Origin: Paragordius varius
Lineage: Eukaryota; Animalia; Nematomorpha
Direction of reading: 5' to 3'
Length of the DNA stretch: 64,000 nt
Assembly: GCA_964247055.1 (NCBI GenBank)
Contig: OZ176055.1
Coordinates: 7,812,001 to 7,876,000, forward strand
The notes beneath the pieces are model-generated. The model had not been told where the DNA came from, made no database searches, and saw only the letters and a list, made by a program, of their open reading frames with translations. Positions 1 through 64,000 of this stretch are shown one piece after another. The translations under genes were made by a program, and so were the position numbers. Each line of letters opens with the position of its first letter. The stretch's first letter is position 1.

Positions 1-3000
1 ATCTCTTCGTGATGGCGATTGACATTTTTGTTAGGGATTGAATATTTGTCCCCTGAAGACATTTGTTCCGAATCAGATTTTTCGAAATTCGGTTCACGTG
101 TTAGGCTTTTGAGAAAACTTTTGCTTTTATCTGATTCGGTACATGCTAAAAGTAGATTTTGTTTGGAGCTTGTCAACTGAAATACGAAATATTACATATA
201 TGAGTTATAAATTATTAAGAATAATTAGACTAAATTAGAAAACAAAATATTACATTCTTAAAAAAATGTTCAATTTTATAGAAAGGTTTCCGTTGTTTCT
301 TTTTCCTTGCTTCCAAAATACTCATTTTAAGTTCCTCATTTTCTTTGCTTAATAATTCAACTTCCAAATTTAAGGCATCCAGTTTATCTTGGAGCAACAC
401 TTGACAATCTTTAAGCTTGGCCTTGTTCTATATCAAAATGAATATTATACAATAACAATACCTCGTACTAGCATAAAGTATAAAGAATGCATTTTGATTT
501 TCTTATTGTCCTTGTGCAAGGCTAAAAATAAATCCCATTAAATTATTCATCGAATGGGGATTGACTTTTAAACTAACTGTATAATTAATTACCAGGATCA
601 GGATATTTTCCATGTCATTACGATAAACCATGCGTTCACATTCTAACGTTTGCAACATTTGTTGTTTATCTTGAGCATGTAAGTCACTCGCTTCCAATAG
701 TTGACGTTTCAAATTTTTAATTGTTTCATGATGCTGAATCACGGCTTTTTTGAGCTCTGCCCGTTCCAAGTTCCAAGATTCTTCGATTTTAGCCTTTCTA
801 TCGCGCCATTTCATACGTTCAACCGCATTCGACCGTTGAGACAGAGCAATTTCCTCCCGGTAGCCCTGTAGTTTGCTCTCCATCTAAAGGGAAAATGCAA
901 ATTACAGCTGGATTTTTTTAAATAATAATAAATTTATATACGGATCTCTGCTGAAATTTATAATACGATCCCACAAAAATTATATTAATCTTGTATTATA
1001 TGATAAGTTATTTTTAAGTTTTTTAAAAGTGTGTTCAGATACACTGAGGGGGAGTTTTTAATACAAAATTCGCGGGTGTAACACCGTATAAAAAAATAAA
1101 CCTATAAATGTGTCAACAAATGGATTTTTTTGATGAGCAAATATTTCATGTTAATGATGTATTCAGAACTTAATTGAGGGTCTAGTCTAGTAAGACAAAT
1201 ATTATAAACTAATAAGGGCCAATCTTTAATATATTGCCTGTATTGCTTAAAATTATTGGGTATTTAGTAATGAGGGAACATAAATATTACAACACCAATT
1301 TGAAAATCGTTTTTATAAAAATCCTATTTACAATAAATTTATAATTTATAAATGACAGGCATTTGATATATTATGTATTTTATCACCATCATATAAATAT
1401 AATGACAGCAAACTTGTGAAATAATTGATTTTAAGCGTTCGATTTCGCTCATTAGCTTAGTTCTGTTTTCATCAGTGATCACTTTTTCTTGAGCATTAGT
1501 GGCACGGAGTTCCATAGTAAGTTTTTCAAATTCTTGGCATTTTTGCCGATATTTAGCTGTAAGGGTTTGTTGATGAATCAATTGTTTTTGATACTCACTT
1601 GTATCTTTGCCTAAGGACGCTTCAGATAAATGTATGTTTGATAAAATTGGATAACTTTTCCATTTTGATTGTAAGATGTTTTGTTCCATGATGGAATTGT
1701 CATTGATCTGTTTATTGTTTTTAAAGATAACAGTTCTTAAATGTTTGTTTAACGTTTCTCTCTCGTGTCTTAAATGGTTATTATCAGTTTCTAAATCTTC
1801 TATTTTTGAATACAATTCTTTGATTTCGGTAAACGCTAAATTTCTCTGATTGCTCCACTCCTCTTGATCCTTTTTGTGCTCTTTAGTCATCCGTTCGAAT
1901 TTGCTTTGTGCAGATTTCAATAGTATTGATATCTAATGCAGAGACAATATTTATATAATTAAAATATATTTAACGCATTTTTTGAAAATTTTTATAACAT
2001 AAAATAATTTTACTTGATTAATTTTGCTGAAGAGATCGGTGGCTTGGTTACGATACTCTGTACATGAGGATTTTAGGTTACAAATCTCGTCTTGTAACCG
2101 TTCTTGGACTTCATTGAGATGCGCTTCTCGAATCTTCATATTTTCCTCAAGTTTGGCCTATATTTTTCAAACATTTAAGTTTTTTGCCTTCTAGGCGCAT
2201 GTTTGTATAAATCGCATTGTATCATAAATGAATTGTATAAATTTCTAATTAAACAGTTTTTCTGTATCCACCTCAAAATTTTATGGAAAGTCTTTTGTAT
2301 TCAAGTTTTTAATTAGCGTCACTATTTTTGCGAAGGTAAGGCGTTAGATTCTTACTCTACTTCACCATGTACCACCTCCGATTTGACACTATACTCTTTC
2401 GCAAAATGTTTTTAAATTAAGTTTGGACGCAAACGTACGTTTATTATGAAATTATTATCTCCAAATTTAGCATACAGTCAAAATTATGCAGAGTTGATCC
2501 TTTTTTAGTTTTTTAGCTCTTTTTGTAAGTAAGACCTTTGTAATTTTTAAGCAAACTCTAATTTATAACTACAAATTAAACTTCAACTGTTTTTAAAATT
2601 TTTTATATAAGTTATATAATATTTATTTGACATATTAAAAAACGTTTTGAAAAAATTATACTGCAAAATCGGGGCACAATCGTTTTTTTAAATATTTATA
2701 TAAAATATTGCCACATCATCATAAATATTTTAATCAAAACTTAGAAAATATTAATAAAAAAAACAAAATTTGCTTTGTCACGATTTTTTCGCACTAATTT
2801 TTATACAAATGTCGGCCAACAATAGTTTACGAAATATATATATATATATATATATTTAAAATTTATTTTTTAACATTTTTTATGTGAATCCCCGTGTTCC
2901 GCACCACAAAGGTTCGACTGACTGCTGAAAATATTAATCGCGCAATCGTGTCTTTTTGCATAATTATGAGAATGAGATTATATTAACAAGTTTTCGCTGT

Positions 3001-6000
3001 TAAATTGGAAGCCCATTTAAACACCATCCGATAAAAATAAGCATTTAGATTCTAAACTATTTTTACTGTAAACTATCAAAATTTGTCCTAAATATTTTAG
3101 GACATTCAAATTATTTTATATTATGTGAGCCAAATTTGTAATCTTTTATTATTTTAATTTTTTAATCTAGTATCCCAAAATAAATTATCTACACCTAATA
3201 ATAAAATAATTTATGCTTCTCTTTTAAAATTATATGCGTCATGAATAAGAAATTAAGATATTGAAATACTTTAGTGTTACTCCATTCTGACTCTTGATCG
3301 GATAGTTTGCGGGCTAATTGTTCATTCATAACTTTTAAATCTTTAAGATATTTTTCCAAATTGTCCCGCTCTGATATTATGTCTTCAACTTGTTTTTTGA
3401 TTTTTTTCAATGACTCCAACTAATTGCAACAAATATATTTAATTTAAAGATCATGATATAATAATGAAATTTCGCTAAAACAAAAATTATAAAATCACCA
3501 TACTTCAATATAAGACTAGAAAAGAAACGGCAAAAAAATGTTAACCTCTGCGAATGATCATCTTTTAACTGGCTTCCCAATCAAAAGCAACATTTTTTCA
3601 AGCAAACGCAACGTTTCAAGCAACGACTGAAAAAATATTGCGTTTGCTTGAAAAAAATGTTGCGTTTGCTTGAATATAGAATGCGTTTTCTTGATAAAAT
3701 GTTTTTCTCTTTGAAAAAATGTTGCTTTTCTTGAAAAATTGTTGCGTTTGGTTAAAAAATGTTGCGTTTGCTTGAAAATGTGTTCCTTTTGACTGAAAAA
3801 TGGTATATATATCTTTGGCAAAATATCCTAAAGCTTAGTTTTTTGCATGTTTCACATGGAATGGAAAATATATAAAAATGATTTTCACATTAAATAAAAT
3901 ATTAAGTAATAGGTATTTTAAAATACAGATCGATTTAGTATTATTTCACATTTGATTAATTGGATCGACATAAAGTTATTTTATTTAATAACCATTATAT
4001 TATCAAATATATAACATATTTGCGGTATTCCAAATATGGGAAAATGGGTCTAATTTTTTTGCTAGAAAAACTAAAGGCACCATACTAAAGTGTGAACTAA
4101 ATGAAATATGGATAGTGTCGTATTGTTTTTTTAAGCAAATCTTAAAATTCTGTTATAATATACCTCTTTTAGGCTATCATCATGTTGGTTTTGTAAAGAT
4201 TGATATTTTGTCTGAATTTGACAATATTCATTTTTAACACTTTGCAATTGTTTCTCCGTTTGGAATAGCTTATAAATTAACTCATGATTCTAGCACAAAA
4301 ATATATATTAAAAAAATGGGGACGACGCTTTTGGTTTTGGGTCCTAAGCAAAAAAGGCGGTTAAAATGATGCTTTGTGGGGAAAATGTTTGTGGTTTCAG
4401 CTCCATATATAATTTTATATATTTAAATTTTGATTAGAAAGCTCATAAAAGCGGTTAGAACATAAACAATTAATAAAATTTAATATTTGTGAATTTATTT
4501 TTTAAATTTAATAATAGTATATAAACAGTTTTCACAATAAAGTTGTTGAAAGTTAAAAAAAACTTTAAGCTGGTTTGGGTTCCAGTTTCCAAGTAAAAAT
4601 TAAAATTTAAAAACTAACTTTTCTGCCAGCCAAAGTTGGATCAAGGCTTTCGTCCGAACTCAAAGAGCTTGCACTATTGCTATTTGCTTGGGACAAAGGA
4701 AATTCACATTTATTACTATTATTAGCAGTAAGTTTGCCATTAATGGTATTTATTAATTTTTCAGCAACACTTAGAGTAGTACTCCGTGGTTTATCTCTAC
4801 TTTCATTGGTTAATTCTCTAATTTCCGGTCGTTTTTTAAAGCTTACACTTTTGTTGACATAATCTTTTGATTTTACCATATCAGAATCAGATATATTATC
4901 CTTGTTATTTGCATAATTGGGGTTAGTATTATCATATTCGATATTATTCAGCATTGAGTTTTCCCAATCATTACAACCATTCATTGCTGATACCTCTTTA
5001 GCGTTCCCATTTAATTTAGATTTTTGGTGCCTGCTGTTTTTACCATATCCGTTCAATGTTTTAATCACCGGTTCTCCCCCTTGTCCAATGTTAGACAAGT
5101 GATTTTGCAAGCTTTCATTTTCGTTTTCTAGTTCCAGGATTCGACTTCTTAGAAGCATTTCTTTTTGTTGGCATTCGTAAAGTGTTCGATCAATTTCGTG
5201 TTCGGCAGTTTTAATTTTTTCTAACAAAACCTCTTGCGAATTGTTTTTGTCGGTTAAAGGGCTTGTTGTAACCATCGTAATTTTATTATCAATATTGTTG
5301 ATATCGGAATCTAAAAATGTTAGAAAAATATTTTATATTTAGTTTGCATATATGATGTTTGTTTTTAACCAAGGGATACCTCGTTATACTTTTTAGATGT
5401 ATTCCCGTGCCTCTGATAATTTAAACAAATGCATTGCGTAAATTTTGGCTTAAACTTCATTAATTAAAAAATTTATAGTTTGTATGGCTCAAATAGAATT
5501 TATTTCATAATATTATTACCTTAAATTATTAGGTGTGTTGATAAATTTAATATGCCATATTTCAGCAAAACCTCAAAAAAGTATTTTATAATTTAATATA
5601 TATGTAACTACATTGGGTCATTAACTAATACGTGCCTAAGAAATACACAAAAAATAAGTTAAATCTTATTTCATATTTTAAAAAAATACTGATGATCATC
5701 CAGGTTTTCATTTTAGTTTTTTGCATTTATTTCTTTTATTTGGCTTTTAATTCCCATTTTTCTCTGATTCTGACATCCATTATTTAAAAAATCTCACAAA
5801 CATACAAACGGTACCCAAAATTTGACAACAAAAAAATATTCAAATTAATTTAGAAGTTTAGATTAAGAACCGAAAAGATTATACATAAGGACAAAAATGC
5901 ATAGACTACACCATTTACAATTCAAATTCACCCTTGAACAATTCAAATTTACTCTAAAATTTAATCAAGTGTTTTCGGGCTAATATAACTTATCTTTAAA

Positions 6001-8215
6001 ATGAAATATATTTTTACTACATATTTTATTTTTTTCAGCATTATATTAATTTTAAACAGAATGTCATATTTTGAAATATTAAAAAAATAAAGGAAATTTT
6101 TAATCTTAAAGGGTGAATTTGAATTGTTCAATGGTGAATTTGAACTGTAATTGGTATATTTTATTAATTTCTCTCCTTACTAAACTTTGGATCTATAAAA
6201 CCTTTTAATCTGATTCGAAAAAACAAATCCCCTTTAAATACAATTTATAACATATTTATTAAAGTTACTGCTTTTACAATATAATTGAATAACTTGGATG
6301 GATGTCCTTTATTTTGGGAAGATTAAAACTAACATATAAAATGTCAAAATACCTGATAAAAATGTTTTATTGCCTTGATTATCGATCGATTCAAGAGGTG
6401 TATTTTTAGAAATATTTACGCTTTCCGTGTTTATAAGCGTTGACGTTTCTGATAAAAAATTGGATAATTGATAATTGTTTTCAGTTTCATGCCCAATAAA
6501 ATTATTATTTATATTTGAGAGTTCTTCGTTCTGTAATTTTTTTTCGATATCTTCATTATCCGTAGATATGTAGGAGTCAGTTAAAAATGAATTAACCCGA
6601 TTGGAATTTAAAATTTTATAAGATAGGACTGGATTTTGTGTTTGATAATTGATATTTGTTTGTGAAGGGTGGGCCTTATATGAAACTGAATAAATCGGCG
6701 GTGTAATATCATTTGTTAATGAAGAATCGGAAATTAAATTATCATTATTTTTATAAATATATAGATTATCATGCCTAAGTGTTTTAACTTGCAAAATTGG
6801 TTTTCGATTACCATTATCTTTTGCTACATGGATGATGGATTCAATTTCATAACGAGGAGAATTGGTGGTTAACGCATCCACAATATAATCGTTTTCGCAT
6901 ACATCTGATTTCGCTTTCGTATTTTTATAAACGAAATTGTAAAAATATCCACTATTATTTTGTTTAATTTCACTAGCAGTATTTGTGTTTAGATTTTTAC
7001 TACATTGATTTAAATTGCTCGTTTCATCTTTTTTAATCCCTTGGAAGGAAAAACTGCTATTGTTGGTTTGAGAAGGGAGAAGATGTACATTGATTATTTT
7101 TTCATTAACTTCAATATTATTATGCTTATCCTTATTATTGTTGTGGTTTTTAGTATAATAATGTAATTCTTTAGATTTATTAATGATATTTTTATCACCG
7201 CTCCAGTTATCATTGGTATCGTTATCTGAAAACTCTGAGCTTGTTACAGAATCGGTTAATTGCGCTATTTTTCTGCAATTTTTGATAGTTTTTTCGCTTT
7301 CACTATCCGAGTCTGCAGAGGAATCCTGGTTATTTGTGTGCTCTTTTTTAGTTTCTTTATTTGGAAAATCTTTTGATAATATATTTTTCGGATCAACTAT
7401 ATTATCGCTAATCGTATTTTCACATAACGATGTAATTGATTTTTTTCTATCAAAATTATCTGTGTTGTTGAGGCCTGTTGGGATTTTCATTTGAAATACA
7501 AATTTTTTGATTGAATCCTGTTTTTTTATTTTTCCAACATCATTATTTCTCACCGTTTTAGTTAATAAATCATCAAATTTTTTGTTTTCTACTTGGCTAG
7601 CTGTTGGTGTTACCTTCAAAATATTATATAATATAAGTAAAAAAATATTTGATAAATTTCTAATTTAAAATTCTTTCTTGCACATCTAAGTAATTATATA
7701 TTTATTCATATATAAAGGTGAAATAATTTTTATGTTTCGTTTTCTTATGTGTGAAAAGTATCAATTTGATTGATTATCCGTTTTTTAAGTTAAAACTTAA
7801 CAACTGCGATTTTCCTTGGTATAATACAGACTTATATCCACTTTTTGTAAAATAACAATAAAAGCGGTAAATTAAAAATTAAAGTAACTCATCAATTGAA
7901 AAATATTGTGCTTATAATATGATCCATTATTTTTGTATATAAATATTTATTGTTAGAGACACGAAATATGAATATTGGGTTAAAAAATGTGACAACGATT
8001 ATTTGTATTTTTTTGTATTAACCGCATCATTATATTTGGACAAAAAATCAATAATTTGTTAAATCATTTAAAAAATTTAATTTATATCATTTCAAATGAG
8101 TTACCTCGATTTCGTTTGAAAGTTTAGAATAAATATTGGTTGGTCTGGAGAAATCTGATTGTTTTTCAATTGTTTGGGGGTCTTTGGGAATGTAATCATT
8201 GCCTGACTCATCCAT
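1..8215 (-). CDS. Large multi-exon protein: low-complexity N/S/K-rich N-terminal half plus long coiled coil; 3' end lies beyond the window edge
   Basis: Putative ATG at 8215 (MDESGNDY..., exon 8105-8215) splices in phase 0 to the 6309-7619 ORF. ORFs 4607-5275, 3195-3419, 1951-2139, 1339-1920, 503-883 and exons near 250-427 and 1-177 are co-oriented, have GT-AG-compatible ends, and the later ones are E/K/L/Q heptad-rich. Family not recognised; several internal junctions unresolved. Confidence 0.7.
2834..2855. repeat. (AT)n microsatellite
   Basis: Perfect AT dinucleotide run in an intron. Confidence 0.95.
3582..3800. repeat. About 21-bp minisatellite (AAAAAATGTTGCGTTTGCTTG-like) with an inverted copy at its left end
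   Basis: Direct degenerate copies at about 3627-3790; inverted units (CAAAAGCAACATTTTTTCAAGCAAACGCAAC) at 3582-3620. Confidence 0.8.
5909..6156. mobile_element. MITE family B (21-bp subterminal unit AATTCAAATTCACCCTTGAAC)
   Basis: Starts TA|CACCATTTACAATTCAAATTCACCC, ends GGTGAATTTGAACTGTAATTGGTA|TA; internal sequence shared with copies at 28.2, 50.0 and 62.3 kb. Confidence 0.85.
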
Positions 8216-8659
8216 AGAAAGATTTTATTTTTAAATATAAATTTTTTTCTATAAATTCTTAAACCCAACTAACATAATTTTGAATAATAATAAAACATTC
8301 ATAATTTAATATAAAATATTTTCATTTCAACAAAAGCCTATTTATTTATATTATTTGAGGTGGTAAATTAAAACCATATTTTGCAAAAATATGTATAAGG
8401 AGAGTGAGTACAAACCATGTTTATAAACTGTTACTTTCTGCAAAAGTTAAAAACATGTATATTTTTTAATCCATCTAACTAGCAAATATTTATTGAAAGT
8501 TATACAACGTGTTCCATTTTTTTTATAGTTTCATAGTTATAACTCAAAGCTGTTTATTTTTCATATAACTGAAAGAGCAACACCTAAAAGAACCTAAAAA
8601 AATTGAAATCCTGTTGTAATGTGTCTGTAAGAGTATTTTAGGCTATACCACCATATATA

Positions 8660-8886
8660 CAGTCGTGTATCCTTTATTTTATCAAAAATTTATTTTATTT
8701 TGTTAAATGGGTATAAATATGGTAAAGAATGGAAAAAACAAGAGCTCTATGGTATTAACAATATCATATTCAAAAAAGTACAAGAATTACCATAGAGCTC
8801 TTGTTTTTTTCCATTCTTTACCAAATATTTATACCCATTTAACGAAAAAAAAATAAATTTTTGATAAAATAAAGGATACATGACTG
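8660..8886. mobile_element. Palindromic MITE family C (Tc1/mariner-type ends, TA TSD)
   Basis: TA|CAGTCGTGTATCC ... GGATACATGACTG|TA; arms of about 95 bp around a short spacer; second copy at 57210-57429. Confidence 0.9.
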
Positions 8887-10279
8887 TATTTTTATAGATG
8901 AATGGTTTTTAGTAGAGGTTTTTGATTATTTTAACGCTATTTATTGCATTTAATAAATACAGTCAACATCAAGAAGCATAATAGCTTGTTTTTGTCAATA
9001 AAGCAAATTCCAACTTGTGGCCTGTCAAGAACCATGTTTCTACTAAATTAAATGAAAACTTTTATAACTCATATATGGGTTTTGCGATTTATAATTATTT
9101 TTCGAAAACAAGCGCTAATAGTCAAAATGGGATAAAAAATTTAATGTCCCCTATTATTATATTAATGAGAATTTTTTTTATTTTTAATAAGTTAGATATC
9201 CAGTCATATAACGCTGTAACGAAACATTAATCACTTTAACATATGATTTTAATTTATAATTCACAAATCATATAGTTGATAATATTGGGAAAATTGGCCG
9301 TCACACATCTATCTTGTACTTTAAAAAAATATTTACACGAATATCATTCTATTTTAATTTTGATCAGTAGTCCACAGTATATCAGGCAAATGATTTAAAA
9401 CCTATACTTACTAAAAATTATGAATACAACAAATAAATATTAAGATGATTGCTATAATATATTAAATCAAATATATTTGGGTAATTAAATTGATCAGTTT
9501 ATATAGGATACATATGTTGTAACCATAAAAAAACAGATACACTTAACGAAACGTAGACATTCATTTTTATTTTGGATTAACATTATTTAAATATATATAT
9601 TATTTTGGTAAGCTGTGGCAGAAATAAATTTAAAATGTTGATTTTATAATTAAAATCTGTCACATACACTGGCACAAAATCAGATAAAAAAATTCTGATG
9701 AAATATTTATATTCTGAAAGACAAATGTATTAAAATCTGGATAATGCTTTTGGTTTAAGACCTCGAGACTCATTTAAGAATGTTTACAATTTTGTGTTGA
9801 TCCATCCATATCGAAAAATTACGGTATTTGTGAAACGCGTACAATATGCTAAATAATACTTTTTAGGGAAGGCTAAATGCTTCATTCAAACAAAAAAATT
9901 AATCATGTATCATAAACTATATTTATAAAATTTTACTTTTATATGTGGGCCTCGAAAGTCTCATATTTTTTGCCCTCAAAATGGCTTGTATACTTAAACA
10001 ACAAATGATGAGATTTTGATATAAATTTTTATATATGGTAGATTTATCAAAAAAATTATGAAAAGATGCTTAATTTAATAGAAAATATTTTCACAAATTT
10101 TGACATGACGTTTTTTATTGTATTTTGGAGATTGCAAAAATAAGTAATTAAAAAAACACCTTAATATTTCAAGGATGCTGAACATTTCTATTGCCTCAGA
10201 ATTTTAATTTAACAAGTTTGCTTTATTTTGGTAAATTTTTGTAAAAAAAACACAAGTTTCATTTCTGAGACGAACGAAT

Positions 10280-10430
10280 GTTTTAATCAAATTTCTGAGG
10301 TGATAGAAATGTCAGCACCATCGAATTATATAGAAAAAGTTTTTATACCGTTTCCAGAATGCCTCAAAATTGTATGATAGGCTTTATTAAAATTTTGCAA
10401 ACATTTAATTTTCGAAAAAAGTATGCATAT
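10280..10430. repeat. Dispersed repeat fragment, probably an old DNA-transposon derivative
   Basis: Similar in direct orientation to 60478-60625 (TTTAATCAAA.TTCTGAG...TTTATACCGTTTC..ATGCC). Confidence 0.5.
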
Positions 10431-10907
10431 TTTTAAAAATATTGATTACAAAATTTAGAATTTAACATAGATATTTTTGCGTTTTTCACAATACCAGCTC
10501 ATATTAAACGAATCCAAAAATTTGAGATCACTTTAGGGGCTAACATCTTGAAATTATGTTTTAGATAAATATTGCTTGCTTTGATTTAGTTTGTATTATA
10601 TTTAGTGATATTTTTTGTGATGAGCATTAATTTTTCACCAAATTATATTTTTCGTCGTTTTCTGATGTGCTCGAATTTTTGATTTCGCACAATAGTGTAA
10701 TAATAAAATGCAGTATTTCTTTTTTATGTATTTTATCGTATTTATTTTTGGATTAAGTTTTCGCCAATAAAATTTTGTTAAACATAATGAGGGCAGATAT
10801 TGCCATTTTACAACAAAAGTGGAATAATTTTACTTTATCACTGGTAAGAGGACAAACCAAAAGCTTTATTATAATCCTGATATGTGATCCTATCAAAACA
10901 TATATAT

Positions 10908-13900
10908 CACTAGTCAACAAGGTTTTGCACCACCCCATTATTTTTGTGTTTTCAGATACCTAATATCATGGAAAGGCCAAAACAAAAAAAAATTTGAGGC
11001 CACCAATAGGAATTTTCCAAAATTTAATTTTCAAATTTGTATTTAATTTAAAAAAAACAATCATTCCTCGTGTACATATGTTTAAATATTCAAACGAGCA
11101 AGTCGATACAAGTAATATTCTAGAGCCAGGTATTTTCATTATAATTTTAGTACGAAAATGCAAAAATGATCCAAATAAATTTTGCATCTGTTGTGTTAAA
11201 TATAAATTTAAGAAAAATAATTTGCGGAATATTGATGTTATTACTGGAAAACTTTTTACAAAATATTTTGATACCAAAATTGATAATGACAGAGCATGGG
11301 CCCCCCAAAAAATATGCGACGCATGCCGAATCCTTTTGCACGGTTGGAAGAATCATAAAAATATAATGCCATTTTCCGTACCCATGATATGGCGTATCCC
11401 ATCAAATCATGATCAAGGTTCCCATAACATATATTTTAGAGTGCTATTTTTGTCTTTTTGATAATTTCAAAGCTTTTCGAGCAAAGCGATATAAAAAACC
11501 AATTGTTTACCCCGATGTACCTACCGCTATTAAACCAGTACCAAATGATCCAAATATACCAGCCCCAGTATACGATGCCACAGATGATATTTTTATTGAC
11601 GAAGACTCTACAGAAAATGTTATTGATGATCCATTAAATAAAACTTTATCTGAAAATGCCGTTGATCTTTATATTAAAAAATATAAACTGCCTAAAAATG
11701 CTGCTGAAGGGTTATTATCTCTTTTGCATGAGACAAACGTTATATCAAGCGGGAACGTTACTCGACATAGAAATAGACAATCGAAAATTTCTAAATTTTT
11801 TACGGAACTTGATAAAATTATCCACTGCAATGATATAAAAGGATTAATGGAGGAGCTTAATACTTCCTACAATCCTGAAGATTGGGCTCTTTTCGTGGAT
11901 AATATGGTTTTACTCTTATATATAATATTTAAAAGCTGAGTTTGAAGATGATATTACTCCATAAAACTAATGCCAAGAAACCAGTGGTTATTGTATATGG
12001 CCGAAAATGTAAAGAATCTTACCAAGTTTTTAAAGATACACTGGAAAAAATATCTTACAAAACTCATGGTTGGAATGTTGTGGGTGATTTTAAAGTAAAA
12101 TCCGTGATATATTTTAGGTTTTATAAATGCTGGCAGGTCTTCAGGGTGGATTCCCTAAATACCACTGCTTGTTCTGTCTATGGAATAGCAGAATGAGGCA
12201 CCAGCATTATGTAAAGAAGGGCTGGGGTGCTCGAAGTTATCTGATTGGAAATTTCAATCAAATTTTGGAGCCCCTTATAAATATTGAAAAAATATACATC
12301 CCTCCTCTGCATATATTGCTGGGAATTTTTTCAATATTTATAAAGAATCTTGAAAAAGATTCGGAGTCTTTTATTTATTTTCACAACCATTATAATCTCA
12401 GCAAAGCCAAAGCTGAGGCTGGGGTTGCTAATGGCCCATTAATCAAAAAAATTTTTGAAGATAAATCTTTTTTAAACTTATTATCTATAAAAGAAAAAAA
12501 AGGCTTTTGAAGCTTTAAAAAAATTCAACAGTGGTTTTTTAGGTATAATATATTTTTAAATATTAGGTTCACATAAGTCAAAAAATTATAAAATATTCGC
12601 TCAGGAGCTTGTAGAGAGTCATCGGATGGGTATATTATTTCATAAAATGTAGGCTGTAATATGACCATGAAGCTACACGTAATACATGAACATATCGAAA
12701 AATTCCCGCTCAATAACATTAGCGATCAAGTAGGCGAGCGTATGCATCAAGATATAAAAAGATTTGAAGCAAGATACAACGCGCGAAACAATATTAACAT
12801 GATTTCTGATTTTATCTGGAATTTTAATGCCACATAATTATTATTTTAAATATATACAATAAATAAATATTCATTTTATTGAATATATTAATTAAAAATT
12901 TGTAAAGATAATGTATATATTGAGAATAATTTTAATATCTATTTATACAATTTTTTGTGGAAGTACTACAAAGATATACGATTAAATGAATATATAGACT
13001 ATAATCAACACTAAAATTTGTACAAAAAATTATTTGCATGAATAACAAAATTCTAGGCATTAAATAAGATTCTAAACAAGCTAAGAGCCAAAGTATTAAA
13101 AATCTAAAAGGGCTTATTTATAGTGTAATAGATCCGGGCGGCTGCACAAGCTCTGCATATCCCCAAGCGATCCTATAATATGCCACATATGGCAAAGATA
13201 ACAATAAGTAATCAGCCCGATAAGAGAGACTTGCAAGCAAAATCCAAGCAAATTGACATGTCAAATTAACCAATTCACAGAATAAAGTTTGATAAATTCA
13301 ACAATTAAATCGAAAAAATAGATTAGGTAAATACAAATGGTCCGATTCCATAACAGTAAATTCTACTAAAAGTGGCTACACAACATCCATCTGAAATTCA
13401 AAAATAAAACAACCAATAAATTTAAAAAATACAGTATATCCCCTAGGAACAAATAAAGGATTTTTTGTAAAAATCAACTCAAAAGTAAAGCCTAATAACT
13501 ACTCGAAAGAACGAAAATAACAAAAAAAATATAGCCTATCTAAAAGCCGAAGGTTTAAACCATGGAATGCCTTTTTTAGTATTTTTTTAAAAAATTTTTA
13601 TACGTATTAAAAATTCACTTGAAGGAAAAAGGCGGAATTTTGGCGTTTAAGTCCGTACTATTTTTTTCTCTCTGATATTTAAATGACATATTTATATTCA
13701 AAAGATAGAGTTTAAAACGCTTTATTAAATGATATTAAGTTTATAATATAATAACATTTTATTATAAAGTTATTTTTGATTTTCTCTCGATTTTCTCTTG
13801 TTTTTGAAAAATTGAAAAACCTATAATATTTCAAAATTCTGATTGGCGGGATCAAAAATTTTTTCAGATTCGGTTTGAGAACACTGAAATCAGTCATAAT

Positions 13901-13951
13901 TTAAAATTTTGAGTGGTGGTGCTCAAAAATGTCCAAATTTGTCGACTAGTG
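10908..13951 (+). mobile_element. Full-length CMC-superfamily (Chapaev3-like) DNA transposon, 3044 bp
   Basis: Termini CACTAGTCAACAA / TTGTCGACTAGTG (12 of 13 match), patchy subterminal inverted similarity over about 130 bp, TAT on both flanks (10905-10907 and 13952-13954) as a 3-bp TSD; contains a transposase. Confidence 0.9.
11078..12837 (+). pseudogene. Chapaev3-like DDE transposase: 7 exons, about 538 codons after splicing, one nonsense codon and one +1 frameshift
   Basis: Motifs CKNDPNKFCICC, WAPQKICDAC, MPFSVPMIWRIPSNHDQECYFC, WALFVD..SLK.ILLH, WNVVGDFK, GLQGGFPKYHCLFCLWNSR, PPLHILLG, GCNMTMKLH, SDQVGERMHQDI match what I recall of this family. Introns 11130-11150, 11418-11439, 11907-11935, 12095-12117, 12543-12566, 12630-12652. 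Lesions: TAA 12124-12126 and one extra A in the run at 12494-12501. Confidence 0.9.
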
Positions 13952-14019
13952 TATTTTATCAGAATATTTTTCAAAACCCCCCGATTCCGGTCTCAATATT
14001 TAAATACTTTATCCCGCGC

Positions 14020-14190
14020 AATACAATCAGCCCTATGACTATATTGCTTCCAATGATAACAAAACGGAGATTAGACTACTTTGGCTTACACCCGCAACAA
14101 CAAATTGGGAAAAAACTCATGCTGGGCCTGATTGAAGGTAAAGGTAGGCAGAAACAGAAAATGGTCAAAACAATCAACAGATGACACCCA
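14020..14190 (+). mobile_element. RTE-clade LINE 3' remnant
   Basis: Translation MITKRRLDYFGLH...KKLMLGLIEGKGRQKQK resembles the RTE C-terminal RRLxYFGH...LMLGKIEGKRxRGRQR pattern. Confidence 0.7.
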
Positions 14191-14854
14191 CCTTACAATC
14201 ATAATCTCAATTTATCCTCAGAGATCAGCCTACAGAAAATTTGTCCATTAAGTCCAGCAAAAAGTTGAATATTAACTATGCTGCATTCATTCCAGCCGTT
14301 ATCTCATTGTATTTAGTTTAGCTCACTTTATAGGGGTTAAAAATTTGGGACTCGCAGTTCTTCTTAAAGATAAGAATTTTATATGATTTGGCTTTGGATA
14401 TATTTTATAAATTATTCATTTTCAAAGAAGCCTTTAGTTGTCACCAGCCTGCTAAATTTGACTTTTATAATTAGCTATCACAAAAGCAGACTTATTCCAT
14501 GCATCAAATTTCAATTAATCCTGATATATGTTTCCGTCTTATAAATATATCACTAATATTTTTTGTATCATCCCGATGCAATGTGCGCTAATTTTATGAT
14601 CTTCCTATAGGGCGATATTCCCTCAAAATTAATATATTTTTATAAAACTTGTAAAGGCCGAAACCAAAATCACTATGAGAATTTTGATATATATTTCTAT
14701 CAGATTATTATTTTTTCACCATATTTTTGTGCAAGAGTATATATATATATATTTATTATCATCTAAAAATCTTCCATGCAACTAACAAAAAATAATCCAT
14801 TTTTAGTATAACATTTAATAACATTTTCACCTTTTATTTGTCCGCGATGACATA

Positions 14855-15050
14855 TTAGGGTGATTTTATACCCCAGTGAATCTTATAAATAAAAAGCTTT
14901 TTTAAATTTTTTAGTGTAATAACATCTTTCTGTATTAAATCAAAATTATGATTTTCATTTGTGACTTCTAGCGTCAATTCGGATTCCCTTAAAACACGAT
15001 TTAAACCTATTTAAATCAATAAATATCAAGTTTTTGCTGGTAAAATGCAA
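14855..15050. repeat. Degenerate partial copy of MITE family D
   Basis: Shares TTTGTGACTTCTAG and ATCAAGTTT.T.CTGGTAAAATG with 26840-26935. Confidence 0.45.
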
Positions 15051-15269
15051 CCTGAGAACTTACTACTTATTATTACTGTATTGGTGATTTTAAAAAAATT
15101 AAAGAAGAATAGTAACGAAAATTTTTTAGCAAGTATTTTTTAAGATTATTAAAATCGCTTTGGGATCTATATTTTTAAAAAAGTATAAAACATTTGGAAA
15201 ACATTATATAATCCGATAATTTAAATCCACACATGACAACTGAGTTTTAAGTCCCAAAAGGTTTTATTT

Positions 15270-18200
15270 ATGGGTGTTGATAATACAAAAAAATACGGTG
15301 GTAATAATCATAATTCAATACTTGCGCATGATTATTTATCTACTTCGCGAACCTGTGACATAAAATCATTTTTGAATTCAGATAGATGTGATGAAAGCGA
15401 CAAAAAATTAGTAAAGTTTTCTGATCTATCACTATCAAAGTTAACATATGATAGTCTCCAAGCTTGTGGATTCGAATATTTAACTCCGATACAGAAACTT
15501 GCCATACCTCTTGGTCGTTTTGGCTTGGATTTGATTGTACAATCAAAAGCTGGAACTGGGAAAACATGCGTGTTTGGAACTATTGCCTTAGAAACTATTA
15601 CTTATGAATGCAAATTACCTCAGGTTAGTTGTTAAAATTTAATTTTATTAATTATTATGTATCATTTAAATTATTTCTAATTATAGGTTCTAATACTAGT
15701 ACCAACTAAGGAAATTGCTTTCCAGATTAAATTGTCTCTAATGCGCTTGGGTCAATGCTATAAATCGCAAGGATTTAAAGTTGCGGCCTTTGTTGGAGGC
15801 TATCCCTTACCTTCTGAAAAACCTCAACCTTCTCTTTCAATCCCTTTAAACGAATTTTTTCTCAAAAATTCTACTGGTTCAACATCCGATATTATTGAAT
15901 ATGAATCATCTGAAAATAGTAGGCGAAAAGCGTCTCAAGACAAAATAAACCAAAAATTGGCTGAATTATATAACAGTCATATACTAATTGGGACACCAGG
16001 TAAAAGATATATGCACAATTAAATATTTTTCACCCTATTAATAATTTCATTAAATCTTTTGAGTAATATTTTAAAGAATTTCTAATGTTTTTTTTGGATA
16101 TCAACCATTGAATCATAATAGGTCGAATCAAACATCTCATATACCTCAAATATATTGACGTATCTAACATAAGTCTTCTTGTTATGGACGAAGTGGATCA
16201 AATTTTTAGGGTAAATAATTTTAATTCTGTTATTGTATTTTTTTGCCGGAATAAGTTTTGCGATGAATCAATATAAAAATTCTAATTTTTGTTTGCAATT
16301 ATTATGAAATACTTGAATAGTGTCACTTTTATATATCTCATTTTTAAGGTCAATGAGCAGGAGGTTATGGTTAATTGGATTTTTTCTACGCTTCCACCTG
16401 AACGTCAAATTATAACGACATCAGCTACTTATTCGTCTAGTCTTATACGTTTACTTAGTGATGAATACATGAATTCCCCCCAGATTTGTCAAATCTCATC
16501 TTCATTGCAAACAAATGCAAATCAAATCGCACTTGTTGATAATATGATGGCGAATGAAAACAGCCCAAAAACACTAAAAAATAATGATATAGATGACAAC
16601 ATTGAGGACAATTTTGATGACGAGATGACAGATTTGCCTGATGCCATATCTAACGTTCAATTACACGGTGTTCGACAATATATAGTGGATTTTTCAGATT
16701 CCCAATACTTGCACCATACAATTCATGCCAATTTAAACAGTGGCAAAAATGATAGCCCTCATCTTCAAGAAATTAACCATAATAAGCGTGTATCTTTTGA
16801 ACAAAAGTTAACCTATATTTGCGCTCTCCTGCAACATATAGCCTTTAAACAATGTTTTATATTCGTTAACCATGCTTTTAAACTCGAAGCCGTGGGCCAA
16901 AAACTTAAGAGTTATTTTGCAGCTCAAAATTACAGTAGTATTGAGAAGGATGGTGATACAAATGAAAATTACAAAAAACAACCTTTAATAATTAATGCAA
17001 GATGCTTATGTTCTCAACAGGTAAAAAGTTTTTTTTTTATAAATTTACTCCAAAAAAATTATTAAAATTGATAATCAGAGAGTAAAATAAAGTTTTAATA
17101 AATAGGGAGAGCAAATAAAATTTTAAATCGATAAAAATTTGATCCATAATTTTTATGTACATTTTTAACTTTTTAGGCCTTAATAAATTTAATAATCAAA
17201 TAATTTTAATTTAATCCATTTCTCCATTAATGCCTTATCGTTTATCAAGTTAGTTTTGTGATAAAGAATCATTTTCAAAGTATAACAAGGTTATAATACC
17301 ATAGTATATGTTTATTTTAATTCTAATTCCTTCTTACATCCCTTGATATTTTATTTAAATGTTTTTCTTTCATCTATTTAGCCCATACAAAAGCGTTTAG
17401 CAACTTTGAGAGATTTTGTATCTGGGAAATTTAAGGTTCTGATTTGCACAGATTTAGCGGCCCGTGGAATTGATATTCGATCAGCTGATTTGGTTATTAA
17501 TTTAGATGTTCCACTCCACCCTGATAAATATGTGCATCGTATAGGACGGTGTGGAAGGTATCATTGGAATTATATCGAGATTGTGGTTAAACATTTATTT
17601 TGATTTCGTTTCGTTTAATTTACTGTATTTTTAGTTTAATTTTTTCTTGCATAACTAAGTCCCGACGATGCCTTTGCTATATTCGGAGATTATAAATAAT
17701 TTATTTTTATTCCTTATTCACAACGTGTTTTGAATCTTAAGTTAAAATTCTATTGAAGAAATGTATTAGCATTTGAAAATATATTTTTTAACGTAAATTG
17801 TGGAAAGTACATTCAATTTTTTTATACTTTGGCAATTTAAAAAGACAATTTTTCAAAGTCAAACACTTTTGTATCCTTTAATTTATATAACTTAGTTATT
17901 AAATATCAAGTTGTAGATTTCTTAACCCTATATTAAATAATTTTAATCATAAAGGCAATATACAATATTAAGAATCTTAAACTAATGTATGCAAAAAATG
18001 ATAGACTTTAACTTTTTGAGTTGCGGCGACGCTTTTAAATAGTTAGAGAATAAATATTTTTTAAATATTTGATTTTAATTTCACTTACTGTTTTACACAA
18101 TTATTATTAAAAGTTTATATATGATAATCTTATAACCTAAATTTAATGTAAAATAAATGTAAATGATAAGGTTGAGTCGAAGAGATCGGTTATTAAATTA

Positions 18201-20041
18201 TATTTTAACCATTTTTCACGAAAACAAATTACATTTTATTCTCTATAGATTTGGATCTTATGGGTTAAGTGTTACCCTTGTGCACAATAATACTGATCGT
18301 TTTCGTTTGTACAATTTTGCAAACCTCTATAATCTTGATCTTTATAAGTTTCCACCGGATTTAGCATTAGTTCCTACCCAATTTATACAATTGTTGGCTT
18401 TATTTGATAAGAAAAACTTAAATGATGAAAATCAAACCTTAACCACAACACAAGATGTTAAAGATTTGCTTTCTCAAAGGTATAATAAAATTTTGTTTTT
18501 TTTGAAAACCAAGTCTATTTTAGGATATAAAATTTAAATTCAATGTAACAAAATTCCAAATTTTGATATAAAAATTTTTCTGTAACCAATTTTGTATTTC
18601 ATAAGCAATGTTTTTTCTAGATTGTCATAAACATATTCATACTTTTTTATGTAGGTTAGAAATATCAAGTTTAGCATATCAAGATCCCGATCAACACGCT
18701 TCAGATTCAACGGAAGACAGTTATGAAAATTTGTTATTAAAAGCGACTACCTCATCTGCTATCATCAAGACTCATGAAAACATAATAAAACACCCAGATG
18801 ATATACTTAACAAAAAGACGGGAGAAATCGACTTTGATACGACACATTTGACATTGAATGTTGGCTTATATGATCAATTTTTTGTGTCATTATTATCACA
18901 ACATAAAAGAGCGGTTAAACATAGTGATAGGAAGCAGCATAAAAATTATGATCATCGTTCAAAACATTCCATTTCAAACACATTAAAACTATTGCAAAAT
19001 ACTAGTTCCCCAAACACATTTACGGATCCCAGAAAGTTAGTTCAATACGATGACCAATTACTATCAGCGCAAAATAAATGTAACAAAGATATATCAATAA
19101 CTCATGAAAATAGGAATAGAAACAAAAGATTTTCACAAGATTCGACGTTAGAAATTACAAACACCAACATTGAATATGATAAAACCACAGATAATGATGT
19201 TTTACTTAAAAATAGCAATGTTGATGATATGTTTGAATCGGCTCAAAATCGTGAATACAATACCCTTTTGACGGGTGTATATGCCGATGCAAAGTTACGT
19301 CGGAAACGGAATTCGCGGCCTAAGAATGAAGATATTTATACATTAAAGGAAGTCAGGAAAGATTATTCGATCAAAAATGTTGATCAACTCAATCAAAACT
19401 TTACAAAAAATATAAACTATAGTAATGTACGTCAACTAAATCTTCCAAATCAAGTTGACGTACATTACATAGATTTGTACAGTTTTGATTTAGTTACAAC
19501 GGTATTAAAACAGGGTTTAGACTCTTACAAAAAGTTGTCACATGCAATGGATCGATTTGTGCAATCATTGATCAATAAATATGACTTAATAAGTGAGCAA
19601 TCTTTGACAACCAATGTTTTCACAGATAATTACACTAATTTTATGGCTATATTTTTTGACAACCGCACTGATAAAAATAGTCAGGAAGCTGACGATGAAG
19701 AAAAAATTAATTTTGTCATAAAAGAATTTAGACGTTTCAATCATGATACGACCAAAAAATATTGTTTAAATAATATCTTTGAAAACCACCGATGCATAGA
19801 TCATATATTTGAAAAGGGCCATGAACACTCTTCTTGCAAAATGAGTTTAAGTTCAACGACATCCTCCCTAAAAAGTTTAAAACAAAGTTCAGAAAACGAT
19901 TCCCATTCTTCAACAAATGACGACGAAAGTTGTTTAAAATTAAATAATCCTTCGATTTGTCTCAAGACCGAACCAATCGATATACCGTCATCGGATTTAC
20001 TATATTTTACTTTAAAACATCAGTTGAGTGTTATGACATAA
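15270..20041 (+). CDS. DDX20: DEAD-box helicase DDX20/Gemin3, 7 exons, about 1073 aa
   Basis: [25 protein letters not shown] is typical of DDX20; motifs [37 protein letters not shown]. Exons 15270-15623, 15687-15999, 16122-16210, 16349-17020, 17382-17557, 18249-18479, 18655-20041 sum to 3222 nt in frame with GT-AG junctions. Confidence 0.92.
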
Positions 20042-20259
20042 AATTATTGAATAACATTCTAATAAAAATATTATTACCTCATATGTGCGCATGTAAAAAG
20101 ATTTAGATGAAAAAGATTTATTTTTCATATGATATTAAATAAAATATTAATAAACCATGTTATAATTAAATAAATTCAATCAAAAAATAAGGCATCACAA
20201 AAAGTTCAACTATGCTTTATAAAATGTTTAATTTTTGGCTGTATTTTGACATAAAATTT

Positions 20260-22981
20260 CTATGCATCGATTAGTGATTTCAGTTTCACAGTATTTGACT
20301 TGAATTTTTATCCATAGCTCATTTGTATCATCTCCATTTTTAACTTTTAAATTTTTACTACTTTTCTATAATAAAAAATTATAATTACAGCAAAAATATT
20401 GAAGTTTTATATAAAATAGTATAATTATATAAACTTACTGGAGTTAATGTTTTGAGGAGGGTGTACACAGGCTTACCCCAAATGGTTTGACTGTATAATA
20501 AGCAGGACTGTGCCGATACTTGATTAACCTCTAGAAAATATTAATAAAACATGAACATATTATATTAGCTATTTTATGGATATAAATTGAATGCGAGTAA
20601 TGAAACATAGTTTATAAAAATTAAGGATTAAAAAAGGTTAAAATACCAATAAAATAAGGAGTTTTGCACAAGCATTCAATGTAATGAGTGAATGCTGTAA
20701 TTGCATTCTTCGAGTGCAAGTAAGATGGACCCACAAGAGATACCTTAAAGGCACATTTTTGGGTTAAGAGATGGGAACTAGTATGCATTTTTTCGACTAA
20801 ATATTCGGAAAGTTGGGCTGTTTTTTTACCCTGTAACTTTTCATCACTAAAATCCATAAATGAATAATGATAAAATACGGTTTCAAAATTATTTTTAATA
20901 ACCGTAATTAAAAAAATTGGTAAACCTACCTCAATATTATTTGATGTGTACTCAATAATATATCACTGGGTAGTAGTTGAAAGGCACCATTGAAAATAAC
21001 AGTTTGGTCACCGGCCTCTATGGATGTCTAGTAAAAATAATAATTTTTTTTATATTCCCAATTTTTATTCAGATTTAATTAAATTTAAATTTCTTTATAC
21101 ATGTTAAACCGCCAATATTTAGCTATGTAATTAAAATGTATATACCATCGTAAATTGAAATGGTAGGGTAATGATAAATTTATCATCTGTGGTTGGGATG
21201 TTAAAACACTTTAGCATATTGGCTAAATCCAAAATTATTTGTAATTTTAGCTCAGTATCATCATTGTAATAATCATTTTCTTGGGACTGATTATCCAGTA
21301 AAAGCGGCATTAAATTTATTTTACCATGAGCGCTGTCAAATTGAGACATAGTCGTAAATTTATACAAAAATGACAATTCTGTCTTCTTTTTTGTATTTGG
21401 TTCAAAACATAATTTTATATCCTGAACTTTGTCGTCGCACTTTTCAAAGTTTATCGTTAGTAGAATTGGGTAATCATAGTTTTGTTTCATAGATTTTAAC
21501 GCAGAATTCAACGGTTCCCAAATGTATTTTAGGGTGGGAGGTGTAAGTTTGCTGACATTTAATTTAGCACATCTTTTATCTAAAATGAGGTGAAGAGATT
21601 TGTGTTCGGATTTTTCCAAAGATTCATTTTTTGCTATTGCAAGGGATGGTTTTATAGTATCAGAATTTTGGTCTATTGGCTCCCCGTTAAAATCAGCACC
21701 GTCGAAATCAAGCAATAAATTTTTATCGACAACATTTCTTTGGTTTTGGGCCAATGTTTTTGGTTTTAATTTAGAAGATTTGATATGGTTCCCGTGATGA
21801 TTGGATTGGTGTTGAGTTGATTCCTGAAAATCATAAACATTTATATATTTTAAGAGGCAGAAATGCAATTTTTTACTTTTATTCTCTGTAATACAATTTT
21901 AAATATTTAATGAAAAGAAAGTTTTCTCAATAATTTTGTATGCGCGAAACTGTAAAAATATTGGTAAGAAAACTCAATAATCTGCATTAATTATTCTAAT
22001 ACATTACCAATGGCCAAAATCCAAATAAAGTGCTAATTTATAGTACATAGCATATGTTAAAATTAAATAATGGGGTAAAACTAACTCATAATAGAAAAAA
22101 AATTTGGTTGAAATTATCTAATCCGGTTTTCTAATTACCAAAATCCACACCCAAACATAGAGACAAACTATACTTTTTACATGAAAACAAAACCAATAAT
22201 CTATAATCATAGTATTAAGGCCAACATTGATGATTACGCTTATAATGATCTACGCACCCACACACAACTCATTTACGGATACAATCAATGAATGGCTATA
22301 ACGAAACCGTAAACTAAAGAAATGAAGTCTAAACTTTAAACAATAGAGAAAAAGCAAATTAGTGGTGTGTTAATGTGGACCAGCGGATTAAAGTTTGAAA
22401 CAACCATTAACGTTATAATCTTTAAGAGCGGTTGCGTTATGGATTTAAAAGCTAATAATATGCTAAACACTTCGCAATATAATATATTTAATAAAGTATT
22501 TTTGGCGATTTGGAGAATTGTAGAGTAAATAAAAAATCTGTCAAATAAATTATTTAATAAAAATAATATAATTATCACAATCATATTTTAACTAATAATT
22601 AAAGTTGTATCTTAACAAACCAGTGTGCTACATTAGGAATTTTTAACAGTATATATATACAGATTATTTTTACGCACTCATACAATCGACTTGAAACTGA
22701 ATCAATCCTCTTTTAAGGATCCGAAACTTGTAGCTAAAATTGTACCATTATTAATTTTCTATTTCAATTGATTATTTATTGTTAAAACAATTATTTATAT
22801 AATTTAGGCGTTTGTTACCTCGGGATTTTCATCATCAAAAATCATGACTTTGTGTTGAAATCTATTCCGATCTTCAGTATGTTTGGATGATAGTTCTAAA
22901 CAAAATTAAATATAATCCTCAATCGTAATAAATTGTGATTTTTTTAAAAAAAAATTTGCACAATCATAATGATTTTTTATT

Positions 22982-23020
<39 letters not shown>

Positions 23021-24853
23021 TTGATTTCATAGAAAGTGAATTTTCTTCATGGGCAAATGTATTGTTAACATCTATATCATTGACGTCCCCGTTAAATGAC
23101 CCATTTATCTAATGATATTTATATAAAAAATCAAAACTAAAACAGGTGGTCTAAAGTCTTATTTTTTTAATATGAATGACCTTTCAATTTAATTTTCAAA
23201 TCTTATATTCTTTTCTCCATATAATATACATAAAAGGGGTTGTTAAATAAAACTAGTGATTTAAAATAGTTATCATGTGGGCTAAATAGAAAAAAACTTA
23301 AAAAATGATGTTCCAAAATCGACAGACCTTAATTTCTTTATAAAAAATATAGATTCTCACTTTTTACTGTCTATTAGTTATATCAATTTTATTTAAAAAA
23401 CAAATTCAATATGAATTTTACAGCAAGTAAATATATATAATTTATGAATTACAAATTTCCGCCAATTTTTTAAAAAATCCAAAATAAAAGGTTAAAATAA
23501 ATTTACTTGGTCGGATTGGTGTAATTCTTGGTAATTTTGTTTCTTCTTGGAAGTTTTTGAAGCTGTTTTACTTAAAGAATCTCCAGCAATTTGTTCATTA
23601 AGATGATGATGATGAGTATTGTTACTCTTTAGGTAATGTGGATTATTTAATATGGCTAATTCACGGGCCTTTTTTTGCTACATGCAAAAATATAAGAAAT
23701 TAAGTCTATTATATAAAAAAATTAGGATAATTACCATTAATTTAATAAATTAATCATAGGCCATAATTTAATTAAAGGATTGAGTAAACGGAGAAGAAAA
23801 TCTTTTATGAATCTATCAATAACTCGTTTAACAAATGCTGAAATTGGTTTAAAAAATAAAATAGTTTAAATATTTACTCCGTTATCAATTCAATAATAGG
23901 AAATGGTATTATTTTTGTTTAATTTTAATCTTCATATGCAAGTTATTGATACAAATTACAGTAAAAATTAAAATTATACGGATAACACTTAAATATATAA
24001 AGACAAATATTTTTTTAAATAAAAGACACAACCATACTTTTAAATCTTCATTTTTTTATATATACCCAATTGAGTTATATTGCCAAGTATGAATTAGATT
24101 ATATTGGTACCATAATCCAATAATTATAGTAATATAAAGGTTTATAAAAGTAGGGTTAACTTTAAAATTTTAATTTTTACAGTTAAATTTAACATAACAA
24201 TCTTTATTGTTATGTTGCAAAAATATACCTCACGAATTTGTTGTTTAGCATTTTTACTACTACTCCTATCCTTATTGTTATAGCGATTTTCGTCAAATTT
24301 GCCAGGATTTTTATGGATTGAATCCATCATATTTTCATGTTCCCCCCCATCATCATTGTAGGGAAAAAAGGATAGGACTAAATTGTCATTTTGCAAGGAG
24401 CAGCTTTTATTATCATCATAATTTTTATGATTTGAACTGGTTTCGGTTCCACTTACATAACTATTTGAATCAGAAACTGAGTCAGAATTCACGGCATTAT
24501 CGGAAGAATTTGATTCTAAAACGTTTTTTGTTCCATGATTTGACCGCCTCCTATTATTTTTATGACGATGATTATTTTTATTATGGTCCGCGTGAAAATT
24601 TTTGGTGTTAGAAATTTTCTTGGCGGAAAAAGGCATCATGGCTGACTGTAGGAATTGGGAATTAAAGGGTGTCTCAAGGTCCAAACTATAATATGTTTAA
24701 AACAGAGTTAAAACAATATTTCTTATATGAAAAAAAATTGAATTTAAACACAATTATTTTCGAATAAATATCAAACGAATTTATCAAATATTTAGTGTAA
24801 AAGCTTTGAAAATTTTGATTTGTGGATTCAAATATATATTTTACACAGATTTA

Positions 24854-24891
<38 letters not shown>

Positions 24892-25136
24892 GCGATTAGG
24901 CTGTAAATGCGAAAATAAAAAGGTAATTTCAAATTTTTGATTTCAGTTATATATATATATATATATATATATAATTTCAAGTGTGATATCATTAATATAT
25001 ATTTAGAGATGACAATATTTTTCATAATCTAAGTTAGTAATAATATTCAAAAATAGAAAATATATTTCACAAACGTTAACAAGAAATATATTTATATGGT
25101 TATAAATGCTTGGAAATTCAAAAGACTTTTGTGAAG

Positions 25137-25186
<50 letters not shown>

Positions 25187-28100
25187 AGTGTTTTCGATTA
25201 ATATTAAAGAGAAACATGATAAACATAATTAAAAATGGTTATATAGATCACATTTAAACAAACAAAATTAATTTTAAACCACTTCTTTTTTATAACAATT
25301 CCCTACAAAAACAATTATTTCCTAATCTATAAAACAAAAAAAGTGCCACAATAAAAGTATACACATCTAAAATTTGAGTTAATACTCAATATTTTAAAGA
25401 TATTACTTTTCAGGTACTTGAAGTTTGGTTTGTGCCTTAGGACCTACCGGATTTAGAGTCATATTCGTAAATAGGTTACTTAATTTTTCTTTGACAAAGA
25501 GTGATAAATTTTGGCTTTCGGTATTTTCTATGGGCAAGTCTTCGCCAAATAGTAAGGAATTGTTAATTTTTGCAGAATTATTATTCTCAACATTTTCAGT
25601 ATGTAGGTGTCGATGTTTAATTTGCATCAAAAGGTGTAAAAAGAAAAATGCCTAAACATATAGATAGATAATTCGTTTTTTTTTCCTTATAACATAAATT
25701 AAAATTTATATTTTGTTTAATTGAAATTTCTCAAAAGTTAAATTTAGAAATGATATGTTTTCAAATTATGAACTATTAGTACCTTAAGAGCTTTAAATTT
25801 TAGATTTTTTGAGGTAAAATTTAACGATTCTCCCAACTATATTAAATTCAAAATCCCAAGCCAAGAGTAAAAGTAAAAAAATATTTTATAATACATCTTA
25901 AAAATTAAAAACATTTTACAAATATATGTTTTCCATAAAACTCATATAATATTCCAACTATCTAGGGCCAAACGCCATATCATATCATTTTAGATTTATT
26001 AAATATGATGATCCTTATAATTATTAAGCTTACAGTAAATTAAAAACTTTTACCCATCTATTATTCATCATTAGGCTTCCATAATGAAAAGTCCAACAAA
26101 TAATTTAGCATAAAAACGACCAAAAATTATTAAAACTATACCCTATCTTGTATTTCAACACTATCACTCATAGTGTAAAAACTATGCAGACATTTTTCCA
26201 TTGAGGCAAACCATTGTTCTTCTTGATTATTGGCTAATAAAGGAAAAATACGTTCCCATTCTTTAATCAGAATTTTAAGGGCGGCACTCAAAAACATTGA
26301 TTGAATTTGACACAAAACATTACTGTTTTTGTCAAATTTCTTTTGCGAAGCGATATTTTGCTTGTTTAAACTATATTTTTGTTGTGAAACATCTCCTTGA
26401 TGGATCATGGCATTTATACATTCAAGTGGTTTACTCAAATGTCTAAAATGTGTGAAATACATAACTATATATAAAGTATATATATAGTTATATATAAAAC
26501 AGGGTTGACTATGAAATTGTTAGCTGTTTATAAAAACCATTCAAACGCTTTTTATTTAACAAGATACTGTAAAAGTAAAAATTATGATTAATAATTGTGA
26601 AACCATCAATCTTTTATTTGTTTGCCATAAGAATAAAAATAACATTAAAGCAAATTTAGTGGGTTTGTTTTGTTAAGACTGCATTATCTTTTCACTTTTT
26701 TGTCCGAATTTACCTTTTGGGGTAGTTTTATATCCCGGAGCTCAATTTTGTAAATAAACTACAGTTTGGAGAGTTTTAGTTAAAATTTAATAATCAAACA
26801 TTGTTCGCCTCAGATATTAGAAAAAGCTTATATTTTTACAGTTTTGTGACTTCTAGAGTCTAAAATTGGGATACCACCCAAAACAACAGCTAAATCAAAA
26901 TTAATCAAGTTTATTCTGGTAAAATGTAGATTAAAAGCTATTTGAAGTTAATTATTTACATTTCTTAACGATAATATACATTTATTTGTTTGTTGCATTA
27001 GCGATTTAAAAATCTTATAAAAAAAATGGCGGCAAAATAGTTTGAGTTGAGGATGCTTTTCCAATTTAATTTTTTTTATAAAAAAAACTGTATAATACGC
27101 CTAAAAGGGTGCAAAAACCATATTTTTAAATTCGGTTTTGTAACTTAAATACTTTTTAAGATATTTAAATTATAGATCGCTCTGGGATATAAGATTACCC
27201 CAAAAGGTAATGAAGTGTTAATTTAACTCCGGATATATCCCCAATTTTTTATTATTTGACTGGTTATACTTTAAATGATTGCTAAAGCAATCGATCGGGC
27301 ATTTTTGACCAGTAAAAAATTAACACTAAGGGTAGATTCCTTATAAACAAATATTTTTGTAAGTCTATTAACATAAAAATATAAATTTTTTTAAAAATAT
27401 GTCAAATATTCTTTATGTATCTGTGGTTAAGCTAAAACTATTTCCTTTGTTTTTAATAATTTTAGCTTCCTTAAAACTTCAAAACATACTTAATTATATG
27501 ATAAAAGGGTACTTAAACAGACAAATATTTTTTGATAATTACTGTGAATATTCGCCACAAATATAAGCTATTGTCATAAGTAATTTAGGCATTACAGTTT
27601 GACAACGTTTTGTATTAGCAAGGTTTGTACGTTTCATATCCAAAGAGGAAAAACAATTTTCGAGTAATAAAATTTCCTAAAATATATTTTATATTACATC
27701 AAGTTTTATTTTTTAATAATCCAATTAATAAAAAAATAAAAAATTTAAAAACATGAGAGAAATATTCTTTAATTAAGAAAATCATATTTTTTAAACCATA
27801 ATTTTCCTACATGAATGATTCAATTACACTTTGAAATTAATAAATAATAATTGCATACCAATTTACATCTCTATTCCTGTTTTTTTAAAAACAATAAGTT
27901 ATATGTAATAAATTACTGATTTAAAAAGTATATGATATCCTTAATGTAAAAAACTGTTAGTTTTTTTTAGTTGAAATATTCTAAACAAAAAAATTTATTC
28001 GAAATTTAAAAAAAAGGAAAATAAAATTCAAACCAATTTTGAAACAGCATAGGTACGCAACGTAGGAACCCGAATAGTTAAATCCAACCATTGTTCACCA

Positions 28101-31100
28101 ATCAAGTCTGTATTAGCCGGGGTATTGCAATGACCAAATTCCACCAAAACGTTAAAATACCTATTTTTATGAAATATATTTCAAATTCACCCTTGAACAC
28201 TTCAAATTGACCCTTAAACAATTCAAATTCACCCTTGAACTATTCAAATTCACCTTAAAAATAAATTATGTGTTTTCGAACTAAAATAACTCATTATTAA
28301 TATAAAATATATTCTTTATAGCATAATTTTATATTTTCTCAGTATTCTATAAATTTTAAACGTAATTTCATTTTTTAAAAAATATAAAAAAGAGGTAATT
28401 TTTAATCTTAGGAAACATATAATTTAATTTAAGGCGAATTTGAATTGTTCAAGGGTGAATTTAAATTGTTTAAGGGTGAATCTGAACTGTAAATGGTGTA
28501 TAAATATAAACAACTTAAATTTAAAACAATATTATTTTAGCATTGTATTATACATTAAAATTTCGGCTTCGAGTGCGTAATTTGACAAAAAATTATAATA
28601 TAGCCAACTTTTATACGCATAATCTTATAAACTCCCAATAAAATCGAAATTATTTTTAATAAATGCATTTTTTATACATATTTGCAAATAATTATTAAAT
28701 GCTATTTAAATTAATATATTTTTGGATAGAGTTGACGCTAAAACTTTGTTGTAACAATTTATCAACTATTAAATTTGAATAATTTCGATTCATAAATTTT
28801 TACATTATATAAATAAAAATAGAAATTTCAAAATCAAAATTACAAAATATTGTCACAATTTAATCGAAAAAAAAAGAAAAGAAAAAAAAACCATTCAAAA
28901 TCAGAGATGTATTGATAATTATTTTGGCGACAAACATCAATTATGTTACGGATAAGGTCATCTCTATAGGCCTGTGAAAATTCTTCAGTAAATCCAGCAT
29001 TTGTATTATTTGTATTCATATTATTGAGACTGACATTAAAATTTGAATTCTCATTCTTAATATTAATATCTATGTTAGGATTAACAAATATATCTGTAGT
29101 TTCATTATTCATATTCATATTATGATCCTTAATGATTTTATTTGGCACCAACTTTTGATCCAAGTGAGCTAAGAGTGTTTTAACTATTTCCATCAAATTT
29201 TTTTTGGTTACCTGTAGGGCAAATAAAAGTATTTAATTACATGAAAAATAGTTTATATATTTTAGAATATGATATAATATCAGCAAAATTAATAATAAAT
29301 TTATTAGTGAATTTTCGTTAGATTCATCTAACTTCTTTAGATCAACATAAAAATAAAATTAAAATAAAGATACAAAATAAAATTATAAAATATTTTATAA
29401 AAATAAAGATGTATATCTATTTATATATTAAAATTCAAAAAAATATGAAAAAGGGGCGTAAAATTCTAAAATACAGTATGCATTTTAATGTATGCTCAAT
29501 AATTTTATTGGCAGTCGAATAACATAAATGGTTTATCCAATGCGTAAAATACTGACCCACGAAATTATTTCGTAGTACACATATGAAAGAGGATTGACGT
29601 GAGAATTAACATAGGCTTTAATTTGATGGATATTTTGTAATGTTAAATTTTCAGAAGATTATAGCAATTTATGTTAACATTTGAAATATTGTTGTTACGT
29701 ATATAGATGCGGAATTTTGTGGGTTTTTGTCTTTGATAAATTAATAAATAGTAATATACGTATTTTAAAATTTTTAATGTCAATTATTCCTAAATTTAAT
29801 AATAAATATTTTTCAACATGCTAAATACCTGTATTAATCAATATTGGTATTATCATTTTATATAGTTGTTACTACTAATTAAAAAAACACAGGTAAATAT
29901 ATATTTGTGAAAATTTAAGTAGATTTAAATTTTTTGTCTTTTATGTTTTGCAATGTTAATTATTAATAAGTTTAAGTATTTCAGACATTTTAATCAGGTA
30001 AAAATTCGGTTTTGAAATTTAGTAAAATTTAATTTTTTTTGTTTTTTTATGTAACATTGTTAATTGTAAATTAGAACATATTTTGGACATTTTAATAAAT
30101 ACAGGTAAAAATTGCGGTTTTAAATTACTTTAGTAAAAATTTAGTTTTTTTTGTTTTTTAGGTTTTGCATTGTTAATTTTAATTAATTACTACATATTTT
30201 GGACATTATAATAAATACAGGTAAAAATTTCGGTTTTTAACAAATTTAGTAAAAATTAGTTTTTTTATGTTTTGCATTGTTAATTGTAATTAATTACTGC
30301 ATATTTTGGACATTATAATAAATACAGGTATAAATTGCGGTTTTTAACAAATTTAATAAAAATTTAGTTTTTTTTTTGTTTTTTTATATTTTGCATTGTT
30401 AATTGTAATTAATTACTATATATTTTGGACATTATAATAAATACAGGTAAAAATTGCGGTTTTTAACAAATTTAGTAAAAATTTATTTTTTTTGTTTTTT
30501 TAGGTTTTGCATTGTTAATTGTAATTAATTACTGCATATTTTGGACATTATAATTAATACAGGTAAAAATTTCGGTTTTTAACAAATTTAGTAAAAATTA
30601 GTTTTTTTATGTTTTGCATTGTTAATTGTAATTAATTACTGCATATTTTGGACATTATAATAAATACAGGTATAAATTGCGGTTTTTAACAAATTTAATA
30701 AAAATTTAGTTTTTTTTTTGTTTTTTTATATTTTGCATTGTTAATTGTAATTAATTACTATATATTTTGGACATTATAATAAATACAGGTAAAAATTGCG
30801 GTTTTTAACAAATTTAGTAAAAATTTATTTTTTTTGTTTTTTTAGGTTTTGCATTGTTAATTGTAATTAATTACTGCATATTTTGGACATTATAATTAAT
30901 ACAGGTAAAAATTTCGGTTTTTAACAAATTTAGTAAAAATTAGTTTTTTTATGTTTTGCATTGTTAATTGTAATTAATTACTGCATATTTTGGACATTAT
31001 AATAAATACAGGTATAAATTGCGGTTTTTAACAAATTTAATAAAAATTTAGTTTTTTTTTTGTTTTTTTATATTTTGCATTGTTAATTGTAATTAATTAC

Positions 31101-34100
31101 TATATATTTTGGACATTATAATAAATACAGGTAAAAATTGCGGTTTTTAACAAATTTAGTAAAAATTTAGTTTTTTTGTTTTTTGCATTGTAAATTATAC
31201 ATAGTCTTGAAATATTTTTTACATAATATAATAAAGACAGATAAAAATCAATGTTTTTCGGTTTTATATGTAATTTTAAATACCAACCAATATGAAAAAT
31301 TTTCTATATTCACATAAACATCGATATATAGATGCAAATAAAATATATTTATTACTCCAAAAACTATGAATAAGAAGCATATTATTTTTAAATATAAATA
31401 AATTTATCTATATAAAATACTAGCGTACTCGTGCTGCTGCGCAGCACGAGGAAGTACTTCGGACTTCTGGGGGGGGGGGGGGGGGGCTATTTGAAATAAG
31501 GGACAATAAAATGATCCACATATGTGGATTATTTCGAAACATTCTTTAAATATGATTTTATAGGAATTTTAAAACGGTGCATTCATACAAATATATTGTT
31601 TACTTGGGGAAAAAAATACAATCAAAAAATTATTTTTGTGGACTTTTTTTGAAAAAAATGGGATTTTACTGGGGTAGCGGGTAAAAAGAGGGCCTAAATC
31701 AAAAAAGTGAGTCGACTATGTTCAGTGCGATCAAAAATAAGTAAACAAAAATCATATTTGAAATTGAATGGTCCAACACGTTCTCCAAAAAATTGACTTA
31801 ACCCATTTTTCACACGGGGTGGGTCCAAACTGGGGACCTATTCCAAAAAAGGGCGAAGCTATTGTCGGGACATTTATTAATGATTAAATTTTTTCGATAT
31901 TCGGATTTTATTGGGTTCACCGGTTTTCCGGAAACATATCACAAAGTTACATGAGGAATCAGTTTTTAGCGGGTAGCTCCTTACCCAGCAGCTATCATCA
32001 AAGAAACGTTGGACTAAAATTTTTGCTTTAATATTGAATTTTTACGGTTTCATACCTAGGGCGAAAAATCGATTTAAAAAATTATTTTTGTGGACTTTGT
32101 TTTTTGAAAAAGGTGGCATTTTACGGGGGGAGCGGGTAAAACGAGGGCCTAAATCAAAAAAGTGAGTCGACTATGTTCCGTGCGATCAAAAATAAGTAAA
32201 CAAAATCATATTTGAAATTGAATGGTCCAACGCGTTCTCCGGAAAATTGTCTCAAAGACACGATTTTTGTGAACTTCTGTTTTCAAAAAAACCGTTTTTC
32301 ATATGGGGTGGGCCCGAACTGGGGGCCTATTTCAAAAAAAGGGAGAAGCTATTGTCGGGGCATTCATTATTGAATATATTTTTTCGAAGTTTGGATTTGA
32401 TTGGGTCTACCGGTTTTCCTGTACCAGATCACAAAGCCAGCATTTTCCATTTTTATAAATATATAGATATCATTATAATATAAATCATAATTCAATGTTG
32501 GAATCATCCAGCTTTATGGTCGATCTATATCATCATTGTCATTGACCGTCTTGTATGTTAGATTTGCTACAATTTAATGATTAATATCATCAATTATTAT
32601 AATAGGACAGTTGAATTTTGAAAACTCTGATTGCAATAGTGTGGGATCTTATTATCAGAACATTATAATTTATACACTTGTTCGTTCTTTATAATCCCGG
32701 TGATCATCTAAATAAAAAAAGATTATTGGGGTTTTTTAAAAATTATAATGCTATCTCTTTTTTATGAACATAGCTGTCACAATCCTAAATAGTGTTGGGA
32801 GCTAACACATTCTCATTGTTAGAATCCCCTATTTAATACAAAAATAATTTACCTTTAAAATGACTTTTTTCATTATAAAAAAAATTAAAAATGATCTTTT
32901 CACAGTTTTCTTTTACATTTTCTTTTTAGCAACCAAAACAGCACGAAAAATTCCCTACACTGCTTTTCTGGCATGGTATGAGTGCGAAGAAGAAAATTTT
33001 ATCAAATTTGTATTTTTTGTTAAGACTATGAAGGGGATTCGTGTTTTTTTAGTTTTGGCTATTATAAAGAAAATGCAGATGGAAGAATTTATAACATTTT
33101 TTATTTTCTTTTTTATAAAAAAATATTTTTCCAATTTGAAGGTTAATTTATTTTTTATTTTAATTGGTGTTAGCTCCGATTAGCGTTTCTGATTGTGATA
33201 ATATTTATGGAATTCAGGAAAGCGATTGTAGGAACAGTAATATCATTTTAAATTCCATAAAAACTCATCTATCTTTTATGTTAGCTGATATAATCATCCC
33301 AGAGAATGATGGTAAAATATTCTTAATTTTATCCACGTTTTTCAATGATCTTTTGGATGATAAATTGAGTCTTTTATCAGGTATTTTTATTAGATTTTAT
33401 AAAAAAGAGATGGTGATTATAATTTTTAAAAACCCAATAATTTTTTTTATTTAGATGATCACCGGGATTATAAAGAACGAACAAGTGTATAAATTATAAT
33501 GTTACTGATAATAAGATCCCACACTATTGCAATCAGAGTTTTCAAAATTCAATTGTCCTATTATAATAATTGATGATCTTAATCATTATGTAGCAAATCT
33601 AACATACAAGACGGTCAATGACAATGATAATATAGATCGACCATAAAGCTGGATGATTCCAACATTGAATTATGATTTATATTATAATGATTTATTATAT
33701 ATAAATAAATTTATTTATGTCTAAAAATAATATGCTTCTTTTTCATAGGTTTTGGAGTAATAAATATATTTTATTTGCATCTATATATCGATGTTTATGT
33801 GAATATAGAAAATATTGGTTGGTATTTATAATTACATATAAAACCGAAAACATTGATTTTTATCTGTCTTTATTATAGTATGTAAAAAATATTTCAAGAC
33901 TATGTATAATTTACAATGCAAAAAACAAAAAAACTAAATTTTTACTAAATTTATTAAAAACCGCATTTTTTTACCTGTATTTATTATAATGTCCAAAATA
34001 TGCAGTAATTAATTACAATTAACAATGCAAAACATAAAAAAACTAATTTTTACTAAATTTGTTAAAAACTGAAATTTTTACCTGTATTAATTATAATGTC

Positions 34101-37100
34101 CAAAATATGCAGTAATTAATTACAATTAACAATGCAAAACCTAAAAAAACAAAAAAAATAAATTTTTACTAAATTTGTTAAAAACCGCAATTTTTACCTG
34201 TATTTATTATAATGTCCAAAATATGTAGTAATTAATTAAAATTAACAATGCAAAACCAAAAAAACAAAAAAAACTAAATTTTTACTCAAGTAATTTAAAA
34301 CCGCAATTTTTACCTATATTTATTAAAATGTCCAAAATATGTTCTAATAGATTACAATTAACAATGTTACATAAAAAAACAAAAAAAATTAAATTTTACT
34401 AAATTTAAAAACCGAATTTTTACCTGATTAAAATGTCTGAAATACTTGAAAATTATTAATAATTAACATTGCAAAACATAAAAGACAAAAATTTTAAATC
34501 TACTCAAATTTTCACAAATATATATTTATGTGTTTTTTTAATTAGTAGTAACAACTATATAAAATTATAATACCAATATTGATTAATACAGTTATTTAGC
34601 ATGTTGAAAAATATTTATTATTAAATTTAGGAATAATTGACATTAAAAATCTTAAAATACTTATTTTACTATTTATTAATTTATCAAAGATAAAAACCCA
34701 CAAAATTCCGCATCTAAATACGTAACAACAATATTTCAAATGTTAACATAAATTGCTATAATATTCTCAAAATTTAACATTACAAAATATCCATCAAATT
34801 ACAGTATGCATTTTAATGTCTGTTAAGTAATTTTATTGCCTGCCAAATAACATAAATGGTTTATCAAAAGCGTAAAATACTGACCCACGAAATTATTTCG
34901 TAGTACACATATGAAAGAAGATTGACGTGAGAATTAACATAGGCTTTAATTTGATGGATATTTTGTAATGTTAAATTTTGGGAATATTATAGCAATTTAT
35001 GTTAACATTTGTAATATTGTTGTTACGTATTTAGATGCGGAATTTTGTGGGTTTTTATCTTTGATAAATTAATAAATAGTAAAATACGTATTTTAAGATA
35101 TTTTATGTTAATTATTCCTAAATTTAATAATAAATATTTTTTTAACATGCTAAATACCTGTATTAATTAATCTTGGTATTATAATTTTATATAGTTGTTA
35201 TTACTAATTAAAAAAACACAGGTAAATATATATTTGTGAAAATTTAAGTAGATTTTTGTCTTTTATGTTTTGCATTATTTTTATCAGGCAAAAATTGCGG
35301 TTTTTAATAAATTTCCTAAAAATTTAGTTTTTTTTTGTTTTTTAGGTTTTGCATTGTTAGTTGTAATTAATTACTACATATTTTGGACATTATAATAAAT
35401 AGAGGTAAAAATTGCGGTTTTTAATAAATTTACTAAAAATTTAGTTTTTTAGGTTTTGCATTGTTAATTGTTACTACATATTTTGGACATTTTAATAATT
35501 ACAGGTAAAAATTGCGGTTTTTAACAAATTTAGTAAAAATTTTGTATTTTTTGTTTTTTTAGGTTTTGCAATGTTAATTGTAATTAACTACTACATATTT
35601 TGGACATTTTAATAATTACAGGTAAAAATTGCGGTTTTTAACAAATTCAGTAAAAATTTAGCTTTTTTTGTTTTTTTTAGGTTTTGCATTGTTAATTGTA
35701 ACTAACTACTGCATATTTTGGACATTATAATAATTACAAAATTTAGTAAAAAGTTAATATTTTTGTTTTAGAGGATTTTCATTGTTAATTGTAATTAATT
35801 AATTTTGGACATTTCAATTAATAAAGGTAAAAAATGAGGTTGTTTTAATATTTAATAAAATTTAATATTTTCTTGTTTTTTTATTTAATATTGTTAATTG
35901 TAATTAATTACTACATATTTGGAAATTTTAATAAATACAGGTGAAAATGGCGGTTTTTAACAAATTTCAAATGTAACATTTTTTGTATCTTGTATCATTG
36001 TTATTTAATTAATTACTAAATATGGACATTTAAAAAACTTGTGTAAATTGCGGTTTTTATTAAATTAGTAAATTTTATTTTTTGTTCAACCTTGCTAATT
36101 TATTTATCACTATATATTTGTGATACATTGATATATACAGGTAAAAATTACTATGACTTGCGGTTTTTTGAATTTTTTAAAATATTTTTTTTACATTGAT
36201 AACTTATATAATAAATATAGTTAACATATCTGAGTAAGTAAAAATGCATGTTACGGTTTTATGTTTGACATTTTATTTTCCATCAACTATTTATATTTTC
36301 CTGAAAATTTTAATTACCATCATTTTTCAGGTAGATTCTATCACCTAAAATATAAGATAATTGATATATTAGAAAATTGATACCTGGATTAAATATTGGG
36401 GGAAACATTCATAGTTTGAAAGGGAACTCAAAAGGTTGACTTGGCTTTTTAACAACTAAATTTGCAAAAAAATATTTTCTTCATGATAAAAATATCAAAA
36501 ATGATACCTTATTTTACGTTTTCGTTTTACCATCCTAAACTATAAATATAAAAAATTATTCTTCACCAAAGCAAACAATGTAAGTGTTGCCTGCTTTTGG
36601 AGTGCTGTTGCATTCCAAGCTTTTGAAAAAAATTATTTGTTTCTATTTTCTATTTGACGTCATTGGTATGGTGAAATCATATAAGCCTTTTCATATTTAT
36701 AGTTTAGGATGGTAAAACGAAAACGTAAAATAAGGTATCATTTTTGAATTTTTTATCATGAAGAAAATATTTTTTTGCAAATTTAGTTGTTAAAAAGCCA
36801 AGTCAACCTTTTGAGTTTCCTTTCAAACTATGAATGTTTCCCCCAATATTTCCAGGTATCAATTTTCTAATAATCAATTATCTTATATTTTAGGTGATAG
36901 AATCTACCTAAAAAATGATGGTGATAAAAATTTCAGGATTATCTACATCTTATACTATTCTTCAATCCATATGATCATCATGAACGCACACCGCATCGTA
37001 CATCAATTATATAAACAAATTACCTGTATTAATATCAATAAGAAGAATGTTAATTTCAAACATAATATGAATATTTTGTATAATTATACATTTATAATTT

Positions 37101-40100
37101 AAATAAATTTATTTATATTTGGCGATATTCAGATACTTTAAAAGATGTTTTATATATCTTGATCTTATTTTCAATCTTTGGTGACATAAGTTGTTTGTTA
37201 AAATATAAATAGTTGATGGAAAATAAAATGTCAAACATAAAACCGTAACATGCATTTTTACCTACTCAGATATGTTAACTATATTTAATATATAAGTTAT
37301 CAATGTAAAAAAAATATTTTAAAAAATTCAAAAAACCGTAAGTCATAGTAATTTTTACCTGTATATATCAATGTATCACAAATATATAGTGATAAATATA
37401 TTAGCAAGGTTGAACAAAAAATAAAATTTACTAATTTAATAAAAACCGCAATTTACACAAGTTTTTTAAATGTCCAAAATATTTAGTAATTAATTAAATA
37501 ACAATGATACAAGATACAAAAAATGTTACATTTGAAATTTGTTAAAAACCGCCATTTTCACCTGTATATTTATTAAAATTTCCAAATATGTAGTAATTAA
37601 TTACAATTAACAATATTAAATAAAAAAACAAGAAAATATTAAATTTTATTAAATATTAAAACAACCTCATTTTTTACCTTTATTAATTGAAATGTCCAAA
37701 ATTAATTAATTACAATTAACAATGAAAATCCTCTAAAACAAAAATATTAACTTTTTACTAAATTTTGTAATTATTATAATGTCCAAAATATGCAGTAGTT
37801 AGTTACAATTAACAATGCAAAACCTAAAAAAAACAAAAAAAGCTAAATTTTTACTGAATTTGTTAAAAACCGCAATTTTTACCTGTAATTATTAAAATGT
37901 CCAAAATATGTAGTAGTTAATTACAATTAACAATGCAAAACCTAAAAAAACAAAAAAAACAAAATTTTTACTAAATTTGTTAAAAACCGCAATTTTTACC
38001 TGATAAAAATAATGCTAAACATAAAAGACAAAATTCTACTTAAATTTTCACAAATATATATTTACCTGTGTTTTTTTAATTAGTAATAACAACTATATAA
38101 AATTTTAATACCAAGATTAATTAATACAGGTATTTAGCATGTTGAAAAATATTTATTATTAAATTTAGGAATAATTAACATAAAATATCTTAAAATACGT
38201 ATTTTACTATTTATTAATTTATCAAAGATAAAAACCCACAAAATTCCGCATCTAAATACGTAACAACAATATTACAAATGTTAACATAAATTGCTATAAT
38301 ATTCCCAAAATTTAACATTACAAAATATCCATCAAATTAAAGCCTATGTTAATTCTCACGTCAATCTTCTTTCATATGTGTACTACGAAATAATTTCGTG
38401 GGTCAGTATTTTACGCTTTTGATAAACCATTTATGTTATTTGGCAGGCAATAAAATTACTTAACAGACATTAAAATGCATACTGTAAATGTATAATGAAA
38501 TTAAAACTAAACTACTGTTTTTTATAAAGAGAAGTCGCAAAATTTTTAGGTGGCTAAAAGATTAGGTATGCAAAATTGGAGGTATTAAAAATATATTTCT
38601 TCACAATCCATATTCAAAAATAGAAGCTTAAAATTAGAAATTAATACCTATAATATATAAAATTTGAATCAAGGTTATAAAGAAAAGCATTAGGAATGTA
38701 TATATATTTAATTTTATACCATTACCCAATTTTTTAAAAAAAATATCGTTAAGTTTTTAGGCAAACGTCTTGGACTGGAAAATGTTGTAAAATGAAATAA
38801 AATAATATTAAAATGCGTGATTCTCTCAATCCTTAGAATTAATATTCATTAATCTTTCATAAATCACCACCAAAGTTTCACAAACAAAATTTAATATAAT
38901 TCTTTTCGAATTATCTTAAATTTTAGTGTAAATCCCGGGAAAAATGGGTAAAATAAAAAAATCTAATTTTTTCAATTTTACAGTAAAAACCGAATTTATA
39001 CGGACAAAACGTAAAAAATAAACGCAAATATCTTTTTCCAAAAGACAACCATACTTTTTAAACCCTAAAAATTTTTCTTATATAAATTAAATAAGTACGA
39101 TTGTAAAATATATAATTGATTGTGTCACCAATATATAACATAATTTTATGTTTGCAATTTAAAACAATGAGTTATATTTCAAAAAAATGAAGTTTAAAAA
39201 AGTATGGTTAGGTTGTCTTTTAGAAAAAACTAATATTTTACATTTTTTTGTCCGTGTAAATTTAATTTCTAAAAAAAAGAAATAACCATTCCATATAGTA
39301 AATGTAGAGCACGTCTCCGTATAGAATCATCTTTGTGTTCAGTTAAACAACTAAGCACAATATCTTTATGAGCTTGAACGCTTTTAGGATAACACTTGAG
39401 GATTTTACCCATGGCTAGTAATCCCAAATATTTTACTATAGATAATAATGAAATTGGAAAAGGAATTAAGGTTAAATTAAAAAAAAATGTTAAATTTTAT
39501 AAAATTAATGTTAAATTTGAAAAATGTTAAGTTTTATATAATTAATGTTAAATTTGAAAAATGTTAAACAATTTCAATTATTTTTTTTGAAACAAAAGGT
39601 TTAAAAATATTCAATATTATTTTTGAAAAATGAATAAATTTTTTTTAAAAAATTTACCAGCATGCGCAAAAAAATTAATAAATTTATGAAAAAAAGTAAA
39701 TTTATGATAAATAAAAAATATATATTTTATTTAATATCAAATAATAAAAATGTTATTGGTTTACTATAAATTATCAAAGGATGCTAGTACCAAAATATTT
39801 TGAAATATTTTTATGGAAAAAAAATATATTTTACAATTCTGGTCATTGTCTTCTATAAGGATTCGTAGCTTCTGTAAGCACAGCTAAATTATTATAAAAC
39901 AAATTTAAAATCAAATTTAAAATAATAAATTTTATTTATTAAAAAATCTTAAAAAAAGCCTGTTACCTGAATAGAGGCCGAATGATCGATGGAACTATCA
40001 CCGTTTGAAATGCTGACTAATACTAAAAAAATTAAAAAAATATATACTTTTGAATCTTTTGAAAAATAATATTAAATTTAAAGTTTAAATAAAAAAGAGA

Positions 40101-43100
40101 GGAAAAATTTAAAAATTTTACCTGACAAAAGTGTGTTTATGCATTCATATAAAAGGGACATGGCCGATGTGCTATAGGAAAAAATATCAAATATAAATAT
40201 TAAAACAAAAAAATTCAACTAAAAAAATAAAATACATTAAACAATAAAAATATTAAAAAACAGATTTTTTGATTTATAAATCAATTATTTTTATTTATAA
40301 ATACATAATTCCTTACAGAATCAGTTATAAGAAACATAGATACCTGTGTATAAGATTTGTTAGAGGTTCCAACAATTTTTTGCCTAAACGCGGTTCTATT
40401 GGAGTTAAATTACCAAACTAATGCGAAAAAATCATTTATTATCAATAATTAAATATAAATGAAAATAATATTTTCAGAAAAAATTATTAGCTAAATATTA
40501 TAAAAAATACCATAAAAAAATTTATAATAAAATATATTTAAAAATAACTAAATCCATATAATAAATAAGATACTTTTTTAATATATAAAAATCGAAAAAA
40601 AAAATAAAAAAACATTAAAAAGTAAAACAAAAAAAAGAATATTAATTTGATTAAAAACAATAAAAAAATTTAATACAATAAAAAATTTAAAACAATACCC
40701 AAAATTAACTAATTTTCATCAAATATATTCAAAAGATAAAAAAAATAAAAAAAAAGGTAAATAAAAATACCAATTTAATAATTTTAATCAACATCCAATT
40801 GTTGGTAGAATGCGTCATAAGCTTAAAGAAAAGTGGAGATAGTCCAATGTAATTTGCAGGATTTCGTTTAGCCATTTCACAAATCACATTTACCGCTGCG
40901 CTTTGGACACCTAAATAATTAAATAGATATTTTTTAAATAAAAAATAGTTAACAAAATAATTGAAAAATTATGAGATTAATAAAATTTAAATAAAAAATT
41001 ATAGTTTAAACTATTTATGGAGTTACAATTTCTTATTTTTACGAATAGATTTTTTATTTTTTAGACAAAAATAGATAAACTCAAAAGTTTTAATTAAAAT
41101 TTATAAAAAAAATGTTTTTACAAAAAAAATTCGCACAAATTTCATTCATTTGTTTTAATTAAAATTATTCTTTTGTGCCATATTCGCAAAATACTTAATT
41201 ATTAATATATCCTATCTTGAAATAAAATTTTGCCGGTACCGCATTGTTTTACATCAAAAAAAAAATAAAATATATTAGATTTTATGCAGAATTTATTATA
41301 ATTAGCTAACTTTGATCAGAATCCTCTAATTTTTCGCGCATTTTATTAAATGCGCTTTCCAAGCATTCGGGATATTGTAAAAATATTTTATACATCATAA
41401 GGATGGCTCGTTTTCGGACATAGGGTTTGGTTGAAGACATCTAACATTAAAAAGGTAAAAGTATTTTTACAACAAACGTATTTTAAAAATTTAACCAATT
41501 TAAGTTGGTTTTACAAAGTAATTTCAAAAGTTAAAAAAAGTAAATTAAAAACAAAATGTTGTATTAATTGTTTTCGCTTAGTTATATTTTTACGCAAGTT
41601 TCGAATAAATAAATTCGATTTGGTTGAATCCACACAACTCCAATTAATTTATTAAAATTTAACACACTTAATTCTAGATAAAATTGAAACACGAAAATTT
41701 ACAAGAGTGAATAAAACAATAAAAAATATTTTTAAAGATAAAAAAATCTACATATTAAAAAAAATAGTTTTAAAAAATTTTAAAAACCAAAAAAAATTTA
41801 CCAAAGCAATAACATCTGTACATAAATCTCGGGCTAAATCACTCGTGACAAAACATGAGAGGCCGGAAAGGGCCATGCCCGATTCGTATTGGTTATGACT
41901 GTTTATGTCCTAAAAATCATGTAAAAAATCAAAAATAAAAATAATCAATATATAATATAGTATTTTATTATTAATTGAATATATATTAGTATTAATATAA
42001 ATGTTGAAAATTTCTTATACATAAATTTTTAAAAATTAAAGACATCATATTAGTTATAATGTAAGCAATCTTATTAATAGTATGCCCTAAAAATTAAAAA
42101 ATAAAGTTTAGAATTCAAAAATGATATTTAGGCATTTATACAAAAAAATTTTATTTTATCAAAATACTAATTTTAACTATGGAAACATAATGCCTATAGA
42201 AAAATATTTAGTCTGAACCATATAACTAGTTCCAATACTGGACAACAAATTTTTCTGCCACTCGAGTTTTTTGAATTTTCTGATAGTATCATTTTAACAG
42301 TAAATCTGAAATAAAAATTATAACTCGATGGAAGAATTTTGTAAAATTTGATTTTTTTGATTATGCGCCCTATTTATAAAAATTTTACTAAAAAATATTT
42401 TTCTTCGAAAATATACAAGTAATGCCCATTTGTTATAATATCATTCGAAAGAGCAATAAAAACTCTATAAAATGCATAACAATATGTATTACATCGACAA
42501 TTTATATTGGACTCAAAGAGCGACAAACGCTCGAAGCGAGAGCATTTTTTTTAATTATTATATTTTTAAAACTAATGGATGAAAATAGCTTAAACTTTGT
42601 TTAGATGGTGATGAATGTCCAAAAAAGATAACACAAGAAAGTTTTTTTGATTAAAACATTTTTTTATTGCTTTTATGTCACTCAAAACAGCCATTTTTAA
42701 GTTTTTTGTTTTTTTAAAAATTACCATCTCATCAATATTAATTTATTTTCTTTACAAGGCTGATAATTTCAAAATTTTAAAGGTAAAAACAAAGCTTAAG
42801 GTATTTTTGATCTTTTATAGCCATTATGTAATAAATTTACAGTAATAACTATGCATTTTAGTATCCACTAGGTATAATATTTATAATAATAATTTTTATT
42901 AAAAAAGCAAACCAAAAGCTTTTTCAAACATTTTTTTCAATTAAATACTAATATAACCCTAATAATTATATTAAAAAAATTTATATGATCTTGACTTATT
43001 TAAGGATTGAAAATTTCGACCATTTAAATCCAAATAACTTTTACTCAGATTGATTTAAATGACTTACTACCATTTAAAAGATGCAGTTTTTTGCGCTCTT

Positions 43101-43934
43101 TCAAATGATATAAAATACATGGCTTCATATCTAAAACTTTTAATTTACGAAATTTAGAGTTTAATGTTAAATCGGGGCCAAAAATTATCGATAAACTCTA
43201 ATATATAAAAATTCTTCCATGCTAGACCAATTTTCTTTTCAGATATACTAATTATGTACTTTAATGAAATAAATTTTAAATTTACAAGAATGGCAGTTAA
43301 AAAAAGTTAAAATTTGTTGTCTAATGTAATTGAACTAAAAAAATAAAAGACATTATTTTTCAGTATATGCTATTAAAAATTTAAAAAATTATGTAAAAAG
43401 TTGGCTGTAAAATTGTATTTCCGAATATATAAATAAATAGTCGCACCTTTTTTATAATATTGGTAGCAAGCATGAGAACGTCCAACTTATCGTGAAAACT
43501 CTGTGCGGCTGCCAAATATGCTATACGCTAATAATTAAAATTAGCAATTATAATTAAATTTAAATTTTAAAAATATGAAATGATTGTGTTACTTTGTGGA
43601 CAAATTTAACTGAGCTCATAACTTCTATGATGTTGAAGGCGGCCCAGTGTACATTATATCCAATCATATTCAGCTAAAAATTTAATTTATCTTATACGTA
43701 AATAAGTTTCGCAATTGCCATTGCTTTTACAGTCATATTGTCTTGTCTTAATTCATTTTTGATCTCATCCAAACATTGTGTTATAAATTTGGACTAATTT
43801 TTAAAATAATCATTAAATTAAACTTCATTTTCCTTATTATTTCGAATACCGCGTATCATATCACTAAGATTCTTCTCAAAAAGCTTGTCAATATTATCTT
43901 TGACTCGTTTAATAATAATATTTTCGGGATTCAT
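20260..43934 (-). CDS. AP3D1: AP-3 complex subunit delta-1, more than 20 exons
   Basis: ATG at 43934 (MNPENIIIKRVKDNIDKLFEKNLSDMIRGIRNNKENE), then SKFITQCLDEIKNELRQD, WAAFNIIEVMSS, RIAYLAAAQSF, LARDL, TKPYVRKRA, GVQSAAVNVICE, TNNWMLIKIIKL, EPRLGKKL, STSAMSLLYEC, QKLRILIED, KYLGLLAM, YRDDLIRNII...DFEWY, ICGEYS, NNPHYLK, all collinear with AP3D1. Last exons (20496-20549, 20260-20368) are less certain. Confidence 0.95.
22985..23019. repeat. (AT)n microsatellite
   Basis: Perfect run in an AP3D1 intron. Confidence 0.95.
24857..25186. repeat. Cluster of three microsatellites: (AT)n, (TA)n and compound (TA)n(TG)n
   Basis: Runs at 24857-24888, 24948-24973 and 25141-25186 within one intron. Confidence 0.95.
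26713..27207. mobile_element. MITE family D, 495 bp
   Basis: TA|CCTTTTGGGGTAG..TATATCCCGGAGC and GCTCTGGGATATA..TACCCCAAAAGG|TA are imperfect inverted repeats; an inverted second copy lies at about 58525-58880. Confidence 0.65.
28174..28498. mobile_element. MITE family B
   Basis: About four left and three right 21-bp units; right end CTGTAAATGGTG|TA; left terminus eroded. Confidence 0.85.
29990..31190. repeat. About 114-bp tandem array with a 342-bp three-monomer higher-order repeat
   Basis: The variant GTAAAAATTTCGG recurs at 30221, 30563 and 30905 (period 342) with two other fixed variants in between. Confidence 0.9.
31420..32467 (-). mobile_element. Non-autonomous Helitron, 1048 bp
   Basis: On the - strand: A|TCTATATATTTATAAAAATGG start, a 10-bp GC-rich hairpin (31428-31450), then CTAG|T end, no TSD. 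Absent from the opposite foldback arm. Two internal direct repeats at about 31624-31945 and 32076-32435. Confidence 0.88.
34802..38484. mobile_element. Foldback element 2, 3683 bp, TA-flanked
   Basis: TA|CAGTATGCATTTTAATG ... CATTAAAATGCATACTG|TA; arms about 34802-36550 and 36690-38484 around a spacer of about 140 bp; the same 114-bp monomers; inner arms differ from element 1. Confidence 0.9.
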
Positions 43935-46737
43935 TTGTTCGTGTAATTTGCTTGCCTACGAATGCACCTTATGGTATTTAATTTTTAGCGACATAAAAAC
44001 TTATTGGAAACGGCTGTTACGGTATATAAAAAATAAGAACATTTTTATAAAACTATAAATAAATTCAGCATTTACTGAGAAAATGGCATAGTTATTAGTC
44101 TGTAAGACGGTGTATCCCGTTATAATCATCCAGCCTTATTTGAAAGCTTGTATGAAAATGTAATTTAATACAAGCAGCTTCATGAATAAAATTAAAGATA
44201 TCTTAATCTAACAAATAAAATTTTTAGTCAAAATCTCGAGTTAGCTGATAGATAATTATTTATCCACCCGATTTACACAGTCAAAAAATTTTGACATTAC
44301 ACTTCTTAATTTTTTGGCAATTAGTATCAACCAATGATTTGTCAATATAAACAGCTACAGATTTGGGGTACAAAAAAAATTCTGATTAGATATATATCTT
44401 TTAATAAAATATACACCGGGAGTTTCATGGTGCTTTGGTTTGGGGCTAGCATCTAATTTCGGTAATTTAAGTCAAAATATCACAAAATTAGCGCACATTT
44501 GCAAAAGTTTTTTGGTAAATGCTGAACGCTTCATTTCAAAAAATATTATTAAAATTTAAGACCTTTTGTAGTAGTTTTTCCCAGAGCAATTTTAAATTTG
44601 AATATTTTAAGTTATAAAAACGACTCTCGCATTTGACGTATTCGTAAATAAATCTATTTTTGAAAACAAATGACCCGGCACGTTTTTTAAAAACATGTTT
44701 CAAATCCGAATTTCGTAGACTTCTATTTTTAAACAACTGTTTCATGGGATAGGAAATTGAAGGGCTAAATCAAAAAAACAGTTAAGTTATTAGCGCCTTT
44801 TAAAATGAATAAAAAATGAAAGAGCCCAAACAAAGCTCACAGATTTTAACTAATATACACAGTGCGCAAAATGGGGGAAAATATCCTGAATATATATTTT
44901 GATTGATAATTCTATTATTATTTGCCTTTTGTTTTCCTTAGCTGCCGTTTCTAAAATCACGCGAAATACCGCACATTCTGCTAAATAATATTTTATTAAA
45001 TGCTTTATTCCACAAAATATTATTAACTATATTTTAAAAGAAAAACAATATTTTTATAAAATATTAATTTTCAAATGTGAGCATCAAAAATATTAAATTT
45101 AGCCTCGCTTAAATAAACTTATTTCTTAAACACTTGAATACAACACACTCATTTTAGTCCTTCGATTCAAATTGGGGTAGTTAAATAACCAAAACCTGTT
45201 TAAAATTAGAATAAAAAATATGGTAGGAATCAAAACCATGGCATATAAATTTATAAACCGACGTATATAAAAAAAATTATTCAAAAATACTTGATATTAC
45301 TTATTTTAGGCTAAAAGATAGGTAAAAATTTAGTCAACGTGACATGTGTGCAATGGTAAAATTATACAAAACAAACCGCTTTTTATATTTCTATCAATGT
45401 TAGATGTAATATAAATAAAAAACTAGCTTAATTTTACCCTTTAAATTAAATGAAGACGATATTTTGCGAAAATTTTGTAAAATAATGGCGTCGATAGTTT
45501 AACATGAAACTTTTATTTCAAGAAAAAATTTTATTTTATTTTGGCATATTTATATAATTTTTATTAGGAAACCATAAATTTAAATTGGGACCGTTTCGTT
45601 CAGTAGTATTTTAAAAATCTTAACTCAAATTTAGTCTGGGGTAAGATAACCCAATTTGAATCGAAGTGTTAATATAAACGGAAATATGTCGATTTTGCGA
45701 TAAGAATTTTTAATATATAATAGATTATAACTATAAAAATATTAATGAAAATATTTACAATCAATGTTTAAGCATTTTTATCGTTATTTTTGCTTAACTC
45801 AATGTATAAGAAAAATTAACTTAAATTTAAGCCGTAGAATCCAAAAAAACACGATAATTTGCGAAAAAGTTTTTAAATCAAACTAAAAATCTTTGATGTG
45901 GTTCTTTTTCTCAAAACTGTATATTTTAGTTTATTTATTAAAGAATAAATCACAAAGTTTAAATAAAACTGACCTTAATATTTCTCAACAATATATATAT
46001 TTAAAATTGACTTGAGTTAACTAATTACGCAAATTCGGAACAAATGTTAGTAAAATTTGCGAATTATTAAGTTTTAATAATTAAAAACAGTTTTTATGAT
46101 CATAATATCTCAAAAATGATTATGAAATACTATAAATTGGTTATTCCATCCATCGTTTTCGTCACACCTGTAAAAATAATTTAAAACATCTATCTCTGAT
46201 TCTTATTTCAGTTAATAAAAAAGTACCGACATATTCACATAGAATCAACCGCGTTTTTAAGTTTAAATTTGGTTCAGCTTAATTTAAATATTAAAAAATA
46301 ATTCGATTGTATATAATTGAGCTTTTTACATGATATATTTTGTGAATTAAATATAACATCAATTGTATTTAATATAACATGATATCCTTAACCTTGGCCT
46401 GCTTAGGTCCTTACCAATTCTAATAGCATAACACGGACTACCTTTTTATAGATAAAATTTCAATTTTTTTATGAAATATTTTGTATTAGACTTTTTTTAC
46501 TTTGTACTTGGCCATCACTAAAATGAGACGTGGATTGTATTTTAACCCAAAATTAGTGCATTTCTAGCATTTATATAAGTCATTTTTGCGGCCATCGCTT
46601 TAAAGGCGCTCTTTTAGCAAAGATTAATAATTAAAAACAATTTGGAAACATTGTTTATTATAAACCATTATTTATTGTAAATAATATTTCTAAATGTTAT
46701 GATTTTAAAATATCGAAATATGGAACAAAGCATTCAT

Positions 46738-48639
46738 TCAACCGGCCCATTGATAAAATTTGGGTTTAACTGCTTTAAGAATGGTGTGCTTCAACATTTC
46801 CTGGGCTACCAAACGACTTAATTCCAATTTAAGATCTGAAGCTTGAAGGGCAGAAATCAGATTCCCACCATCCACATTAACATTAAGACGTGTCGTAGTC
46901 TTTCTCAAGCGTGGGTTATTATCATTTTCATTAATCATATCATCTCCGTATAAATATCTCGGTTTTAGTGTTATATATTTCTTACTACCAGCCAATAAAT
47001 GAGTTAACCTGAAATTCATAGTGTGTGGTTTAATCCTAGAAATTATATCATTGTTGGTAAATTCAGCATTTTGCATAGGAGTGTAAGTAGGACGTTCAGC
47101 ATTCTCCGAATTATATTTCTTATTAAACGTTAATATGTTACCAAGTACAAAGCGTTGTCTATCCAATGTTGCTGCAATCTTTTTATTGTTATCACCGTGG
47201 GAAACAATGTTGGAATCAGGAGGTTGGTTATGTTTTTCATGGTTATCATTACCAACTTCTTTATCCTGCGTACTTCTTTCAGCGTTTAAAATATCCTTGA
47301 ATTTATATCCTTTGACCTTTTTAGAGGGTCTCTCTATTTTTTCTTCGGACATATCCGGATGCTCTTCAATTTTTACCTTATTTTCGCCATCCGTTTTATC
47401 TTGGGTGTTTTTCGAATCGGATTTACTTGATTTAAACTGCTTGGGAAGCATGTTCGACCTCGATTTTGATGAGAAAGGGAGTCTTAACCTTATCAAACTT
47501 AATATGTTGCGCAATTTTTCCATCCTTTCAAACGATTGTTCTGGTTCATGTACGCGAGCTGTTATAAGTTGGATTTTTTTATCATTTATCGCATTATGAT
47601 TTTCATCGATTGCATCCTCGTTTTTATTGTCACTAATCTTCTCTTGGGCTGTTGGATCACTATTTCCAATATTTTTGTCCTTATCATGATTTTTTTCAGT
47701 ATTAGTATCAATATTATTGATTTCATTTAAATTCATATCAGGCGGAGGTAATAAACTATTTTCATTAACATCCCCGAAAAAGGGAAATCGTTTAATTCCA
47801 CCCAACTCCGAAATTAAAGCTTGTTTTCTGGCCTCATATTCTCGGCGGAGGGATTCGGTCGTAAACCTAGCATCTATTTGCCTCGGTTTTTCAGATGTTC
47901 TGGGTGAATGCAACAATGTTGATGAAGTTTTGTATTCTTTATCGTTTTCTGAACTTTGCTGAGGTGACTTTATTACATCTTTTAGTTTTGCATCATTTGG
48001 CAGTTTTGGGGTAAAGGTTCGATACGATACAGGTAGCGGGCTCCGATTCGAGTCAACATTTTCTAACAATACTTTTGCACGGGGTTGCGCGGTATAGCTG
48101 TTGCTTGAAATTTTAACAAACAAATCATTCGGTTTTGGTGACATTGTTGTTGTTATTGCATAGGTGGTCGACTGAGTTACGAAATCGTCGCTATCATCTA
48201 AATAACCATCGGTCGACTTTTCATTCTTATCATCCTCATCAATAATATTGTTATCAATTAATAGCCTCTTACGATTAATTTCTAAGTTTTCAATCATGGC
48301 TGATTGAGTTGTAGTATATGCCTTTGGAGGTATAGGAGTAGTTCGAGACGGAAGTCGAAATGTTTGATAAACACCTGGTCTGTAAACCTTTTCTCGGTAG
48401 CTTTGGAGAGGTATTGGCTTTTTTGCTGGACAAAGTCGAATGGTTCCGTCAGAATTGATATAATATTTTCGTGTGTTTATAGTTTTTATCATATTCCCTC
48501 CATTTACAATGTCCATTTCTTGATAATAATTTTGGTTGCTAGCTGAAACTGCTTTAGTATGCCAAAAAAATTGGGCAATTAGGAGAAGATGAAATATTAT
48601 CCAGATACATTTTGTTACGCTGGATAAGTTACAAAACAT
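46738..48639 (-). CDS. Orphan protein with N-terminal hydrophobic signal-peptide-like segment; 633-codon open exon that may splice on to small downstream exons
   Basis: 1.9-kb stop-free ORF in AT-rich DNA; MFCNLSSVTKCIWIIFHLLLIAQFFWHTKAVSA, then T/S/P-rich and D/N/K/E-rich segments. A possible GT donor lies in the last codons, and coding-like AG..GT-bounded patches occur at about 46.4, 46.2, 45.0, 44.6 and 44.1 kb. Confidence 0.75.
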   Translation of the reverse strand: MFCNLSSVTKCIWIIFHLLLIAQFFWHTKAVSASNQNYYQEMDIVNGGNMIKTINTRKYYINSDGTIRLCPAKKPIPLQSYREKVYRPGVYQTFRLPSRTTPIPPKAYTTTQSAMIENLEINRKRLLIDNNIIDEDDKNEKSTDGYLDDSDDFVTQSTTYAITTTMSPKPNDLFVKISSNSYTAQPRAKVLLENVDSNRSPLPVSYRTFTPKLPNDAKLKDVIKSPQQSSENDKEYKTSSTLLHSPRTSEKPRQIDARFTTESLRREYEARKQALISELGGIKRFPFFGDVNENSLLPPPDMNLNEINNIDTNTEKNHDKDKNIGNSDPTAQEKISDNKNEDAIDENHNAINDKKIQLITARVHEPEQSFERMEKLRNILSLIRLRLPFSSKSRSNMLPKQFKSSKSDSKNTQDKTDGENKVKIEEHPDMSEEKIERPSKKVKGYKFKDILNAERSTQDKEVGNDNHEKHNQPPDSNIVSHGDNNKKIAATLDRQRFVLGNILTFNKKYNSENAERPTYTPMQNAEFTNNDIISRIKPHTMNFRLTHLLAGSKKYITLKPRYLYGDDMINENDNNPRLRKTTTRLNVNVDGGNLISALQASDLKLELSRLVAQEMLKHTILKAVKPKFYQWAG

Positions 48640-49526
48640 TTTTTTTTTGCAAAAAAAAGAAAATAATTTTTATGAACCAAAATTTATTATAAATACATAT
48701 GAAAAAGTTTCCAAGTAATATATTTTGCGTTTTAGCTACTATGTAGTTGTCCTTGATAGAAAATTCTCCCAAATATGTTTAGCTGAAAAAAAGAGGGAGA
48801 GATTAACCAAATCAATAAATCTCAATGCTCTTTATTTCTTCCTGTAATATCTGATATTAAGAAGCCTTTTACGTTTATGTTTTATAGTATTAAGTAGAAT
48901 GCGGAAATCGTTTCGCTTAATAAAAAATTTAAATTTTTTTATACCATTGTGCCGATTAAAATCAGTTAATTTGTTTAAAAAAACATTTTAGCATTTATGT
49001 GGAATTAGACAAAGAAAACTAATTTAATAAATATAAGTAATTTATTGATAAAATTTATTTTCAGATCAATTACAATATATAGATAGATACAATCTTGTAT
49101 ATGTAATTTATTATATTATACAAATATACCTTTTTAAACATAACTTAAAATTTTCAGATCCCCCTTTCGTTCGTATGTATCGTTATTATTTTATTTCTAA
49201 GTAATACGGTCATTAAAAATACAATTAGTTTAAAATATATATTTTTTAATTTTTAATTAACAATATCTGTAATCAATATCCAAAGTTTAATAATAAAATA
49301 ATGGATTATGAGATCTAAAATATGCGTTAGAATAATAAATAATATAAGAATTTCATCTTAAAATTTAAAAAATAATGGTTGCAGTTTTTTACGATACTAT
49401 TTTAGTGTATTATGTAAGGTGTGAAAAAATATTTAAAGTGTATATTTTATTTTTAGGTATTCAGCGCATATCACATCGAATATGAAAAAATAGCCTAATG
49501 TGTATATCAGTTAGATAATGTATTTA

Positions 49527-49695
49527 CAGTATGCATTTTAATGGTTGCTTATTTCACACTATAGTTGGGCAATTTGCAACACAGAAAAAAGAAAGGAATA
49601 AATTATTTATTAAACATTTGTTTGCTTTTGCCATACACGACTGTTGCAATTGCTCTACTAAAGTGTGAAATAAGCAACCATTAAAATGCATACTG
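49527..49695. mobile_element. 169-bp MITE with the same termini as the foldback elements
   Basis: TA|CAGTATGCATTTTAATGGTTGCTTATTTCACACT ... AGTGTGAAATAAGCAACCATTAAAATGCATACTG|TA; perfect 34-bp TIRs. Confidence 0.93.
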
Positions 49696-49986
49696 TAATT
49701 TCGCGGTCTCGGGCGACATTTATTATATTCTATCTTTCGTCGAAATGGACAAATTTTGCAGGTAATCCAAACTATTTATGAATAATTTCTATGCTAAAAA
49801 ATAGTTTTGAATGAGAACCTGTTCGTATATTCGCTCGCATCTTCAGGGTAAAAAGAGGATAATTGGCATAAAGCTTGAGTTGTTAAAAAATATAAAACTA
49901 CATTAACCATTAACTTAACATCAAATTTTAAAACCGCAATTCATACCGCGAGATTTTTATACATTATTTTAAAATGACGGCATAGC

Positions 49987-50238
49987 ACCAAATCGAACCC
50001 TTGAACAATTTTAATTTACCCTTGAACAATTCCAATTCACCCTCGAACAATTCAAATTCACCCTAAAATAAATGTATTTTTAATTTTGTTTAATATTAGA
50101 ATTACGCTAAAAAATAAATTAACTAAACCATAAAGATATATTTCATATTAATAATGAGTTATATTAGGTCGAAAACACATAATATATTTTTAGGATGAAT
50201 TTGAATTGTTCAAGGGTGAATTTGAAGTGCAAATGATA
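49987..50238. mobile_element. MITE family B, opposite orientation
   Basis: 21-bp units at both ends; internal ATAATGAGTTATATTAGGTCGAAAACACAT is the reverse complement of the internal segment of the other copies. Confidence 0.8.
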
Positions 50239-51356
50239 TATATTAACAGAGATCAAAAAGACCTTTGTTAAAGAACAATTTTTGAGATTTCGATGACAAC
50301 GTATCGTATCAGTTAATAATTTCAACTTATAAATATTGATTTAGCAGCAGCTGTATTTTTTCGCGTCCTTGTTCTATATCATTTGCGACGGTTTAACAAA
50401 TCGTTTGTGTAAATGTACATATTTAATAAACTTATTAAAAATATATTTCTTATGTAAATAACAAGGCTATATACCAGGGGTGTCCAACACAAATGGCTTG
50501 AAGAGCCACCTTTTCGACCTCAAAATTCCAAAGAGCCATTTTTATTTATACATATCAAGACATTAGTAACAAATGAATTTATTATATTTATATAGATGTG
50601 CTAATTTTCATATCAAAAAGAAAATAAACAGTATAAATATAATAATGTTTTGCTAATTAAATCATATCAATGTGTAAAAAAAAGATAAAAATTTATGGAT
50701 ATGGTAAACTTATTGCAATTCGATAGTATGACTAGAGTAGACTGTGCGAATTTAATTGCCAAAATTTAACCTTTTTTTATCTAATAAAATTAAAAGAAAT
50801 ATATATTTTTCATTGCATTATTAAATTTTTAATGGGATATATCTTTTGTAATTTTTTTGCTTATTCAGATCTATATCATTTGATACAGCACATCTAAATT
50901 CATTCTCCAAGTTTTCATCAGTTAATAAAGAACGTGAAAGAGATTTTGTGTATTTCATTTTAGAAAAAAAACTTTCACAAAGATAAGTGGACCCAAAAGC
51001 ACAAATTAATCTTTGTGCAAAAATTCTTTAATTAGGAAATTTATCAAACGTTATATATTTTTTATAAAATTCAATTTTATTTGTTTGCTCAAATAATAAT
51101 TTTAATTTATTATTAGATTGCATATCTAGTAATTCCATTTGTAAATTAATAGGAGCGTTGATAGCTTCAACGTAGAATGGACAACAAAATACAAATGTTT
51201 TTTCATATTTTGTCATATCCCCGTATCGATTATTAAAAGCTTTTGATATATGTTGATTTAATCTGCATATTTTGAAAAATCGTTAGTTTTACCAGCTTTA
51301 AATCTATTCAATTCTGGAAAATGTGCATTATTATTTTTTAAATGGCATTCAAATAA

Positions 51357-51900
51357 TAATAAATCAAGAAGGAGTATAGATAGTTAGTCTACCGAGTTGC
51401 AGGTTGGATATATCAGTATACCCTAATTAGCATCAGAGACTATGAGAAACCAAATTTTGTTGACAGTGTTTACCACGTGTCATAGTGTGAGACGCGTTTC
51501 GTCCTTTTTGTGGACTCATCAGCCACACATAATGAACACGGGTAAACACTGTCACTTCAGGAATTGTATATAAATTGAGTTTTGATTGAAACCGAATAGA
51601 GTCGGGGAAATAAATATTATAGAGCTTAGAGTCCATATTGGACAACCGATAATACCAAAATTCAACCAAATATTATGACTCCTTATAATCCTTAAGCTAG
51701 GATTAAGCTTTTTGTAATTAGAAAATCAAGAAACCAAATTTTGTAGACAGTGTTTATTTGGTTTCTCATAGTATCTGTTGCTAATTGATATACTAATATA
51801 TCCAACCTGCAACTCGGTAGACTAACTATCTATACTCCTTCTTGATTTATAACTTATAAGGAGATGGCGCCTACCGCCAAAAAATTTCTGAATTCCAGGA
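51357..51900 (-). mobile_element. 544-bp Penelope-like/retrozyme-type non-autonomous insertion inside the hAT transposase
   Basis: Exact 10-bp TSD ATTCAAATAA at 51347-51356 and 51901-51910; removal rejoins KKLTLFE|CHLKNNNAHFP. Contains an inverted pair of about 95 bp (from 51359 and ending 51850), a 28-bp direct repeat and a hammerhead ribozyme. Class assignment is inference. Confidence 0.75.
51462..51553 (-). ncRNA. Type I hammerhead ribozyme
   Basis: The - strand reads GUGUGG-CUGAUGA-GUCC-ACAAAAA-GGAC-GAAA-CGCG-UC-UCACAC: intact core, 4-bp stem II, minimal palindromic stem III, stem I extended by GACAGUGUUUACC/GGUAAACACUGUC. Predicted cleavage after GUC, between 51491 and 51490. Confidence 0.92.
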
Positions 51901-53124
51901 ATTCAAATAACGTCAATTTTTTACAAAGCGCTTTAATATGGTTCATCAACAATCAAATTATCTTGCTTTTGCAAGGATTCATTTAATTGATTTAGTTTTT
52001 CGGTAATATCTACGGAAAAGCATAAATCTGACAACCAATCTTCATTGGTTAATTCCTCTACCAAATAATTATTCTGCAATAGAAAAATTTTTATTTCTTT
52101 TAATTAATAATAAAACCTTTTTAGACATTTCCCTAGACTAAGCCACCTTACATTTGAAAAAAATATAAGATCTCCATATTCTGAATGATTTTTTAATAAC
52201 TTAAACTGCCTATGATTCAAAGCATGAAATTTTATAAAATTAACTACTTTAATAACAACGGTCATAACATTGTCCATTGTCAGAGCATGTGCGCAGAGAT
52301 TTTCACAGTGAATCATGCTATGCATTATATATATGGTCAATATTAATACCATCGGATTCCATCTTATTTAACAATAATTTCACGGTTCCCTTGTTTTTTC
52401 CCATCATAGCTGGGGCACCATCTGTTGTCAAACATGATAGCCCCCTCATATTTATTTTATTGTCCTCAATGCATTTTAAATTGCATGAAACATATCATCT
52501 CCCTTAGTTGTATTTTTCATCGGAAGTAAGCCTAACATATCTCCTGTTATATTAAAAAATTCATCTATCCCTCGAATAAAGACTACCAATTGTGATATGT
52601 TGCTTACATCTGTGCTTTCATCAAATGACAAGGAAAACGCCACAAAATTTTAAATTCTTTCTTTTAGGGAAAGTTAAATTTTTTCTGCGATGTCTGTAAT
52701 TCGTCGACGCTGTGTATTGCGCGAAAGACTTATACTGGATATTAATTCAACTTTATTAGGCAAAACACATTTTATTATTTCCAGTACGCATTCCTTTACA
52801 AACTCATCATCAGAATAAGGCTTCATTTTTTTGGCGTGGCAACAATATAACTTGCCCTTACTGTCGGATAAGGTGTGAATGAAATTGTTGGTTGGAGATT
52901 ATTAATATTTTTTAAAGATTCTAATTTTATATTTTCATTTCTGTAGTTATATTAATAAAATCCAAATGCATGGTATTGGCATGTCTTTTTAAATTATATT
53001 CGCGAAACCCGTTTGTCGTAAATTTGCAAATAAGGCGCTCCGCTTTGTTGAAAATTTGAGAAAACCCATATTTTAATTCTCAGTCGGGATTGTATTTAGT
53101 TACTATTTTAGATTTATGCATATT

Positions 53125-53497
53125 GAAAGGTAAATAAATTATTTTAAATACCTATTTTTTTGCAAGTAATTTAATGTTTCAATGTACCCAAATTATAATT
53201 CCCAGTATTGGTATGAAAGCTATATAAATTATTTTAAATACCTATTTTTTGCAAGTAATTTAATTTTTCAATGGACCTTAATTATAATTCTCAGTATTGG
53301 TATGAATAAATACATTATTTTAAATACCTCTTTTTTGCAAGTATTTCAATGTTTCATTGGTCCCTAATTATTCCCAATATTGGTATGAAAGCTAAATAAA
53401 TTAATTTAAATACCTATTTTTTGCAAGTATTTCAAAGTTTCAATGGACCCAAATTAAGTATTGGTATGAAAGCTAAATAAATTATTTTAAATACCTA
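53125..53497. repeat. About 4.5 tandem copies of an 81-90 bp unit in the hAT 5' region
   Basis: ATTTTAAATACC-like anchors at 53141, 53231, 53317, 53403 and 53484. Confidence 0.9.
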
Positions 53498-54689
53498 AGT
53501 TAAATGCTTTAATTTAATGTGAAAGTTATCATCTTGAAGTTGGAAATAACATGAAGGGAAAAATGTGTTTTATAAATGATTAAATAAATGCATTGATAGA
53601 TATTTATAATAAAGAATTTTATTAAAAGTTTATAAAAATAATTTAAATGTCAAAATAAAAATGCATAATTTACATATAAAATTTTTTTAAAAAAGTTAGA
53701 AATTATTTTTTTTTTAAAAAAAATTTATTTTCAAAATTTTCAAAGAGCCACTCAAAATTTTCAATGAGCCACTAGTGGCTCGCGAGTACCCTGTTAGACA
53801 CCCCTGCTATATACAATACCGTATAATTTTTTTAGTAATGTTTTATTTCCAGGGTAAAATTTGCCTAATTATTATATTCGGAATATAATAATCAACATAT
53901 TCTTGATCGCATAAAATTTTGTACATCATACTTCATGTATATCGACAGCTTGGGTAAAATCATTAATAATGATATGGCATTATATTAAAATTTTCCAACA
54001 AAATTTGATCATTTATGGAGTTTTATGGTATAAATATTTTTCTTTTAGATAACTCCAAAATTTTATTTTACAGTCATCCCCTTTAAAAGGTTACAATTAT
54101 GAGCGCTCGTAGGAATTAAATGATGTATAAACCATAGAACTATTACTTTAAATCGAAATTTGGTTTCAAATATTATTAGAATAAAAAATTCTGTTAAAAT
54201 TATCTAAATTTTTTTATTTTTTTTGAGTTTACTACTTTGGTCCAGAAAGAAAATACGCGACCCATACCCCAATATAAATGGTTTCGGTATGAAATGTTTG
54301 AAAAAATGATTTATAAAATTTCAAATATGTCAGATAAGTCTACTTCATGTTTTAATTTCAATAGAGTATTATATTTCATGCAATATATAATTTAGGCTAA
54401 AAGAGGGAACGATAATATATAATTATGGATATACTTTTATAACTCCAGGAACCAATTTTGAACTAGTTCCGCGAGAAAAATATGGCAATAAGGTTGACAA
54501 AATATTACAATTTTAAAATTTATAAAACTCTTAATATGTAATTAAACTAGTGAATAGCATAAAAATATTTTTTGGGTTGACTTAGCTCAAATTCTTTATT
54601 TTCAGAAAATTAATAGGTGGTGAATCTTATAAAGTCGCTTTTTAATTGAAATAATAAGTAAAAAAATTTTATTGTAATTGTTTCGGGCC

Positions 54690-55873
54690 TAAAATTCATT
54701 TGAAGGCCGACTTCTGTATACTGTAAAATACTATAATTTATATAAAAATTTGTGGAAAGACAGTTCAAATGGAAAAGCCGTTTCCTTTTAAACAAGATTA
54801 ATTAAGTTCGCTGAAAAATCAAGACTCAAAATAACCACCCTTTAAATTCAATATTATAACTATTTAGCAATATTTGTGACAGTTAATAAATCCGATCTTA
54901 AAGAGTATAACTAATTGTATTTGCCGATACATCCGAAGCGCCTCAAATTTGTCAGGGTTTAAACTTTATTATTGGATTAAGTAGAACAATTGTTTTTTCA
55001 CTTAAAAGAGGATATATATAATTTTAGCGTTTAAGTCAGATTTAACAATTTATCAAATTACGACTTAATTCTTTAAATTTCCATATTCTTACACGTTTAT
55101 CTAAAAATATTGCACATTTAAAAAATTTACTCAATCAAAGTTAACAATTAAAACTGGGACAAATTATTTATTTGCAGAAAATGTATAATTGATTTGATTT
55201 AACGGTACTAAAAAATTGACAAGTAAAATTGTACCTAAGCGAATTATTGTCATATAAGTCGCTTAAATAGATATGACTCTTGGGTTTAATTTAAAATAAA
55301 CTCAATGCCATATGAACTGAAATTATGCAAAGTTATATTTTAAAATCATTTTTAAAAAATGACGCCTAGTGCATAATGATCTGTATCAAATTAGACCATT
55401 GGAATGGAATTATATTTATTACATAACAATTAAATATAAATAATTTACGGCTTTTTAATGTCAGACTTTAAAGGTGCTGAAGCCTTTTGTGATTTGTTTT
55501 TGTTGGCGGGGTTTAGTGATTTGGGTTTACCCTTTTTAAGATTATCCATATTATTTTTAATTGCATTATAAAAAATCTATGATATTAGAATCTAAGAAAT
55601 TTACTTGTTGGAATTTGGTTACTTCTTTGTGTGGTACCTAACATTAATTAAAATAAATTTTACATGGGTACTAATCTTCTTTTTTCGCCCAAACGTTACG
55701 CGTAAAAGGACGTCAGAATGTTTTGTATCGGTGTGAGACGTTAATTGTGCATGAGCTTCTTTAATTCTGTCAGATTTTTTACGACTTTTTTCTGTATCTA
55801 TTGTTATAAAGGCAATGTTACATTTTTTAATAGAAAATCGAGTTATTCCATTTGATTTATTGGCTTTAGTCAT
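54690..55873 (-). CDS. Possible small multi-exon gene divergent from GOSR2; product unknown
   Basis: K-rich ORF 55619-55873 plus coding-like patches ending at GT donors (MDNLKKGKPKSLNPANK...KKP near 55460-55550; LNPDKFEALRMYRQIQL near 54910-54960). No consistent model or homology obtained. Confidence 0.3.
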
Positions 55874-56128
55874 TAATTTATTTAATTCGGCTATAAACTA
55901 AAAATTTAGATAAGCAAAACCAATTCATTTTCTAACAAAACCATAAAACGTGTTTTTTTCAAAAAAAATTACCAACTGATATTTTTTCTAAAATGTTAAA
56001 AATCTGTAATAAAACCATAAAACTATAAAATAATCTTAAATTATTTGTGCAATATCTTTTTAATTTTACATAATGATACGTATACGAAATCGGTTTTTTA
56101 AACGTGTATATTACTGGTCACGATTTTG

Positions 56129-57763
56129 ATGATTGAACAATTATTCCATGAAGTTGAAAGTCTTTTTCAAGATATTCAATCTCATTTGCAAAGACTTCAT
56201 TCGTGTATCGCTTTTGATTCCGAAAATGGAAATAATAAAGCTTTTCATCAGTTAGAGGCTATTATTGAGTCCAAATTTACTGAGCTAAGTGATTTTATTA
56301 GTAAAATTGAATTAAGCATTTCTAAACAATCCAATTCAAATCCCAATAAAGCCATGTACAAGGGACACCTTGAACAAATACGATATGAAATACGACACAA
56401 TAGGGGAAACTTTGACGGTTTAAAACTCAAGCATCAATCCAAAATAAATGCTTATAATCAACGGGAAGCTTTGATGGCTACCCGTTTTAAACCAAATGAT
56501 AGCTCAAACAAAGATTTTAATATTAATTTAAACGGCATTTTACAGGATCAAGAAATAAATGGTATTTATACAATTTATCATTCAATGATACATATTTTTA
56601 AATATAAATAGTTTTATTCCGGAGTTTGTTCTTTGCGCCCTTTAATTTAGATATATAATATAATGATTCAAATTTTATTGTTAGTTATGTGACATTTTCA
56701 TTCACATAAAATATCTGGGCATTGAACCAGAACCTTAAGAATGCAAATCGGTCTGTGCATTACATTTAACAAACACTAGTTAAGGAGTTGAAATTAATAT
56801 ATGAACATCTGCATTGAGAACCGGATTTTGTAAGAAAACGGTGTAATTAAAAGTCTTTTAGATCCAATTTCATATTTAGCTACATCTTTTAGCCCTCGTA
56901 TGTATAGTTTATTCAATCCAAATAGACAGTTATATTTATATTTTTTTCTCTAGGCTATGTTATTAAAATTTTCATATATTGAAATTTTTTTTCCAAAATA
57001 GTTTATTCAATCAAATTACATTTTATTTTTCCTAATTTAATTTATTTTGATTTATAAAATAGCAAATTAATCCTAAAAAATGTCAATGAATCATTAGTTT
57101 TGTAAAATTGTTTGTTTAATGAGGGAGGAGTTTAATTTTTTTTAATAGTTTATTCTATGTTTTAATATTTAATAATTTTTTCCTTAAATTATTTTTGATA
57201 GTTTATCTACAGTTATGTATCCTTTTTTTATCAAAAATTTATTTTTTTCGTTAAATAGGTATATTTAAAGAATGGAAAAAACAAGAGCTCTATGGTAATT
57301 CTTATCATTTTTTGATGAATATGATATTGTTAATATCATAGAGCTCTTGTTTTTTCCATTCTTTAACAAATATTTATACCCATTTAACCAATGAAATATT
57401 ATTTTGATAAAATAAAGGATACATGACTGTATATTACAACTTTTCCTAAAATAGTTTATTTAAATCCAATTTTTTGATCCCCCCCCCCATATAGGTAAGC
57501 ACGCTCGTTCCCTACTGTCTTCAAACGCACAAGTTGATGTATTGCTTGATGCAGGTCGTACAGTACTTCAAGGCTTACGACATCAACGGCTCAGTCTCAA
57601 GCAAATTCAAACTAAAATGCTGGGCGTGCTTGAAACGCTCGGTCTTTCCAACACACTTATGCGCCTTATTGAACGACGAACGCTTCAAGATAAATTTATT
57701 ATGTATGGTGGTATGGCAGTTACTACCATACTCGTTTTTTTCATCCTTATATACCTGAGATAA
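56129..57763 (+). CDS. GOSR2: Golgi Qb-SNARE membrin/GS27, 2 exons, 233 aa
   Basis: Exons 56129-56561 and 57495-57763 (702 nt); REALMATRFKPND, GLRHQRLSLK, LGLSNTLMRLIERRTLQDKFIMYGGM and a C-terminal transmembrane anchor match GOSR2. Confidence 0.92.
57210..57429. mobile_element. Palindromic MITE family C in the GOSR2 intron
   Basis: TA|CAGTTATGTATCC ... GGATACATGACTG|TA; spacer inverted relative to 8660-8886. Confidence 0.9.
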
Positions 57764-58524
57764 AAATGAATCCTTTAAAAGTTAAATTTGTCCAATTTAG
57801 AATAAGGAATATTTAAGGAGGATGCATTTATTTGGGGTGAAATGTTATCAAATTTTCCCAAAAATAATGGATATTTATATTGGAAACACAATCACATAAT
57901 TTTATATTTGTTAGTCATTGCACAATTCAATATATGACTATCTTCAATAAATTATTTTTAAACATATTATACAATTTTATTATATATTCACCCGCGGACT
58001 TTTCAAATTATCCCTAGATACAATATATCTGTTTTTGAATTCTAAGAATATTTTTATTTTTTGATTTTTAAATAAAAAATTTCGTTTAAAATTAACAAAT
58101 TCAGAAAAAATGATAAATTAAATATTTTTTGGAATTAAAGTGTTCAATAGTATGTTCGAGAGGAATTTATAAAGTTTAACGGTGAATTTGAGGTCTAATA
58201 GTATATCTATATATGCCATGATTATACATAAGCAAATTTTTAGATTAAACTTGATAGAATAAAAGGAGGACATATTAAAAGTTTAATTATAATTATAGAA
58301 GATTTTTAAGCGAAAACATAATTTATAGAAGTATATCGAGCACAACTTTAAACTCTCAAATATTTAAGCTAGTGTCATATATAACTATGCGGTCTCGTTT
58401 AAATTTATGTTTTGTTAAATAAATAACATTTAGATGGGTTTGCAGCAAAGAGATGTAAATGATTCCGATTACTGAGATAACATTTTTTACCCCAAAGAAA
58501 TCGGAAACTAGGTGAATCCTTACT

Positions 58525-58880
58525 ACTTCATTACCTTTTGGGGTATTTATATATCCCAGAGCGATTTGATTGAATATTATAGAAAGTATTTAAGTTATAA
58601 GGCCAAATTCAAAATATGCTCTAAAGATGTAAAAAATTCCTTCTCAAATTTTTTGGCTGCAAATTGCTAAAAAAATTAATATATATTTTTATGGTTAGAG
58701 ATAATAAGCTGTTTATTTTAATTGTTTTTTGGAGCTGTCCCAATTTTATACCCTATAGAAGTTAAAAAACTGTAGAAATATAAGCTTTGTTATCGAATAC
58801 AACAAAGTTGATTAATTTAAGTAAAACACTCAAACAGTAAATTATTAACAAGACTTTGGAATATAAATCAATCCCAAATG
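58525..58880. mobile_element. MITE family D, inverted and diverged copy
   Basis: ACTTCATTACCTTTTGGGGTA...ATCCCAGAGCGAT and CCCAATTTTA...AGAAGT..AAAACTGTA.AAATATAAGCTTT are reverse complements of parts of 26760-27216. Confidence 0.65.
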
Positions 58881-59159
58881 CACATAAAATTAAAAATGTT
58901 AAAATATTACAATAATTACCCCAAAAATAAAATTTATATCAAATTTATTAAGTAGGATAACAAGGTAAAAGAATGGAAGTCAGAATCAGCTAACTTTCAA
59001 TGAAAATTAATTATAAATCTAATAATTTCCCTTAAAAATTTTGTCGAAATTTAATTTTGGTACGCTTTAAAAAAATGAAATGACTCAAAAATTAATTAAA
59101 TAAATGGCGTATTTAGATAATCGCGTAATAATTCAAGGGATCTAAAGTAATTTTAATTA

Positions 59160-59561
59160 TTAAATAATAATTGCGATATAAATATGTATAAAGCGGAACA
59201 GTATGCAATATTGGTAATATGGTACATTACAGAGATTTACAAGAATTTTTATTGGATTGAAATGTTGCTTGAAATATACTGCTTGCGGCCATTAGATTTT
59301 CAATATACTGACCCAACACTTGATTTTCAGATTTTAGCCTCAAATTTTCCTCTTTAACCGCGTCTACTCTTAAAGTTATATCTAAATTTATATTAAAAAT
59401 AAACCTTCTAATGTGTGTTGTAGTTCCAAAATTCTATTTATAAGTTTGGTTTTTTCAGTAATTTCTACATCTTCATTATTCGATTTTGGCGTAAGCTCAC
59501 TCGTATCATTGTTTTCTATGACCCCATCGTCGACCAGTGGAATATCATCGATACGATCCAT
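59160..59561 (-). CDS. SCOC: Short coiled-coil protein SCOC (not in the ORF track because a 23-nt intron splits it)
   Basis: [13 protein letters not shown]...[17 protein letters not shown]|[38 protein letters not shown] closely matches SCOC; intron 59382-59404. C-terminal extent uncertain. Confidence 0.93.
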
Positions 59562-60477
59562 ATGCTTTATTGTGTGTGCCCTATAATTATGCTATAAATA
59601 ATATGGTTTCATTTTAGATTAATGCTTCTTTTTTAAAATAAATTATTTAAATAATCCAAAACGTCTATATATAATTTAGTTTTATGTAAAAAATCCATAT
59701 CGGACTACCTTGGCGCTGTATTTTTTACAAAATTTTTATATAGTTATTTTTTATTTTAAAGCTAAAATTAAAATTAATTTTAGCGTTAAAAAAACTAAAC
59801 GAAAAAAATGGTTTATTTTGCTTTATTTTTATGTATGTTAATTTTATATTTCGGTTCAATGTTATATAAAGTGCAAAGTTATGTAGTTTTAATTTATTTT
59901 TGAAATATTTGATTTTAAGCAGGCCTAACGTCGCAAGCTACCACAATTTTATATTGAAATACAAAAATGAATGATTGTTTCCAAGTGTGCTACAACCCCT
60001 ATTCAAGACATTTAAAAATTCTAAAATAAATTGTTTTTTTTAGCTTAAGGCAGAATTTCAATTTATTTATAATGTTTGGGCTCATTGGATTTTTCTATCA
60101 TGCAGCAGAATTTACTTATAAATACTATTCTTTTAGAAAACAAAAAATTAAATGTCCTTCAATGCTCTTTTTTGTAGACCGAGAAATAGCTTTAATAACC
60201 CATAAAAATAAGAAACACAATAAAAAATATTCTATTAAAACAGTCCACGAAATCGGGATTAATATACTGCGTTCAAAATTGAGGGATATGAAAAATATCT
60301 TGATGAAATATATATTCTGATTGAAAAATTTATCAGGATTTTTATAGTTTGGTTTTAGCCCCTTGACATTTTTATCGCTTAAAAATTTTACTTAATAGTT
60401 CCTATGCGTTAAAACTTTGGCATAATTTCGTAAAAAAATAATACTTATATACCAAATATTTAAAAACGAAACGATGT

Positions 60478-60625
60478 TTTAATCAAAATTCTGAGATATT
60501 AGAGATGTTCAGCCCCAGCGAATTTATAGAAAACGTGTTTTTATGATATCTTAAAGCGTTTATACCGTTTCTAACATGCCTTTGATTAAAATTGTGCTAA
60601 AATAAAATTTTTGAAAAAAAATGCA
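60478..60625. repeat. Dispersed repeat fragment related to 10280-10430
   Basis: See 10280-10430. Confidence 0.5.
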
Positions 60626-62326
60626 TTGATATCAAAATTCATATATTTTATCAGGCAATTCCGGCATTTTGTAATTGTTTTAAGATATCTAGCCCATTTT
60701 AGAGAAAAATTTGGACTTTCAAAGCCCCCTTTTAAAATTATAATCTTTTGGAAATAATTTTTATTTTAAATGTAGTTTATGTCATATTTATTATTTGGAA
60801 TGAAGTCTCTATCTTTCACCAAAAAAATACAATTTAAAAAAATATGCGCAATTTTTACCATTTTCACATATGAAGCACTTGTATAAAAGTGTAAAAAAAC
60901 TCGTAGGGGCCAAAATCAAAAACTCCATGATAATCCTGACACATTTTTCTATCAGTATATATTATTTCATGATTTTTTTGTGGGCAGTTTATATATATGA
61001 TGATATATTAATCCTTTTATTAGATTTTTATATAGCGCTTTTAGTTTTGCGCTTTAAAAGTGATAAAAGAAAGTTATAATGTTGAGGCAAGTGTTCCATA
61101 TCAGAATAATGACTTGCCTATACAGCATTTATGGTGAAAGCTAATCACTAATATATATCTTTAACCAGTGTAACTGAAACCACTACATGCACCTAAAAAT
61201 GCTTTTTTATGGCCCTGAATAATTATTTAAATAATTGGTAATAATTGAAGGATTTTAAGTACGATCGTTATTTATTCTAAAAATTCCGTTTAGTTCTGTT
61301 AATTTATCAATTATAGAATTTTATTTTATGAGAAAAATTCCGGTTTTTTCTTTGAAATTATGCTTCGGTTTTAATCATACGTATCTTTTTGAAGAATTTA
61401 TCGATTTAATGATTCCAATTTAGAAGAAATATTTGAAGGAATTTGCAAAGGATAAGGGTATATTTAGTTGTGGCAAGATGCACCAAATAAATTCAAAAAA
61501 ATAAAATGTGCTGAAGTTATCCATGTTGTTTTGTCTCAACTTACATCTAGGCGGCATATTTATAAATAAAATATTTCAAAAGACATAGGGATAAGACCTT
61601 GGATTGGCCTGTTAAAACCAGATTTGTTAAAGATTGTTGTGGTTAATATTGAAATATGGCCAATTCGCAGAAGATGTTATTAAAAAAATATTTGTGGACT
61701 CAAATCTTGGTGTGTTGATTAAGATTATAAGTGTCTGCATATAGTAAGATCTATTGTTGCTACTATATTATGGCCCATGTGACAATAAAATCATTTTATT
61801 CGGCTGGTCAAAATTTTTTGTGTCTTAAACTATATAAAATAAGCAAAATTAATTGAATTTTTAATTCCAGCGGGATCCGACACCAAATTTTTTAACGCTC
61901 AAGTTTTAAATATAGTAGACATTGCTGATAAAAATTTTGAATATGAGCTAAATTTTGATATAAAAAACTTTTTGTGAAAAAATAAATAAAAATTTAATTT
62001 ATAGCAAAATTTTGTTTTGAGCTGGAGGAAAACGATTTTGACCTCGATTTCATAGAAATAAGCCTGAAGTCATTCATAGATTTGCTTTAGAGATAAAATT
62101 TACAACACATATGGTTTGTTGAATTCGATTATTTCTCAAAAATCACATTAAATGCCTTTGAGAAAAATGTTTCTTAATCAAAAGAGGTGTAGGTTATTGG
62201 AGATCCGGTTAAAAGGTTTTAAGTGCTGTGCATTTCCAACGTTACATTATTTATCTAGAGCGTTTGTTTATTCTAAAAAAGAAATGTAATTATTCCTAAT
62301 GTTAAAACAATGCTTCTTTATTAATA

Positions 62327-62659
62327 TACCATTTACAATTCAAATTCACCCTTGATCAATTCAAATTCACCCTTAAACAATTCAAATTCACCCTCAAACA
62401 ATTCAAATTCACCCTTAAATAAATTATGAAATTTTGTTCTAATATAACTCATCAATAAAATTAATTATATTTTTATGGCAAAGTTTATTATTATATCAGT
62501 ATTTTTTAGATTACATACAAAGTTTTTTTTTTTGAAAAAATATAAAAAAATATAGGTAATATTTAATCTTAAAAAACACATAATTGATTTTAGGGTGAAA
62601 TTGAATTGTTCGAGGGTGAATTTGAATTGTTTAAGGGTGAATTTCAACTGTAAATGGTA
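62327..62659. mobile_element. MITE family B, best-preserved copy
   Basis: TA|TACCATTTACA ... TGTAAATGGTA|TA with four left and three right 21-bp units. Confidence 0.9.
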
Positions 62660-63189
62660 TATATAGTTTTAGTAACCCAAATAACCTTTGCCATCCAATC
62701 AAATCGCGCCCACTCAACTATCGTACTTTCAAGTTCCTGCTGATTTTTTAGATATAGTTTGGTTTTTAAACCAGCTAAATTAATTCTCAAATGGTAATTA
62801 AAAATCATCAACTTTACAAACATTTGTTAACAAGATTTGTGTAATTATAGAGGAAGAATATATTAATGAAAAAAATCCCGCATCTCCGATATTAAATCTG
62901 ACAGGATAGTGGAAAAATTTGTCTAAATTTATCGTAAAAAAGTGGACATTGTGAAAAAACATTATTTTTCTAGAATTGAATAGAAATGCCACATATAAAC
63001 TTACCACAAATTTTATTTAAAATATCGCAAATGTCGTTTTTTACTAGCTTGCATGAGTGAAACATTGCCAATTTTTCATTAAATATAGAGAAAGAGCATT
63101 ATTTTTTCATATTGCTTTTTACAAATGGGAGAAGGGCCATGTGAGACAAATTTATAACTTTCTCTATGAAGTGGTTTACTTTAAGCATT

Positions 63190-63340
63190 TATCTTGCCAG
63201 TTCGCGCTTTATTGTGTCAATCCATCTCGTTTTAGGGGGCCCACGTCCTTGTTTTAACTATATGTCATTATATGAATTTTGCAATCAAATGACATCATCT
63301 CCTTTAAATGTGACCAAACCAACACTATCTTTTTTGTCAT
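63190..63340 (-). mobile_element. RTE-clade LINE 3' remnant
   Basis: The - strand gives KR*CWFGHI*RR and KQGRGPPKTRWIDTIKRELAR, resembling RLxWFGHxxRR...RGRPxxRWxDxI; contains stops and frameshifts. Confidence 0.6.
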
Positions 63341-64000
63341 TTTTTCACCTATCGTTTTAATATCCGTGCCTCCAAAAAATAGTCACTCTAGTAAAGAACA
63401 ATTCTATTGGCTAAAAGGAAAAAAATCGCAAAAATACATATTTTTTATGTTAGTTTAAGCCAATCAACCATATTATACTCTACTGTAAATGCTAGCTGGC
63501 AATATTAAACAAAAAAACTTTTACGTTACATAATATGCAAAAATCTGTTCCTAAATTGTTTTTTTTACAACATTGACATAGAAACAAAATGCCATCCGAA
63601 AACTTTTATTAAATAATCCCACTCCCTTTGCGCACAATACACGAATGTTTGAGGTTCAAAGAAATTTATTTTTGACATTCCCCCTGGAATCAAACTTATT
63701 TAACATAATGAAACATTTAGCATAAGATCATGTATTTTATGCCTGTTAACATTTAGACCACAGGTCAGAAAAATGTTTTTAATAATGGTAAAGATTTATT
63801 GCTTTTTTCTTTTTCATAAAACAAATAATATCATCAATAAAAATAATTAAAAAGACACTTGAATTTTAATAATTATAAATGAATTATATAATTACCACAT
63901 AATTTTATCTATTAATATTAAACAATTAAATTAAAATCAATAATATAATTGTTTAATGATAATGATAATAATTAGTAAACTCACTTTTCTTTACTTGTTA

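What the first reader, a model, noticed from the sequence alone, without database searches (positions are those of the whole stretch)
11078..12837. DNA transposase split by six 21-29 nt micro-introns
Seen: the Chapaev3-like transposase appears as four broken ORFs, but removing six GT..AG segments of 21, 22, 29, 23, 24 and 23 nt joins conserved motifs at the junctions (NHDQ|ECYFC, GFL|GSHKS, RM|GCNM, GDFK|V). Four have lengths not divisible by 3 and the 24-nt one holds an in-frame stop, so splicing is required; the 21-nt first intron is in frame and rests on pattern only. The spliced length is 1617 nt after correcting one extra A. The DDE residues (FVD, GDF, GER), TIRs and TSD are intact and only two lesions remain. 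Inference: the element gained host-style micro-introns while functional, since I recall relatives having these motifs uninterrupted. This could mean long residence in this lineage, licensing of transposase expression by the host spliceosome (a barrier to horizontal transfer), or evasion of surveillance of unspliced RNA. The neighbouring hAT transposase needs no introns.
Basis: partly seen in the sequence, partly recalled or inferred. Interest (0 to 1): 0.88.

Follow-up and report, generated by a model that had tools for sequence, protein, structure and literature searches.

The report
Jumping gene split by tiny introns
A cut-and-paste transposon (Chapaev3 type) in this very AT-rich animal genome has its transposase gene interrupted by six GT..AG segments of only 21-29 bases that look like the host's own tiny introns and are absent from its relatives, which suggests the element gained introns; no RNA could be examined to show the cutting.

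Summary
Removing six GT..AG segments (21, 22, 29, 23, 24 and 23 nt) from 11078-12837 gives a 538-codon reading. It aligns end to end with full-length Chapaev3-type transposases (37% identity, E 1.5e-122) and keeps 55 of 57 near-invariant residues.

- **Junctions:** Five are fixed by homology. The first, in-frame one rests on pattern only.
- **Chance:** GT..AG at five junctions has a probability of 1.6e-6 or less.
- **Element:** It spans 10908-13951, with CAC..GTG inverted ends and a 3-bp TAT duplication.
- **Copy number:** Roughly 5-13 coding copies exist, and hundreds or more internally deleted derivatives.
- **Other copies:** Diverged contigs keep segments 2, 4 and 5.
- **Host control:** The AP3D1 gene in the same window has obligatory 24- and 30-nt introns, so the "host-style" label is justified.
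- **Relatives:** Two genomic relatives have uninterrupted genes, and the nearest contig reads straight through junctions 3-6. The literature says most Chapaev3 transposases are single-exon.

This copy is dead: it has a TAA stop, a frameshift in an A-run, and lacks a 3-nt AGC that some other copies have.

Missing: any RNA evidence of splicing. The functional ideas (transfer barrier, evasion of surveillance) are untested.

First-reader notes of this scan describe the same thing on other DNA of this genome (other Chapaev copies, Tc1 elements). I rate it a new variant of a known kind.

The parts
10905..10907 (.). left target-site duplication TAT, preceded by A
   Evidence: a single-copy contig of run X1 ends exactly at 10907
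10908..13951 (+). whole Chapaev3-type element, 3044 bp
   Evidence: ends found by eye and checked; depth jumps from about 600 to 2e5-1e6 inside these bounds
10908..10920 (+). 5' terminal inverted repeat CACTAGTCAACAA
   Evidence: matches the reverse complement of 13939-13951 at 12 of 13; similar to the Mythimna relative's CACTACTCTACAA
13939..13951 (+). 3' terminal inverted repeat TTGTCGACTAGTG
13952..13954 (.). right target-site duplication TAT, followed by T
   Evidence: a flank contig of X1 starts matching at 13952
11078..11129 (+). exon 1 (start ATG at 11078)
11130..11150 (+). intron 1, 21 nt, GT..AG, phase 1; in frame, no stop; rests on pattern only
   Evidence: the CCAG|GT donor is kept in diverged copies (loose-end consensus at 11133); N-terminus not conserved
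11151..11417 (+). exon 2 (N-terminal Cys-rich domain, ...PMIWRIPSNHDQ)
11418..11439 (+). intron 2, 22 nt, phase 1, obligatory
   Evidence: diverged contigs span it with 0 or a few gap letters (X1 record 4 and X6 record 19: 0; X5 record 10: 6)
11440..11906 (+). exon 3, ends with first catalytic Asp (FVD; GAT at 11898-11900); lacks the AGC that some other copies have after 11900
   Evidence: AGC insertion in 2 X1 contigs
11907..11935 (+). intron 3, 29 nt, phase 0, obligatory
11936..12094 (+). exon 4, ends with second catalytic Asp (GDFK; GAT at 12086-12088)
12095..12117 (+). intron 4, 23 nt, phase 0, obligatory
   Evidence: spanned by contigs X1 record 5, X6 record 20 and X7 record 28
12118..12542 (+). 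exon 5 (C(2)C motif CLFC at 12166-12177, LH at 12307-12312); carries both disabling lesions
12124..12126 (+). lesion: in-frame TAA at a position where all relatives have a residue
12494..12501 (+). lesion: run of eight A with a +1 frameshift
12543..12566 (+). intron 5, 24 nt, phase 1, holds an in-frame TAA, obligatory
   Evidence: spanned by X5 record 12
12567..12629 (+). exon 6
12630..12652 (+). intron 6, 23 nt, phase 1, obligatory
   Evidence: spanned by X1 record 7 and X6 record 23
12653..12837 (+). exon 7 (H(4)H motif HVIHEH at 12676-12693; catalytic Glu of GER, GAG at 12736-12738; stop TAA at 12835-12837)
12838..13938 (+). 3' non-coding part of the element; from about 13080 it is the high-copy part kept in deletion derivatives
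   Evidence: depth profile and deletion joints
43794..43823 (-). host control: 30-nt GT..AG micro-intron of AP3D1
   Evidence: flanking pieces map to residues 12-32 and 33/34-64 of chain 9c58_D
43674..43697 (-). host control: 24-nt GT..AG micro-intron of AP3D1
   Evidence: flanking pieces map to residues 34-64 and 65-91 of chain 9c58_D

Best explanation
This is one slightly decayed copy of a recently active, multi-copy Chapaev3-type (CMC superfamily) cut-and-paste DNA transposon, 3044 bp long.

Its transposase gene is built of seven exons separated by spliceosomal GT-AG micro-introns of 21-29 nt. These are of the same class as the host's own tiny introns. A working transposase can therefore be made only after the host spliceosome removes at least five of them. 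If any of introns 2-6 is retained, the protein is truncated.

The introns are additions to a gene that is uninterrupted in its relatives. They arose before the copies in this genome diverged.

Shown: the anatomy, colinearity with relatives, improbability by chance, presence of segments 2, 4 and 5 in diverged copies, host introns of the same kind, and absence from relatives.

Inferred: that the segments are removed from RNA, and that they were gained in this host lineage.
For: - **Segments and spliced reading:**
- **Homology:** end-to-end match to P0018, 37% identity, E 1.5e-122.
- **Colinearity:** shown at junctions 2-6 against 18 full-length relatives and 154-222 of 269 relatives.
- **Conserved residues:** 55 of 57 near-invariant residues are kept across all exons, including D260, D313, C332 and C335 of C(2)C, and LH.
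- **Chance:** 1.6e-6 or less for five junctions. Intron GC is 18% against 33% in the exons.
- **Ends of the element:** TIR, TSD and exact contig breakpoints at 10907/10908 and 13951/13952.
- **Copy number:** coding part at about 5-13 times single-copy depth, termini at hundreds to more than a thousand times, with many internal-deletion joints.
- **Other copies:** contigs 6-10% diverged span introns 2, 4 and 5 with 0-3 gap letters. A near-identical contig from another run (1 other letter, 3 gaps) spans intron 6.
- **Frame check at junction 3:** some other copies have an extra AGC after 11900. This restores the family's spacing at junction 3 and so supports the frame read across it.
- **Host control:** AP3D1 micro-introns of 24 and 30 nt are exactly colinear with human AP3D1.
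- **Relatives without interruptions:**
- **Literature:** Chapaev3 hallmarks, and mostly single-exon genes (PMC4079192).
Against: - There is no RNA evidence. The five runs marked 'RNA?' of the same species label hold none of the sampled words, and no read could be laid on them.
- This copy is a pseudogene. I could not fetch any intact copy, so current activity and splicing of the family are inferred.
- Intron 1 is untestable.
- The nearest relative is only 37-42% identical, so when and where the introns arose is open.
- The TSD is TAT rather than TWA.
- Only part of the joints and indels was shown. Intron-less DNA copies could therefore exist unseen.
Confidence: 0.75

Rival explanations
1. The introns are real but were not gained in this host lineage. 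They were already in the element when it arrived, by descent or by transfer from another organism with tiny introns. Alternatively, they began as ordinary-sized introns that shrank under the same pressures as the host's introns.
For: The nearest relatives found are only 37-42% identical, which leaves a long unsampled branch. Two Chapaev3 families are described with one intron. Earlier notes of this scan, untested here, say that some host micro-introns sit where a related worm has longer introns.
Against: All relatives examined read straight through positions 2-6. The Merrow intron, after about residue 78, does not coincide with intron 2 by my approximate numbering. The size class matches this host.
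Confidence: 0.2
2. The segments are not introns but insertions that accumulated in a dead gene. They were then copied along with it when other elements' transposase mobilised it, and the GT..AG ends are coincidence.
For: This copy is broken. No RNA evidence exists. Deletion junctions in this family carry AT-rich filler of 3-28 nt, so short AT-rich insertions do arise here.
Against: All six have GT..AG, with probability 1.6e-6 or less for five. All fall in the narrow 21-29 nt band of host micro-introns. The exons keep 55 of 57 near-invariant residues, which is hard to square with a gene that took six or more disabling insertions.
Confidence: 0.04
3. The segments are removed at the DNA level (programmed elimination, as with ciliate internal eliminated sequences) rather than from RNA.
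For: They are similar in size to the shortest ciliate eliminated sequences (my own knowledge). Nothing here supports it directly.
Against: The ends are GT..AG, not TA..TA. DNA contigs keep the segments, and none of the 15 joints shown (107 more were not shown) skips them. The genome is an animal's: AP3D1 and a DEAD-box helicase also have ordinary introns of 62-65 nt.
Confidence: 0.01

Closest known systems
Chapaev3 group of the CMC (CACTA-Mirage-Chapaev) superfamily, e.g. Garfield and Merrow (PMC4079192)
   Same: 5'-CAC..GTG-3' inverted ends; 3-bp duplication inserted between A and T; transposase of about 540-560 aa with DDE plus the C(2)C, LH and H(4)H motifs; element of 2.3-3 kb; internally deleted non-autonomous derivatives.
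   Different: Six interruptions instead of none (most Chapaev3) or one (Merrow, Garfield). The duplication is TAT, not TWA. Identity to the nearest relatives found is only 37-42%.
DNA transposons whose transposase needs splicing (P element, Ac, En/Spm and other plant CACTA elements, Tol2)
   Same: The host spliceosome must process the transposase mRNA. Plant CACTA transposases of the same superfamily have many exons (PMC4158355, title and abstract; the rest is my own knowledge).
   Different: Those introns are of ordinary size and mostly old within their families. Here they are 21-29 nt and absent from the element's animal relatives.
Host micro-introns of this genome
   Same: GT..AG ends, 24-30 nt, very AT-rich, 3' ends such as TTTTAG or ATTAG, obligatory for the frame.
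   Different: They lie in single-copy housekeeping genes. According to earlier untested notes, some are at ancestral intron positions, whereas those in the transposase have no counterpart in relatives.
Introners (transposon-derived introns; PMC9860276, PMC12130899)
   Same: A burst of new introns in one lineage.
   Different: Introners are repeated elements of tens to hundreds of bases or more, with recognisable copies. These six segments share no similarity beyond AT-rich ends and show no significant similarity to their flanks.

Membership tests
Chapaev3 / CMC DNA transposon | terminal inverted repeats ending 5'-CAC ... GTG-3' | tested here: met
   CACTAGTCAACAA at 10908-10920 against TTGTCGACTAGTG at 13939-13951, 12 of 13 matching; criterion from PMC4079192
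Chapaev3 / CMC DNA transposon | 3-bp target-site duplication, consensus TWA, inserted between A and T | tested here: inconclusive
   A 3-bp duplication TAT on both sides, flanked by A and T. Length and flanking bases fit; the third base departs from TWA.
Chapaev3 / CMC DNA transposon | DDE transposase with C(2)C, LH and H(4)H motifs | tested here: met
   FVD, GDFK, GER; CLFC; PPLH; HVIHEH. D260, D313, C332, C335 and L379-H380 fall in near-invariant columns.
Chapaev3 / CMC DNA transposon | sequence homology to named Chapaev3 transposases | tested here: inconclusive
   Strong homology to a large unnamed animal family. One member is a 556-aa Mythimna protein in a 2.25-kb element with CAC..GTG ends and a TAA duplication, which fits the description of Garfield. 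No Repbase reference sequence could be compared, and Pfam has no model that hits.
Spliceosomal (U2-type GT-AG) intron | GT at the 5' end and AG at the 3' end | tested here: met
   six of six
Spliceosomal (U2-type GT-AG) intron | removal restores a reading colinear with uninterrupted homologues | tested here: met
   junctions 2-6; junction 1 cannot be tested
Spliceosomal (U2-type GT-AG) intron | the segment is absent from mature RNA | not testable with these tools
   Runs marked 'RNA?' hold none of the locus's words. Reads were laid on four runs of unrecorded kind ('?') whose contigs keep the segments.
Spliceosomal (U2-type GT-AG) intron | the same organism splices introns of this size | tested here: inconclusive
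By homology, AP3D1 in this window needs 24- and 30-nt GT..AG segments removed. RNA proof was not obtained here.
Introner-like element | the introns are copies of one repeated sequence | tested here: not met
   no similarity among the six beyond AT-rich ends, and none to the flanks
Domesticated transposase (host gene) | single copy, no transposon ends, intact frame | tested here: not met
   TIRs and TSD present, multi-copy, broken frame

The most novel reading that the evidence does not exclude
This animal lineage makes new micro-introns at a high rate, even inside mobile elements. On this reading, six introns were inserted de novo into a transposase gene whose relatives have none.

One possible route is short AT-rich filler laid down during double-strand-break repair. 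Such filler, 3-28 nt long, is seen at this family's deletion junctions.

Transposon families of known relative age could then be used to date and count intron births in an animal. Retained micro-introns could also yield truncated DNA-binding proteins that hold the element in check, much as the P element's retained intron does.
Probability: 0.3. Interest if true: 0.8.

Novelty: new variant of a known kind. Interest (0 to 1): 0.6.

Why it matters
Intron gain is thought to be very rare in animals, and its mechanisms are disputed. A transposase whose relatives are uninterrupted gives a clean ancestral state of zero. Six host-style introns in 1.6 kb would therefore be a dense and datable record of intron birth, in a genome that also has an unusual class of introns under 30 nt.

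There is also a practical point. ORF-based and standard gene finders will call such elements dead or miss them. Counts of intact and active transposons in this genome are therefore likely to be too low.

It would also mean that the element's expression depends on a spliceosome able to handle tiny introns. That could restrict where the element works, though this is untested.

Tried and rejected
- **Pfam:** scanning five exon translations gave no significant family. There seems to be no model for this transposase.
- **Automatic repeat search:** the inverted-repeat search and my 14-mer scan missed the short TIRs. I found them by reading and then confirmed them (and the contig breakpoints).
- **RNA evidence:** both run searches listed only five small runs marked 'RNA?' holding none of the words. 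Reads were laid on four runs of unrecorded kind and showed no intron-sized joint among the rows shown, but 107 joints and 86 indels were not shown.
- **Organism:** a search with a 121-aa DEAD-box fragment returned nothing because of the length limits. The 'hairworm relative' label comes only from earlier notes, and literature searches on hairworm genomes and introns found nothing useful.
- **Origin by tandem duplication of exon sequence:** there is no significant similarity between any intron and its flanks.
- **Same intron as Merrow/Garfield:** their exon 1 of about 78 aa ends roughly 17-18 residues before the CYFC motif, whereas intron 2 lies directly before it. The numbering is approximate, so I reject this only tentatively.
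- **Close copies in the protein collections:** none above about 52% identity, so paralogues could not be fetched for a test of exon against intron divergence.
not located.

Full report
**1. Observation**

The window has 26% GC. In 11078-12837 the plus strand holds four larger ORF pieces in different frames.

| Intron | Coordinates | Length (nt) |
|---|---|---|
| 1 | 11130-11150 | 21 |
| 2 | 11418-11439 | 22 |
| 3 | 11907-11935 | 29 |
| 4 | 12095-12117 | 23 |
| 5 | 12543-12566 | 24 |
| 6 | 12630-12652 | 23 |

All begin with GT and end with AG. Removing them leaves 1618 nt. That reads as one frame except for an in-frame TAA at 12124-12126 and a +1 shift in the A-run at 12494-12501.

Read through with X at these two breaks, the 539-residue model aligns from residue 19 to 537 with P0018 (560 aa) at 37% identity and E 1.5e-122. 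It is colinear with 18 full-length relatives at junctions 2-6, with at most one residue of gap.

Among 269 relatives fetched, 154-222 span each of these junctions in a single alignment. Nearly all do so with at most one gap column: 153/154, 179/181, 218/222, 182/191 and 170/172. The model keeps 55 of 57 columns that are near-invariant in the family. These include both catalytic Asp residues, the C(2)C cysteines and the LH motif.

If retained, each of segments 2-6 shifts the frame or brings a stop. Intron 1 is in frame, has no stop and lies in an unconserved N-terminus.

**2. More than chance?**

In this window only 0.16% of all 21-29-nt segments are GT..AG. Allowing a generous 45 boundary choices per junction, the chance that five junctions all offer such a segment is about 1.6e-6.

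Other GT..AG choices with the same frame effect exist near each junction (3-9 candidate segments per junction, the proposed one included). They are 33-68 nt long and would remove conserved residues.

The segments have 18% GC against 33% in the exons. Intron phases are 1, 1, 0, 0, 1, 1, read from the codons at the junctions.

**3. What the element is**

The element runs from 10908 to 13951. It has 13-nt inverted ends, CACTAGTCAACAA and TTGTCGACTAGTG, matching at 12 of 13. It also has a shared subterminal GCACCACC and a TAT duplication on both sides, flanked by A and T.

Contigs of run X1 at single-copy depth stop or start exactly at 10907 and 13952.

PMC4079192 gives these hallmarks of Chapaev and Chapaev3:
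- CAC..GTG termini;
- a 3-bp TWA duplication inserted between A and T;
- the C(2)C, LH and H(4)H motifs;
- elements of about 2.3 kb encoding about 556 aa.

All are met here except the third base of the duplication.

A relative on a Mythimna loreyi chromosome (P0179, 556 aa) lies in a 2.25-kb element with CACTACTCTACAA ends and a TAA duplication. Pfam has no model that hits. No Repbase reference was available, so the family name rests on these features.

**4. Copy number and activity**

In run X1 the flanks have a word depth of about 550-800. The coding part has 3,000-7,800 over most of its length. The termini (10848-11219 and 13080-13947) have 2e5-1e6.

That suggests roughly 5-13 coding copies and hundreds or more internally deleted derivatives. 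The tool warns that summed contig depth is not a copy number.

Many joints show such deletions, for example 11120 to 13038 and 11732 to 12853. They often carry 3-28 nt of AT-rich filler.

Contigs that differ from the window by 6-10% span introns 2, 4 and 5 with 0-3 gap letters. Near-identical contigs span introns 2, 4 and 6 in runs labelled as other organisms. The segments are therefore older than the divergence of the copies.

About a third of the depth at 11900 carries an extra AGC. This gives FVD-S-NM|LSLK, the spacing that the family shows at junction 3. It independently supports the frame read across that junction, and it means this copy has a third difference from its kin.

**5. Host-style?**

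On the minus strand of the same window, the AP3D1 gene needs two segments removed: 43794-43823 (30 nt) and 43674-43697 (24 nt). Both are GT..AG.

The three flanking pieces map to residues 12-32, 33/34-64 and 65-91 of human AP3D1 chain 9c58_D, with no residue missing. Their ends (GTTTAA...AATTAG and GTATAA...TTTTAG) resemble those in the transposase.

The same gene and a DEAD-box helicase gene also have ordinary introns of about 62-65 nt.

Earlier notes of this scan report many such host micro-introns, and in one case RNA support. I did not test those.

**6. Gain or inheritance?**

- P0179 (Mythimna chromosome) and P0207 (2.66-Mb contig) are encoded by uninterrupted stretches of exactly 3 x (length + 1) nt. 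So is P0018, on a 2.5-kb contig.
- The nearest contig, L003 (42% identity over the main 284-residue alignment, 39% GC), is itself decayed by frameshifts but reads straight through positions 3-6.
- PMC4079192 says most Chapaev3 transposases are single-exon, and that Merrow and Garfield have two exons with an exon 1 of about 78 aa. By my approximate numbering this lies 17-18 residues before intron 2.

Gain is therefore the simpler reading. With 37-42% identity to the nearest kin, however, the branch is long, and the host in which the gains happened is inferred only from the size class.

I found no sign of origin by tandem duplication of exon sequence, or from a repeated element.

**7. What is missing**

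- There is no RNA evidence.
- I could not fetch other copies as sequence, so there is no test of exon against intron divergence and no proof that an intact copy exists.
- The organism was not identified here. 'Hairworm relative' comes only from earlier notes.
- The proposed consequences (barrier to transfer, evasion of surveillance) remain ideas. One paper found in passing links introns to resistance against small-RNA silencing in C. elegans (PMC5554785, title and abstract only).

**8. Verdict**

Best explanation: real spliceosomal micro-introns in a Chapaev3 transposase, added relative to uninterrupted relatives, in a recently active family of which this copy is a dead member.

Introns in DNA-transposase genes are well known, and two Chapaev3 families have one. 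What is new is the number, the size, and the match to an unusual host intron class.

First-reader notes of this scan describe the same feature on other copies of this family and on Tc1 elements of this genome. The phenomenon therefore seems genome-wide, and this locus is one more instance.

Noticed in passing
window 43593-43886, minus strand: The host AP3D1 gene has obligatory micro-introns of 30 nt (43794-43823) and 24 nt (43674-43697), exactly colinear with the human protein. An ordinary intron of about 65 nt follows.
   Followed up: yes
window 10908-11219 and 13080-13951: The termini of the element reach depths hundreds to more than a thousand times the single-copy level. Many internal-deletion joints carry 3-28 nt of AT-rich filler, which points to a large family of non-autonomous derivatives.
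   Followed up: partly
window 11411-11607, 12015-12152, 12176-12353, 12601-12748: Runs labelled as other organisms (X6, X7) hold contigs with 0-2 differences from this copy, introns included, while lacking the left flank. This could be the same species under another label, contamination or recent transfer; the names are coded.
   Followed up: no
window 15270-15760: A DEAD-box helicase gene (Q motif and motif I) has an ordinary intron of about 62 nt after ...KLPQ, so micro and ordinary introns coexist within a few kilobases.
   Followed up: partly
L003:1-1550: The nearest relative found (a Logan contig, 39% GC) is itself a decayed copy with two frameshifts but no inserted segments.
   Followed up: partly
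window 13984-14184 and 10600-10889: Run X5, labelled organism B, covers both flanks of this insertion at single-copy depth (the right flank with no differences). Organism B is therefore the same species or a very close one.
   Followed up: no

Follow-up and report, generated by a model that had tools for sequence, protein, structure and literature searches.

Predicted 22- to 36-nucleotide introns near the starts of conserved genes that also carry ordinary and kilobase introns, in a genome related to horsehair worms

The window, by which the entire analysed stretch of 64,000 nucleotides is meant, has a G+C content of 25% throughout. It contains the AP3D1 (AP-3 delta) gene on the minus strand, with its start codon ATG at 43934, and a DDX20-like DEAD-box helicase gene on the plus strand (Table 1; window coordinates are used unless another contig or locus is named). 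AP3D1 is the only gene that was resolved without breaks, and this was accomplished through intron 12. Its exons up to residue ~440 are all intact and show 50–88% identity to one orthologue. Tiny introns account for only 2 of the ~13 introns resolved in this gene, and apart from introns 1 to 3 and intron 12 the resolved ones measure about 80 to 1,537 nt. The lengths of the early introns of the other conserved genes are included in Table 1.

Table 1. Features of the AP3D1 and DDX20-like genes in the window, and lengths of early introns in other conserved genes of the assembly.
Feature	Position	Strand	Description
AP3D1 exon 1	43824..43934	-	37 codons, C-terminal end NNKENE; residues 8-37 = AP3D1 chain residues 3-32
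AP3D1 intron 1	43794..43823	-	30 nt, GT..AG, phase 0; second codon is an in-frame TAA
AP3D1 exon 2	43698..43793	-	32 codons, SKFI..KLIY; Adaptin_N positions 3-32; residues 2-32 = chain 34-64
AP3D1 intron 2	43674..43697	-	24 nt, GT..AG, phase 0; second codon TAA in frame, TAG at end
AP3D1 exon 3	43593..43673	-	27 codons, LNMIG...; residues 1-27 = chain 65-91; Adaptin_N 35-59
AP3D1 intron 3	43528..43592	-	65 nt; 55-75 nt class
AP3D1 exon 4	43447..43527	-	tblastn, P0116 residues 74-106
AP3D1 intron 4	41910..43446	-	1,537 nt
AP3D1 exon 12	39287..39436	-	ends ..LHLLYGM; Adaptin_N 285-330; P0116 residues 300-349 by tblastn
AP3D1 intron 12	29212..39286	-	10,075 nt; donor GTAATT after ..YGM; acceptor ..CTACAG before VTKKNLMEIVK; repeated elements within
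AP3D1 exon 13	28888..29211	-	start firm, 3' end approximate; ORF and tblastn, P0116 residues 370-399
DDX20-like DEAD-box helicase gene	15270-17065	+	118-codon first exon
AP beta gene			tiny introns of 30 and 24 nt
gamma-COP			tiny introns of 27, 24 and 30 nt
CCT3 (CCT3-like)			early introns of 27, 28 and 36 nt
TCP1-alpha			early introns of 24 nt, then 71 and 73 nt
CCT4			early introns of 25 and 26 nt
CCT6			early introns of 23 and 23 nt
CCT8			early intron of 29 nt
PSMB4			early introns of 25 and 27 nt
PSMA3			early introns of 23 and 28 nt
PSMB2			early introns of 24 and 23 nt
PSMB3			early intron of 23 nt, directly after ATG
PSMA1			early introns of 31 (directly after ATG), 27 and 31 nt, then 64 nt
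PSMA2			early introns of 25 and 28 nt
PSMB7			early introns of 22 and 22 nt

The anatomy of the AP3D1 gene start was established exon by exon. The exons were each searched individually by reference. When compared with the PDB by phmmer, exons 1 to 3 followed solved AP3D1 chains residue for residue, with none missing and none in excess. The independent orthologue P0116 spanned introns 1 and 2 in a tblastn search as gaps of 10 and 8 codons that contain stops, and the Pfam family Adaptin_N matched the exons in the correct order. For a random segment of the same composition, the probability of a GT start together with an AG end is p = 0.0023, and for both AP3D1 segments it is 5e-6. By these sequence tests both segments act as obligatory introns, the excision of which from the RNA we infer. 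A preliminary description of this DNA had reported two GT-AG introns of 30 and 24 nt, each with an in-frame TAA, whose removal gives a continuous protein, alongside a 10,075-nt intron in the same gene; the PDB chains and the tblastn alignment of P0116 confirmed the former, and the latter was recovered at full length between exons 12 and 13. The long intron holds, at 31400–32500, a repeat with near-identical open reading frames (..GERVGPFNFKYDFCLLIFDRTEHSRLTFLI.., beside proline runs). About three copies of the same repeat were found in an intron region of more than 2.3 kb in the AP beta gene (locus L044, minus strand, oriented coordinates 4880–5850). The GERVGPFNFKYDFCLLIFDRTEHSRLTFLI repeat is probably a dispersed transposable element that enlarges long introns.

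The age of the two tiny introns was assessed from the borders of exon 2. A protein search with this exon gave a best identity of 74%, and many of the matches were short open reading frames on genomic contigs of other animals. In these reading frames the homology sets in directly behind a Q (CAG) that marks the first border (..Q|AKYI), and at the second border it ends with ..KLTY, after which comes a V (GTx). At this second border, the site of intron 2, an in-frame insert of 54 nt is present in one sequence, P0046. Because the homology breaks off at both borders and P0046 has an insert at one of them, the positions of introns 1 and 2 are ancestral and common to other animals. Judged on these alignments, the two tiny introns are best described as two ancient phase-0 introns that have shrunk, rather than as insertions.

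Further tiny introns were first traced through in-frame stops inside HMM matches of other adaptin genes, a procedure that can register only lengths divisible by three. For eight CCT and eight proteasome genes, the 5' parts were then read by eye in three frames. In all, the genome sequence read comprised 15 gene regions together with the loci recovered by three family searches and by the U2 search. The resulting sample comprises 30 GT-AG introns of 22–36 nt in 19 genes (the two of AP3D1 and 28 in 18 other conserved genes). Tiny introns were present in 19 of the 24 conserved genes of which the 5' part was read, and these genes are distributed across seven contigs. In the parts read of CCT2 (55, 61 nt), CCT5 (61 nt), CCT7 (57 nt) and PSMA5 (55 nt), and likewise of the DDX20-like gene in the window (64, 121 and ~138 nt), a tiny intron was absent. 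The class is common, not universal.

Since 17 of the 30 tiny introns have lengths that are not multiples of three, their removal is required to keep the reading frame. For the frame-shifting cases in CCT genes, the flanking open reading frames matched consecutive positions of the Pfam family Cpn60_TCP1 (1–21/18–53, 18–39/39–108 and 1–20/16–70); the paired matches sit in different frames, 23–28 nt apart. Of the 13 tiny introns with lengths divisible by three, 11 contain an in-frame stop, roughly as composition predicts. The two stop-free cases, the third intron of gamma-COP (30 nt; locus L048, 803–832, plus strand) and the first of PSMB2 (24 nt; locus L058, minus strand, oriented 1586–1609), were recognized solely by orthologue spacing. 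Kept in the RNA, these two would lengthen the protein by 10 or 8 residues and leave it otherwise unbroken; they are candidates for alternative splicing or silent retention. The excess of lengths divisible by three that was seen at first was an artefact of the in-frame HMM detection and disappeared after reading by eye; the lengths modulo 3 do not depart from an even distribution (13:10:7, p = 0.41). Open reading frames were also joined without any reference via GT..AG segments of 15–150 nt, with and without a codon-usage gate, and control dinucleotide pairs scored equally often.

A transposase gene at 10994–12840 of the window (plus strand) contains GT..AG introns of 22 nt (near 11418–11439) and 29 nt (near 11907–11935), at which the reading frame changes between long open frames; a mobile element thus carries tiny introns of the host type. 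In one proteasome alpha gene, the first visible exon (..IRGKDVIVLG..) has a partial upstream copy (locus L057, 1171–1215 versus 1511–1560, plus strand), the surroundings of which are very AT-rich and resemble tandem repeats.

The tiny introns are confined to the starts of genes in the material read. All 24 for which the ATG is known lie at nucleotides 3–254 of the CDS (codon ≤ 85). Within the early zone (approximately the first 125 codons) 30 tiny and 17 longer introns were counted, and none of 42 downstream introns was tiny (Fisher p = 9e-12), a contrast that is overstated to the extent that introns identified between adjacent Pfam matches form a sample in which tiny introns flanked by very short exons would go unseen. 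The downstream set (n = 42, 67–10,075 nt) was composed of 33 such introns (67–1,446 nt) and of AP3D1 introns 4–12. AP3D1 itself, which was resolved continuously, shows the same 5' bias. Runs of two or three adjacent tiny introns occur in 11 genes.

Over the ~89 introns measured, the lengths fall into groups of 22–36 nt, 55–75 nt, and 100 nt or more (up to 10,075 nt), with none at 37–54 nt; most measured introns have 170–1,500 nt, and some reach 10 kb. Tiny and 55–75-nt introns have the same ends and occur in the same genes. A hAT/ZBED-like transposase fragment in the window (52100–52510, minus strand) also contains an intron of the second length class (55 nt, GT..AG, 52318–52372). The preliminary description had proposed two intron size classes separated by a gap at 31–62 nt and served by one spliceosome. 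In the sample of ~89 introns the lengths are multi-modal, and a distinct ultra-short class exists genome-wide; the number of classes has to be raised to at least three, the shortest of them position-dependent. The gap holds within AP3D1 but not across the genome, where introns of 31, 31, 36, 55, 55, 57 and 61 nt were read, so that the empty zone narrows to ~37–54 nt. As tiny introns occur in the same genes as introns of hundreds of nucleotides up to 10,075 nt, one splicing apparatus must serve both, which agrees with the earlier proposal, although flatworms (below) provide a precedent.

The tiny introns have a length of 22–36 nt with a median of 25.5 nt (n = 30); 24 of them are shorter than 30 nt, the minimum being 22 nt. 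Their G+C content is 16%. GT and AG ends are present in 30 of 30. The 5' side reads approximately AAG|GTW with little beyond it, and the 3' side has a weak consensus in which A is most frequent at -7 to -9 and T at -6 to -3, followed by AG. In many of them TTAAT or CTAAT is found 8–13 nt from the 3' end; such motifs are expected by chance at 16% G+C and give weak evidence for a branch site.

At least 35 U2 and at least 8 U1 snRNA genes scored above the Rfam gathering threshold in the genome, and the best U2 copy is canonical over its full length, including the GUAGUA branch-pairing box. The snRNA genes are clustered: dozens of U2 copies of graded quality lie on contig 3 (257000–530000), and a U1 cluster lies on contig 6 (565000–634000). 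Many of the clustered U1 and U2 copies fall under the gathering score and are likely pseudogenes. Within the window, no RNA family was detected by Rfam at gathering thresholds, including at 51462–51553, for which a hammerhead ribozyme had been proposed.

Three other explanations of the short segments were weighed. If the segments were kept in the RNA, AP3D1 would have to be a decaying pseudogene, or its stops would have to be read through or recoded. This is extremely unlikely, given that the exons of the gene are intact to residue ~440 with 50–88% identity to an orthologue, and that the inserts, with their GT and AG ends, contribute no sequence that orthologues possess. Moreover, such inserts shift the frame in single-copy essential genes (five CCT and seven proteasome subunits), where read-through would be no rescue. 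Equally unlikely is the view that no class exists and that the tiny introns are either a quirk of AP3D1 or mistakes in the assembly. The small share of tiny introns in AP3D1 itself (2 of ~13) would fit a peculiarity of this gene, but their presence in 19 of 24 conserved genes on seven contigs does not, and insertion errors in an assembly would not bear GT..AG ends at ancestral intron sites.

The segments might also be removed by other means than the spliceosome, either by somatic DNA elimination similar to that of ciliate internal eliminated sequences, which have a similar size range, or by a protein endonuclease and ligase pathway. We regard this as very unlikely: all 30 segments have GT and AG at their ends, the start reading GTW and a T run preceding AG; their positions are shared with introns of other animals; canonical U1 and U2 snRNA genes have been retained in the genome; and the segments grade into introns of 55–75 nt that have the same ends and occur in the same genes.

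The AP3D1 tiny introns are therefore read here, with a probability of roughly 0.9 and on the evidence of sequence, as genuine U2-type GT-AG spliceosomal introns, which would be shrunken ancestral introns belonging to a genome-wide 5' class. This reading builds on their anatomy, the colinearity with orthologues, the need for the frame to be restored, the recurrence in other genes, the bias towards gene starts and the U1 and U2 genes found. On this reading the class takes up the leading one to three introns of many housekeeping genes, inside the first ~85 codons, and introns further along these genes have 55–75 nt or hundreds to thousands of bases. In the mechanism proposed, tiny introns would be recognized across the intron (intron definition) by minimal signals, namely AAG|GTW, a putative A-rich branch region, frequently TTAAT or CTAAT, at ~7–13 nt from the 3' end, three to four T in a row, and AG. 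Removal would be accomplished by the ordinary spliceosome, with a U2 that carries the canonical GUAGUA branch-pairing box.

The assembly comprises 110,561,105 bases in 44 pieces, among them pieces of 15.2, 15.2, 14.2 and 13.5 Mb, and is AT-rich. An intronless open reading frame for proteasome beta-6 showed 76% identity to Gordionus sp. (Nematomorpha) and at most 57% to all others. By this protein comparison no sequenced animal is closer than the horsehair worm Gordionus, which places the organism as an ecdysozoan near Nematomorpha. An assignment to the ctenophore Hormiphora californensis was rejected; the spliced leader of that species, which occurs 718 times in its genome, had no match in the present one. 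Published nematomorph genomes have 200–300 Mb, compared with ~110 Mb here. In the searchable literature no paper on intron size in nematomorphs or in ctenophores was found, and an earlier description may exist.

Introns of comparable size are known from several lineages. Those of ciliates (Paramecium, Nyctotherus, Stentor) and nucleomorphs have 15–33 nt, are recognized by intron definition and carry minimal signals. Essentially all introns are tiny in these groups, whereas the tiny introns described here share transcripts with kilobase introns, and no bias of their lengths modulo 3 was seen (p = 0.41).

Among animals, a September 2026 survey of 51 genomes found introns of less than 30 bp only in myxobolid Myxozoa and in a dicyemid, and tied them to parasitism together with wholesale compaction (PMC13644364). 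The introns of Dicyema japonicum and of the myxobolids are similar to those described here in being GT-AG introns of 20–30 nt with signals of approximately GTa...AG, some A residues of weak conservation upstream of AG and a canonical U2 (PMC13644364). Dicyema, the myxobolids and the present lineage are all parasites. In Dicyema and the myxobolids, however, the median of all introns is 22–27 bp, whereas here the tiny class is restricted to the first ~85 codons. A majority of tiny introns as in Dicyemida and Myxobolidae was not found, none of the 42 downstream introns being tiny in what is a small and partly biased sample. Myxozoan proteins are also unlike the slowly evolving ones of the present genome, where an AP3D1 exon of 47 residues has 83% identity to P0116.

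The closest parallel in layout is provided by flatworms, namely Gyrodactylus salaris, tapeworms, and flukes including Opisthorchis felineus. In Gyrodactylus salaris, intron lengths have modes at ~32 and 58 bp, the short mode is found at intron positions 1–2, and introns reach up to ~20 kb (PMC4040987). In Opisthorchis felineus, intron lengths peak at 37, 90 and 3000 bp, and the microintrons form clusters with a bias towards the 5' end (PMC6530080). The likeness thus extends to multi-modal lengths, a shortest mode at the first positions, clustering, and long introns in the same genes. These Neodermata, with modes of ~32–37 nt alongside introns of ~20 kb, also refute the statement, made in the preliminary description, that introns of such a size occur solely in lineages with generally tiny introns (PMC4040987, PMC6530080). 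The present case differs in its lineage near Nematomorpha and in its short mode, which is ~7–12 nt shorter (median 25.5 nt, from a sample of n = 30 and not a genome-wide census).

The phenomenon is accordingly of a known kind, with a flatworm-like layout and sub-30-nt introns as in other animals; lineage and size are what differs. By hybrid architecture we mean that a promoter-proximal zone, approximately the first 250 nt of the CDS, contains ancestral introns collapsed to ~22–31 nt and is followed by ordinary and kilobase introns on the same transcript. We lean slightly towards the view that this lineage close to horsehair worms represents a further independent origin of sub-30-nt introns in animals, the first in Ecdysozoa, with such a hybrid architecture.

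A practical consequence concerns annotation. Common aligners and gene finders interpret gaps of up to ~30 nt as deletions, or do not allow introns of this size. With the usual minimum intron length, many housekeeping genes of this genome and of its relatives will therefore be annotated with truncated or broken 5' ends, which a lower minimum would avoid.

The hybrid architecture, if true, would point to a splicing regime that depends on position and acts at the 5' end of transcripts, not to genome-wide compaction. The occurrence of tiny and 10-kb introns together would separate the question of the lower size limit of the spliceosome from that of why whole genomes shrink. It would further extend the microintron pattern of flatworms to Ecdysozoa, in a relative of another parasitic phylum.
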